From assembly GCA_052327205.1 (NCBI GenBank), contig CM126224.1:64666001-64730000 (forward strand): DNA of 64,000 bases, in the 5' to 3' direction. Each line of letters starts with the position of its first letter. The first letter of the stretch is position 1. Made by a program: the position numbers and the translations under genes. Origin of the DNA: Somniosus microcephalus (taxonomy: Eukaryota). The notes beneath the pieces are model-generated. The model was not told where the DNA came from, ran no database searches, and saw nothing but the letters and a program-made list of their open reading frames with translations. This document shows, one piece after another, positions 1 through 64,000 of the stretch.

Positions 1-3000
1 TAGGACAGTCAGCCCAGTGCACTGTGGGATAGCTTTGGACAGACAGCCCAGTGCACTGTGGGATAGATTAGGACAGTCAGCCCAGTGCACTGTGGGATAG
101 ATTAGAACAATCAGCCCAGTGCACTGTGGGGTAGATTAGGATAGTCAGCCCAGTGCACTGTGGGATAGCTTGGGACAGTCAGCCCAGTGCACTGTGGGAT
201 AGATTAGGATAGTCAGCCCAGTGCACTGTGGGATAGCTTTGGACAGTCAGCCCAGTGCACCGTGGGATAGCTTTGGACAGTCAGCCCAGTGCACTGTGGG
301 ATAGCTTTGGACAGTCAGCCCAGTGCACTGTGGGATAGCTTTGGACAGTCAGCCCAGTGCACTGTGGGATAGATTTAGGACAGACAGCCCAGTGCACTGT
401 GGGATAGCTTGGGACAGTCAGCCCAGTGCACTGTGGGATAGCTTGGGACAGTGAGCCCAGTGCACTGTGGGATAGATTTAGGACAGTCATCCCAGTGCAC
501 TGTGGGATAGCTTGGGACAGTCAGCCCAGTGCACTGTGGGATAGATTAGGACAGTCAGCCCAGTGCACTGTGGGATAGATTAGGACAGTCAGCCCAGTGC
601 ACTGTGGGATAGATTAGGACAGTCAGCCCAGTGCACTGTGGGATAGATTGGGACAGTCAGCCCAGTGCACTGTGGGATAGATTAGGACAGTCAGCCCAGT
701 GCACCGTGGGATAGATTAGGACAGTCAGCCCAGTGCACTGTGGGATAGCTTTGGACAGTCAGCCCAGTGCACTGTGGGATAGATTAGGGCAGTCAGCCCA
801 GTGCACTGTGGGATAGATTAGGACACTCAGCCCAGTGCACCGTGGAACAGATTAGGACAGTCAGCCCAGTGCACTGTGGGATAGATTAGGACAGTCAGCC
901 CAATGCACTGTGGGATAGCTTTGGACAGTCAGCCCAGTGCACTGTGGGATAGATTAGGACAGTCAGCACAGTGCACTGTGGGATAAATTAGGATAGTCAG
1001 CCCAGTGCACTGTGGGATAGCTTTGGACAGTCAGCCCAGTGCACTGTGGGATAGCTTTGGACAGTCAGCCCAGTGCACTGTGGGATAGATTAGGACAGTC
1101 AGCCCAGTGCACTGTGGGATATATTAGGACAGTCAGCCCAGTGCACTGTGGGATAGATTAGGACAGTCAGCCCAGTGCACTGTGGGATAGATTAGGACAG
1201 TCAGCCCAGTGCACTGTGGGATAGCTTTGGACAGACAGCCCAGTGCACTGTGGGATAGCTTTGGACAGTCAGCCCAGTGCACTGTGGGATAGATTAGGAC
1301 AGTCAGCCCAGTGCACTGTGGGATAGATTAGGACAGTCAGCCCAGTGCACTGTGGGATAGCTTGGGACAGTCAGCCCAGTGCACTGTGGGATAGCTTGGG
1401 ACAGTCAGCCCAGTGCACTGTGGGATAGATTAGGATAGTCAGCCCAGTGCACTGTGGGATAGCTTTGGACAGTCAGCCCAGTGCACCGTGGGATAGCTTT
1501 GGACAGTCAGCCCAGTGCACTGTGGGATAGCTTTGGACAGTCAGCCCAGTGCACTGTGGGATATCTTTGGACATTCAGCCCAGTGCACTGTGGGATAGCT
1601 TTGGACAGTCAGCCCAGTGCACTGTGGGATACCTGTGGGATAGATTAGGACAGTCAGCCCAGTGCACTGTGGGATAGCTTTGGACAGTCAGCCCAGTGCA
1701 CTGTGGGATAGATTTAGGACAGACAGCCGAGTGCACTGTGGGATAGTTTGGGACAGTCAGCCCAGTGCACTGTGGGATAGCTTGGGACAGTCAGCCCAGT
1801 GCACTGTGGGATAGCTTGGGACAGTCAGCCCAGTGCACTGTGGGATAGATTTAGGACAGTCAGCCCAGTGCACTGTGGGATAGCTTGGGACAGTCAGCCC
1901 AGTGCACTGTGGGATAGATTAGGACAGTCAGCCCAGTGCACTGTGGGATAGATTAGGACAGTCAGCCCAGTGCACTGTGGGATAGATTAGGACAGTCAGC
2001 CCAGTGCACTGTGGGATAGATTGGGACAGTCAGCCCAGTGCACTGTGGGATAGATTAGGACAGTCAGCCCAGTGCACCATGGGATAGATTAGGACAGTCA
2101 GCCCAGTGCACTGTGGGATAGCTTTGGACAGTCAGCCCAGTGCACTGTGGGATAGATTAGGACCGTCAGCCCAGTGCACTGTGGGATAGCTTTGGACAGT
2201 CAGCCCAGTGCACTGTTGGATAGATTTAGGACAGACAGCCCAGTGCACTGTGGGATAGCTTGGGACAGTCAGCCCAGTGCACTGTGGGATAGCTTGGGAC
2301 AGTCAGCCCAGTGCACTGTGGGATAGATTTAGGACAGTCAGCCCAGTGCACTGTGGGATAGCTTGGGACAGTCAGCCCAGTGCACTGTGGGATAGATTAG
2401 GACAGTCAGCCCAGTGCACTGTGGGATAGATTAGGACAGTCAGCCCAGTGCACTGTGGGATAGATTAGGACAGTCAGCCCAGTGCACTGTGGGATAGATT
2501 AGGACAGTCAGCCAAGTGCACTGTGGGATAGATTGGGACAGTCAGCCCAGTGCACTGTGGGATAGCTTTGGACAGTCAGCCCAGTGCACTGTGGGATAGA
2601 TTAGGACCGTCAGCCCAGTGCACCGTGGGATAGATTAGGACAGTCAGCCCAGTGCACTGTGGGATAGATTAGGACAGTCAGCCCAGTGCACCGTGGGATA
2701 GATTAGGACAGTCAGCCCAGTGCACTGTGGGATAGATTAGCACAGTCAGCCCAATGCACTGTGGGATAGCTTTGGACAGTCAGCCCAGTGCACTGTGGGA
2801 TAGATTAGGACAGTCAGCACAGTGCACTGTGGGATAAATTAGGATAGTCAGCCCAGTGCACTGTGGGATAGCTTTGGACAGTCAGCCCAGTGCACTGTGG
2901 GATAGCTTTGGACAGTCAGCCCAGTGCACTGTGGGATAGCTTGGGACAGTCAGCCCAGTGCACCGTGGGATAGCTTGGGACAGTCAGCCCAGTGCACTGT

Positions 3001-4002
3001 GGGATAGATTAGGACAGTCAGCCCAGTGCACCGTGGGATAGATTAGGACAGTCAGCCCAGTGCACTGTGGGATAGATTAGGACAGTCAGCCCAGTGCACT
3101 GTGGGATAGATTAGGAGAGTCAGCCCAGTGCACTGTGGGATAGATTAGAACAATCAGCCCAGTGCACTGTGGGATAGCTTGGGACAGTCAGCCCAGTGCA
3201 CTGTGGGATAGATTAGGACAGTCAGCCCAGTGCACTGTGGGATAGCTTGGGACAGTCAGCCCAGTGCACTGTGGGATAGATTAGGATAGTCAGCCCAGTG
3301 CACTGTGGGATAGCTTTGGACAGTCAGCCCAGTGCACCGTGGGATAGCTTTGGACAGTCAGCCCAGTGCACCGTGGGATAGCTTTGGACAGTCAGCCCAG
3401 TGCACCGTGGGATAGCTTTGGACAGTCCGCCCAGTGCACTGTGGGATAGCTTTGGACAGTCAGCCCAGTGCACTGTGGGATAGCTTTGGACAGTCAGCCC
3501 AGTGCACTGTGGGATAGATTAGGACAGTCAGCCCAGTGCACTGTGGGATAGATTAGGACAGTCAGCCCAGTGCACTGTGGGATAGCTTTGGACAGTCAGC
3601 CCAGTGCACTGTGGGATAGCTTTGGACAGTCAGCCCAGTGCACTGTGGGATAGATTAGGACAGTCAGCCCAGTGCACTGTGGCATAGCTTGGGACAGTCA
3701 GCCCAGTGCACTGTGGGATAGATTAGGATAGTCAGCCCAGTGCACTGTGGGATAGCTTTGGACAGTCAGCCCAGTGCACCGTGGGATAGCTTTGGACAGT
3801 CAGCCCAGTGCACCGTGGGATAGCTTTGGACAGTCCGCCCAGTGCACTGTGGGATAGCTTTGGACAGTCAGCCCAGTGCACTGTGGGATAGATTAGAACA
3901 GTCAGCCCAGTGCACTGTGGGATAGATTAGGACAGTCAGCCCAGTGCACTGTGGGATAGATTAGGACAGTCAGCCCAGTGCACTGTGGGATAGATTAGGA
4001 CC
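1..4002. repeat. Minisatellite array, 34-35 bp unit (TAGGACAGTCAGCCCAGTGCACTGTGGGATAGAT; variants ...AGCTTTGG/AGCTTGGG...), roughly 115 units, truncated by window start
   Basis: Directly visible head-to-tail repeats with no unique spacers; each unit contains the palindrome CAGTGCACTG. Confidence 0.98.
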
Positions 4003-4186
4003 AAATAATTTGTTTTAGTGATGTTGTTTGAGGGAGAAATATTGGCCAGGACACCGGGGAAAACTCCCCTGCTCTTCTTCCAATAGTGCCAGGGGATCTT
4101 TTACGTCCACCTGAGAGCAGACGGGGCCTCGGTTTAACGTCTCATCCGAAAGACGGCACCTCTGACAGTGCAGCCCTCCCTCAGTA
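4003..4186 (-). mobile_element. DeuSINE (SacSINE1/AmnSINE1-like) fragment
   Basis: Reverse complement contains the Deu-domain string GGTGCCGTCTTTCGGATGAGACGTTAAACCGAGGCCCCGTCTGC...GGTGGACGTAAAAGATCCC. Confidence 0.85.
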
Positions 4187-4486
4187 GTGGAAGCAGAATC
4201 CATAATAGATTTTAAAAGGGAGGTGGATAAATATTGGAGAAAGAAAATTTTTAAAGGGTATCTGCTAAGAACATGGGCTAAAGCTCTCTGAAAGGTGGCA
4301 CAGAGGCAATGGGCTGAATGGCCTCCTTCTGTGCTGTAAATGTTTTTGATTCAACAATTGAATTGCACATAGCACAAGAAGAAAATCCTTCCCCAATATA
4401 TCCTAGCCCCTCCTTCAGAGGAGTACACAGTACGGTACCAGTGTGATTCTTACCCCTCATTTCACACACCAGCCATCATTCCGAAT

Positions 4487-4975
4487 ATACTTGCCATAGA
4501 GAAAGTGCAATGATGGGATGGGGGGATTGTCCTATGAGGAGAGATTGAGTAGACTAGGCCTATATTCTCTAGAGTTTAGAAGAATGAGAGGTGGTCTCAT
4601 TGAAACATACACAATTCTTACAGGGCTCGAGTAGATGCAGGGAGGATGTTTCCCCTGGCTGGGGAGTCTAGAACCAGGGGTCACAGTCTCAGAATAAGGG
4701 GTCGGCCATTTAGGACTGAGATGAGGAGAAATTTCTTCACTCAGAGGGTGGTGAATCTTTGGAATTCTCTACCCCAGAGGGCTGTGGAGGCTCAGTCGTT
4801 GAGTATATTCAAGACAGAGATCGATAGATTTTTGGATATTAAGGGAATCAAGGGATATGGGGATAGTGCAGGAAAGTGGAGATGAGGTAGAAGATCAGCC
4901 ATGATCTCATTGACTGGTGGAGCAGGCTCGAGGGGCCGAATGGCCGACTCCTGCTCCTATTTCTTATGTTCTTAT
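4487..4975 (+). mobile_element. CR1 LINE 3' fragment (a smaller one lies at ~4187-4350)
   Basis: ORF2 C-terminus TRGHSLRI...RNFFTQRVVNLWNSLP, followed by the CR1 3' UTR GGCTCGAGGGGCCGAATGG and a short tandem tail. Confidence 0.9.
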
Positions 4976-4979
4976 TCCC

Positions 4980-5143
4980 GCCTAGGCCCCACACTCTGGA
5001 ATTCCTTCTTTAAACCTCTCCACCTCCTGATTCTCCTTTAAGACTCTCCTTAAAACCTACCTCTTTGACCAAGCTTTTGGTCACCTCTCCTACTATCACT
5101 TTCTTTGGCTCGGTGTCCATTGTCCCCTTACGCTTCTGTGAAG
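4980..5143 (+). mobile_element. L2-type 3' end that served as target of the Gypsy insertion (resumes at 10114-10170)
   Basis: CTCTGGAATTCC...CTTAAAACCTACCTCTTTGACCAAGCTTTTGG; continues after the element as CATCTTGGGATTTC...GTTGTTGTTG. Confidence 0.7.
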
Positions 5144-5324
5144 TGTTAAGTCCGTGAATGATTGAGACACGGACTAGCAGGAGAGAAAACAAACAGATCT
5201 TTACTGGTGGAAGTCAATAACGAAACTAAACAACAGAGGCTCTCTAGCGCCTTTTATACAGGGGTGGTCACTGCCGGTACTGCAGTCTGAGACCAGTTAT
5301 TCTCTTAAAGGTACATACACAACA
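5144..5324 (-). repeat. 3' LTR of the Gypsy element at 5144-10108
   Basis: One substitution seen relative to 9928-10108 (GGCTCTCTAG vs GGCGCTCTAG). Confidence 0.96.
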
Positions 5325-5432
5325 ATTCCTCCCCTTTTAGATAAACAGTACATAACATTCATTTAACAACTAAATGATAACGAATTACAATCACAATTAC
5401 TGTTGCTAGATACATTGGTTAAGTTTAAGCAA

Positions 5433-7490
5433 TTATAAGTTCAGTCTTTGAGGAGGCTTCCTGATTCTGTCTGGATAACGCCTCTTTGGGGTATCAGGTT
5501 CTTCTGGCAATGTTGAGTCGGAATCAATGTCGTCGTTTGGTTCATCTGCTTCCAATATTACCGGTTCTGCGGTAGCTGCAATTGGAACGTCGATTCCATT
5601 ACCAGGTGTATCAGATCGTGGTGTGGAGTTGACGTTTTCCAGTGACTCTAGAATCTGGTCAGCATGGCGTCTTACAATGCTCTCTCCAACGTCCACGGTA
5701 TACATGAGAGGTCCTTGTCGTGTACAAATCGTTCCTGGTTGCCATTTCTCAGTGCGGTAGTCCCGGGCCAAAACTGGTTGACCTATCTTAAAACTCCTGG
5801 TCGGCCTTTCATTCATATTCTGAAACTGCCTGTTCTCCACATCTCTTCGGACGTTTGGCTTAACCAAATCCAAGCGGCATCGTAGTCTTCGATTGAAGAA
5901 CATCATGGCTGGAGTTTGGTTGGTAACCGCATGTGTCGCATTCCAGTAGGCAAACAAGAAGTTGTCCACCTTGTGTTGTAGGGGTATCTCTTCATTACAC
6001 ATTGCCTTGATAGCCTTCTTGAATGTTTGGACAAACCTCTCGGCCAATCCATTAGTGGCTGGATGATATGGGACAGATGTGTAATGCTTAACACCATTGT
6101 TCTTTAAGAACCTCCGGAACTCTTCAGACACAAACTGTGGTCCATTGTCAGAGCAAATCTGTTCAGGCAGCCCATTCCTGGCGAATATGGTTCGTAAAAC
6201 TGTGATAGTTTTTTCCGTGGTGGTTGAGGACATTTTTATTACCTCTGGCCACTTTGAATGTGCATCCACCGCAATTAAAAACATCGAGTCCATGAAGGGA
6301 CCAGCAAAATCAATGTGCACCCTTTGCCATGGAGATGAGGGCCATTCCCATGGATGCAGAGGAGCTTGTGGTGGGGCGTTTTGGACCTTCTGGCATCCTG
6401 CACAGCTCTTGGTCATCTCTTCGATTTCTCTATCGATTCCCGGCCACCACACAAACGCTCTGGCTAAGTTCTTCATTTTTACCCCACCCAGATGACCCTC
6501 ATGAAGCTCATTGAGCACTCTATCCGTCAACTTAGGTGGAATTACTACTCTGGATCCACACATCAAGGTTCCTCTGCACACTGACAGCTGTTCTCTTCTC
6601 GGCGAGAATGCTGGCAGCAGTGGTTCGCCATGTGCTGGCCATCCCATCACCGTTAAATCATAGACCCGTGATAGTGTCGGGTCATTCCGTGTTTCCTTTT
6701 CTATGTTTGCATTCGTCACAGGAAGACATTCGACTATGGTCGAGTGGAATAACTCCATTGGATCCACTGCAAGGTCTTCTTCTTCCACCATCGGCAACGG
6801 TAGACGTGACAATCCATCAGCATTTCCATGCTGTTTAGTTCCTTTGTACTCGATGTCATATTGGTGTGCCCCTAGGAAAAGGGACCATCTCTGCAGCCGT
6901 TGTGCTGTCATTATCGGTACGCCCTTCTGAGTGTTGAAAATGGAGACAAGAGGTTGATGATCGGTTAGTAGAGTAAATTTTTGACCGTGCAGATAGTGAT
7001 TGAACTTCTTCACCCCCCACACTAGGCTGAGGGCCTCTCTGTCAATTTGGGCGTAGTTACGCTCGGCAGAAGTTAACGAGCGTGACGCAAAAGCTATCGG
7101 CCTCTCCAAACCATCAAGGAATTTATGTGACAGTACCGCCCCAATGCCGTAGGGAGACGCATCACACGCCAGCCTGATTGGCAGTACTGGGTTGTAGTGA
7201 GCCAATACTTCCTTTGAAGTGATTAAGTCCTTACTCTTCCGAAAAGCACGCTTACAATCATCGCTCCATTTCCATGCTACCCCCGTTCGTAGCAGGGCGT
7301 TCAGTGGGTGCAGAATTGTCGACAAATTCGGCAAAAACTTATGATAGTAATTCACCAACCCGAGGAATGACCTCAGTTGCGACACATTTTCAGGCGCTGG
7401 GGCCTTAACAACCGCTTCAATTTTGTCAGGGGACTTATGTAACCCCTCTTCATCAATCACGTGGCCACAATACGATATCTGTTTCTTAAA
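5433..7490 (-). CDS. RT C-terminus, RNase H and integrase portion of the polyprotein (frameshifted continuation)
   Basis: LACDAS and YAQIDREAL (RNase H); HHCC zinc finger; DDE motifs HIDFAGP, SDNGPQF, GLAERFV. Confidence 0.93.
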   Translation of the reverse strand, partial: FKKQISYCGHVIDEEGLHKSPDKIEAVVKAPAPENVSQLRSFLGLVNYYHKFLPNLSTILHPLNALLRTGVAWKWSDDCKRAFRKSKDLITSKEVLAHYNPVLPIRLACDASPYGIGAVLSHKFLDGLERPIAFASRSLTSAERNYAQIDREALSLVWGVKKFNHYLHGQKFTLLTDHQPLVSIFNTQKGVPIMTAQRLQRWSLFLGAHQYDIEYKGTKQHGNADGLSRLPLPMVEEEDLAVDPMELFHSTIVECLPVTNANIEKETRNDPTLSRVYDLTVMGWPAHGEPLLPAFSPRREQLSVCRGTLMCGSRVVIPPKLTDRVLNELHEGHLGGVKMKNLARAFVWWPGIDREIEEMTKSCAGCQKVQNAPPQAPLHPWEWPSSPWQRVHIDFAGPFMDSMFLIAVDAHSKWPEVIKMSSTTTEKTITVLRTIFARNGLPEQICSDNGPQFVSEEFRRFLKNNGVKHYTSVPYHPATNGLAERFVQTFKKAIKAMCNEEIPLQHKVDNFLFAYWNATHAVTNQTPAMMFFNRRLRCRLDLVKPNVRRDVENRQFQNMNERPTRSFKIGQPVLARDYRTEKWQPGTICTRQGPLMYTVDVGESIVRRHADQILESLENVNSTPRSDTPGNGIDVPIAATAEPVILEADEPNDDIDSDSTLPEEPDTPKRRYPDRIRKPPQRLNL

Positions 7491-9393
7491 AAAATTCGCA
7501 CTTGGGGCGGTTGGCTCGCAGCCCATGTTCCCGTAGTCTAGTGAGCACCTGTTCTAGGTTGTTAAGGTGTTCACTGTCATCTTCACCTGTTACAAGGATG
7601 TCGTCCAAGTAACACTGAGTCCCCGGAATCCCTTGCAGGACTTGTTCCATCGCTCTTTGCCATATCGCCGGAGCCGATGCTACTCCGAATACCAATCGAT
7701 GATACTGGTAAAGACCTTTGTGAGTGTTTATCGTGAGATACTTTCTAGAGGACTCTTCAACCTCCATCTGCAAATATGCTTGTGCCAGGTCAATTTTTGT
7801 AAAACGCTTTCCTCCAGACAGCGAGGCGAAGATGTCTTCTATCCTTGGAAGAGGATATTGTACTGTGCGAAGGACAGGGTTCACCGTCACCTTGAAATCC
7901 CCACAGATGCGAATCTTCCTTGGCTCTCCGGACTTATTGCTTAACGTTTTCTTCATGACAGGAACAATGGGTGTCGCCCACTCGCTCCAGTCGACCTTAG
8001 ACAACACACCCGCCTTCTCCAGATTCTCCAGCTCTGCCTCGACAGCTGGGCGAATTGCATATGGTACCGGTCTCGCTTTGAAAAACTTGGGAACTGCATT
8101 CTCTTCTATTTTTATCGAGGCGGTTACGCCTTTAAGCGTGCCCAGTTCTTGTTGAAATACCTCTTTGGCGTTAGCTAAGATTGTTGACAATCGTCCAGGA
8201 GTGACGTCTTCATCTTTTTTACCGTCCACCGTCATTGCATGAATGGAATGCCAATCTAAGTTTATCCTTCTGATCCATTCCCGTCCCAATAACGGTTGTC
8301 CACCATTTGGCAGTATGTAGAGATACAATTTCTGTATTTTCTTGCCATTGTATTCGACAGGCACCCTTATTTTTCCTCTGGGGTATACTTTTTGCCCTGT
8401 ATACATCGTCAAGACGATGGATGTCTCTCTCAAGGGTATGTGTGAAAATAGCCGCTCGTAGTCTCGTCGATTCATGACGGTTAGCGCTGATCCTGTATCC
8501 AATTCCATTTTAACTTGGGACCCTGCTATCGTGAGGGTGACCCAAATGGTTCGGTGATCCTCTTTTGCGATTACATTGTGAAGTTTGAGACAGCTTAATC
8601 TCCTGTTCTCGGATTCACTATCGCTCATCTGGTCTTTGGAACTACTGTCCGTCATCTTTTGTACTTTCTTGTACGGTTCCTTAGTAGCCTTTCTGTTGTC
8701 ACTGGTCTTCTTCCCAGACCTGCAAACTCGTGCAATGTGTCCAATCTTCCCGCATTGTCTGTATATTTTGTCTTTGGACCAGCAGTCCTTCTGGTCATGG
8801 TTAGTTCTGCCGCAGCGATAACATTTTGCAAATCCCCGTGTCATTTCGTGGGTGCCGTATTCCTGTGGTTTTTGTTGAATTTCTGCAGCTCCCCTGGCTG
8901 CTGCTTCATACGATACTGCCACGCTGAAACCCTTATCTAGCGTCAGCTCTTTTTCTGTGAGTAACTTCTTCTGTGTTCCTTCACTCAGGAGTCCACAGAC
9001 AAATTTGTCCCGTAGGGTATCTGCCAGTCCTGCTCCGAACTGGCAGTGCTTTGATAGCTTGCGTAGTTCCGTAAGATACTCAGCATTGCTCTCATCTTTG
9101 TGCTGAGTTCTCCTGTGGAATTTAAATCTTTCTGCTATCAACAGCGGTGCAGGGTTTAAGTGTTCCTGTGGAACAGCAACAATTTCGTTAAAACTCTTCG
9201 CCTTCGGTTTGGCTGGAGTAATCAGATCCCGCAATAGGCCGTACGTTCTAGCGCCCATTAAGTTTAGCAATATCGATGCCTTTTTCCCCTCCGCTATTTC
9301 GTTTGCCTCGAAATATACCTCGACTCTTTCCACATATGTGGTCCAGTCCTCTAATGTATTATCAAAAGCAGTGATACAGCCAGTCTTCGGCAT
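7486..9393 (-). CDS. Gag-protease-RT portion of the retrotransposon polyprotein
   Basis: Zinc knuckle CYRCGRTNHDQKDC, protease LDTGS, RT motifs RICGDFK and YLDD; ends at a T7 run producing TAA. Confidence 0.93.
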   Translation of the reverse strand: MPKTGCITAFDNTLEDWTTYVERVEVYFEANEIAEGKKASILLNLMGARTYGLLRDLITPAKPKAKSFNEIVAVPQEHLNPAPLLIAERFKFHRRTQHKDESNAEYLTELRKLSKHCQFGAGLADTLRDKFVCGLLSEGTQKKLLTEKELTLDKGFSVAVSYEAAARGAAEIQQKPQEYGTHEMTRGFAKCYRCGRTNHDQKDCWSKDKIYRQCGKIGHIARVCRSGKKTSDNRKATKEPYKKVQKMTDSSSKDQMSDSESENRRLSCLKLHNVIAKEDHRTIWVTLTIAGSQVKMELDTGSALTVMNRRDYERLFSHIPLRETSIVLTMYTGQKVYPRGKIRVPVEYNGKKIQKLYLYILPNGGQPLLGREWIRRINLDWHSIHAMTVDGKKDEDVTPGRLSTILANAKEVFQQELGTLKGVTASIKIEENAVPKFFKARPVPYAIRPAVEAELENLEKAGVLSKVDWSEWATPIVPVMKKTLSNKSGEPRKIRICGDFKVTVNPVLRTVQYPLPRIEDIFASLSGGKRFTKIDLAQAYLQMEVEESSRKYLTINTHKGLYQYHRLVFGVASAPAIWQRAMEQVLQGIPGTQCYLDDILVTGEDDSEHLNNLEQVLTRLREHGLRANRPKCEFF

Positions 9394-9927
9394 CTTGCAA
9401 ATCTAAAATGGCGCCTCCCGCGCTTTGTCTTCTTCCCCGCTGTTGTTAGCGCTGCTTTCCACGGTTTCCTGCGCTTTAAATATTGATTCTTTTTCTTTTA
9501 TTATTTTCCCGTCGTGGAGCGGACCCTCTGGGACACTTCCCTCCCTCTTCTTAGGTCCGAACGCTGCCCGGCTTCGAAGCACTGGCCGCGCCCTGTGTGC
9601 TCCACCCTCTCTCTCTCTCTTTGCTTCCCGACTCGCTGCCCGGCCCCGTTGAAAGGCCACCCGATCGAGCTTCAGCCCGCCGCAGCCCAGGAAGGATCAG
9701 AGCACTACCTGCCACCAGCCCGATTAGCTGGGAAACCACGGACCGAGGAACCCAGCCTGGCTCTGGACAATCTCTCCTGCAAGTTTTGAACCCGATGATT
9801 GACGGTCGACGCCCGTTTCTCGAGTTTCAATGGACTCTATTTTTTTTTTCTTCTGGCTCCGACCTTCAACAACGTCATCGGAGCTGCTGCCGAGTTGCAG
9901 GTAAGTACGTTTCTTACTCGTCGCCAG

Positions 9928-10108
9928 TGTTAAGTCCGTGAATGATTGAGACACGGACTAGCAGGAGAGAAAACAAACAGATCTTTACTGGTGGAAGTCA
10001 ATAACGAAACTAAACAACAGAGGCGCTCTAGCGCCTTTTATACAGGGGTGGTCACTGCCGGTACTGCAGTCTGAGACCAGTTATTCTCTTAAAGGTACAT
10101 ACACAACA
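9928..10108 (-). repeat. 5' LTR of the Gypsy element at 5144-10108
   Basis: Followed on the minus strand by the PBS C-TGGCGACGAG. Confidence 0.96.
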
Positions 10109-11049
10109 TGAAGCATCTTGGGATTTCTTTCTACATTAAAGGCACCACCATGTAAGTGCTAGTTGTTGTTGGATCAAACACTACTGCAATAATAGAACCA
10201 CTCAACTCTCAGCAGTGACTTTATTGCTGTAATACTATCACCCAAACAAATTCCTAAAAGATAATTTTAAATAGAATTTGAACAGTATCTCTGCTCGCCC
10301 TATTTTCCTCCCCCTATTATCACTTCTCCATCGTCTCTCTTTGCTATTTTTGCTGTTTTATCTTTTGCCTTTTCTTCCTAATATATCCTCTTGCAGCTTT
10401 TCTATAATTTCAAGACTTTTACTTAGCTGTTCTCATGCCTCCTTGGTCTCACTGTGTTTATCGACCATCCCAGTCTTTGACACAAACTTCTAGTGCCAGT
10501 TGCTCGCGCTGGATAAGCTATCTTGCTGGCAACTCGATCCCGCCAAGATGAGGCGACTCCTCCATGATTCAGCAAAGGGTTCACACTGCACCTGAGTGCC
10601 CTTCCTAACTGTGCTACTGGTCCAGGTTCCTGCAACATAAAAAGGGGAAATGTAGAATAATAGGCACCTGGGAGGGGATCATCAGGCTACAATCATTTAT
10701 CAAGAATGATACAAAAATTTTACTTTATAAAAATATATACATTGTTGGCAGATATGACTGAATATTGGGAGTAATTTATATCTAATGCATTTCCAGGTAT
10801 TGTGTGCAGCACATTAGCTCAGTTAGTAACCCTGTCCCTTTACCACTTGCATGGATTCTGCCACTGAGATAGTCAGCCCTCTGGCACGGTATAACGGGGG
10901 AGATGGAAGGAATTAGGAAAGCTGCTCCTGAAGTTGAAGCTGCCCCACAGTTGGCATCTCCAATTAAGAGCAGGCAACGTTGAAAGTGAGAAGAGGCAGA
11001 GGGTGAATCAGTTTCTCTGTGTGAGTAACATTAGAACAGAAGTCTGGGA

Positions 11050-11240
11050 TTATTTTGGGCAGATCACTGATGTACACGTTGAATAACATGGGTGCCAGGA
11101 CAGAACCCTGTGGGAGTCCGTTGTTCAATGTCCTATATCTGCTCTCTGGGTGCCAGTGTACACACAGAAGCGTCAGTTGCTAAGCATGGAGTTGAGAAGA
11201 TGGATCGTTCTGCTGCAGGGTAAAATGATGGAGAGCTTTC
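11050..11240 (-). mobile_element. Non-LTR RT fragment (Vingi/Ingi-like)
   Basis: Minus strand translates LNNGLPQGSVLAPMLFNVYISDLP. Confidence 0.6.
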
Positions 11241-12074
11241 CTATTTAGCAGATTATTGCAAACATTTCTCACTATTTGAGGGAAGTTCTTCCTGCTCTCT
11301 GTTTTGCATTTACTTTTCACTAGTTTCCATTTCCGTCCTCTGATCCTACTTTCTTGGCTTACTTTTTAAAGTAATATTCTGGGTTTTCCTTATCTATACT
11401 AAGGATGTCCCCCCACCAAACATTGAAACCGCCTTGTTTCCAGTCTGTATAGCTTGAGCTTCTCCATGTGCTCCTTCTTCTCTGCACCCTCACCAATGCC
11501 TGTGTCTCCCTTTGGTGGGGAGGTGACCAGAACTGACCAAGGTGGTTCACAGTGCTTTCTGTAAGTGGACTTTATCCCTGCAATCTGGGAGCCACATAAC
11601 AACAGTTCAAAAGTAATTTGTGTAAAACACTCTGAGGTGTTGCTTCGAGATGTGATAAGGTGCTATATATATATATGCAGATCTCTCATTCTATCCAGTA
11701 AATACTTCTGGAAAATAATCATTTATTATTTCAACTTTTATCATATAATTTCATAGCACTTTTATCCTTTATCGCTATGTTAATCAGCTGGGTATTAAAG
11801 TAGTGACTATGGAGTAGTGGGTAAAAGGTAGCAGAAAATGCTGTGCCAGTGGCTGCTGAGACTGAGGGATCTAAAGCTGACCATCGAGGTCTTCTAATAT
11901 TTTCTGCATTTGGGACATTTTGCTTGGGATGGGAGATCTGCCCAGTGACTGCACCACCTGCACGACTTGCTGTCTCGCCCACAGCATCAACTACACAAGT
12001 GTTTTTCTACCATTTTATACTTCAGTAAAGCACTGACTTCATGATATCTGAAAGGTAGATCAAAATTATTGCTT

Positions 12075-12790
12075 CGACAACAACAACAACTTGCATAGTA
12101 AAACATCCCAAGACCCTTCACAGGAGCGTAATCAGACACAATCTGACACTGAGCCACATAAGAAGATATTAGGACAGGCGACCAAAAGCTTAGTCAAAGA
12201 GGGAGGTTTAAAGAAAGAAATTTATATCGTGCCTTTCACAACCTCGGGACGTTCCAAAGCGCTTTACACCCAATGAAGTACTTTTGAAGTGTAGTCACTG
12301 TTGTAATGTAGAAAACGCGGCAGCCAATTGCACACAGCAAGCTCCCACAAATAGCAATGTGATAATGGAAAGATAATCTGTTTTTTTGTGATGTTGATTG
12401 AGGGATAAATATTGGCCAGGACACCGGGGATAACTCCCCTGCTCTTCTTCAAAATAGTGCCATGGGATCATTTACGTCCACCTGAGAGAGCAGACAGGGC
12501 TCATCTGAAAGATGGAGGAGCATCTTAAAGGATGAGAAAGAGGCGGAGAGGTTTAGGGAGGGAATTCCAGAGTTTAGGGCCTAGACAGCTGAAGGCACGG
12601 CTGCCAATGGTGGACGTGCAAGAAGCCAGAAGTGGAGGAATGCAGAGATCTTGGAGGGTTGTAGGAATGAAAGAGGTTACAGAGATGGGGAGGTGGTGAG
12701 GCCATGGTGTGATTTGAAAACAAGAATGAGAATTTTAAAATCGAGGAGTTGCCAGACCGGGAGCCAATGTTGGTCAGCAAGCACACAGTG
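12075..12790 (-). mobile_element. L2-type LINE 3' end containing a DeuSINE insert (~12210-12515)
   Basis: (CAA)n tail and the GACCAAAAGCTT...AAAGAGG L2-like motif; the insert carries Deu-domain and tail sequence (AATATTGGCCAGGACACCGGGG, GAAGTGTAGTCACTGTTGTAATG). Confidence 0.75.
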
Positions 12791-12892
12791 ACACAGCCTT
12801 ATCTAGCCAATTAGTCCCCAACTACCCTACTGTCCCTAACTGTCCCTGGATCCGTGACAGCACTTCACTCAATGCCTGATGATGTCGAGGTC

Positions 12893-15058
12893 AGTATGTG
12901 TGTGTCACTATGATAATGTCTAGGGCAGTGTGTGTGTGTCACTGTATGATAATGTCTAGGGCTGTGTGTGTGTCACTGTATGATAATGTCTAGGGCAGTG
13001 TGTGTGTCACTATGATGATGTCTAGGGCAGTGTGTGTGTCACTATGATGATGTCTAGGGCTGTGTGTGTGTCATTGTATGATCATGTCTAGGGCAGTGTG
13101 TGTGTCACTATGATGATGTCTAGGGCTGTGTGTGTGTCACTATGATAATGTCTAGGGCTGTGTGTGTGTCACTATGATAATGTCTAGGGCAGTGTGTGTG
13201 TCACTATGATGATGTCTAGAGCAGTGTGTGTGTCACTGTATGATGTCTAGGGCAGTGTGTGTGTCACTGTATGATAATGTCTAGGGCAGTGTGTGTGTCA
13301 CTGTATGATGTCTAGGGCAGTGTGTGTGTCACTATGATAATGTCTAGGGCAGTTTGTGTGTCATTGTATGATCATGTCTAGGGCAGTGTGTGTGTCACTG
13401 TATGATGTCTAGGGCAGTTTGTGTGTCATTGTATGATCATGTCTAGGGCAGTGTGTGTGTCACTGTATGATAATGTCTAGGGCAGTGTGTGTGTCACTAT
13501 GATAATGTCTAGGGCAGTGTGTGTGTCACTATGATAATGTCTAGGGCAGTGTGTGTGTCACTATGATAATGTCTAGGGCAGTGTGTGTGTCACTATGATA
13601 ATGTCTAGGGCAGTGTGTGTGTCACTGTATGATGTCTAGGGCTGTGTGTGTCTCACTATGATAATGTCTAGGGCAGTGTGTGTCTCACTATGATAATGTC
13701 TAGGGCAGTGTGTGTGTCACTGTATGATAATGTCTATGGCAGTGTGTGTGTCACTGTATGATAATGTCTATGGCAGTGTGTGTGTCACTATGATAATGTC
13801 TAAGGCAGTGTGTGTGTCACTATGATAATGTCTAGGGCAGTGTGTGTGTCACTGTATGATAATGTCTATGGCAGTGTGTGTGTCACTGTGGAATTCTGTA
13901 AAAGTATCCTCCGGACTCAAAGGAAAACAGTAAACAACGCATGCAGGGCGGAACTAGGCCAATACCCATTAATAATCACTATCCAAAAAAGAGCCACCAA
14001 ATTTTGGAATCACCTACAAATGAGCAACCCCCAATGCTATCACTACGACGCCCTGAAATGCCAAGAGCTGACCATAAAGAAGAATACCCTCAGTCAACTA
14101 GTCTCCTGGGACTCAATAAAGTAACTAATAACAATACTAACAATAACCAGCCCCAGGACAGTGACAGGGTAACACAAAGAATTCGACCCAACACAATCGT
14201 CGCTAAGCAAAAGGAAAAATATCTGTCATATTGGGCAGAAACAACAAAAACCCAAAGCAAACTCAATTGCTACTTGGCCCTAAACAGACAATACAACATA
14301 GCTGATTACCTGACCATGGTAAAGGATAACAAACTGAGAAGAACCTTGACAAGGTACAGACTTAGCGAACATAGCCTAGCGATCGAAAAAGGCAGACACA
14401 GGCAGACCAGGCTGCCAAGAGAAGACAGGATATGCTCTCACTGCAGTCAGGGAGTAGTTGAGACAGAGATGCACTTCCTCACAGCCTGTGGAAAATATCA
14501 GGGCATCAGAGAGAATTTCTATCAAAAATTCTCACAAATATGCCCTGAATTCAGAAATCTGACTGACAACCAAAAACTCCCATTCCTACTGGGGGAGGAG
14601 AGAAGCTGTGTAACACTGGCGGCACACTATGTTACAGCTTGCCATGAACAGAGGGACAACCAGTAAACTAAGACAAGAGTATATATAAACAAGGCGAAAA
14701 TATATTTATAAACTCAGGGATATACCTGTTTATACACTGTATGAATGGAACCGCGTTTATGTGTTCAACCATAAATGTATTTTGATGCTTTGGCAACATA
14801 AGATGTACCTTATCATGCCAATAAAGCGATTTGTATTGTATTGTATTGTATGATAATGTCTAAGGCAGTGTGTGTGTCACTGTATGATAATGTCTAGGGC
14901 AGTGTGTGTGTCACTGTATGATAATGTCTAGGGCAGTGTGTGTGTCACTGTATGATAATGTCTAGGGCAGTGTGTGTGTCACTGTATGATAATGTCTAGG
15001 GCAGTGTGTGTGTCACTGTGTGATAATGTCTAGGGCAGTGTGTGTGTCACTGTATGGT
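12893..15058. repeat. Minisatellite, ~28-33 bp unit CAGTGTGTGTGTCACT(GT)ATGATAATGTCTAGGG, split by a LINE insertion
   Basis: Tandem units visible at 12893-13889 and 14851-15058. Confidence 0.97.
13890..14850 (+). mobile_element. 5'-truncated non-LTR retrotransposon, probably RTE-X clade
   Basis: NNACRAELGQYPL; C-terminal LAIEKGRH...RICSHC...VETEMHFLTAC (CCHC) ending at 14666; AATAAA at ~14820 and a (TTGTA)4 tail; frameshift near 14105. Confidence 0.8.
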
Positions 15059-15062
15059 AATA

Positions 15063-15375
15063 TGGCTGGAGTGTCTAGAACTCGGGCCATAGTCTCAGGA
15101 TAAGGGGTTGGCCATTTAAGACTGAGATGAGGAGGAATTTCTTCACTCAGAGGGTTGTGAATCTTTGGAATTCTCTGCCCCAGAGGGCTGTGGATGCCGA
15201 GTCTTTGAGTATATTCAAGGCTGAGATCGATAGATTTTTGGACTCATGGGGAATCAAGGGATATGGAGATCGGGCGGGAAAGTGGAGTTGAGGTCGATGA
15301 TCAGCCATGATCTTATTGAATGGTGGAGCAGGCTCGAGGGGCCGTGACCTACTCCCGCTCTTATTTCTTATGTTC
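15063..15375 (+). mobile_element. CR1 3' fragment
   Basis: AGGAGGAATTTCTTCACTCAGAGGGTTGTGAATCTTTGG and CR1 3' UTR. Confidence 0.88.
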
Positions 15376-15380
15376 ATTCC

Positions 15381-15762
15381 ATTAGCCTTTTTGATTATTT
15401 TCTGTAGCTGTGCATGATCGATGTACCTGGACCTCCAAGTCTCTTTGGACCTCCACTGTTTTTAGCCTTTCACCGTTTAGAAAGTACCCTGTTCTATCCT
15501 TTTTAGGTCCAAAGTGGATGACCTCACATTTGCCTACATTGAAATCCATTTGCCACAGTTTTGCCATTCACTTAACCTGTCGATATCCCTCTGTAATTTT
15601 ATGCTTTTATCTACACTGCCTACATTGCCGCCTATCTTTGTGTCATCGGCAAACTTGGATATGTGGCTCTCTGTACCATCATCTAAGTCGTTAATACTGT
15701 GAACTGTTGAGGCCCCAATACAGATCTCTGCGGGACACCACTAGTCACACCCTGCCAATCCA
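15381..15762 (-). mobile_element. CR1 RT fragment
   Basis: SKFADDTK and WQMDFNVGKCEVIHFG on the minus strand. Confidence 0.88.
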
Positions 15763-16704
15763 CATCTTCAGGTTCTCCACTGATTCCTGTGAGCAGAGCC
15801 TGCCGGACAGTGATGAGCACTGCAAATCTATTTGACGTGCTTGTATGTACCGAAGACAGTCAAATACAGCCGATATTGCCTCTTGGAGTTTTGTGCGCAC
15901 TCCAGGCACAGCAGCAAGTCTGAGCATCACTGGAGCTGTTTTACCTGTGCCTGAGTGATGGAGGTTGAAGTGCCAGTGGTGCAGGCTGCAGTCAAGCTAA
16001 TCCTTACTGCTTTACAGTAGCCAGATTGGACATGATGGTCCATATCTGAGTACTGGACTTCTTCAAACCACTCAAGCTTACCTCTACTGCCCTCTTTTGG
16101 TGCCAAGTGACACAGCAGGATCCACCATACATAATATCTTCAAAAAGTGCCTCACCAAGTTTGCTTCTGCAGGAAACAGAGAGGGCACATGCAAACTGGG
16201 CCTCTACTCCGTGGCCTTCCAAAGCTTTTTTCTGTCGCTCCCTTGTCCCAGTAGTGCTAAGCTCTTCACCTGCTGAATGCTGCTTTATGTATTAAAAGAT
16301 TGATGTCACTGAGCTGGTGCTAGATGACCCGGAGAGTGCCCACTAGTAGTCCAGTGCTGAATGGTCTTCCTGGGCATTGCCCTGGCTCATGCTTGGTTTC
16401 CTTTAACTTGTGGAGAGAACAGATGTGATGTTATGAATAAGAGGAGCCATGTTTACGCTCGGAACTGTCATACCAATAACCGGCTCTATTGTGTAGGTGG
16501 ACGCTGTTTGCAGCTAGGGACATTTTGCTGAACAGTGAAACCATCATCTCATGAACAGTGTTGCTCCTGGATCTGCCAATGTATCTGCTCAGACCTCCAA
16601 AATCAAAATGACCTACTCCTAGGAGGCTCTCAGGGCTAATAATCTCCACCAGGTATGTTTCCCAAAGACGAAGAGTCTTTTTGATGAAAGTTCCCAGTCC
16701 CATT

Positions 16705-17043
16705 TTTTAAATTTGTTCTCAGACTGTGGGTGACGCTGGCAAAGCTACACTTATTGACCTGGGAAATCCAGAACATTAACCCAATGACCTTGAAGGAATG
16801 GCGATATATGTCCAAGTCAGGATGGAGTGTAAAGTGAAGGGAACTTGTAAGTGACAGTGTTCCCAGTGTTCTCAGGGTCAAGAGGTGAGTCACTCTTTGC
16901 AAATTACCCAGCTTCTGCCCTGCTCTTGTAACCACTTTGTTGACATGGTTGGTTCTGTTCAGCTTCTAATCAATGGTGATTTGTAAGATGTTGATGGTAG
17001 GGCTTTCTCTTGTGCAAGTAATTACCTGGCACTTATGTGGTGC
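16705..17043 (-). mobile_element. CR1-like LINE 3' part, host of the nested LTR stack (continues at 27127-27450)
   Basis: Same family as 55747-57692. The sequence runs GGCACTTATGTG-GTGC-[insert]-GTGC-AAATGTTACC; the downstream part encodes AGVPQGSMLDPSIFSCFINDLP. Confidence 0.75.
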
Positions 17044-17723
17044 TGTAGGAACGTGGGTTCCTAACTAAAAGACTGAGTTCTACTCAGGCGATCAAACAAA
17101 ATGAACTTTAATGAAACAAACAGGTTTTAACAAGAAACTGAAGGATAACATCGAATGTAGGTCTGCTCTCTTCGGAGGCTCCACGAGGACTGCCCCTGCA
17201 GTCCCGTGGCTGACGTCATCACGTCATCACGTTTTCCCGCCAGTGGGGAATCACGTGATGAACGGCGTGATGTCATCACGTTTTAGCCGCGCTGTTAAAG
17301 TAACCACACTCTGTACAGTTAAACAGCATAAATAAAGATACAGACTCAGGCTGCAGCTAACATGTTGTTAAAGGAATTATATACAAACGATCTGAGTCCT
17401 TTGTGTAATGATCAATAACATGTCATTCTAGAGTGGTACACTAGATGGAGTCATAGAGCTGTATAAAGCTGTATATTTAGTTGTATGTGTTTAAGACTAC
17501 ACTACCCACAATGCACTAGGCTACCCAGAAGGCAGTAGTCAAGATGGAAGCCTGCACACAGAAGTACACATGCTGAGTCTCTACAGATGCTGTACCTAGA
17601 GAACGTGCACTGAATAAATGTCTAGCTAGAAGCTAGCTGTTCATAATAAGAATGTCTAGTTATTAATGAACATAACATGGTACCAGGATTAGTGAAGATC
17701 TGCTGAAAATTGTGAAAAGCAAC

Positions 17724-20700
17724 ATGGAGAATTTGAGGCCACCGGAGTTTTTGAATCTCACGGGAAATGTCGACTACAATTGGCGGACTTTCAAACAACA
17801 ATTCGAACTCTACTTTGCTGCCATCGGATTCGGTACGAAGCCAGACGCAAGAAAAATAGCATTGCTGCTCACGGTTGCAGGCCCACAGGCGATAGAGGTA
17901 TTTAATACATTTGTATTTAATCCAGAGGAGAACAGAGAAAATTTAGACGATGTGCTAAAGAAATTTGATACACCAAAAAGAATGAAACCTATGAAAGATA
18001 CGTGTTCCGTTCGAGGACACAGCGGCAAAATGAGACTTTTGATAGCTTTGTGACCGATCTGAAACTGAAAGCACAGACATGTAATTTCTCTGAGCTGAAA
18101 GCATCCATGATTCGTGACCAAATTGTGTTTGGTATTCATGGTAAAAAGGTCAGGGAACGTCTGTTGAGAGAAACCGAACTAACATTGGAAAATGCTGTGA
18201 ATATATGCCAAGCCAGTGAGCTAGCTCGACAGCACGCGAAGACTTTCAGTGAAATCAATAATGATGCGATTGTAGTAAGTGCTGCTGTTGGTGCTGTGTT
18301 CTACAAGGGGAAGCAACATGGGCAGAACAGAATTGAAAAGCAATCGGAGGAAGGAATTTTTAATTGTAAACGCTGTGGTTACAAACGCCAGTTAAAACAA
18401 TGCCCAGTGTTTGAAAAAATGTGCACAAAATGTCATGGAAAGAATCACTTTGCCAAACAATGCTTTTCAAAAGTAAAAACAAAGAAAGGGCAACAAGTCC
18501 GAGTTAATGTGATTGAGGACACTGATTTAAGTGAGACATTTTTTGTAGGAATGGTGTCATGTGACAATATAGAAAAGGATACAGAAAATGTGCAGCCCTC
18601 AGGAATAAACAATGCTGAACATAACGTCAATGCAGTAAAAGAGGACAAATGGATGATCCCACTGCAGGTAAATGGAGCATTAGTTACATTGAAACTAGAC
18701 ACTGGGGCAAAAGCAAACTTAATCAGTATGAGTGACATTAAAAACATGAAAGAAAAGCCCAAAATACAGAAAAAGTCAGTACTACTGAAGAGCTATAATG
18801 GACAGAAAATAGATAGCTTAGGTGTATGCAGACTTAAAGTGACAGTCAAAGACAAAGTGCATCATCTCATGTTTTCTGTTGTGGCTGAAGGACTTGATTC
18901 ACTACTGGGTGACAAAGCTTGTGAGGACTTAGAACTGGTCAAGAGAGTATACCGTATAAACTGTGCCATAAACAGACCAGATGACTCAGTGGATTCTGTA
19001 GTAAATAATTTCTAGGATGTGTTCAAAGGATTTGGAGTTCTACCATTCACTTACAAGATCCAGCTAAAGGAGGATGCTCAGCCAGTGGTACATGCTCCAC
19101 GAAGAGTTCCAGCACCCCTGCGTGACCGGCTCAAGAAAGAACTGGACAGAATGACCACACTAGGGCCCAGAAATTCACTATGGCCCCGCCAGCTGGCTAG
19201 CGCCCAAAAGTTAGCGCTGGGCGCGGAGCCAGTTGCGACCGTCAGATATTCAGTTTTTGCGCCCCAAGTTGGAACCGGGCGCTATTCCAGGGTGTGCCCG
19301 CCCCCGCTTGGGGCACTGAAACTGAATTTCAGCGCTCTAGGCGCCGCTGTGCCACCCGCTGCGGAGCGGCAGGCTGCGGTACTGCAGGCCTCCTCCTTCT
19401 CTTAAGGGGGAGGTGCCTGCCACGGGGAGATCGCCGCTGGATTGTGCCGGCAAATGAGCCCGGCACCACGGAGAAGTGCCGGGTTCGCGGAAAGCAGCCG
19501 GCAATGCCGCGGGGGGGTTGGGGGGGGGGTGGTGGAGGAGGCCGGGGAAGGAGGTGCGGGCAGGCGGCTGGCGAAAAAGCGGCCGGCCGCATCGCCACCT
19601 TAAAGCGCCCCACTAAGGCTACAGTACGGCCCCGTTTTCTGGTCGCTGTTTGCGGCCGCTGCGGAAGAGGCGGCCGCAACTAAATATGGGGATCGGGCCG
19701 GTATCGGGGCGGAACCGGGGCACTGCGCACACCGATGACGTCATCGGTGCTGGCGCAGCGCTAACGGCTACCGCCGCCATTACCGCTGCACTGAATATCA
19801 GCGCAAACTCCTGTATTGGCGCAGAAGCCCTCTTTAGGCGGTAACTGGCCGCAAAGCTGTCGGCGCCTTAATGAATTTCTAGGCCCAGGAGTCATCAGGA
19901 AAGTCGAAGAGCCAACAGACTGGGTTAACTCTATGGTATGTGTGAAGAAAAAGAACAATGATCTAAGAATATGCATGGATCCAAAGGACTTAAATGCAAA
20001 CATAAAACGTGAACACTACCAGGTTCCCAAGCGAGAAGAAAATCACCAGTGAAATGTCAGGTGCCAGATACTTTACAAAGCTCGATGCCTCACAAGGATT
20101 TTGGCAACTAAAACTGGATGAAGAGAGCACCAAATACTGTACCTTCAACACACCATTTGGCAGGTATTGTTTCCTCAGAATGCCTTTCGGGATAATATCT
20201 GCTTCTGAAATCTTTCATAGAGCAATGGAACACATAATTGAAGGTCTGGAAGGAGTTTGGGTCTATGTTGATGACATCATCATCTGGGGCTCCACACTGA
20301 AAGAACACAATGAGAGACTGACTAAAGTGCTACAGAGCATACGCCGGAATGGACTGAAGCTCAACAAAGCCAACTGTCAGTTTGGCGTCCAGGAAGTCAC
20401 TTTCCTAGGAGATAATCTATCTGGTAAAGGAATAGAGCCAGATATGGAAAAAGTAAACGCCATACTCAACATGCCCCGACCCACTGATAAAAAAGGAGTG
20501 CTACGCATCATGGGGATGATAAACTTCATTGGAAAGTTCATTCCTAACTTGTCAGCCAAGACAGCCTGTCTGCGAGACCTGCTACATAAAACAAATGAGT
20601 TCGCATGGACAGAAAAACATGAACAAGAGTGGATGAACCTCAAAACAGTGCTGACAACCACACCTGTACTCACTTTCTTTGACCCAACAAAGAGAATCAA

Positions 20701-22379
20701 AGTGTCAACGGATGCATCAAAGGATGGCCTAGGCGCGGTCTTGCTACAAGCAGAGGGTGAAGATTGGAAGCCTGTTGCCTATGCCTCTAGGTCTATGACT
20801 GATACTGAGTGTCGATACGCCCAGATTGAAAAGGAATGTCTAGGCTTGGTAGTTGGATTAGAAAAGTTCCATGGCTACATATATGGACTTCCCACCTTCA
20901 CAGTTGAGACAGACCACAGCCCACTGGTTGCCATCATAAAAAAGAACCTGAATGAGATGTCTCCAAGGATTCAATGACTCATGATGAAGCTGCAAAGATA
21001 TGACTTTGAACTGATCTACACACCAGGCAAATACATAGTGTTAGCAGATGCACTATCCCAAGCACCCACAATGAGTCATGTGAGCTCTACTGAAGAAGAC
21101 GTGGATGTTCATGTGAGTATGGTCACTGCTGCGCTGCCCGTGTCAGACACAAAATCAAAGCAAATAGCAGAAGAAACAGTAAAAGATACAGTGTTACAAA
21201 CAGTAATAGAGAACATTAATCATGGTTGGCCAAAAGGTTCCTGTCCAAAATACTTTCACATAAGGTCAGAATTGAGTGTCGCAAGTGGACTATTACTAAA
21301 ACAGAACAGAATAGTCATTCCACAGGCTCTACATCAAGACATGCTCAAAAGGATTCATGAGGGACACCTCAGAATTGAAAAATGCAAAAGGAGAGCAAGA
21401 GACACTGTTTATTGGCCTGGCATAAATAAGGACATTGAGAACATGATAGGCAAATGTGAGACATGTCAGAAACACCAAAACAAACAAGCAAAGGAACCAA
21501 TGATAGTAGCTGACATACCCAACAGCACCATGGCAAAAGGTTGGTATGGACCTTTTTCATTTGAATGGTAAAGAATATCTAATAGTGATTGACTACTATT
21601 CTAACTATCCTGAGATGGCGCTGCTCTCAAGCACCACAGCAAGCAATGTCATAATGCATGTGAAATCCATCTTCGCCAGACATGGAATTCCCAGGATTGC
21701 CATTAGCGACAATGGTCCGTGCTTCAACTGTAAGGAGTGGCAACAGTTTGCAGCACAGTATGACTTTCAGCACATCACATCCAGTCCTCTATATGCTCAG
21801 TCAAATGGTAGGGCAGAGAAAGGTGTTCAAGTTCTCAAGCAGCTACTGAAGAAAGCGACAGAAAGCAAGTCTGATCCTTATCTCGCCCTGCTGAGCTACC
21901 GAGCCTCACCTTTAGACTCTGGTTCTTCACCTGCTGAACTACTAATGGGTCGCAAGTTGCGCACCACGCTACCCTGCTGTGCAAAAGAACAGCAAAGTAA
22001 GGAACTGAGACAGAGACTTCAACTGTTAAAGCTGAAACAGAAATCATACTATGACAAGTCATCCAAAACTCTAAAACCATTGACAAGGGATGATGTTGTC
22101 AGGATTGAGGATCCAGATGCATGGAACAGGAAAGCTACAGTTCTTGAGGAAGTACGATCAAGGTCATACACTGTTAGAACTGAGGAAGGACAGATTCTCA
22201 GGAGGAACCGCCGTTCCCTCCTGAAAACACAAGAAACTATCCAAGAGCAGATTGATGACAATGCCGCAACTGAATCTTGTCATTCACCACCAGAACAATC
22301 TCATGAAAACACATCAGACTTACCCGTGCTGAGAAGATCCACACGTGTAGTAAAAAAGCCTGATAGACTTAATCTTTGA
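17724..22379 (+). pseudogene. gag-pol of the inner Gypsy, broken by frameshifts, stops and a MITE
   Basis: Zinc knuckle CTKCHGKNHFAKQC, LDTGA, YVDD, STDAS, SDNGPCF, GRAEKGV; stops at 19013 and 20975. Confidence 0.92.
19164..19885. mobile_element. GC-rich non-autonomous DNA transposon (MITE, Harbinger/PIF-like)
   Basis: ~31-bp imperfect TIRs GGCCCAGAAATTCACTATGG... / ...CCTTAATGAATTTCTAGGCC; removing it restores the RT frame RMTTLGVIRKV; flanks TAG and CAG. Confidence 0.85.
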
Positions 22380-22839
22380 GTACAAAGAAAAACTATATTG
22401 AAAATGTATTGACTGTTGTGAAAATGTTTATGTTTATAGAGCACTAACAAAAGTGTTACTGATATCATCTTTATCGTTTTTCTTGAAAGTTGAATGATAT
22501 TGATTTTGTTAACCTCAAAGAAAGGGGGATGTAATGATCAATAACATGTCATTCTGGAGTGGTACACTAGATGGAGCCGTAGAGCTGTATCGAGCTGTAT
22601 ATTTAGTTGTATGTGTTTAAGACTACACTACCCATGATGCACTAGGCTACCCAGAAGGCAGTAGTCAAGATGGAAGCCTGCACACAGAAGTACACATGCT
22701 GAGTCTCTACAGATGCTGTACCTAGAGAACGTGTACTGAATAAATGTCGAGCTAAAAGCTAGCTGTTCATAATAAGAATGTCTAGTTATTAATGAACATA
22801 ACACTTTGGTGGCTCTGCCACATGTGCCCCCCCCAGAAT

Positions 22840-25800
22840 TGTCTTTAACAGCAAAAGTGAGACGTCGAGGAGGCCTGACAAGTCTGTCTGAGCGACTTCG
22901 GTAACCCTGCAGAGGAAGCTGATGGACGGTGGTCGAGCTGGTGGGCGGTTGTGGTTGAGCTGACGCGGCGAGTGTGGTCGAGCTGGTGGGCGGCTGTGGT
23001 TGATCTGGCATGGCGGCTGCGGGCGGTCGGCCATGTTTCGGTGGTTGAGCGACGACTACTGGGCGGTCCAGGTCCAGGTGAGCCGGCTTCAACCGGTCCA
23101 CCGAAATGTGGTCCGGCTTTCCTCCGATGTCGACCGAAAAGGATTTGTCTCCTGATTCGATGACGCGGAAAGGACCAGTGTAAGGGGGCTTGAGCGGATC
23201 CCGGTGAGCATCGTGGCGGATAAATACGTACTCGGCGTTCTTCGGCTCCGCTGGCACGTGGGAGCTCTGTAGGCTGTGATTTGATGTAGGCACTGGAGCG
23301 AAGCATCTGGCCGCTTCCTGGTGGCTGACGAGTTGCTGGGAGGCGGACCATGGCTCTGTGGGAGAAGGGAGGAAATCCCCTGGTACTCGGAGCGGCTGGC
23401 CATAAACGAGTTCGGCCGAGGACGATTGCAGGTCTTCTTTGGGCGCCGTACGAAGACTCAAAAGGACCCATGGGAGTCTGTCCACCCATCCCGCACCTTG
23501 AAGACTGGCCCGTAGGGCGGCTTTAAGCGACCTGTGGAATCGCTCGCAAAGGCCATTTGCCTGTGGATGATAGGCGGTGGTGTGATGAAGTTTGGTGCCG
23601 AGCACCTGAGCTACGGCGTTCCAGAGCTCCGAGGAAAATTGTGGCCCACGATCGGAAGAGATGTCCGCCGGTACCCCGAAATGAGCAACCCAACAAGAGA
23701 TGAAAGCTCTAGCGACGTCTGCAGAAGTGGAGGAAACCAAAGGAATTGCCTCTGGCCACCTAGTGGTGCGGTCCACCATGGTGAGGAGATGCGTATAACC
23801 ATGAGAAGGCGGAAGTGGCCCCACAAGGTCCACATGTACGTGGTCGAAACGACGCTCCGGAACAGCGAACGTAGCCACTGGAGCTTTTACATGACGCTGG
23901 ACCTTGGCCTTCTGGCAGACCACGCAGGTGTTGGCCCAGTCACAGACATCGAGGTGCATACCTTTCCAGACGAACTTCACCGACATTAGCCGTTGTGAAG
24001 CCTTCATACCAGGGTGCGACAACCCGTGTATGGCGTCAAACACCTTCCGGCGCCATGCGACTGGCACGATAGGTCGGGGAACGCCCATGGAGATGTCGCA
24101 AAGGAGCGTGGTGCCTACGGCCTGGAAACTGACGTCGGTCGCTTGGAAACTAGAGGGAACGGCTCTGTATGATTGGACCTCTGGGTCCGAGGCCTGATCT
24201 GCAGCCATGAGGGCGTAGTCAATCCCCAGGTGAACCGCATGGACCGTCGCACGGGAGAGGCAATCTGCTACCAGGTTGTCTTTACCAGACACGTGTTGAA
24301 TGTCCGTGGTAAATTCAGAAATAAACGTCAGGTGACGTTGTTGACAAGCTGACCACGGTTCGGCGGTCTTGGCCATGGCGAACGTTAGAGGCTTGTGGTC
24401 GACAAAAGCCGTGAAGGGACGTCTTCTAATAAGAACCGGAAATGGCGAATGGCTAGAAAAAGGGCCAGCAACTCTCGATCGAAGGTGCTGTACTTTCTTT
24501 CATTTTTCCGTAGTTGACGGCTGAAAAACGCCAGCGGTTGCCACGTGCTGTTCACCCACTACTCCTGCACTGCGCCGATGGCGTAGTCTGACGCATCTGT
24601 GGTAAGGGCGATGGTGGCACCTGGAAGTGGGTGCGCCAGCATGGTTGCATTGGCCAAAGCGTTCTTGGTGTTGACGAACGCCTGGTCCATCTCGGCCATC
24701 CAGCTGATTGGATCCTTACCGGACTTGCCCTTGAGGGCCCCGTACAAAGGCTGCATTAGCTGAGCCGCCTTAGGGACGAATCGGTGATAGAAATTGACCA
24801 TCCCCAGGAACTCTTGCAGGGCCTTGATGGTTGGCGGGCGCGGGAAAGAGGTAACAGCTTCCACCTTCGTCAGTAAGGGGACGGCGCCGTCTGATGTTAT
24901 GCGGTGTCCCAAGAAATCGATCCGCTGCAGGCCGAACTGGCGCTTGGCCGGGTTGATGATCAAACCGTGCTGGCTGAGGCGTGTAAAGAGGGTACGCAAA
25001 TGGCAGATGTGCTCTTCCTTGCTAGCGCTGGTGATGAGAATGTCGTCAAGGTAGACGAAGATGAAGTTTAGGTCTCGGAGCACGGAGTCCATCAAGCGCT
25101 GGAAAGCCTGTGCCGCGTTCTTCAAGCCAAACGGCATCCGCAGGAACTCAAAAAGGCCGAAAGGGGTGATGACTGCGGTTTTCGGGACGTCTTGCGGGTG
25201 CACGGGAACCTGGTGATAACCCCGGACGAGGTCGACTTTAGAAAAGATAGAATTTCCCGCCAAATGGGCCGAGAAATCCTGAATATGCGGGATTGGGTAC
25301 CGATCAGGAGTAGTGGCGTCGTTCAGGCGTCGGTAGTCACCGCATGGCCGCCGGCCGCCAGCCACCGCCCGGTTTTGGAACAATGTGGAGAGGCGAAGAC
25401 CAGGGACTATTCGACCGGCGAATAATCCCCAGCCGCTCCATCGTGTCGAACTCCGCTTTCGCAGCCATGAGCTTGCCGGGTTCAAGCCTTCTAGCCCGTG
25501 CATAAACCAGGAAGCCAGTAGTGGTGATATGATGTTCAACACCATGCTTCGTGGCCGAGGAGGAGAAAGTGGGCCTGGTCAGCTCCGGGAACTCTCCGAG
25601 GAGCCGAGTGAAGTCATCTGGAGAAGGGAACGCGCAGGCGATAGAGCGCGCCACGGTGGTACCGTGGTGGCACGGAATCGAGTGGAAGGTGGCCGCGTTG
25701 ATCAAGCGGCGGTGCCGGACATCGACGAGGAGGCCGTTGGCACACAGAAAATCCGCCCCTAGGATGGCCTGCGAGACTGTGGCCGTGACGAATTCCTAAT

Positions 25801-26040
25801 GGAAGCGCTGACCGCCGAAACAGACTTGGACCCGCCGCTTTCGGAAAGTTCGAATGGCTGCGCCATCAGCCGCCACGAGGGAAAAGCTGTGGTCCCCAGC
25901 TTGCATATCGAGATTCGACGCAGGTAGGATGCTACACTGCACCCCGGTGTCACAAAGGAAACGTCGACCCGAAAGGGAATCGATGATGTAAAGGAGTTTC
26001 CCCATAGATCCGATGGCCATCGCAGCCGCAGAGCGCCCAT
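22840..26040 (-). pseudogene. pol (PR-RT-RH-IN) of the CsRn1-like element, with stops and frameshifts
   Basis: [52 protein letters not shown] and a GPF-like C-terminus, spread over several ORFs. Confidence 0.9.
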
Positions 26041-26709
26041 TAGACCCGGTCCTCCTTCGCCAGGAACGCTGCAGGAGCTTTGTTTTTTTGGGGGCGAAAA
26101 GCTGCAGGGAGAGTGGCAGCATCGTGCTTTCGCGCCAAAATGGGCGTGGTAGGAGCACCAGCCCGCTGCAAGAGGAGCTGGAGCCGCGTCTGTGGGGGCT
26201 GGGCGCCTCATGGCTGCGCAGCACTGCTGGGTAACTGTGAAAATCTTATCTGCTTCGGCAGCAAGCTCGGCGCAGTCTGTGATCTCGGACCTGGCTAGGG
26301 CAGCCTGCACCTGCTCCGGCAGTTGGCAGAGGAATAGCTCCCGGAAGAGGAAGCATTCCGGTTCGGTACCTAAGAGTGTGAGCATTTGGCTCATGAGCTC
26401 GGACGGTTTGGAGTCCCCGAGGCCGGGCATAGCGAGGAGCCGGTGAGCGCGTTCTGACTTCGAGAGCCCGAAGACTTGTAGCAACCACGCCTTTAACGTA
26501 TCATACTTGCGGTCAGTAGGAGGACTACCGAGGAGGCTGATGATCCGCGAGGCAGTGGCGCTATCGAGGGCAGAGACCACGTAGTAATAACGGGTCTGAT
26601 CCGCGACGATGTTCCTGATGGCGAACTGGGCTTCAGCCTGGATGAACCACGCGGCTGGTTCTTGCTCCCAGAACTGTGGCAGTTTCAGAGTCACGGCGTT
26701 CATTTCCAT
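26040..26709 (-). pseudogene. gag of the CsRn1-like element
   Basis: MEMNAVTLKLPQFW...WFIQAEAQF; C-x2-H-x9-C-x3-C motif; 3' limit approximate. Confidence 0.88.
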
Positions 26710-27450
26710 GCTGAAGATCTTTCGCGAAAACCGTTCACGAAAGTCGGGGTCACCAATGTAGGAACGTGGGTTCCTAACTAAAAGACTGAGTTCTACTCAG
26801 GCGATCAAACAAAACGAACTTTAATGAAACAAACAGGTTTTAACAAGAAACTGCAGGATAACATCGAATGTAGGTCTGCTCTCTCTGGAGGCTCCACGAG
26901 GACTGCTCCTGCAGTCCCGTGGCTGACGTCATGACGTTTTCCCGCCAGTGGGGAATCACGTGATGAACGGCGTGACGTCATCACGTTTTAGCCGCGCTGT
27001 TAAAGTAACCACACTCTGTACGGTTAAACAGCATAAATAAAGATACAGACTCAGACTGTAGCTAACATGTTGTTAAAGGAATTATACACAAACGATCTGA
27101 GTCCTTTGGTGGCTCCGCCACAGTGCAAATGTTACCTACATCAGCAAGGCCTGGATGTTATCTTGATCCTGCTGCAGGCTTACATTGATCGCTTCATTAT
27201 CGGAGGAGTTGTGAATGGAGCTGAACAATGTGGAATTGTTAGAGTACAGTCCCACTCTGACGTTATGATGGAGGGAAGGTCATTGATGAAACAGCTGAAG
27301 ATGGATGGGTCGAGCATGCTTCCCTGAGGAACTCCTGCAGTGATGTCCAGGGGTTGTGATGACTGGCTTCCAACAACCACAACTATCTTCCTTTGTATCA
27401 GGTTTGATTCCAGCCACTGGACAGTTTTCTCTTTGACCACCATTAACTTA

Positions 27451-27930
27451 TCATAGAATCATACAGCACATTCGGCCCATCGAGCCTGTGCTGACTCTAT
27501 GAAAGAGCTGTCCAATTAGTCCCACTCCCCTGCTTTTTCCCCAAAGCCCTGTAAATTTCTCCTTTTCGAGTATACATCGAATTCCCTTTTGAAAGTTACA
27601 ATTGAATCTGCTTCCACTGCCCTTTCAGGCAGTGCATTCCAGATCACAACTCACTGCGTAAAGAAACGTGTCTCATTTCCCTTCTGGATTTTTTTTTGCC
27701 AATTATCTTAAATCTGTGTCCTCTGGTTACTAACTCTTCTGCCGGTGGAAACTGTTTCTCCCCAATCCCCATCTATATCAAATCCCCTCACAATTTTGAA
27801 CACCTCTATCAAATCTACCCTTAACCTTCTCTGCTATTAGGAGAACAATCCGAGCTTCTCTAGTCTCTCCTCATAACTGAAGTCCCTCACCCTGGTACCA
27901 TTCTAGTAAATCTCCTTTCCAAGGACATGA
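27451..27930 (-). mobile_element. CR1 3' fragment
   Basis: CATAGAATCATACAGCAC tail (reverse) and reverse-complemented CR1 ORF2 end. Confidence 0.8.
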
Positions 27931-28204
27931 CTTCTGTTATGTTAGGGCTCCTTGGCGCCATGCTTGGTCAAATGTTGCCTTGGTGTTGAGGACAGCTACT
28001 CGCACCTCCTCATATGTTTCCCTAAGATAGTCAATGGATTATTTTGGGGTGTAACACTGACACGTGTATAGGGCACCATCAGCATTTGGAATGTCCGCTG
28101 CAACATCTGACCAATAAAACTTCCTAACAGAATACAGATATTACTATTAGCTGGCCATCATGTCGACTTGTCCGAGAAGACTTCCTCAGTGTGCTTCTAC
28201 TTCC

Positions 28205-28400
28205 TTACCATGATGCTTTTCTTGAGTTTGTGAAACTTCTGTACTCCTTTCAGGTGAATAATGCTAGTGTTCTCAAACAATGGGCTAGGAGAGGATGGGG
28301 AGACCTCTGCTGTGCTGAAAAGATCAGTTCTTTTAGTGGACACATCATCAATGAGCGGATCCATGACTGCATCTGCGAAATGTGCTTTGCAAAAAAGGTC
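28205..28400 (-). pseudogene. Degenerate Myb/SANT-like exon, as found in Harbinger accessory genes
   Basis: KAHFADAVMDPLIDDVSTKRTDLF...QKFHKLKKSIM followed by a GTAAG donor; resembles the RFS..ALE.L...V..R...LF...KKFNDL pattern. Confidence 0.4.
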
Positions 28401-28500
28401 ATGAGCCACGTCACCAAGGGGCAGCATGTAGATGAGTATAGGGTACAGGATTGCTTTGGGTCATTTAAGTGTAATGGAAAACCCAGGCTGTAAGTTAACC

Positions 28501-28691
28501 ACAAACTACAGACTTTTGTCTACTGGTAAGAAAAACAACAGAAAACAGATGTAGACCAGAAAAGGGTCGTGACTTTGGACATTGCAACTAAACACTGCAA
28601 CAGAACAAACCACAGACTTTTGACTACTGCTAAGGGAAACAACAGAAAACAGACGTAGAACAGGAAAGGCCGCGACTTTGGACACTGCAAC
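28501..28691. repeat. Two-copy direct repeat, 104-bp period
   Basis: ACAAAC(T/C)ACAGACTTTTG...AAACAACAGAAAACAGA...GACTTTGGACA(T/C)TGCAAC at 28501 and 28605. Confidence 0.85.
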
Positions 28692-28718
28692 AAAAAGTAA
28701 CGATGACAGAGAGACCTC

Positions 28719-29090
28719 TTTTATCGGAGATGTGGGCGTCACTGGCAAGGCCAGCATTTATTGCCCATCCCTAATTGCCCTCAAGAAGGTGGTGGTGAGC
28801 CGCCTTCTTGAACCGCTGCAGTCTGTGAGGTGAAGGTACTCCCACAGTGCTGATGGGAGGGAGTTCCAGGATTTTGACCCAGCGACGATGAAGGAACGGC
28901 CGATATATTTCCAAGTCAGGATGGTGTGTGACTTGGAGGGGAAGTTGGGGGTGGTGGTGTTCCCATGCACCTGCTGCCCTTGTCCTTTAAGGAGGTAGAG
29001 GTCGTGGGTTTGGGAGGTGCTGTTGAAGATGGCTTGGCGAGTTGCTGCAGTGCATCTTGCAGATGGTACACACTGCAGACATGGTGCGCA
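28719..29090 (-). mobile_element. CR1-like LINE 3' end (family of 55747-57692)
   Basis: Reverse of GGGCAATAAATGCTGGCCTTGCCAGTGACGCCCACATC; HGNTTT...PSKSHTILTW. Confidence 0.85.
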
Positions 29091-29882
29091 GTGCAGATAA
29101 ATCTTACGTTGGCAAAATTATTCAAGGTGGTAACATGTTATTCCTCCGCGGCTGCCCACCTCCTAGGTGCAGACATCACATTGAGCTGCGACACCTACTT
29201 TGCCCAAGCGATCTCTACAGCTGCCTTCTGAGGAGAGTGCCCCTTGGAGCCTATGATTCCAAACCTCCTTTTGGCTCATCTCCCTGAGCATTATCTCCAA
29301 GGTTTTGTTAGAAAAGGGAACAGCCCTCCCCCTTCCTGCACCCTTGCAGGCTCCTTGCTATCCAAAGAGCTAGCTAAAAAGAATTGCCAAACAGCAAACA
29401 CTAAACCACAATAGAAAGAGCAGGTGGCCCCTTTAAGGCACAGCAGCTGCTCTTTTAACAGATTTCCCAATCAGGACAGGGAGTGCTTTGTAAATATTTA
29501 AATGAGGGGAGCAGCAGCCCCTGAGAGGTTGCCTCTCCAGGCCCATGGTCTGATATATACCAGCACACTTCGGGGTACACTACCGCTATGCTCCTAGTGG
29601 TAAACCTCCTCCTATATTACCTACACCGCTTGGTGATTGTGTAAGCTGTACTCAATCTGCTTCTAACGGTGCCAAAGTGCTCCTCGAGAAGGCAGTGCTG
29701 CTGCGCTGGTGGGTAGAGTTTGGGTTGGTTGTGGCCCTGATCCTCTGGATGCAGGGGCCTTAGATGTCCCTGCAACAGGTGTTGTGGCAAAACAGCCACT
29801 GCTGTAGTTAAACACATGCAACATGTGTGCCATCCAGTTGATCAGTGCCATTCGTTCCCATGTTTAACATAATGTAATAATA

Positions 29883-30120
29883 GTTTTCTCCGGGTGCTCC
29901 GGTTTCCTCCCACAGTCCAAAGATGTGCGGGTTAGGTTGATTGGCTATGATAAATTGACCCTTAGTGTTAGGGGGATTAAATACGTGGGGTTACGGGGAT
30001 AGGGTGGGATATGTGTTGGTGTAGGGGTTACGGGGATCGGGTGGGATATGTGTCGGTGCAGGCTCGATGGGCCGAAATGGCCTCTATCTGCACTGTGGGG
30101 TTTCTGTGATTTCTGTGATT
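29883..30120 (+). mobile_element. V-SINE (HE1-like), 5' truncated
   Basis: V-domain TTTCTCCGGGTGCTCCGGTTTCCTCCCACAGTCCAAAGATGTGCGGGTTAGG and a CR1-type tail ending (TTTCTGTGA)2. Confidence 0.88.
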
Positions 30121-30149
30121 AATTGCCTCCTTAACTAATGACGCACGCT

Positions 30150-30498
30150 TCCAGCAGAGTGTGTACTAAAGGCACAAAGATGACACAGCTTTCATTTCCT
30201 GTACAGCAATGCACACAGCATCCGAAACAAAATGGGGGAACTGGAGACAATAATTCATAGTGAGAAGCCAGATGTAGTAGGAATAACTGAAACATGGTTT
30301 AATAAAGAACAGGACTGGCAGTTCAATATTGCAGGGTATAATGTATTTAGAAAGGATAGCAAAAGAAGTAGGGAGGAGGGTAGCTGTACTAATTAGAGAT
30401 AACATAATGGCAGCAGAAAAAAGGGACATAACTAACATGAAGATAGAAACAGAATCCATTTGGATTGACATAAAGGATAAGAAGGGATCGATCATGAC
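30150..30498 (+). mobile_element. CR1 endonuclease-region fragment
   Basis: DVVGITETW and IETESIWIDI motifs; resumes briefly after 30972. Confidence 0.8.
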
Positions 30499-30967
30499 TG
30501 TAAAAGTCAGATAGCCAGTTGGTGAAGTGGGAAGACGAGAGTCTAGTCTTCAGTTTCTTACAAGCCTTTATTCACAGAGACACACACTGTGCACCCCAAA
30601 GCTCCCCAGCCTACTCCCATATATATCTGGGAGCAAGAGCGTCCCCAATGAATTCCCACTACCTGGATACAATTAACGCCCATTTGCTATACACCATTTT
30701 AATGGGGTTGTTCGGCTCGACTGCCTGCCTCTCTTCCGCGGCCACGTTCACGCCCGGGTGACCCTGGAGATGGAGCACGCGGTTTCCGTCGGCACGCTCG
30801 AGGCCTTCCCTGACCGGTGGGCACCACAGGGACTGGAGTGCACCATCACCCCCAGAAACCAAATTTTAATTTAATTTGATAAGTTTCATTTAATGTTTTA
30901 AGTTTAGTTACAGTCTATTTGTTTATGGGTTGCTCAAAAAGAGTACACCATTTTAATACAATTAACA
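30499..30967 (-). mobile_element. Solo LTR containing a Tx1 insert
   Basis: TG...CA ends; 5-bp TSD ATGAC (30494-30498, 30968-30972); reverse AATAAA and TATA-like motifs. Confidence 0.8.
30704..30943 (+). mobile_element. L1/Tx1-clade LINE 3' end
   Basis: CLPLFRGHVHARVTLEMEHAVSVGTLEAFPDRWAPQGLEC; ends AAAAAGAG; 14-bp TSD TACACCATTTTAAT (30690-30703, 30944-30957). Confidence 0.85.
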
Positions 30968-30985
30968 ATGACTTCTAGGAGGGTA

Positions 30986-31890
30986 CCATGATAGGGTCCT
31001 CCTTGTCCTCACCATCCACCCCACCAGCCACCACCAAACACATCTTCCCCTCCCTCCCCTTTCCGCATTCCGAAGGGACCGTTCCCTCCACAACACCATG
31101 GTCCACTCTTCAATCACCCTCAACAACCCCTCCCCATCCCACGGCACTTACCCGTACAAGCGCAGGAGATGCAACACTTGCCCTTTTACCTCCTCCCTTC
31201 CCACCATCCAGGACTCCAAACACTCCTTCCAGGTGAAACAGCGATTTACTTGTGCTTCTTGCAATTTAATATACTGTATTCACTGCTCACAATGCGGCCT
31301 CCTCCAGATTGGAGAGACCAAATGCAGATTGGATGATCGCTTTGCGGAACATCTCCGTTCAGTCCGCAAGCGTGACCCTGAGCTTCTGGTCGCCTGTCAT
31401 TTTAATTCTCCGCCCCACTCGCACTCTGACCTCGACTTCCTACACTGTTCTAATGAAGTTCAACGGAAGCTCGAGGAACGGCACCTCATCTTTCGATACG
31501 GCACTTTACAGCCTTCTGGGCTCAACAGCGAGTTCAATAATTTCAGATCATAACTTCCACTCCCATCTTTTCAGAGAGCAGTTGCTGGTAATGATTCTGC
31601 TTTTGTCACTTTTAGCTGCTCTAGACCTATCTTTTGTTTCTTTTCTTGTCCCATTACCATCCCCTTTTGCCTTACATCATCATCCCTTTTGTCATTTAAT
31701 CACTCCTGTCATCCACCCTATCCCAGACCTTCCCTTTTGTTCTTTACTCCCCCCTTTACCTGCCTCTGTACTTGCTTAACACCTGTTACATCACTAACTT
31801 TTTCCAGTTCTGAGGGAAAGTCATCGACCTGAAATGTTAACTCTGTTTCTCTCTCCACAGATGCTGCCTGAATTGCTGAGTATTTCCAAA
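30986..31890 (+). mobile_element. Penelope-like element 3' part with GIY-YIG endonuclease
   Basis: ORF 31098-31553 NLIYCIHCSQCGLLQIGETKCRL...HFN...QPSGLN; terminal repeat sequence with a degenerate hammerhead at 31806-31842. Confidence 0.88.
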
Positions 31891-33520
31891 AGTATTGAAT
31901 AGTTACTTTGCCTCAGTATTTACCAGGGAGATTAACAGGGTGGACATGACATTAGAAGAAGACATCAAAAAAGATATAACAACATTTAAGATAGAAAGGG
32001 GAGAAGATAATTGATAAACTAGGGAGGATAAAACCCCTGGTCCAGATGGATTGCATCCACGCATATTAAAAGAAGATAGGGAAGAGATAGCAGAGGCATT
32101 ATTACACATATATAAAAATTCAATAGAAAAGGGAATAGTGCCAGAGGACTGGTAGACAGCTAATGTGATTCCTATATTTAAAAAGGGAGATAGAACAAGT
32201 GCAGGCAACTATAGACCAGTTAGCTTAACGTTGGTGGTAGGGAAAATAATGGAATCTTTACTCAAAGACGTAATAGAAAAACATCTAAAAACCGAAATAT
32301 AATAAAGAGTAGTCAGCACGGATTTCAAAAAGGAAGGTCATGCTTGACCAACCTTCCTGAATCCTTCGAAGTAACAGAAAAAATAGACAGGGTAAGGTAG
32401 TAGATGTAATATATTTGGATTTTCAAAAGGCCTTCGATAAAGTACCGCATAGTAGACTCATGATAAGGTCAGGGGACAAGTAGCAGAATGGCCAGCAAGC
32501 TGGCTACAAAACAGAGAGTAGGGGTAAAGGGCAGTCACTCAGACTGGCAAAAGGTGGGAAGTGGTGTTCCACAGGGAACGGTGCTGGGACCACTGTTGTT
32601 GACTGCTAAATGATTTGGACTCGGGAATCGGAAGTACAATTTCAAAATCTGCAGATGACACCAAACTGGGGGTTATAGTTAATACTGAGGAAGACTGCGA
32701 CAAAATACATGAAAACATTAATAAAATTGCAGAATGGGCATGTAATTGGCAAATGAATTTCAGCATAGATAAGTGTGAGGTATTACATTTTGGTAGCAAG
32801 AAAAAGGAGGCCACATACTCCTTGGAAAATAAGAGTCTAACTGGGGTAGAGGAGAAAACGGATCTGGGGGTACAGATGCACATATGACTAAAAGTAGTGA
32901 CACACACTAATAAGGCCATAATAAAGCAAACAAAGCACTGGTGTTCATTTCTAGAGGGATAGAATTGAAAAGCAGAGAAGTTATGTTAACCTTGGTTAAA
33001 CCACACTTAGAGTATTGTGCGTAGTTCTGGTCTCCATATTATAAAAATGATATAGAGGCACTGGAGAAGGTGCAACAAAGATTTACAAGGATGATACCAG
33101 AACTGAGAGGCTATACCTATTAGGAGAGATTAAATCAGCTGAGGCTCTTTTCTCTAGAAAAGAGAAGGCTTGACGGGTGACCTGATAGAGGTCTATATTA
33201 TGAAAGGGTTTGATAGAGGAGACATAGAGAAGATCTTTCCACTTGTGGGGGAGACCAAAACAAGGGCCATAAATATAAGATAGTCACTAATAATCCAATA
33301 GGTAATTCAGGAGAAACTTTACCCAGAGTTGTTAGAATGTGGATCTTGCTACCTCAAGGAGTAGTTGAGGCGAATAACATAGATGCATTTAAGGGGAAGC
33401 TAGATAAATAGCTTTGATAGGATTAGATGACGTAGGGTGAGAGGAGGCTTGTGAGGAACTGGCATGGACCAGTTGGGCTGAATGCCCTGTTTCTGTGCTG
33501 TACATTCTACGTAATTCTGA
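31890..33520 (+). mobile_element. CR1 LINE, RT to 3' end, degenerate
   Basis: PGPDGLHP, NYRPVSLT, YLDFQKAFDKVPH, ADDTKLG, WQMNFSIDKCEVLHFG. Confidence 0.9.
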
Positions 33521-33529
33521 ATACATCAA

Positions 33530-33812
33530 ACTGACTATCACAGCAATTTTTTGGAGGTGGAGGGAGAAATGTTGGCCAGGACACTGGGAGAGCTCCCTGC
33601 TCCTGAAATGGTTTCATGATATTAAACATCACCTGAATCACATAAGTAGGCCCATTTAGCACCTCATTCCAAAAGATGGCACCTTCAACACTGCAGCACT
33701 TCCACAGTACTGCACGGGAATGTCAGGCTAGGGTATGTGCTTATAGCCTAGAATGGGACTTGAATCCATAACGTTCTAAGGCATGAAAGTGCTACCAACT
33801 GAGCCAAGCTGA
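33530..33812 (-). mobile_element. Old DeuSINE
   Basis: TTGGCCAGGACACTGGG, AAAGATGGCACC...CTGCAGCACTTCC, and a tRNA-like head in reverse (GGGACTTGAATCC...CAACTGAGCC). Confidence 0.7.
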
Positions 33813-35004
33813 CCCTGCTCAGCTGGAAGATACAATAAAGGAGGGTCACTTGACACCCAGAGTATGATTTTGTTGACAGGACTGTAAATTTCTCACATGG
33901 AATTACAGCAGTTCCTAACTGAAAATGGAGGTTGATTTTCGCTCAAAGAGTGACTAAGACTCTACTTTTGGTAAGTACCATTTTTTGCACTAAAAATTAA
34001 TCTATGGAAGGAAAACAAAAGTCCCATTAGGTCTGAGGGTTGGTTAAAGCCTAGTCAGAGTTGCTTGGTCTAATTATCAGGAGTGATTGACATGCAACAA
34101 ATAACGTTACCCTGTATCTAGCAGTACCTTTTGGTACACACAGTACAGTTCTCTTTGTTGCCACCAAACCTGGCATTCCCTGGTCGACAACAAACGACTT
34201 GCTCTGCCTCTTGTAACCTGTTCATTAAGTCCAGGTAAGTCAGAAACATGACATTTAAGAAAGAGTTGCATGATTGCCAAACACCTGGCAGCTATCTTAT
34301 AGCTGCAGAATGTTGTTTATTATAAAGTGGTCATGTATTGCTAGGTAGGCCAGGTAGTAATTCAAATGTAAGGAGGTCTGCCAGGGAGTGGGGCTGGAAG
34401 ACCAGCAACTCATATTCCTAGTACTGTATCAAGCAGCCACTCAGTTGTCTTGACTAGTTATGTACCAAACCTGTGCAACCCAGAAATGGAACTGTCAATG
34501 GAGAAGTGCTAAGTACACCAGCCATTATGTGTTGTGTGTGGTGCAATAGGGTTGTATTTCAGCTAGTTCTGTAAAGCAGAAAAATGAATAAACACTAGGA
34601 GGATAAAATGCTTGATGCAGTTAAGTTTAGCCCTGATGCCTGCCTCAATATTCACATAGTAATTAGTAGCTCTGAGATCATATATCTTGTTGCTCAATAT
34701 ATTCCCATTCTATGTTTCATCAGTGAAGATAGCCTCCTAACTCCTGGACTTGTGTTATGTGATCAGCACCGGACAAATATCAGTAGGACTTTCACACTAC
34801 ACCATTACACAGCACATCCTAACCAGTGTAAACAATGCAAACTAATGGTCATTTTTAAAGTATTATTTTGTTTTGATAATTTGAACACTGAGGCAGTTAA
34901 GGTGCTTTATGACACCATGAAAAAGGACATTGTGAAGTCACAGCAGTTATTGTGACAGAGTGGGGTACATCTGTTACCAGGCAACAGCCACTCAAAACTA
35001 ATCA

Positions 35005-35150
35005 AGGGCGTGATTGACGACGCCCCCGTTGAATTAAACCAATGGGAAGGCGATCTGCTTGATTGACGGCAGCGGCTGTCCAATAGGAAGGGGGCGGCGA
35101 TGACGCAGCATTATATAAAGAATGATGCGGGCGTTGGCCGCTCATTTGAG
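35005..35150 (+). promoter_or_regulatory. Pol II core and proximal promoter of the beta-tubulin gene
   Basis: CCAAT at 35039 and 35080, GC box GGGGCGG at 35091, TGACG at 35101, TATATAAA at 35112-35119, Inr-like TCATTT about 30 bp downstream. Confidence 0.88.
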
Positions 35151-35580
35151 CACCCAGTTATCCCGGCCAGAGTAGTTTAGGCAGAGCTTTCGGTATGCGA
35201 GAGATCGTGCATCTTCAGGCTGGCCAGTGTGGCAACCAGATCGGGGCCAAGGTCTGTACTGTTAGCCCGATTAGGATTAGGGGAAAGTAGGACATTTTGG
35301 AAGGCGGTGAGGTGAGGTGTGGGCGGCGGGCTGGGAATGGGGCGCTGGGCCCGGTCAGGCCGGGCGGTCCCGTGTTGCGCTGTGGCTGGAGAGCCGGGTC
35401 GGATTGATGAAGCCCAGTTTGTGGAGGCCGCTTGGGCTGTGGGTGGCCGGGCCCCGGGCCGACCGTTACTCACCGCCTCTCCATCGTCACAGTCAATGGC
35501 GGCCGGCGGCGCGCGGGCCGTTTAAATCCGCGCGCGCTCGCTCTCCGGCAGCACGCATGCGCGGTGTCGGCCCCGGCTAT
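35010..35580. promoter_or_regulatory. CpG island spanning promoter, exon 1 and start of intron 1
   Basis: Dense CpG in non-repeat DNA; NRF1-like ACGCATGCGC at ~35553. Confidence 0.8.
35195..35251 (+). CDS. TUBB: Beta-tubulin coding exon 1 (MREIVHLQAGQCGNQIGAK); TUBB4B-like by the HLQ residue, paralog uncertain
   Basis: ATGCGAGAGATCGTGCATCTTCAGGCTGGCCAGTGTGGCAACCAGATCGGGGCCAAG then GT; 57 nt, matching the conserved phase-0 first intron of vertebrate beta-tubulins; MREI autoregulatory motif. Confidence 0.95.
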
Positions 35581-35619
35581 GAGAATTTGAATATTTTTTA
35601 TCCACACCTTTGGTTTGTG

Positions 35620-35935
35620 ACTTTTTTCCTTTTTTTTCTCTCTCCCACACGGCAGCTGTCTCTCACACTGCCAGCGCATTTCACACTTCATCTCGAGCCA
35701 TTGTCTGTTTCTTTACCTGTCCTATTACCATCTCGTCTCACCTTGAATATCTCTCAATGTCTCTTCTTTCATCCCCCTCCCCCATTTCCCAGCCCCCCAA
35801 ACTGCCTTTTGTTTCATTTCCTGCCTTTTCTCTCAGTTCTGACGAAGGGTTTCGACCCGAATCGTTGACTCTGTTTCTCTCTCCACGGATGTTGTCTGGC
35901 CTGCTGAGTTTTTCCAGCATTTTCTGTTGTTATTT
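35620..35935 (+). mobile_element. Penelope terminal-repeat remnant
   Basis: Shares CAGTTCTGA.GAAGGG..GACCCGAA...CTCTCCACGGATGTTG with 31800-31890 and 40490-40590. Confidence 0.75.
35835..35870 (+). ncRNA. Penelope-type minimal hammerhead ribozyme motif (one core substitution)
   Basis: AGTT-CTGACGA-AGGGT-TTCG-ACCC-GAAT-C-GTT-GACT; GAAA is changed to GAAT. Confidence 0.6.
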
Positions 35936-36107
35936 GAGAAAGTGGCCCTGGGACGGCCTGCTGCGCACTGTCACCGTGCGGGGCTGAAGCTTGTTTTAAA
36001 AAAAAAAAAATGTACTTCACATTCGGTTTCCTCCTTTTTTTATGCTTCACATTCCTACCTCGAGAGTTTTGTCCTTTATCGGCTTGATGTGCTTTGGTTT
36101 TGCTGGT

Positions 36108-37090
36108 CTCAGCTGAGGCATTCTCGCCTCTGAGCCAGAAGGTTGTGGGTTCAAGCCCCCCTCCAGAGACTTGAACTCTAATAATCTAGGCTGACACTCC
36201 GCTGCAGTGCTGAGGGAGCGCCACACTGTCGGAGAGGCATACTGAGGGAGTGCTGCACTGTCGGAGGGGCAGTACTGAGGGAGCGCCGCACTGTCGGAGA
36301 GGCATACTGAGGGAGTGCTGCACTGTTGGAGGGGCAGTACTGAGGGAGCGCTGCACTGTCGGAGGGTCAGTACTGAGTGAGCGCTGCACTGTCGGAGGGT
36401 CAGTATTGAGGGAGCGCCGCACTGTCGGAGGGGCAGTACTGAGGGAGTGCCGCACTGTCGGAGGGGCAGTACTGAGGGAGCGCTGCACTGTCGGAGGGGC
36501 AGCACTGAGGGAGCGCCGCACTGTCGGAGGGGCAGTACTGAGGGAGCGCCGCACTGTCGGAGGGGCAGCACTGAGGGAGCGCCGCACTGTCGGAGGGGCG
36601 GTACTGAGGGAGCGCTGCACTGTCGGAGGGGCGGTACTGAGGGAGTGCCGCACTGTCGGAGGGGCGGTACTGAGGGAGCGCCGCACTGTCGGAGGGGCGG
36701 TACTGAGGGAGTGCCGCACTGTCGGAGGGGCGGTACTGAGGGAGTGTCGGAGGGGCGGTACTGAGGGAGTGCCGCACTGTCGGAGGGGCAGTACTGAGGA
36801 GGTGCTGTCTTTCGGATGAGACGTTAAACTGCGCGCTCGGGTGGATGGAGAAGATCCCATGGCACTATTGGAAGAAGAGCAGGGGAGTTATCCCCGGTGT
36901 CCTGGCCAATATTAACTAATATCACTGAACCAGATTATCTGGTCATTTTCACATTCCTGTTTATGGGAGATTGCTGTGTGCAAATTGGCTGCTGTGTTTC
37001 CTACATTACAACAGTGAAAAAGTATTTAATTGGCTGTGGGATCTCCTGTGGTCCTGAAAGGTGTTTATATAATTACAAGTTCTTTCTTTA
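36108..37090 (+). mobile_element. Near full-length DeuSINE with an internal tandem expansion
   Basis: tRNA-like head with box B GGTTCAAGCC; Deu domain GTCTTTCGGATGAGACGTTAAAC; tail ending AAGTTCTTTCTTT. Confidence 0.88.
36205..36800. repeat. 33-bp minisatellite CAGTACTGAGGGAGCGCCGCACTGTCGGAGGGG, about 18 units
   Basis: Directly visible; accounts for the 11-aa-periodic ORFs in this interval. Confidence 0.97.
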
Positions 37091-37765
37091 TCAGCTCCTT
37101 TTGAGTCTTTCATTTTGATACTTGGGAATATTTTGTATTTTATTTCCCCTGTTGAGCTTTAAACATCCCCCATGAGACGAATCAAACTCACCTCAGTGAG
37201 CGAAACATAACTGCTAATGCTGGGAACCTGAGACAAACCAAATCCTGGCCAGGCTCAGCCAGCACCTGTGGAGGGAGCAGAGCCGTTACATTTCAGGCGT
37301 GAGTCAGTGCCAAATGTGGGATTGGATAAGCACTATCTTTTTTAAATGGGAAGTGTAAGGGTGCTTGTGGATGGTATTGTTGGACTGGGTGAGGTGCTTC
37401 GTGCAGTACTGCAGGGGACAGTGCTTTGGACCCCTGTTTATTATCTCTCTAAATGACCTGGATGCAGGTAGGAGTCTGAGCATATACCTCTAATATGCTA
37501 TGTAGCATCTCTTGAATTTGTGTTGAAGCTTTGCAGTGCACTGGGATGACGAGGGGTGGGTGGGGGTGGCAAGTACTGTTGAAGAAGGTATATCAGTCAG
37601 TTAGATATTAACACCAGGTATTTCCTTTAGGGGTTCTCCTGATCGACAGCTATTGCTTTGGTGGAAACCCCGTTTATGCATGTATTCGGGGTGTCCTCCA
37701 ATCTTCTGCCACAGTTACTGTGGCCGATTGGGAGAACCCCAAGGAATTTCCTGGTGAAAGTATTA

Positions 37766-39240
37766 AGAACCTAAGAAATAGGAGAGGGAGTAGGCCATTC
37801 GGCCCCTCGAGCCTGCCCCGCCATTCAGTAAGATCGTGGCTGATCTGATCTTGGCCTCTGCCACTTTCCTGCCTGCTCCCCATAACCCTTGACTCCCCCT
37901 GTAGCTCAAATATCTGTCTATCTCCGCCGTGAATATATTCAATGACTCCGCCTCCACAGCTCTCTGGGGTAGAGAATTCCAAAGATTCACAACCCTGAGA
38001 AGAAATTCCTCCACATCTCCATTTTTAAATGGGCGACCCCTTATCCTGAAACTGTGCCCCCTAGTTCTAGATTCCCCCACGAGGGGAAACATCCATCCTG
38101 CATCTACCCTGTCAAGCCCCCTCAAAATCTTATGTTTTAATAAGATCACCTCTCATTCTTCTAAACTCCGATGAGTATAGGCCCAACCTGCTCAACCTTG
38201 CTTAAGACAACCCCTTCATCTCAGGAATTAACCTTGTGAACCTTCTCTGAACTGCCTCCAATGCAAGTATATCCCTCCTTAAATAAGAAGACCAAAACTG
38301 TACACTGTACTCCAGGTGTGGTCTCACCAACGCCCTGTACAGTTGTAGCAAGACTTCCCTACTTTTATATTCCATCCCCCTTGCAATAAAGGCTAACATT
38401 CCATTTGCCTTCCTAATGACTTGCTGTACCTGCATGCTAACTTTGTGATTCATGTATAAGGACCCCCAGATCCCTCTGTACTGCAGCATTTTGTAGTCTC
38501 CATTTAAATAATTTGCTTTTTTATTTTCCTACCAAAGTGGATATCCTCACATTTTCCCACATTATACTCCATCTGCCAAATTTTTGCCCACTCACTTAAC
38601 CTCTCTATATCCCTTTCAGACTCTGCCCTCCTCACAACTTGCTTTCCTACCTATCTTTGTATTATCAGTAAATTTGGCTACAGTACGCACGGTCCTTTCA
38701 TCCAAGTCATTAATATAGATTGTAAATAGTTGAGGCCCCAGCACTGATCGCTGTGGCACCCCACTAGTTACAGTTTGCAACCGGAAATTTACCCATTTAT
38801 CCTGACTCTGTTAGTTAGCCAATCCTCTATCCATGCTAATATATTACCCACAAACCTGTGAGCTCTTATCTTGTGCAGTAACCTTTTATGTGGCACCTTA
38901 TCGAATGCCTTCTGGAAATCCAAATACACTACATCTACTGGTTCCCCTTTATCCACCCTGCTCGTTACATCCTCAAAGAACTTTAGTAAATTTGTCAAAC
39001 ACGTTTCCCTTTCATACAATCAAGCAGAGTCAACATGGTTTTATTATGATTTTCTAAATGTCCTGCTATTAATTCCTTAATGGATTCCAGCATTTTCCCA
39101 ATGACTGACAGATGTTAGGCTAACTGGCCTATAGTTTCCTGCTTTTTGCCTCCCTCCTTTCTTGAATAGGGGCGTTACATTTGCGGTTTTCCAATCCGCT
39201 AGGACCTCTCTCGAATCCAGGGAATCTTGGTAGATTACAA
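37766..39240 (-). mobile_element. CR1 LINE, RT to 3' end
   Basis: GNYRPVSLT, YLDFQKAFDKVPH, LVRPHLEYSVQFW, TRGHSF. Confidence 0.92.
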
Positions 39241-39752
39241 CCAAAATTATCAATTGTACACAGGATGCACCAGACCATTTCAAGGTGATCTAAATTTAAA
39301 CTATTGAAAAGTAAATTCAGCAAGTCCTGTAAAAGGGAAGGGGGGGTGGGGGGAGAATTGTTCTGCTCAGGAAAGGATGATTAAATGTTGGATTAATCTA
39401 CTACGTAAGGTGATGGAATCAAAGGCTGGGTGGTCAAGTATGCTGTTGTATGTTAGGCAACATGAGCCTGAGTGCTGGAGGGATGAACTATGATAGCCAA
39501 ATGGTCTCCTCTTGTTCTTCCTAACAATCTGAGATGAGGCTGGAATTATGGAAAACAGGCACTTGCGGGGGGGGGGGGGGGGGGCAGATGGTAATAAGCA
39601 GGGAAGGAATCTGAGAGTTGCTGTGGGAACCAAGGCTTTAAAGTGGAGCTGGGTTGGTGGAGTTGGTCATCAGCATAGTCCGATTGTGCTGTGCCTCTAC
39701 CTGGTTTATTACTGTCATTGGTCCAGAGATGCATGAAATCACAGTGCAGCAT

Positions 39753-40055
39753 CTAGAATCATACAGCACAGAAGGGGGCCAGTGTGCCAGCTCTTTGAAG
39801 GAGTTATCCAAATAGTCACCCCCCCCCCCCCCCCCCCTCTCCATAATGCTGCATTTTTTTTCTTTTCAAGTGCATATACACACACTTCCCTTTTGGAAGT
39901 TACTATTGAATCTGCTTCCACACCCTTTAGGCAGTGAATTCCAAATCACCACAACTTGCTGCATTAAAAAAAATAAAAAATTCTCCTCTCCCCTTGGTGT
40001 TTTTTTTTGCCAGTTATCTTAAATCTGTGTCCGCTGGTTACTGACCCTCCTGTCA
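39753..40055 (-). mobile_element. CR1 3' fragment
   Basis: TAGAATCATACAGCACAGAAG tail and reverse CR1 3' sequence. Confidence 0.75.
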
Positions 40056-40061
40056 CCGTAA

Positions 40062-40620
40062 GGGTGACCCCGGGCTTCCGGTCGCCTGTCATTTTAATTC
40101 ACTGCTCCATTCCCACTCGGACCTCACCGTCCTTGGCCTCTTGTATTGTTCCACGGAAGCTCAACGTAAACTCGAGGAACAGCACCTCATCTTCTGATTA
40201 GGCAGTCTGCAGCCTTCCGGACTCAATATCGAGTTCAACAATTTCAGATCATAAGCTCGGCCCCTATTTCATTTTTTCTTGTAATTTTTCCACTCCTTTC
40301 TCTCCCCCCCCCCCCCCCCCCTTTCCTTTTGTTTCTCTCTCACACCTGGCAGCTATCTCTTGCCCTGCCAGTACGCTTTACACCTAATCCCAGCCTATTA
40401 CCATCTCGTCTAGCTTCTAATCTCTTTTACTTCTTTTGTTTCTTTTATTCTTTTGTCCAATCGCAGCCCTGCCTTCGATCTAGTTTCTTTCCAGTTTTGA
40501 AGAAGGGTTCGACCCGAAACGTCAACTCAAATTTCTCTCCACGGATGTTGCCTGACCTGCTGAGTTTTTCCAGCATTTTCTGTTGTTATTTCGGATTTCC
40601 AACATCTGCAGTATTTTGCT
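40062..40620 (+). mobile_element. Penelope-like 3' fragment
   Basis: RKLEEQHLIF..QPSGLNIEFNNF; hammerhead-like motif at 40493-40527. Confidence 0.82.
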
Positions 40621-40634
40621 ATCGTAATAAGGTC

Positions 40635-42720
40635 ACAACCACTGGTATTTATGTAACGCCTTTAATTTAGAAACCACTCAACACTTTTTTGAAGGAGAAG
40701 GAAATATAGATTAAAGGAATGGATGTAGAGGTAACTGCAAGTTTGGCTGAAACACTGTTTTTAGATTGATTTAAAGGTGAAGAAGTGGATGAGTTTGGGA
40801 ATGGAGTTCAAGCCCTTGGGGCCGAGATGCCTGAAGAGTCTACCACTGGATTCTGGGCTGTGGGGGGAGGTGTTGGGGGAGGGAATGCAAAGAAGGCCAG
40901 GTTTGGAGGGCATGAGAGTGAGTGTAAGGCTGTAGAAGGTTGCTGACCACGGAGAGATTTGAAAATGTGAGCGGAGTTGCTAGGAGACAGTAAACCACAG
41001 TTTAAATTGGGAAGAATGGGTGTGCAGGACAGGATATAGGAAACTAGGATTTGAACAATCATGATTTCTGAAAAATGGGAGGCTAGCAAGGATGACATTG
41101 TGGAAACACATGGATATGGGTTTTACTGACAATGGGGTGGAGGCAAATGATACGGAACTTATAAGTAAGAGATCTTGGTGATGGATATGGTTGAGATGTT
41201 TGTAGTTTAGCTTAATGATGAACAAGACAGCAAGGTTTTGCACAACTCGTGACCCAGAGAGGCAAGGGTTTGTGTGGCAAGCAAATTAAGTTTATGGTAG
41301 TGGCTGAAAACTCTGGTTTTGGTCACCTTAATGATTTGATGTCTGGGCTCAAGGGAAATGGTAGATGGGTAGAACCAGAGGCTGCCAGCATACTTCTGGA
41401 AGCTGACCCTGTTCCTGTGGAAGATGTCACTGAAGGGCAACATGTAGATGGGAAGAAGAGGGGGAACCAAGTTGTGTACAGGATGGGAAGATGAGCTGTT
41501 GCTGGAGATGTGTTAGGCAATGTAATAGTGGAACAATCCCATGAAGCTGTATAACAGAACGGGTGACAGAAGAGAATGGTGTGGCTGATCATATCCTGCA
41601 GAGAAGTTGTGAATATGTAAGGATGACTCACTGTGGCTAGAGGTTGCTGTTGATGACTTTGATAGGGCTGGTCTCAGTACCATGCAGGGTAGAAACCAGA
41701 ATAAAGGGATTTGAGCAGGAAGTTTTGGGAAAGGTTTGCATGGAGCTGGGAGGTGATGACATGATCAGAGGTTAGAGATGGGCCTGTATTTAGAGAGGCT
41801 AGATAGCTTTTGAGGAGAGAGTGGCAATGGTGGCTTTGCAAGGCTGGAGGATGATATCTGAGCAAAGGGAGTCATTAGCAATGCCTGTAAACATGGGGGC
41901 TTGGGGGAGGAGGTAGTTGAGTGCTGAGGCTTGGGAGTGGATTGAGGGAACAAGAGGTGGGTGTCATAGAACAGTTGAGCTTGGAGAGAGAAGGGGACAT
42001 GGGGGAGAAGCTGCAGCATGATGGGATTGGAGACAAGGTTGGTGGGGAGGTAGTGGTAGAAACAACTGCACAGATGGTCTCCTGTTTAAGAAAGTTGTGA
42101 TCTTGCACGGTGTGGGGAAAAGGGGTTTGTGGAAGCAGCTTGCAATGGAGAACAGGAGCCTCGGGTTGTCCTTGCTCTTCAGTAGTAGGACTTGGCTGAG
42201 TAAAGTGACGAGCAGTCAAGCTGGTGAATGGCTCGACCAGTAATGTGACGGGTGCACTTCGGTTTGCAGCCCTTGGGATTGAAAATGGAGATTCTTTATC
42301 AGGAAGCAGCAGAATGAGTGAGAGCACTTGAGTGGGTCAACAGTGGCAGAGGTATTGTGATGGGTCAGGGGGTGGAAGTATTTGGGAGGCTGAATTGGTG
42401 GGGTGGGTGGGGGGTTCTCTAGGTGGGGTTTGGGGAAGGCGAGGGTTGTGGCTGGTAAGGTGATCTCTGATCCCCTTTACTGTCTCTCTCGGTGATTGAG
42501 TACTCGGGAAGGGTGGGGTGGGGGGCAGTTTGTGAAGGATGAGTTGAGTAAGAATAGGGGGACAGAATTTGGAGATGGAGCTAGGGGAGTTTAGGTCTAG
42601 ATTGAAATCATTGAGGATGAGTCACTGGTTCGAGAAACTAAAAGGCTGTCTTGGTGAGGATGTTGAGATACTTGAGAAGGCGGTTGTGTGCATACCAGTG
42701 ATTACTGGACAGTGACATGA
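40635..42720 (-). mobile_element. Old L2-like LINE
   Basis: Minus strand PPLLPIYMLPFSDI and LSKYRPISNL; purine-rich plus strand; heavily degenerate. Confidence 0.65.
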
Positions 42721-44179
42721 ACAAAACTCACATGATCACACTTTGCCAGTGAGATTCCTCAAAAGGGGCGCCCAATTCTTTGATAATTGCCAGAGGATCC
42801 TGGTTTCATATGTGGCTGCAGCAATGGGCAATGTGTTCATCTCTAGGGAGCTGGGAACCTGCTGACCTGTTGGGCAGTGGTTAAGGCACAAGATATTTAA
42901 TATAAAGATGGACTCTGTATTTTCTGAGTGAATATGATTATAGCCTAGGCTCTGCAGGAACCACCTATTCAGTTTGTAGTAAATGTTATTGTGACATAGT
43001 GGACAGGAAGTGCTGTGTGTGGTTGTCGAGGGTCTGTGCCAGTTCAATTTTCCTTGTCTTAAATGTTCTTTGCTCCTCAATATTTCTAAACTAAGGAGCA
43101 AGTCTCCAAGCTCTCAGTACAAGTAACTTCGATTGGTCAGGTGTTGAGTGCAAACATTCTGTTCTCTTTTGCCCAAAGTAGAAGACTAATGTGATAAATA
43201 TCCAGAAGATATATTAGACAAGCCTTTCAGAATCCAAATTTAAAAGGCAAGAAAAGCTATGCTGTTTAGATGGCATGGCAACACCAGGAACCAATCCTAT
43301 TTCCCTCTACTGCTTTAAAGAGAACCAATAAAACAGGCCTGTCCCACAAGCATTAGCATAGCATGAACCAAGGTACTAATTAGAATTCAGCACTCTCGAC
43401 TGAGATTACAATGCCCCAGCTAGCCTGTGGTACGGCATGACTGTCCACAATGTCCTGTATTATTTAAGAATGGTGGGAGAAAGAAACTAGGTAACTACAT
43501 ACATGTCAGATTAGCGATAGTTGTGGGGAAGCTACTAGAATCTGTCATTGGGGATAGAGTGACTGGGCACTTGAACAAATTAGGTCTGATCAGAGAGCCA
43601 ACATAGCTTTAAGGCTAAGTCATGTCTGAGTAATCTAGTTGAGTTTTTCGAGGGGGTCACTAATGAGGTAGATATGGGAGTGTCTATGGATGTGATCACT
43701 ATGGACTTCCAGTCGGCATTCGATAAGGTTCCACACGAGGCTATTGGCAACAATGAGAGAGCACGGAATTGGAGGTAGCCTTTTGACTTAGGTTGGAAAT
43801 TGGTTCGGAGGTAGGAGACAGAGTGGGGATAAAGGGTAGCAACTCTGATTGGTGGGATATGATGAATGGTGTTCCCCAGGGATCTGTACTGGGGCCTCAT
43901 CTTTTCACTATTTATCAATGACTTGGATGAAGGAATAGAGTTGCATATCCAAGTTTGCAGATGACACCAAGTTAGGAGGCACAGTAAGTAGTGCAGATGG
44001 GAGCAAGATGTTGCAAAGGGACTTAGACAGATTAAATGAGTGGGCAAAACTGACACATGGAGTTCAGTGTGGGCAAGCGTGAGGCCATCCACTTTGGACC
44101 CAAGAAAGATAGATCAAATTATCTTCTAAATGCTGAAAAACTAGGGACTGTTGAGGAGAAAAGAGATTTGGGAGTCCTT

Positions 44180-44895
44180 GGGGAGAAATTCAGTATCGCC
44201 CCGTTTTTGAAATTCTGAAAAATTAGCACCAGGTGCTAATGATGGTGAGCTTCCAGTAGATTGTCTGTTAGTGCTCCAGGAAGGAAGTGGAGCTCTAAAT
44301 CAAGGGCTACCACTTCCCTTGGAGCGCTAAAGCTGGCTGGAGGGGCGGTAGGGGTGCAGCACTACCCAATGTCGAGGGCGGTGCTGCTGGGAACTGAGGC
44401 TCCTTCCCTCCTTTAAAGGAAGGGCCATTGTTGCAGGCTCTGAAATGAAACGAGGTCCCTCGTCGCCGACAGCATCTGCGAACCGCCACGATCAGCCCCA
44501 AGCACTCTAGCAGAGTGCAGAGCTGATCGATCGTGGCCCAAGAAAATAATGAAAAATGAATGTTAAGCTTCATGACTTTTTTTTTCCCCCGCAACCATTA
44601 ACCCCTTTAAACAGTGCCCCTGAAGCGCCCGGCCTCCCGAACAATGGCTCCTGCAGCTGTCGGTGTGGTCGCCCGGCGATGCTGCAGGGGGCGGAACTGA
44701 ATTTCAGGTCCGGGGTGATGCGCAGGACGATGACATCGTGATCTCTGGGCGCAGGAGATCATGGGGTTACCGCCACCGCAAACCTCCAGGTGAATTTAGT
44801 AGGAGTTGTCTCTTTCGCTGTGCCTGGGCGATAAGTCGTTAGCGCCCCGTTATCACCCCCCCTGGAGGTGCTAACCAACAGCATTTCTACCCCCA
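44180..44895. mobile_element. GC-rich MITE with GGGG(T)AGAAAT termini
   Basis: Left GGGGAGAAATTC, right CATTTCTACCCC; interrupts CR1; shares internal motifs (CTGAATTTCAG, GATGAC) with 19164-19885. Confidence 0.72.
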
Positions 44896-45227
44896 GTACC
44901 CATATCATTAAAAGCCAGTATATAGGCGCTAAAAGCAATCAAAAAGGCGATGGTTAGCCTGTATCTCGAGGGCTGGAATACAAAGGGTAGGAAGTTATGT
45001 TTCAGTTGTACAGAGCCTTGGTCAGACCCTATCTGGACACTGCGCTCAACTTTGGGCATGGCACCTCCGGAAGGATATACAGTATTGGCCTTGGAGTGGG
45101 TGCAGCACAGAGTCACCAGAATGATACCGGGGCTTAGAGGGTTAAATTGAGGGCAGGTTGCATAATCCTGGCTTGTAGTCCCTTGAGTATTGGAGATTGA
45201 GGGTTGATCTGTTCGAGATGTTTAAAA

Positions 45228-46113
45228 GTGTACAGCGATTTGTATCTAACAGTGTGAATGGCCAAGCGATCCCTCAAAACTTATTGTTTGGGTTGAACAT
45301 TCACTCAGTGAACGATCTGCTGATAAACATGGTGATGAGTGATGAAAATGACATATTTATATTACAACTGTTGCTACACCGCCCTTTGCATTCTGCCCCG
45401 ACTGCAAGGACATGGCTTTGCTTAGCACAGAGGAGCAGAACGCCCACTGTCTACAGCATGGCTTCATGCTTCACACAAAGTACCAGGTGGTGTATCCCTT
45501 CCCCACATTTCAGCCTGCCTTCCAGCTCAAGAAAGACGGAGTGGTGTTACTCAATACCAGCTACTGACTGGTAGCATGTGCAATATCGGTAAACACAACG
45601 GGTGAGAAAGGACAGATTCTGTACAGTAAGAGCAGTGAAAACAGCGAACCGCCAGGATCCCGTGAGGTGGACCCTAGTCTTATTTCACCAGTAATGGACA
45701 GTGTCGTGTCCGGTTATCAGCAGTGCGAAGGCATGAATCGCCCTTTAGCCAGCGACGGAACATCGGACTGCATCTTCCACAAAGCCGACACTAACAGCTG
45801 CTCGCGCACTGAAAGCTGCTCTGAGGAAACGCTGAGCTGGGAACTTAAAAGCTCTAAGCACGTGGTATTGGCTGAGTGTAACCCGGCCCACTGTGACTGA
45901 TCCTCTGCCGCAGGCAAGGCAAAGGAATTTGCAGCTGACATTTTCAGGCGAGCCCGAGCTGCCACGAGTGCCACTGAAGCGTCGTGTAGTTTAGGTGAAG
46001 CTGTATCCAAACAAAAGGAAGATGCCCTACAAGGGCCAGCCACAGAAGACTGCCGCAAGCTGCTCAGTACACAGAGAAACGAGGCGTCTGAATTCGCACC
46101 TTCCTCCTCTGAG
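45228..46113 (+). pseudogene. DCAF15: Processed pseudogene fragment of DCAF15 (DDB1- and CUL4-associated factor 15)
   Basis: Translates, across frameshifts, VYSDLYLTV(C)EWPSD...[15 protein letters not shown]...[47 protein letters not shown]...GKAKEFAADIFRRAR, matching DCAF15 motifs as I recall them; stops at 45565 and 45898; no intron-like gaps. Confidence 0.9.
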
Positions 46114-47255
46114 CATAAGAGATTAGTGTGTAAAGTTAAAGCACATGAGATTGGGGGCAAGGTACTGACTTGGATAGAGAACTGGCTGGCAGACAGGAAG
46201 CAAAGAGTTGGAATAAACGGCTCTTCCAAGTGGCAGGCAGTGACTAGTGGGGTACCGCAGGGATCGGTCCTTGGACCCCAGCTGTTCACAATATATATTA
46301 ATGATCTAGACGAGGGAACTAGATGTAATATCTCCAAGTTTGCAGACGACACAAAGCTGGGTGGGCGTGTGTGCTGTGAGGAAGATGCCGAGAAACTCCA
46401 GTATGATTTGGACAGGTTGGGTGATTGGGCAGATGTATGGCAGATGCAGTATAATGTGGATAAATGCAAGGTTATCCACTTTGGTGGCAAAAACAGGAAG
46501 GCAGATTATTATCTGAACGGCAATAGATTGGGAGAAGGGGAAGTGCAACGAGACCTGGGTGTCCTTGTGCACCAGTCACTGAAAGTAAGTATGCAGGTGC
46601 AGCAGGTGGTTAAGAAGGCAAATGGTATGTTGGCCTTCATAGCGAGAGGGTTCGAGTACAGGAACTAGGATGTTTTGCTGCAGTTGTACAGGGACTTGGT
46701 GAGACCACACCTTGAGTATTGTGTGCAGTTTTGGTCGCCTTATCTGAGGAAGGATGTTCTTGCCATGGAGGGAGTGCAGCGAAGATTCACCAGACTGATA
46801 CCTGGGATGGCAGGAATGACATATGAGGAGAGATTGGGTCGATTGGGCTTATATTTGCTGGAGTTTAGAAGAATGAGGAGATCTCATTGAAATTTATATA
46901 ATTCTAACAGGACTAGACAGACTAGATGCAGGAAGGATGTTCCTGATGGTGGGGGAGTCCAGAACCAGGGGTCACAGTCTAAGGATAAGGGGTAAGCCTT
47001 TTAGGACAGAGATGAGGAGGAATTTCTTCACCCAGAGAGTGGTGAACCTGTGGAATTCTTTGCCAAAGAAGGCAGTAGAGGACAATTCATTAAATATATT
47101 CAAGAAGGAGTTAGATATATTTCTTAAGGCTAAAGGGATATGGGGAGAAGGCAGGGACCGGGTACTGAATTTGGATGATCAGCCATGATCTCATTGAATG
47201 GCGGAGCAGGCTCGAGGGGCCGAATGGCCGCCTCCTCTTATCTTCTATGTTTCTA
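46114..47255 (+). mobile_element. CR1 3' half joined to the DCAF15 fragment
   Basis: [27 protein letters not shown], 3' UTR and TTCTATGTTTCTA tail. Confidence 0.93.
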
Positions 47256-47558
47256 TAAAATGTTTAAAGGATTTGATAGGGTAGATACGGAGAAACTATT
47301 TTCTCTGGAATCAAAGCACTTTTTCACACAAAGGATGGTAGAAATTTGGAACTATCTGCTCCAAAAGATGAGAAAATAAAGTTGAGGCTCAGATCAGCCA
47401 TGATCTATTTAAGTAGCAGAGCAGGCCCGAGGGGCTGAACAGTCTACTCTTATTCCTGATGTTCCTGTATCTAATACATGTCCTGTGTCAAACTAACACT
47501 ATACCTTTGTAGTTGGGTCACTGTACCTGCACTAACCTGTACTGTGCAAAATACAATA

Positions 47559-49938
47559 CAGGAACTTTGTGGTATACGGGACCGGCGTGTTGCCGATCTA
47601 TCAAAAGTTCCGGATGACTGAGCGGTTTATCTACCCAGGCTATTTTTAACAAAGAAAAATGTAAAAATCAAGAAATGTGCAATATACAGTAATTGGGTAC
47701 TCACCTACAGAATGTTGTGTTAAATGGATGGTGAAAGATGCTTGATTAAGTACAGTACTGCCAGTTGATGGTAATCCATAACTCTTTAATTACTTAAGTC
47801 GTTTATAAGTTTTGTTTTACTGTTAACAGTACACCAAAACTTATAAATGACTGTACAGTAAAAAGTACTGTACGGTGGTTGACTATACACTTATTCCAAG
47901 CCAACTAGTTCATCAGGAATATCCATGCCAGCTGGGTCATCGGGATCATGCACTTCAACAGATTCTTCAGGCACTTCCACTGCTCCAGCTCTTTTGGAAG
48001 CTTTCTTAAACATGTCCCGGATGTCTGCTTGCTTAGTGGACTCTTGCCTTCTTTGTAGAAAGGTGGAATGCAGAATATGGAGGTGCATAACATCTTGGGC
48101 AGAATAGCAAGAATGGCTTTCAGCAAATTTAAGTAATGAAACAAAATCTTCTGCAGCTTTAGCCCAAGAAATCTTGTTCTCTTCAGAAATCTCATCCTCC
48201 TCATTTTCCATCACACTTTTCTTTCTTTGGATTCAAAACATTCTCCATTATTTCATCATCACTTAGAGAAGTTGCTGTTGTGCATTTGCTATCGGCATCA
48301 ACCCACTGCTCAATATCACGTTCACTGAGGTGATGTAGAGGGTTTGCTGGGCCTACATCTTTCACCATGCCAGCCATTTCCATTACTGAAGTCCTCCTCG
48401 GACGAACATTGAACCCATGAAATTCCTCCTCTGAAGAAGAACCTTCAGCAAACATGACAGAAGGCCACAATTTGCACCAGGCTTGTCTCAAAGTGCAACC
48501 TTTCACCAATTTCCAGGAACATGCAACATTAAAGATGGCATCTTTAAGATTGTATTCCTTCTGAAATGCCTGAATACCTGTATTGTCATCTTGGCTTATC
48601 AGTCTACGTAGGAAGTCTTGTAATGACACTTGAGATTTTGGATAATGCCCTGGTCCATGGGTTGTATGAGAGAAGTTACATTTGGTGGCAAATAAATGGT
48701 GAAAATATTTCCAGAAACCAACTCTGATTCATGCGGATGGGCTCTACAATTATCCAGCAATAAAATGCATTTGCTATCTTCAGGTTTCCTTATTCTATGG
48801 AAATGTTCCCTCACAGATGGAACAAAAATATGATGGAACCAATTCGAAAAGATTTCCTTATCCATCCAAGCATTTGTTTGAGCTTTGTACTCAACAGGTA
48901 AGTGCTTCACATTCTTAAATGCACGGGGATTTTTATACTTCCCAATGACGAGAAGTTTAGCCCGGTGTGATCCAGCAGCGTTCGCACATGTTAGCACGGT
49001 TACACGATCTTTATTTTTCTTGTAACCTGAAGCATTAGCCTCACTAGCCCCAGCAAGCGTTGATTCTGGCAAAAACCTCCAAAATAAGCCAGTTTTATCA
49101 GCATTGCATAGCTGTGCTGGCGACAAATCATGTTGCTGCACAATCCGATTGAAATAATCGCAGTATTCTTCTGCGGCGTCGTGATCAGCTGATTTCTTCT
49201 CCCCGGAAATATCGAGTCGTCGTATCCCGTGCCGTACCTTGAAGCACGTTAGTCATCCATCAGAGAAAGCACACTTGTCAGTGAACTCCATCTTTGCGTA
49301 GAAATCCTTCGCTTTTTCGATTAGCATGGGTCCGGAAATCAGAACACCCACTCATAAAGCACGGTATCCAGCTCTTCAAGCTTAGGCTTACGAAGCGTAT
49401 GCCGTTTCTCTACACTCTTGGATGTCTCCGAGCTTGCATAAAACTTGAGCAGCTTATCCTTCTGTGCTTTGATGTCGTAGATTGTTGACTAACCGATTTT
49501 GAATTCATTCATAATGTTCATACGCTTCTCTCCCCTTTCTAGTCGTTGACATATATCGATTTTCTGTTTTAAAGTTAACACCACTCTCTTTGGTTGGATC
49601 AACTTTTGGGATTTCCATAATGCAATCCAATGAGTTCCAACAGCGTTGGAGACACACAGTACTGGAACCCCGGAAAATGGTGGATCAGAAGAGGCTACCG
49701 GCAGCGTGGGAGAGTCAGACTCCTGATGCAGGGTTTCTGAGGTGTTCGACTTCCGATGGCGCCAAGAGGCCGAATAGTGGCAGTTTGGAGAACTGCCCCC
49801 ACTGACTAACTCGGCAACCGTTGGAGACTCGGACTCGGCAACATTGCCGGTTATTGAGGTGTTGTTTTCGGAGCGAGAATTTTGCTGGTGTATAGAGCAT
49901 TCCGGATATTTAGTTGCCGTTTAAACGAAAGTTTCCTG
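47559..49938 (-). mobile_element. Tigger/pogo (Tc1-mariner superfamily) DNA transposon with a disrupted Jerky-like transposase
   Basis: TA TSDs (47557-47558, 49939-49940); CAGGAA(A)CTTT TIRs; CENP-B-type HTH KRVVLTLKQKIDIC; [26 protein letters not shown]. Confidence 0.92.
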
Positions 49939-49989
49939 TAGTCCATTCACTATCAATGCCTAAACATGTGACTTGTTTTACATTATTTA

Positions 49990-50403
49990 GAACCAGATTG
50001 ATGAGTTACATTTATATGGTGCTGAGAAACATTCCAAAGTGGTTCATATACAATTAATTACTAATGCAGGTAAATGCAGCAATCATTTTGCACACACCCA
50101 ATATTGCATAAATAGCAGCGAGTTGAATGATCAGTTAATCTTGTTTTGGTGCTGATTGAGGGTGGAATGTTGTCCAAGACATCAGGAGAACTCCCTGCTC
50201 TTCAAACTGTGCTAGAAGATCTTTAATGTCTCTGAAGGGATTGATGGGGCCTGTGTTTACTGTGTCAGGTAAAAGGCAGCACCTGTGACTCTGCTGTACT
50301 CCCTCAATACTCCGGTGGATCTTGGTCTAGATTAGATGCTCAAGTCCTGGTGTGGGGCTTGAACCTACTGCCTGATGCAAGAGTGCTGTCAACTGAGCCC
50401 AAC
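49990..50403 (-). mobile_element. Old DeuSINE
   Basis: GAGAACTCCCTGCTCTTC, AAAGGCAGCACCTGTGAC, GGGGCTTGAACC...CAACTGAGCC. Confidence 0.7.
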
Positions 50404-50407
50404 TAAT

Positions 50408-51174
50408 GGCCCAGAAATTCGGGTCAGGGGCTTCCCGTGGGTGCAAGCCCCCGATCTGCACTTACCTAGCGCACCGGCCGTTGAGCTGTGGGCCCGCATG
50501 GGATTCCGATCCGGGGCCTGCTCCAGCTGTCGGCGCGCTGTGCTTGTGTATCCCAGGGGCACAGTTAGTTCGAAGTGTCCCCTGGGATCACGTGGGCCAT
50601 GGAGAGCCAATCGGAGCAAGGAATGCTTCATTCATAAGTCTGACGGGAAGTGCTGTCAAACTTAGAAATACTACGGGCCCTTTTTTCTTAAAATTTATTT
50701 GAAGATTTAGTGATTTTTGTAAAAAATCACACTTTTAAAATAAACTATAAATTAAATGAAATAACTTTTAAACAATAATTTAAATTTTTGAAAAATAATT
50801 TTATTTTCTAACGGGGCTAAAAATAAACTTACCTCGCTTTAAAGTATTTAAAAATAATAAACCTGTGGAAAAAATGTTTTAATTTTAATTAATTCACCAC
50901 TTACCTTGTAAAAAGCAGGCCTTGCGCCTGCTTTTTACATTTCTAAATTCTGCAGGCTTACCTTCCCGGGAAAACCTGTAATAAAAAAAAACAAAGTTCG
51001 ATGTGCATGCGCACCTTCTCCCACGCACGCGTTCGCCCTCTGAACCCCTTTCGGGGGAACGGAAGTGCTGGTTTCCCGCGCATGCGCAGTACATGCAGGA
51101 AACCGGCACTTCCATTGGGCCTACGGGTGAGGACCCCGTGCGTACTCACCCGTGGAGACCCGAGGTTCTGGGCC
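50408..51174. mobile_element. MITE (Harbinger/PIF-like) with an AT-rich core
   Basis: 18-bp TIRs GGCCCAGAAATTCGGGTC / GACCCGAGGTTCTGGGCC; same terminus as 19164; flanks AAT and ATT. Confidence 0.82.
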
Positions 51175-53879
51175 ATTACCTAAACCAAATCTAGCCATGT
51201 CCATTTGGATGTTGCTGAACTCACCTTGGCATTGACTGCAGAGAAAACCTCAGCACTGAAGGCTGCTGACCGGTTCAGTCAATGTGAGGCATTTATTGGT
51301 GTTGAATTAAGCTAAGGACTCTTTAATGCCCCTTGGTGTGGAGTGTTTATTGATGGCACTGGCACAATGTCAGCATCGACTGTCTTGTCACCAAATTCTG
51401 TATAAATGAAGGGCAAATTGCTTTCATTACCTCTAGTAACACAGTACTCCCTTTAAATGGGCAACTCTCTGCCCAGAGACCCTGGGCGTGCGTGGAAAAG
51501 TACTGCTGGTCAGCAATGGGTACCCTTCAGATTAGAATCCCTCGTGGATAATCCACGCTAAGCACAAATAATGCCCCTGACTCTGGGATACTGGGAGGAC
51601 TCTTAAACCATAAACAAAGAAAATATATCCAGACGAGCCTAGCTTTGTAATCCCAAGATTTACGCTATGAGAATTGATAATCTTCTACCTTCATTAGTAT
51701 TATCCTTTTTTGGGTGGGTTGGGGGGGGGAAGGATGATTCAAGGCAGTAGAGTTAACTTTGACACACTGCCCCAGATAATATGCTGGGACAAAACACTGC
51801 ATGAACGATTTGATTCCCTATCGAGAGCCATGTTCCCATCTGTAAAGGGGCAGACTCAGCCCTCGGGGGTAATGGAGACCTGAATGTGATTGGCAACCCA
51901 AATCCTCTGAGGAGGAAGATGGCAATGAATTGGCCAAAGGCATTTAAGACCAAACTGCAAATACACAAACTTTTAATGAAAGTTGGTGAAAGCCTGGACC
52001 TTTGTATTGAGACGGGCACCTGCCAGCTGGCACATCAATAGGCATGAACCCACAGCTTTGTGGCTGGCCCTCTGAATATGTAGAGGCACAGTGAAGCTCT
52101 GGTTAGACAATACTACCCACAAATAGGGTGACACACTGTCCACGTATAGTGGAGGCATGTTGTGGATGTGATCCTGGTATTGCCAGAATCAGTTAATCAA
52201 GTGTCTATGTTACTGCAGATTTTCTTAGTAGGGAGTGGGTTCACTGTCTTTAATGGCGCGTCACCATTTGGATGTGGTTGATGTGTCTGACAGATGGGAT
52301 GATCAGTGTATTTATCTGATGGCAACGTTCATTAAAAAAGTTATCAAACTAATACTGGACTTGCGGCAGTTGGGTGTTATTTATTAATGCTCTGGGACTT
52401 CTTACATGATTATTCCGATGTGCATTCCTCCAGCTTCCTTTTATTTTGAAGGTCCTTCACAAGACCTTATTAGAATAGAAAAGAATGACAATTCCTGACA
52501 ATCCCATGTTATCTGAGGAGATGTGCTTTCTGATCTCTTGGAAGTGTCCACCAACTTCCACTTCTGTAACTTGCAGCTAGAAAACCAGATTGTTCCACTT
52601 TCCTCCCAGAACTTCTATTTGATCGTTTTTGAAAGGTTGGAACAAAAATCCACCTCTAAGGAAGGATATAGTAGCTTTCCCCTTGAAAGGAAAACCGACC
52701 TTCTCAGTAAAGAACGCACTCAACTGAAGCCGCTCCTTTAAACTCCACATTTAAATGACCTCATCGGACAAGTTTAAACCTCAGACAGTCAGCTGTCTGG
52801 AGAGTTTATAACTGATTGTCAATGTCAATCAAAGTTATGATCATATTGGACTGCTGCAGTGGACAATTTAACACTCCTCTTTTTTGAAATAGACCAAGGG
52901 TACATCCACTGAAACCAAGACAAAGGAGCGCACTCTACAAGATAAGGGTACCACTAAACACGCAATATAATACTTGCACGCACGCTCCAAGTGCTTTCTC
53001 TGGAGGAGGGTATCACTAATACATTTGGTCTATTTAAATTGAAATAAGTATCATTACATAGTGATCTAATTTTCTGGATTGATAAAACAGATTACCATGT
53101 GGTGCCCATGGAAGGCATCAAGCGTACTGGTGGACAGCACGTGATCTCTTTCTAAGGTCACTACCGTGCACAAAGCCTTGAAAGAGGGGCAAGCAGTCAG
53201 AGCGACCCCCCCTGCAGATAGTACGCATCCTGAACCTGTGAATGGTGGTTTTAGGCAGACCCACTAGGATGTCCTGCTTACCCCTCTGCACATGGATGAC
53301 AAGATGAATAGGGTTGGGCTTAAGTGCAGCCAGATGTTCAGGAACAGCCCTTCAAATATTGGAAAAGGGGCTGCAACCTCTGGCAATGCACATAAATGAG
53401 AGAGCTGTAGAATAGACATGGGGTCTGGGTATTTGTGAAATGTCCCTAAAAAGTATTTTTGAGGTAACTAACCACGCAGCCAACACTCCTCCCCAGTGGT
53501 CCTGGAATGGATCCCCAGATACAGGGCTTTAAACTGGGTGTTTACCTCTGCTGGCCGGCACGTTGTTACACCAGGGCATGTATCAACAGAAGACCAGTGC
53601 AAAGAAGTGGAGTGTGCATCAGCAGCCTATACAGAAAGTCCCTCTACAGAATGGAATGGCACAGAGGGAATTTCCAAGAGATGGCTCAAGTTCTGAGGCG
53701 AAGGTTGCCAACGTAGTAACAGCAATAGACCATTCAGCCCTTCGAGCCCCTGACATTCTGTTAGATCATGGCTGATCTGTACTTCAACTCCATTTACCCA
53801 CTTTTGTTCCTTATCCCTTGATACCCTTACCTAACAAAAATCTAGCGATCTCAGTTTTAAAAATTTCAATTGACTCAAC

Positions 53880-55746
53880 CAAGAGCGGCTGCGGGGCCTC
53901 GCGCTAATGAGCAGTTCCATCTGAATGGGGCTGAGATCAGACGGCTGGCTCCACACACTTGAGCTTCCTCAGTGCACCTAACAGAGTCAGGGCCAAATGT
54001 GAATATCAGTGCCTGGCTGGCTTTGGCCACAAGCTGGGCATAGTGCCAGGGCATGCAGGTGGCGAATGCTTCTGGTGACATTCACCTGACTCCACCACCA
54101 TTCAGCACGTTCCTGACTCAGGTTACTTTTGGAGGAAGGGCTGTTCTCTGCAGCAGCCACATTTCATTCAGGCCAGGCATATGCAGCCAGCGGGTGTGCG
54201 AGGAGTGCTTCTGCTAAAATAGCTTCCACCTCAGTCAGGAGAGCGCCCCTGTTGGAAGCAACCAGGTTCCAGACCCTTTAGTATATCCCGGTTAAAAAAA
54301 CAGCTCTGACAAAGATGGACATATTCCCCGCAGTTTGATGAAAGGAGCTGCCTGTTATAATTCAGGCCGTGCATCTGACTGAAGAAAAGTGTCGCCAGCA
54401 CACGCCACTTAAAAAGATCCTTAACGTACAGTTATCTCTGCAGGGTCTGAAGGCAGAAAGTCTAAACCTAGGTGCTTGACCATCCTGCCCAAGTGAGAGA
54501 CTCCGAACTCTGACAGAGACCCAATGTCTCCCTTTATCCCAGAAGGAATCAATGACTTTCCTCTGGATCCTGATTAGCGCTCTACCCCTGTAGGAAAGCA
54601 CTCCGAGCAGTCCTGCTCAGCGTCCAAGATGAGTGGTGACTTTTGTCTCCAGCTCAGTTAGGTTGCTAGTCAAGCTTCCCCGGGGCTCGGGGAGACTCCC
54701 AGATAACACAGGCAAGTGGTGCTCCACCTAATAAGAGCCCAGAACGCTTATACCAGTTGATCTTTGTGGAGGATGCAGCAGAGTATACCTGGCACTCTCA
54801 CATCCTCCGCAAGTCAATGGGATGTTTCACCACAAAGAGCACGTCATCACCATAATCTGAAAGGATGATCTCCACGCCCGGCTTACACAGAACCAGACCC
54901 GACAAACTCTTGAATAGGAGGTGCAGGAAAGGCTCTATGTAGATAGAATATAATTGGCCAGACATGAGACATCCCTGACGTAATTCTCTCCCAAAGCAAA
55001 GGGGGGCCGTCAAAGATCGGTTAACTTTAATCAGAAAATCCACAAAGGCATACAGAAGTTGGATCCAAGCAGCAAAATGCCTTCCAAACCCCAAACCCCG
55101 CAGAGTTCCAAACAAATATCCGTGATCCACCCTGTCAAACATCTCCTAATCTCGGGAAAGAAATGGCTCGCCAGGGAGACTGGGCCAGTATTTCAAGAGA
55201 TGGGAATTCCCCTTCTTGGGCAGCAGGGTGATGACTGCCCTGTGCCAAGAGAGGATCACCTCCCCAGTTGCTAGTGTCTCCCCCAACACCTGTGCGTAGT
55301 CGTCCATGGTCAGTCCTGGAGCTTTATTCCAGGATAGTTGGTGGAGAGTGCCAGACAGCACCGCAAGGGCTAGTGAAACCTTGAATTGCTCAGCATGAAT
55401 TTTGGTAGGACCTCCCACAAAACCCTGAGGGTGTCCTCGCTGGCCAGATCCTGTGAGAAAGGGGCATCATAACAACCACATACCCTGCTGTTGATTACCT
55501 CTGGATCCGTGACAAGGGATTCATTGTCAGGCAACAGCCTAGTGGACTCCCTGCCTTTTCTTCAGCGAGTAGGAGAGAGAACCACATCTCCAGGTCCCTC
55601 AGGACCTGGAGTTGTGACCTGAGAACGTGTCTCAGCACCCGATGAGTCGCAGATCCTTCAGTGCAGCTCGCCTTTCTTCTCTTCGTATGCCTACTGCAGG
55701 GTCAAATCTTCAGTGGTGAGATTGAGATGAGACTCCAGTTCAAGCA
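53880..55746 (-). mobile_element. Degenerate L1/Tx1-clade LINE (continues at 57698-57800)
   Basis: FDRVDHGYL, RQGCLMSGQLYSIYIEPFL, DYGDDV, LSYRGRAL, RAVITLLPKKG. Confidence 0.85.
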
Positions 55747-57692
55747 TAGTGGTTATGTTACTGGGCTAGTAATCCCGAGGCCTGGACTAATGATCCGGAG
55801 ACGTGAGTTCAAATCCCACCACGGCAGCTGGGGAATTTAAATTCAGTTAATTAAATAAATCTGGACTGAAAAGCTAGTGTCAGTAATGGTGACCATGAAA
55901 CTATCGGATTGTCGTAAAAACCCATCTGGTTCACTAATGTCCTTTAGGGAAGGAAATCTGCCGTCCTTACCTGATGTGGTCTATATGCGACTCCAGACCC
56001 ACAGCAATGTGGTTGACTCTTAACTACCCTCTTAACTGCCCTCTGAAATGGCCGAGCAAGCCACTCATGTAAAAACCGCTACAAAAAACAATAAGAATAA
56101 AACCAGACAGACCACTCGGCACCGGCTATGGACACGACAACGGCACACCCAGCCCAGTCCACCCTGCAAACTTCTCCTCACCAACAACTTGTGCCAAAAT
56201 TGGGAAAGCTGTCCAACAGACTAATCAATCAACAGCCTGACAGAGTCATACTCACAGAATCATACCTTTCAGCCAATGTCCCAAACTCCTCCATCACCAT
56301 CCCTGGGTATGTCCTGTCCCACCGGCAGGACAGACCCACCAGGGGTGGCGGCACAGTGGTATACAGTCGGGAAGGAGTGGCCCTGGGAGTCCTCAACATT
56401 GACTCTCAATCATCAGCAAAGTGATGGAAGGTGTCGTTGACAGTGCTATCAAGCAGCACTTACTCACCAATAACCTGCTCACTGATGCCTATTTTGGGTT
56501 CTGCCAAGACTACTCGGCTCCAGACCTCATTATAGCCTTGGTCCAAACATGGACAAAAGAGCTGAATTCCAGAGGTGAGGTGAGAGTGACTGCCCTTGAC
56601 ATCAAGGAAGCATTTGACCGAGTGTGGCATCAAGGAGCCCGAGTAACACTGAAGTCAGTGGGAATTGGTGGGGGGGGGGGGGGGGGAACTCTCCACTGGC
56701 TGGAGTCATACCTAGCACAAAGGATGATGGTTGTGGTGGTTGGAGGTCAATCATCACAGCCCCAGGACATCGCTGCAGGAGTTCCTCAGGGCAGTGTCCG
56801 AGGCCCAACCATCTTCAGCTGCTTCATCAATGACCTTCCCTCCATCATAAGGTCAGAAATGGGGATGTTCACTGATGACTGTTCAGTGCCATTCGCAACT
56901 CCTCAGATAATGAAGCAGTCCATGCCCGCATGCAGCAAGACCTGGTTGGCATTCAGGCTTGGGCTGATAAGTGGCAGGTAACATTCGCGCCAGGCAATGA
57001 CTATCTCCAAAATGCAAGCATCTAACCACCGCCCTTGACATTCAACGGCATTACCATTGCCGAATACCCCACCATCAATATCCTGGGGGTCACCATTGAC
57101 CAGAAACTTAACTGGACCAGCCACATAAATACTGTGGCAACAAGAGCAGGTTAGAGGCTGGGTATTCTGCGGTGAGTGTCTCACCTCCTGACTCCCCAAA
57201 GCCTTTCCACCATCTACAAGGCACAAGTCAGGAGTGTGATGGAATACCCTCCCCTTGCCTGGATGAGTGCAGCTCCAACAACACTCGAGAAGCTCAACAC
57301 CATCCAAGACAAAGCAGCCCGCTTGATTGGCACCCCATCTACCACCTTAAACATTCACTCCTTCCACCACCAGCGTACCGTGTGTACCATCTACAAGATG
57401 CACTGCAGCAACTCCCAAACCCACGACCTCTACCACCTAGAAGAACAAGGGCAGAAGGCGCATGGGAACACCACCACCTCTAAGTTCCCCTCCAAGTCAC
57501 ACACCACCCTGACTTAGAAATATATCGCTGTTCCTTCATCGTCGCTGGGTCAAAATCCTGGAACCCCCTACCACACGGACTGCAGCGGTTGAAGAAGGCG
57601 GCTCACCACCACCTTCTCAAGGGCAATTAGGGATGGGCAATAAATGCTGGCCTTGCCACCGACGCCCACATCCCAGGAACGAATAAAAAAAA
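55747..57692 (+). mobile_element. CR1-like LINE derivative with a tRNA-like head and an internal EN-to-RT deletion
   Basis: TSD AAGCA (55742-55746, 57693-57697); head TAGTGGTTATG...GAGTTCAAATCCC; EN VILTESYL...GGGTVVY jumps at ~56405 to RT SIISKVME; AGVPQGS; A-rich tail. Confidence 0.85.
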
Positions 57693-57829
57693 AAGCACTG
57701 CTCTCCAACCGCCTGATCTCAGAGTCCAGCCTTCTTATCGACCCTTTTGTGTACTCTTGACAGAAGACATGGATATGTCTCAGACTGGAGGGGAAGCCTC
57801 GCGAAAGTTATTTAATAGAGGGCATATCT

Positions 57830-60800
57830 GCAAGAGCACAGGGCTCAGCAAAGTGAGCTGCTAACTGAGTGAGCTGGCAACAGAGTGAGGACTTTAAAAC
57901 AAAAATGAGTGAGTGGGAATTGGGTGCAGAGAGTAATTTAACTGAGGGACAAAAGCGAGGGGGAATTCAAGAATTGAAATTGAAAGAATTTTAGCTTTGT
58001 CATTTCTTTCTCTTAAGGTCTTTTTTTTATAACCTTCAAACTTTAAAGTTGTACGAGGATGAAATATCTTGTGTGTCGCAGAAGTTGTGAGATGTTTGCC
58101 TTCCAGCCCAAGTTTCTGGAGGGTTTCACCTGCAACAACTACAAGCTGGTCGATGCACTCAGGGCTGAAGTGGTCAGCCTTAGTGAGTGACTATGCATGC
58201 ATCAAAAGATTAGGGAGAGAGAAGTTTTTATAGATGAGGTGTTCGAGAAGACCACCCTGAGGTTTGGGGTAGGAGAGGAGACCCAGGTACCTAGACGAAG
58301 AGAGTGGATCTCTGTTAGAAAGGGAGCGAGATGTCATATCGGGTAATGGGGCAGGAGCAGTCATCCCGGGTGTTCTTCAACAGGTTCCCTCCTCTGGAGA
58401 GAGATGATGTGGAGACTCAGGAGGTGGCTGAGGATGTGGCGTGCACTGGGGCAATCCAGCAGCCTGTCAGGGAAGGAAGGAAACAGAGAAAGAGGAGCAG
58501 ACAAGATGTGGTATTAGGGGATTCAATCATTTGGTTTACAGAGAGAATTCTTTGCAAACCAGACCCAGAAAAACAAATGGTGTGTTGCCTTCCGGGTACA
58601 TAGATCAAGTATCTGATGTCCCGGGTTGACAGAATGTGAGAGGCAGCAGGTGAGGAACTAATTGTTGTCGTCCGTGTTGGAACAAGTAACACAGGTAGAA
58701 CGAGACCAGAGGTCCTTCATGCTAAATTTAGGGCATTAGGAAGGAAACTTGAGGGAAGGACCTCAAGTGTATATTTTCTGAAATACTAGCTATGCCCCGT
58801 GCTAGTGAAGAGAGACAGAGGGTAAATAGACACCAACGTGTGGATACGGCTTTGTTGTAGGGAATCGGGATTTCGGTTCCTCAAACAGTGGGACACCTTT
58901 TAGAATAGGGGGAGTCTATACAGACTGGATAGGCTCCACCTAAACAAAAGGGCCGCTAGAGGTGTTGGCAGGCAGGATAGATAGAATGGTCACGGGTGGT
59001 TGCAGTAGGTGTAAGCCTTAAGGTGTACCAATGAAAACACATCCAAGTTTAATAAGTCTAATTACAGTAGTGGGATATACATGTTAAAGTAAATGGCAAA
59101 GATAAACCGCATTGGAGCTGTGCTTGCATTAATGCAAGAAGTCTGACAAATAAGATATTGGATCTGGCAGGTCTTGCAAGGGTTGATAGATTGGATATCA
59201 TTAGTGTCACGGTGACATGGTGGAATGGTTCCAATAAATGGGAAACCTACCTGGATGGATATAAATTGTTTAGAAGAGACTGTATTGGGAGAAAAGGAGG
59301 TGGTGTGGCAGTATATATAAACTCCAGTGTTGAGGCACACGAGAGAGAGCATATAAAGAAGGAAAGGACAGACACACTGAATAGAATTAATAGATGGTAA
59401 CAGAGGTAAACTATTACTGGGGGTATGCTATAGACCCCCCAGGCCAGGGTGAAAGCCTTGATGTGGAAATGTGGGATGAAATAAGGATAGGATAAGGGAC
59501 CAACTATAGTAGTTGGAGATTTCAATTTACCAGAAATTGACTGGGTCAATACTGCCTCTACTGGTAAGACAGGAATGGATTTCCAGAGTTAATGTCGTCG
59601 TCGTACGTGTCTTCACACTGTTCCCTTTGGGGAACTGTATGAAGTGGTGGAAGGATTTCTGGCCGCGATTAACGCTCCTTCCGTGACTGAGAGTTAATGT
59701 AAGACTGTTTATATGACTCATTTTGTAAAAGAGCCAACAAGGGAAGAAAATATCCTGGTTTTGAGTGAGTAATGGGGACGATCAAATCTCCAACACAAAG
59801 GTGAGTGAGGCTTTAAGTATCAGTGATCATAAAATGTCACATTTGACATAACAAGAATTGGAGGGGTTACTAAAACCCAAACAAAACTGACAAATTTTAA
59901 GAGGACCAATTTTAAGTGCTTGAGAAGTCTTGTCAGAATGGGCCTGGGAAGTTTGAATGTGGCTAGGAGAGTAGAGGGACTGTGGAGTTTCTTCAAAGAG
60001 GTGATTCGGAATGCAATGGACCAGTGTGTACCCATGCAAAACAAAGGTACCAAGCTTAAAGCTCCCCTGCTTGGTTGAATGGGACTTCCAAACAAATCAT
60101 AAAGGGGGGAAAAAGCATTTAAGGCCATGAGGGAAATGGCACAGAATTAAGACTGATTCAATACCGAAAGGCATGCCTGGAGGGTAAAGAGAGCATCAAA
60201 ATGCCAAAGAAAATTTTGAATTGAATATAGCAAGAAAAGTAAAGGACGTTTTTTAGGTATATTAAGAAAAATGAAGGATGGAGTGGGGCCACTGAGAGTG
60301 GAATCAAGTGAGAGCAGGGCAATTAATGCTACACAAGCTGCAGAAGTGCTAAATAATTCTTTTGCCTCAGTTTTTACCAAGGAGGAGACAGGTAACTTAT
60401 TTGATCTGGAAAAGGAACTAGAGGGTGTTGCAGAGGTAAGTTGTGACACTATTCACATTACTACCAGTATGGCTTTTGAACAGCTTAAGGTGAATAAATC
60501 TTTTGAGCTGGATTAGATGCGTTCTCTGATCCTTAAGGAAATTGCAGGAACTCTGGTACAAATCTTCCAGAAATTACTGAATACCGCAGAGGTTCCTGGG
60601 CACTGGAGAAAGGTAGCTGAGTGACCCAGGAAACTACAGACCAGTGAGTTTGATGTCCATTGTGGGTAAAGTTATGGAAACCCTTATTAAAGATAAGGTC
60701 GTGGAGCATCTGGAGAGAAATAAAATCATAAAAGATGACCAGTTATGGGTTCACGAAGGGGAGGTCTTGCAATCTAACTTTCTGTTTTCTTTTGAGGTTG

Positions 60801-61535
60801 TGATGGAGTTGAATAGAGGTAAGGCAGTAGATGTGGTGTACTTGGATTTCTGTAAGGCCTTTAATACAGTTCCTCTGGAAAGGCTGGTACTGAGAATAAA
60901 GAAAGTGGAAATCAGTGAGAATATTTTATAATGGATATGTAATTGGTTGACCGATGGAACCCAGAGGGTGGTGGTACAGAGATTGTTGTCACCAGCCTGG
61001 GAGAGAGAATGTTACCAGTGGAGTCCCACAGGGGGCTCTGTTTTGGGAGCTCTTGTTTAATATCTTTATAAATGTCTGGAGCTAGGAGTCACAAGCAGTG
61101 GCTAAATTTGCAAATGATACAAAGCTAATGAAGGTGGTAAACTGCAAAGCTGAAAAGAATAAGCCACAGGAGGATTTGAAAATATTTGTGAATTGGGCAG
61201 ACAGGTGGCAGATGAAATTCAATGTAGAGAAATGTTAAAGTGCTTCACATAGGGACAAAAAAATCGAGGAAGGGACTATTACTTAAATGGAAAGAAAATG
61301 CTGTGCATGGAAAATGCAAGAGATCTGGGGGCCCTGATTGACAATAAATTGAAGCTATCACAACATTCCTCGGCTGGCAGTGAGTAAAGCAAATCGGATC
61401 TTGGGATGTATTAAAAGGTCAATAGTGAGCCGAAATAGTGAGGTAATCCTACCACTATAAATCATTGTTGCCGACCGCTCTTAGAATACTGTGTCCAGTT
61501 TTGGTCGCCACAGTATAGAAAGGATATTGCATTTC
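57830..61535 (+). mobile_element. Long degenerate CR1 including ORF1 (SGNH esterase-like) and ORF2
   Basis: VVLGDSII and VCCLPG (ORF1); GRKGGGVAVY (EN); VYLDFCKAF and WQMKFNVEKC (RT). Confidence 0.85.
59596..59689 (-). mobile_element. 94-bp retro-insertion of unknown family
   Basis: 11-bp TSD AGAGTTAATGT (59585-59595, 59690-59700); the minus strand ends in (ACG)3 after a hairpin. Confidence 0.75.
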
Positions 61536-62629
61536 CTAAAAGCATCTTGGTAGATCACCTTCTCCATGGCCTTGACATCCTTCTTAAAGTAGAGTGCCCA
61601 AAACTGTATGCGATGTTATTACTGGCCCAACCAGTTAGCATTGGTTCTTTGCTTTTGTATTCGATGCACTGCAATTCATTAAACATAATTGGAAAATAGC
61701 ACTGTTTGTTCTTCATGTCTCCAGGACTGAGCAGTTTGCTTGATCAGTGCCTCTGCCAGTGAATTTGATATCTGCCCCTCCACTGGCACACTGTTTACAG
61801 GGTTGCACAGCAGCAAATCACTAACGTTACCGTGACAGCACCTCCCTCCTCTGTGACCTCTACCACTGAGAAGGGCACGAAAAGCAATACTGTGGAAACA
61901 CCATCACCACCCTGACTTGGACAGATATGACCGTTGTTCCTTCATCGTCATTAGGTCAATGTCCTGGTATTCGGGGAGCACCCTTTTCACAAGGACTGCA
62001 GTGGTTCACGGAGAAGACTCACCACCACCTCAGGGCAACTAAATGTGGCCTTGTAGGCATCACCCACATCCTCAGAACACATTACAATTTCCCGACAGTG
62101 CAATAGTAACTACATTTCAAAAGTACTTAATTGACTGTAAAGCACTTTGGGAGTCCTGAGGTTGTAAAAAGCGCTCTAGAAATGCAAGTTCTTTTTCTTT
62201 CAATTCTTTTTATCCCCAATTGAGATCAAAACATTGTTCATAGAATTTTACAGCACAAAAGCAGGCCATTCGGCCCAACAGGTCTATGCCAGTGTTTATG
62301 CTCCACATGAGCTTCCCACCTTACTTTATCTCAAACCAATCTGTTCTTGCTTTGAGCTTATTTATGTGGCATTAGCTTTCTTTGTCACTTTCTAGCTCTT
62401 GTTTCCAAATGCTGAATATTTGAACTTTCTGCTGTGGTCAAGGATCTATCATAGTCCTTTTAATGGTCAGAATGAAATAGTTCTTGGATCTCACTAAACC
62501 TTTCCCTAAAGTGTTTCTAAGTTTTAGTTATCTCAGAAAGTAATGCCTAAACTTTATCCTATGCAAGCTGTTTCTCAAGTTCAACACAGGTTTTATTACT
62601 TTGATGTTTTTTAAGGCTGTAAGGTAAGT

Positions 62630-63610
62630 ATATCAACATGACTAAGGTACCTCACAAGAAGCTTCTCTTGTGGAATTAGTGATAACCTGTTGCGGTGGAT
62701 GGAGAACTGGCTGATTACCTGTTGGCAGAAAGTTGTAGTCAATAGATTTGGATCTGCTTGGTTACCAGTGGTGCCCAGCAGCGATCGCTGTTAGGAGGAC
62801 CTTTGCTATTTACTGTTTTCATTAATGATTGGTGTTGGGAGAATGATACACAAGTTTGTGGACAATACCAAGATACGTGCGCATGTTAGGACTGTAGAGG
62901 ATGCTCTACTACTCCAAGCAGATCTTGATGTGTTGGAAGAATGGGTCCGTGTTTGACAAATTATGTTTAGCTTAGAAAAGTGTAGTGTTATGCATGTGGG
63001 CCAGTTAAATGCTGAATATACTTGCACCCTACAGGAAACAATTGAAGCCAGTGGCGAAAGATATCTCGGTGTTTTAGTGCATCACTCTCTAATGGTTTAT
63101 GACCAATGCCGTGAAGCTATAACTAAAGCAAACAGGGTTCTAGGTTGTATTCACGGGACAATTCACTATAAAACAAAGCATATCATTTTGTCCTTGTTCA
63201 GGACCTTGGTTAGTCCTCAGTTAGAATACTGTGTTGAGTTTTGGTCTTCTCACATGGTGGGGGATATTAAGAGTGCAGAGGAGGGCCACAAGATTAATTC
63301 TCAGTTTAAAGCATCTTAGTTGCACAGATAGGCTCAAATAGCTGGTCTGTATACTTTAGAGAACCATAGGCTCAGGAGATTTGATTGAGGTTTATAAAAT
63401 AATGAAGGGACTAGTATAGGACCAGGGGTCACGCTTACAAGTTATGAAATGGCAGAACTAGGTTGGATGTGAGGCGGTTCTTCTTTTCCCAGAGAATAGT
63501 GAACCTATGCAACAGGCTGCCGGTTAGTGTAGTGGACGCTGATTCAATGTAGCCCTTCAAGAAAAAGCTGGACCTATTTCTTTCTGGGGTGGAGATTACC
63601 TTGTACAAGA
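62630..63610 (+). mobile_element. Old CR1, RT to 3' part
   Basis: FSLEKCSVMHVG, LVSPQLEYCVEFW, FFSQRIVNL. Confidence 0.82.
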
Positions 63611-63611
63611 G

Positions 63612-64000
63612 TGTTGTGGAGTATTTTAAACCAACACTCGACACAAGGTTTTCGGATTGATAATCAAGTCGTCTTTATTACACCGGTGGGGAGACAGCCT
63701 ACTCTGTCTTAGCCAGACTTCTCCAAATTGTTACAGCAAACACTACATTTTTATACATTACAATACATATGTCCAGCTCATGCAAAATTCATTCCTGCCA
63801 CCTGATTGGACCTTGGCCCGCATGCATCTTCAGTGATTGGTTGCCTATGCCGTGTTACATTAAAGTACCGCCTTTATTATCGGAAAAGTATATGTCCGTT
63901 ATCCCACAAGCTGTTGTTGCACCTATGACCTTTGTTTATGCCAGATGGGGTCTCGCCAACATTGTACTTCTGACTCATTGTCCTGCTTTCCTGCCTCGCT
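63612..64000 (-). mobile_element. Probable LTR (ERV-like) cut off by window end
   Basis: Abrupt start TGTTG; reverse AATAAA, TATAAA and CCAAT in LTR order; second end and TSD not visible. Confidence 0.5.

Follow-up and report, generated by a model that had tools for sequence, protein, structure and literature searches.

A dead DCAF15 mRNA retrocopy and a CR1 3' end within one insertion site of the Somniosus microcephalus genome

Cellular RNAs fused to LINEs

Chimeras between cellular RNAs and LINEs are established for L1 and, with U6 as the cellular partner, for L2 and RTE (PMC4476161). The U6 cases described by Doucet et al. (2015, PMC4476161) include U6-L2 and U6-Mon-1 (platypus), U6-L2/RTE (Anolis), and one gapped, unresolved U6-CR1 case in the turkey. 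Among mammalian mRNA/LINE-1 chimeras, 17 have been reported with L1, and most of the sense cases contain a first exon, have splice sites at the joint, and often carry a near full-length L1 (Law and Burns 2026, PMC13174262). For CR1, reviews state that the element recognises its own RNA, so that few or almost no retrocopies are expected (PMC5470649, PMC3136929, PMC3747384). A 2026 preprint puts the number of retrocopies in cartilaginous fishes at 14,081 and states, from correlation, that retroduplication outside mammals is sustained by CR1 or Tx1 (10.64898/2026.06.26.734816); its main text uses neither "template switch" nor "chimer". In the literature searched, whose coverage leaves subscription papers mostly outside, we found no described or characterised case in which a CR1 tail is attached to a spliced mRNA.

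Here we describe such a case, in which a dead DCAF15 mRNA retrocopy and a CR1 3' end lie within one insertion site (45228-47256 of the window analysed). RNA-LINE chimeras as such are already known; new are CR1 as the LINE and an internal piece of mRNA as its partner. The locus is a clean single case and provides a direct molecular example of CR1 retrocopying, with the parent, the lost introns, and the target site resolved. By itself it is a single dead copy without function.

The closest described systems each share part of this anatomy. As in the U6-LINE chimeras, which were ascribed to template switching (PMC4476161), a cellular RNA lies 5' of a truncated stringent LINE in the same orientation and within a short target site duplication (TSD), but here the partner is a spliced protein-coding mRNA spanning three exon joints, the LINE is a CR1, and the structure is fully resolved, in contrast to the turkey case. 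Like the mRNA/LINE-1 chimeras (PMC13174262), the locus has spliced exons 5' of a LINE in one duplication; unlike them, its DCAF15 part ends on both sides within coding exons, uses no splice site, and has a TSD of 5 bp. A blunt fusion of cellular RNA to a 5'-truncated LINE is also seen in the RtcB-dependent U6/L1 chimeras (Moldovan et al. 2019, PMC6789731), although U6 joins by its natural cyclic-phosphate end, whereas the DCAF15 mRNA is joined within its length. In LTR-mediated partial retrocopies (Tan et al. 2016, PMC5131818; PMC5470649), too, a piece from inside an mRNA was captured, by template switching; these are flanked by LTRs on both sides, while DCAF15-CR1 has a LINE tail on one side only.

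Structure, target site and age of the insertion

The window is a 64,000-nt stretch (G000:C23:64666001-64730000) of a 6.4-Gb assembly. It is repeat-dense, with LTR retrotransposons, LINE fragments and a DDE transposase, and gave no Rfam match across its length. The features of the chimera and its target are collected in Table 1.

Table 1. Chimeric insertion and interrupted target (positions within the window; parental coordinates on C31 of the same assembly)
Feature	Position	Strand	Remarks
Older CR1, left of insertion	44896..45227	+	further part at about 43461-44180
TSD TAAAA, left copy	45223..45227	+	5 bp
Parental exon A, 3' part	45228..45297	+	= C31:36512428-36512501; two 2-nt deletions
Parental exon B, complete	45298..45430	+	= C31:36513542-36513678; one 4-nt deletion
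Parental exon C, complete	45431..45601	+	= C31:36514763-36514933; stop at 45566
Parental exon D (long), 5' part	45602..46112	+	from C31:36516503; stop at 45898
5'-truncated CR1-type LINE	46113..47256	+	broken end of RT frame, 3' UTR, short TATGTTTCTAT-type tail
TSD TAAAA, right copy	47256..47260	+	T common to CR1 tail
Older CR1, right of insertion	47261..47465	+	reaches own tail

The host-derived part had been annotated as DCAF15-like, and homology searches bear this out. The frame at 45352-45564 matches Pfam DCAF15_WD40 (PF14939, E 2.3e-23) and residues 181-250 of human DCAF15 in the PDB (E 3e-28). A DNA search of the genome with 45228-46113 gave five hits, of which one is the chimera and the others are four exons on C31 (91-98% alike), while only the chimera locus and the C31 gene matched in a family search (4 matches among 13 candidates). 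As 5/5 DNA-search candidates are the chimera or its parent's exons, the genome holds one fusion copy and not a dispersed, mobile SINE-like family. In the parental gene, whose exon A spans C31:36512395-36512501, AG precedes all four exons, GT follows the first three, and the joined exons read open. The precise intron loss expected for a spliced template was found: the four exons abut exactly in the window, without any intron sequence, so all three parental introns (about 1.0, 1.1, and 1.6 kb) are gone, exactly at their AG/GT boundaries, and the template was spliced mRNA. The copy begins 33 nt inside exon A and ends 315 nt before the end of exon D, and is therefore a coding fragment from inside the message, lacking both of its ends. 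The initial annotation described it as an 886-bp gapless segment; it is indeed intron-free, but 2, 2, and 4 nt are missing (all in short repeats) and a Ser-codon tract is 9 nt shorter than in the assembly's parent. This tract (parent exon D, G000:C31:36516990-36517020), which lies beside the joint, seems to differ in length between genomes, being long in this assembly and in organism B and probably short in organism A, like the retrocopy. An explanation of the shorter tract as a slip at re-priming was dropped, as contigs (524 vs 533 nt) suggest that the parent in organism A has the short tract.

The DCAF15 copy is dead. It was promoterless and without a start codon from the outset, is truncated at both ends, and has decayed since insertion. 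Its 29 substitutions relative to the parent (in 884 nt) comprise 18 silent and 9 missense changes and the two stops, which, together with frameshifts at 45252, 45285, and 45353, confirm the decay reported initially. Of 11 CpG losses, 7 are silent vs 41% expected (p 0.22), so that selection on the copy is not evident. Two stops, three frameshifts, the missing start codon and no evident purifying selection set the copy apart from a functional retrogene. Equally, it does not resemble a classical L1-type processed pseudogene, as it ends mid-coding exon in a CR1 tail and has no TSD of ~15 bp; poly(A) is absent throughout 45228-47256. The few RNA reads over the stop at 45566 carry the parent letter (6/6 in run X22, with one start, and 1/1 in run X21).

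The 3' half contains a match to RVT_1 (E 3.9e-15) and belongs to a LINE family with a CR1-type RT. It shows CR1-type traits, namely a non-LTR RT, a short tandem-repeat tail without poly(A), and many 5'-truncated copies; CR1 is the clade name that its sequence motifs suggest. To this half we aligned 29 sister loci (L015-L043; 2440 first-look candidates in the genome), which were chosen as best matches and thus form a biased sample. The half ends at the family's own 3' end (47256), and nearly all sisters end at the same tail; folding of the 3' region (47160-47256) gave an uninformative z of 0.53. Six of the 29 sisters are truncated no more than 40 nt upstream of the position of the chimera's joint, pointing to a possible pause site near the joint, an observation confounded by the choice of sisters.

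The unit splits an older CR1 and is bounded by a TAAAA duplication, as noted initially: TAAAA closes the left flank, and AAAA follows the CR1 tail on the right. With the TSD counted a single time, the left and right flanks form one gap-free alignment over the junction with further copies of the older CR1. Seven matches span the rejoined flanks, three of them at the same place and the best 80% alike, all judged against paralogous copies of the older CR1. Models with overlaps of 9 nt and 0 nt need gaps and score lower than the 5-nt overlap, and a 9-bp duplication (ATGTTTAAA) was rejected for the gap that it requires in the older CR1 alignment. A direct TSD search in 25 sister copies gave 0-6 nt, with mismatched-end controls at about 4 nt on average; the 5-bp match alone is thus at chance level, and the evidence for the TSD is the gap-free rejoining of the older CR1. 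In five sisters whose insertion sites lie in recognisable repeats, the overlap is short or a small stretch is missing. The DCAF15 and CR1 parts therefore share one target site, of which 5 bp were duplicated and no base was lost. This length fits stringent LINEs such as ZfL2-1 (5 bp vs about 15 bp for L1, PMC4245944) and the U6-L2 chimeras (1-9 bp, PMC4476161), not L1. At the 5' end, the last two bases of the left TAAAA (AA) are common to the target and to the parental exon just before the copied part, a 2-nt microhomology; 5' microhomology of truncated inserts has been described (PMC4245944).

Both halves are also of similar age, with about 2-3% divergence of their own. The CR1 half differs from the majority letter of the 29 sisters at 38 of 1144 nt (3.3%), where the sisters' own distances from the majority are 1.7-4.2% (median 2.6%). 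For the DCAF15 half, organism D served as an outgroup over 509 nt of exon D: among the listed sites it agrees with the parent at 11, with the copy at 4, and with neither at 3, with 3 of the 17 D differences unlisted, which places 11-14 changes (2.2-2.8%) on the copy's branch and suggests that the chimera arose near the split from organism D. Contigs of organism D (runs X7 and X14, two studies) contain only exon-bounded, parent-type DCAF15 pieces. In contigs of runs X1 and X2 (organisms A and B, one study), the exon-exon joints are crossed with 0 differences, so the retrocopy is not an assembly artefact; these contigs are simplified, filtered mosaics, and one of the two organisms may be the assembly's own sample.

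Target site and age bear on the reading in which a poly(A) retrocopy and a CR1 were inserted independently at the same spot, followed by deletion of the 3' part of the retrocopy. The genome does contain ordinary old retrocopies (two of RPS3A), and a 5-nt duplication can arise by chance. However, the CR1 tail abuts the TSD and the older CR1 resumes without a base lost, so the deletion must have ended exactly there, and the halves would have to share their age; such a history appears most improbable.

Other mobile elements surround the chimera. The older CR1 is also interrupted by a 0.7-kb element with short inverted ends (44180-44895), which may be a non-autonomous DNA transposon; an end similar to that of this element interrupts the sister CR1 copy L020. 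Close behind the chimera lies a broken Tigger/pogo-like transposase (48201-49920, -; DDE_1, E 1.5e-44). Three LTR retrotransposons (5433-9402, -; 17969-22379, +; 22628-26796, -) carry RT, RNase H, and integrase frames, with a protease in two and long open frames in one.

The DCAF15/CR1 joint and its origin

At the joint, the sequence is ..TCTGA AGCAACG in the parent, ..GTCCC GCATAAG in the sister CR1 copies, and ..TCTGA GCATAAG in the window. We place the joint at 46112/46113 instead of ~46113/46114, as initially given: at G46113, 21 of the 29 sister CR1 copies have the same letter as the window, and the parent has an A. With G46113 derived from CR1, the previously proposed microhomology of about 1 nt becomes 0 nt exactly, or 3 nt (GCA) if one A is skipped. 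GCA is common to both templates if this A of the mRNA was skipped or later lost, and in the case of a later loss the original joint was out of frame. The reading frame is open across the joint, in agreement with the earlier description; its being in frame is probably chance (one case in three), with no sign of use. None of the listed contigs and reads crosses the DCAF15/CR1 joint or either end of the unit, so that the assembly is the only source for the joint.

The joint falls in the middle of an exon, away from any splice site or poly(A), and the parent has no GT after it, nor the CR1 an AG before it. The 80 kb around the parent contain five CR1 matches (E<1e-30), every one of them in antisense orientation. 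Together, these observations exclude cis- and trans-splicing, and the splicing reading favoured for most mRNA/L1 chimeras (PMC13174262) is inapplicable to a joint without splice signals. An antisense CR1 located 1 kb downstream of parental exon D (90.6% alike) is not the source of the chimera's CR1; that pairing with it acted as a tether is speculation.

A single insertion event that was primed on the CR1 3' end and brought in spliced DCAF15 mRNA is near certain. Directly observed are the spliced template, the CR1 tail at the priming side, one site, one age, and the lack of a splice signal or poly(A). Strict recognition of the 3' end is a trait taken from other CR1/L2 elements (PMC5470649, PMC4476161, PMC3747384). 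Whereas this part of the initial annotation stands, the template switch from CR1 RNA onto spliced DCAF15 mRNA that it proposed is the likeliest way of joining the two and somewhat more probable than not, the sequence by itself being equally compatible with RNA ligation and with read-through of a CR1 in a lost allele. In this scenario, the CR1 ORF2 protein would have nicked the older CR1 and primed on its own tail, and its RT would have copied about 1.14 kb of CR1 RNA before stalling. The RT would then have re-primed inside exon D of the DCAF15 mRNA, with no pairing or with GCA, and copied 885 nt across three exon joints, after which the cDNA end may have been joined to the target through the 2-nt AA match. 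As the insertion must have occurred in the germline or early embryo, spliced DCAF15 RNA would have been present there. The 0-nt exact homology fits equally well a ligation or an ordinary CR1 5' insertion junction, and three further readings of the join need to be weighed.

The same anatomy, including a mid-exon joint with as little homology as at ordinary CR1 5' ends, would be expected from read-through (5' transduction), in which a truncated CR1 was inserted in exon D of one allele, the spliced transcript was retroposed via the CR1 tail, and the allele was later lost. Chimeras by L1 promoter co-option and cis-splicing are known (RAP1GDS1, PMC13174262). We nevertheless regard this course as unlikely: the parental exon is intact here and, up to the joint, in the contigs of organism D, with no scar; sense CR1 is absent from the 80 kb around the parent; and two rare events would presumably have been required in a short-lived null allele.

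The exact homology of 0 nt is what would be left if a cut DCAF15 mRNA and a cut CR1 RNA had been joined by an RtcB-type ligation and the fusion retroposed via the CR1 tail. Ligation has been demonstrated for U6/L1, where experiments favour it over template switching, and has been put forward in that system for 3'-truncated RNAs generated by endoribonuclease cleavage (PMC6789731). An mRNA, however, has no standing 2',3'-cyclic phosphate, internal cuts would be needed in both RNAs, and the near-match GCA on both templates hints at primer pairing. A weak further point is that RNA reads of run X22 ending at the joint run on into ordinary CR1 sequence, with no chimeric read among those listed from about 31% of this run. 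On balance, ligation seems quite unlikely.

Finally, a separately made DCAF15 cDNA, for instance from a Tx1/L1-like or LTR enzyme, might have been end-joined 5' of the CR1 insertion as long extra nucleotides. LTR elements are plentiful in the window, and about half of ZfL2-2 copies have extra 5' nucleotides (PMC4245944), but the described extras are only several nucleotides long, and chance would have to account for the shared orientation and for the missing poly(A) or LTR sequence, making this a very improbable origin. Template switching, read-through, ligation, and separate cDNA synthesis all have in common that the CR1 machinery integrated a piece of host mRNA.

Occurrence of CR1-tailed retrocopies

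The locus provides a countable signature for retrocopies of this type, consisting of exon-exon joints, a CR1 tail, a short duplication, and no poly(A). The initial annotation called for a genome scan for further junctions of host exons with CR1 3' ends; the sister flanks and gene families examined here yielded none. In the 5' flanks of the sister CR1 copies, no spliced host piece was found (0/25, of 29 sisters; 93 open frames); the one weak host hit, to ERGIC_N and below the cut-off, proved to be an ordinary exon that has splice sites, about 490 nt upstream. Genome searches with the families of RPS3A, chaperonins, proteasome subunits, Ras, E2 enzymes, DEAD helicases, and SLU7 revealed two old RPS3A retrocopies and intact genes of a single exon, but no young or CR1-tailed retrocopy among the loci inspected; an uninformative search with the Sds3 family matched nothing, the parent gene included. 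We inspected 12 of the 55 E2 matches and one further locus, as well as the two RPS3A retrocopies, and looked for neighbouring CR1s at eight intron-less candidates; the Ras and DEAD matches were judged from tables, and the searches score the best candidates only and miss short or broken pieces. An E2 match on C33 beside a 1263-aa frame proved to be an exon next to a simple repeat.

Regular occurrence of CR1-tailed retrocopies in this genome thus finds no support in these small, insensitive samples. That CR1-tail capture is a regular, so far undescribed retrocopy route in cartilaginous fishes, with the CR1 enzyme jumping into mid-mRNA, is doubtful on present evidence. If true, an appreciable fraction of the retrocopies that sharks and rays carry by the thousand would be internal, poly(A)-less exon blocks with a CR1 tail, some of them fused in frame to the RT; the rule that host genes are beyond the reach of CR1 would then no longer hold, and these genomes would have a way to shuffle exons. 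The route to retrogenes envisaged in the initial annotation is possible, while the copy itself is promoterless and truncated at both ends, and no second case was found among the loci examined.

Several loci met in the family searches are of separate interest. The two old RPS3A retrocopies (L046, G000:C25:24889636; L047, G000:C5:205684696) are 69-87% alike to the parent's exons, with no strong CR1 match directly behind either. Their upstream DNA is also alike (69% over 774 nt), and they may therefore descend from one ancient insertion. An intron-less, intact chaperonin frame of 521 codons (L050, G000:C7:28957242-28958720; Cpn60_TCP1, E 1e-155), which looks CCT6-like and much diverged, is a candidate for an old functional retrogene. 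A second, GC-rich UBE2N-like gene (L170, G000:C33:37211865-37212094) lies beside a long simple repeat and has an apparent 1-nt exon frameshift, which may reflect an assembly error or a pseudogene.
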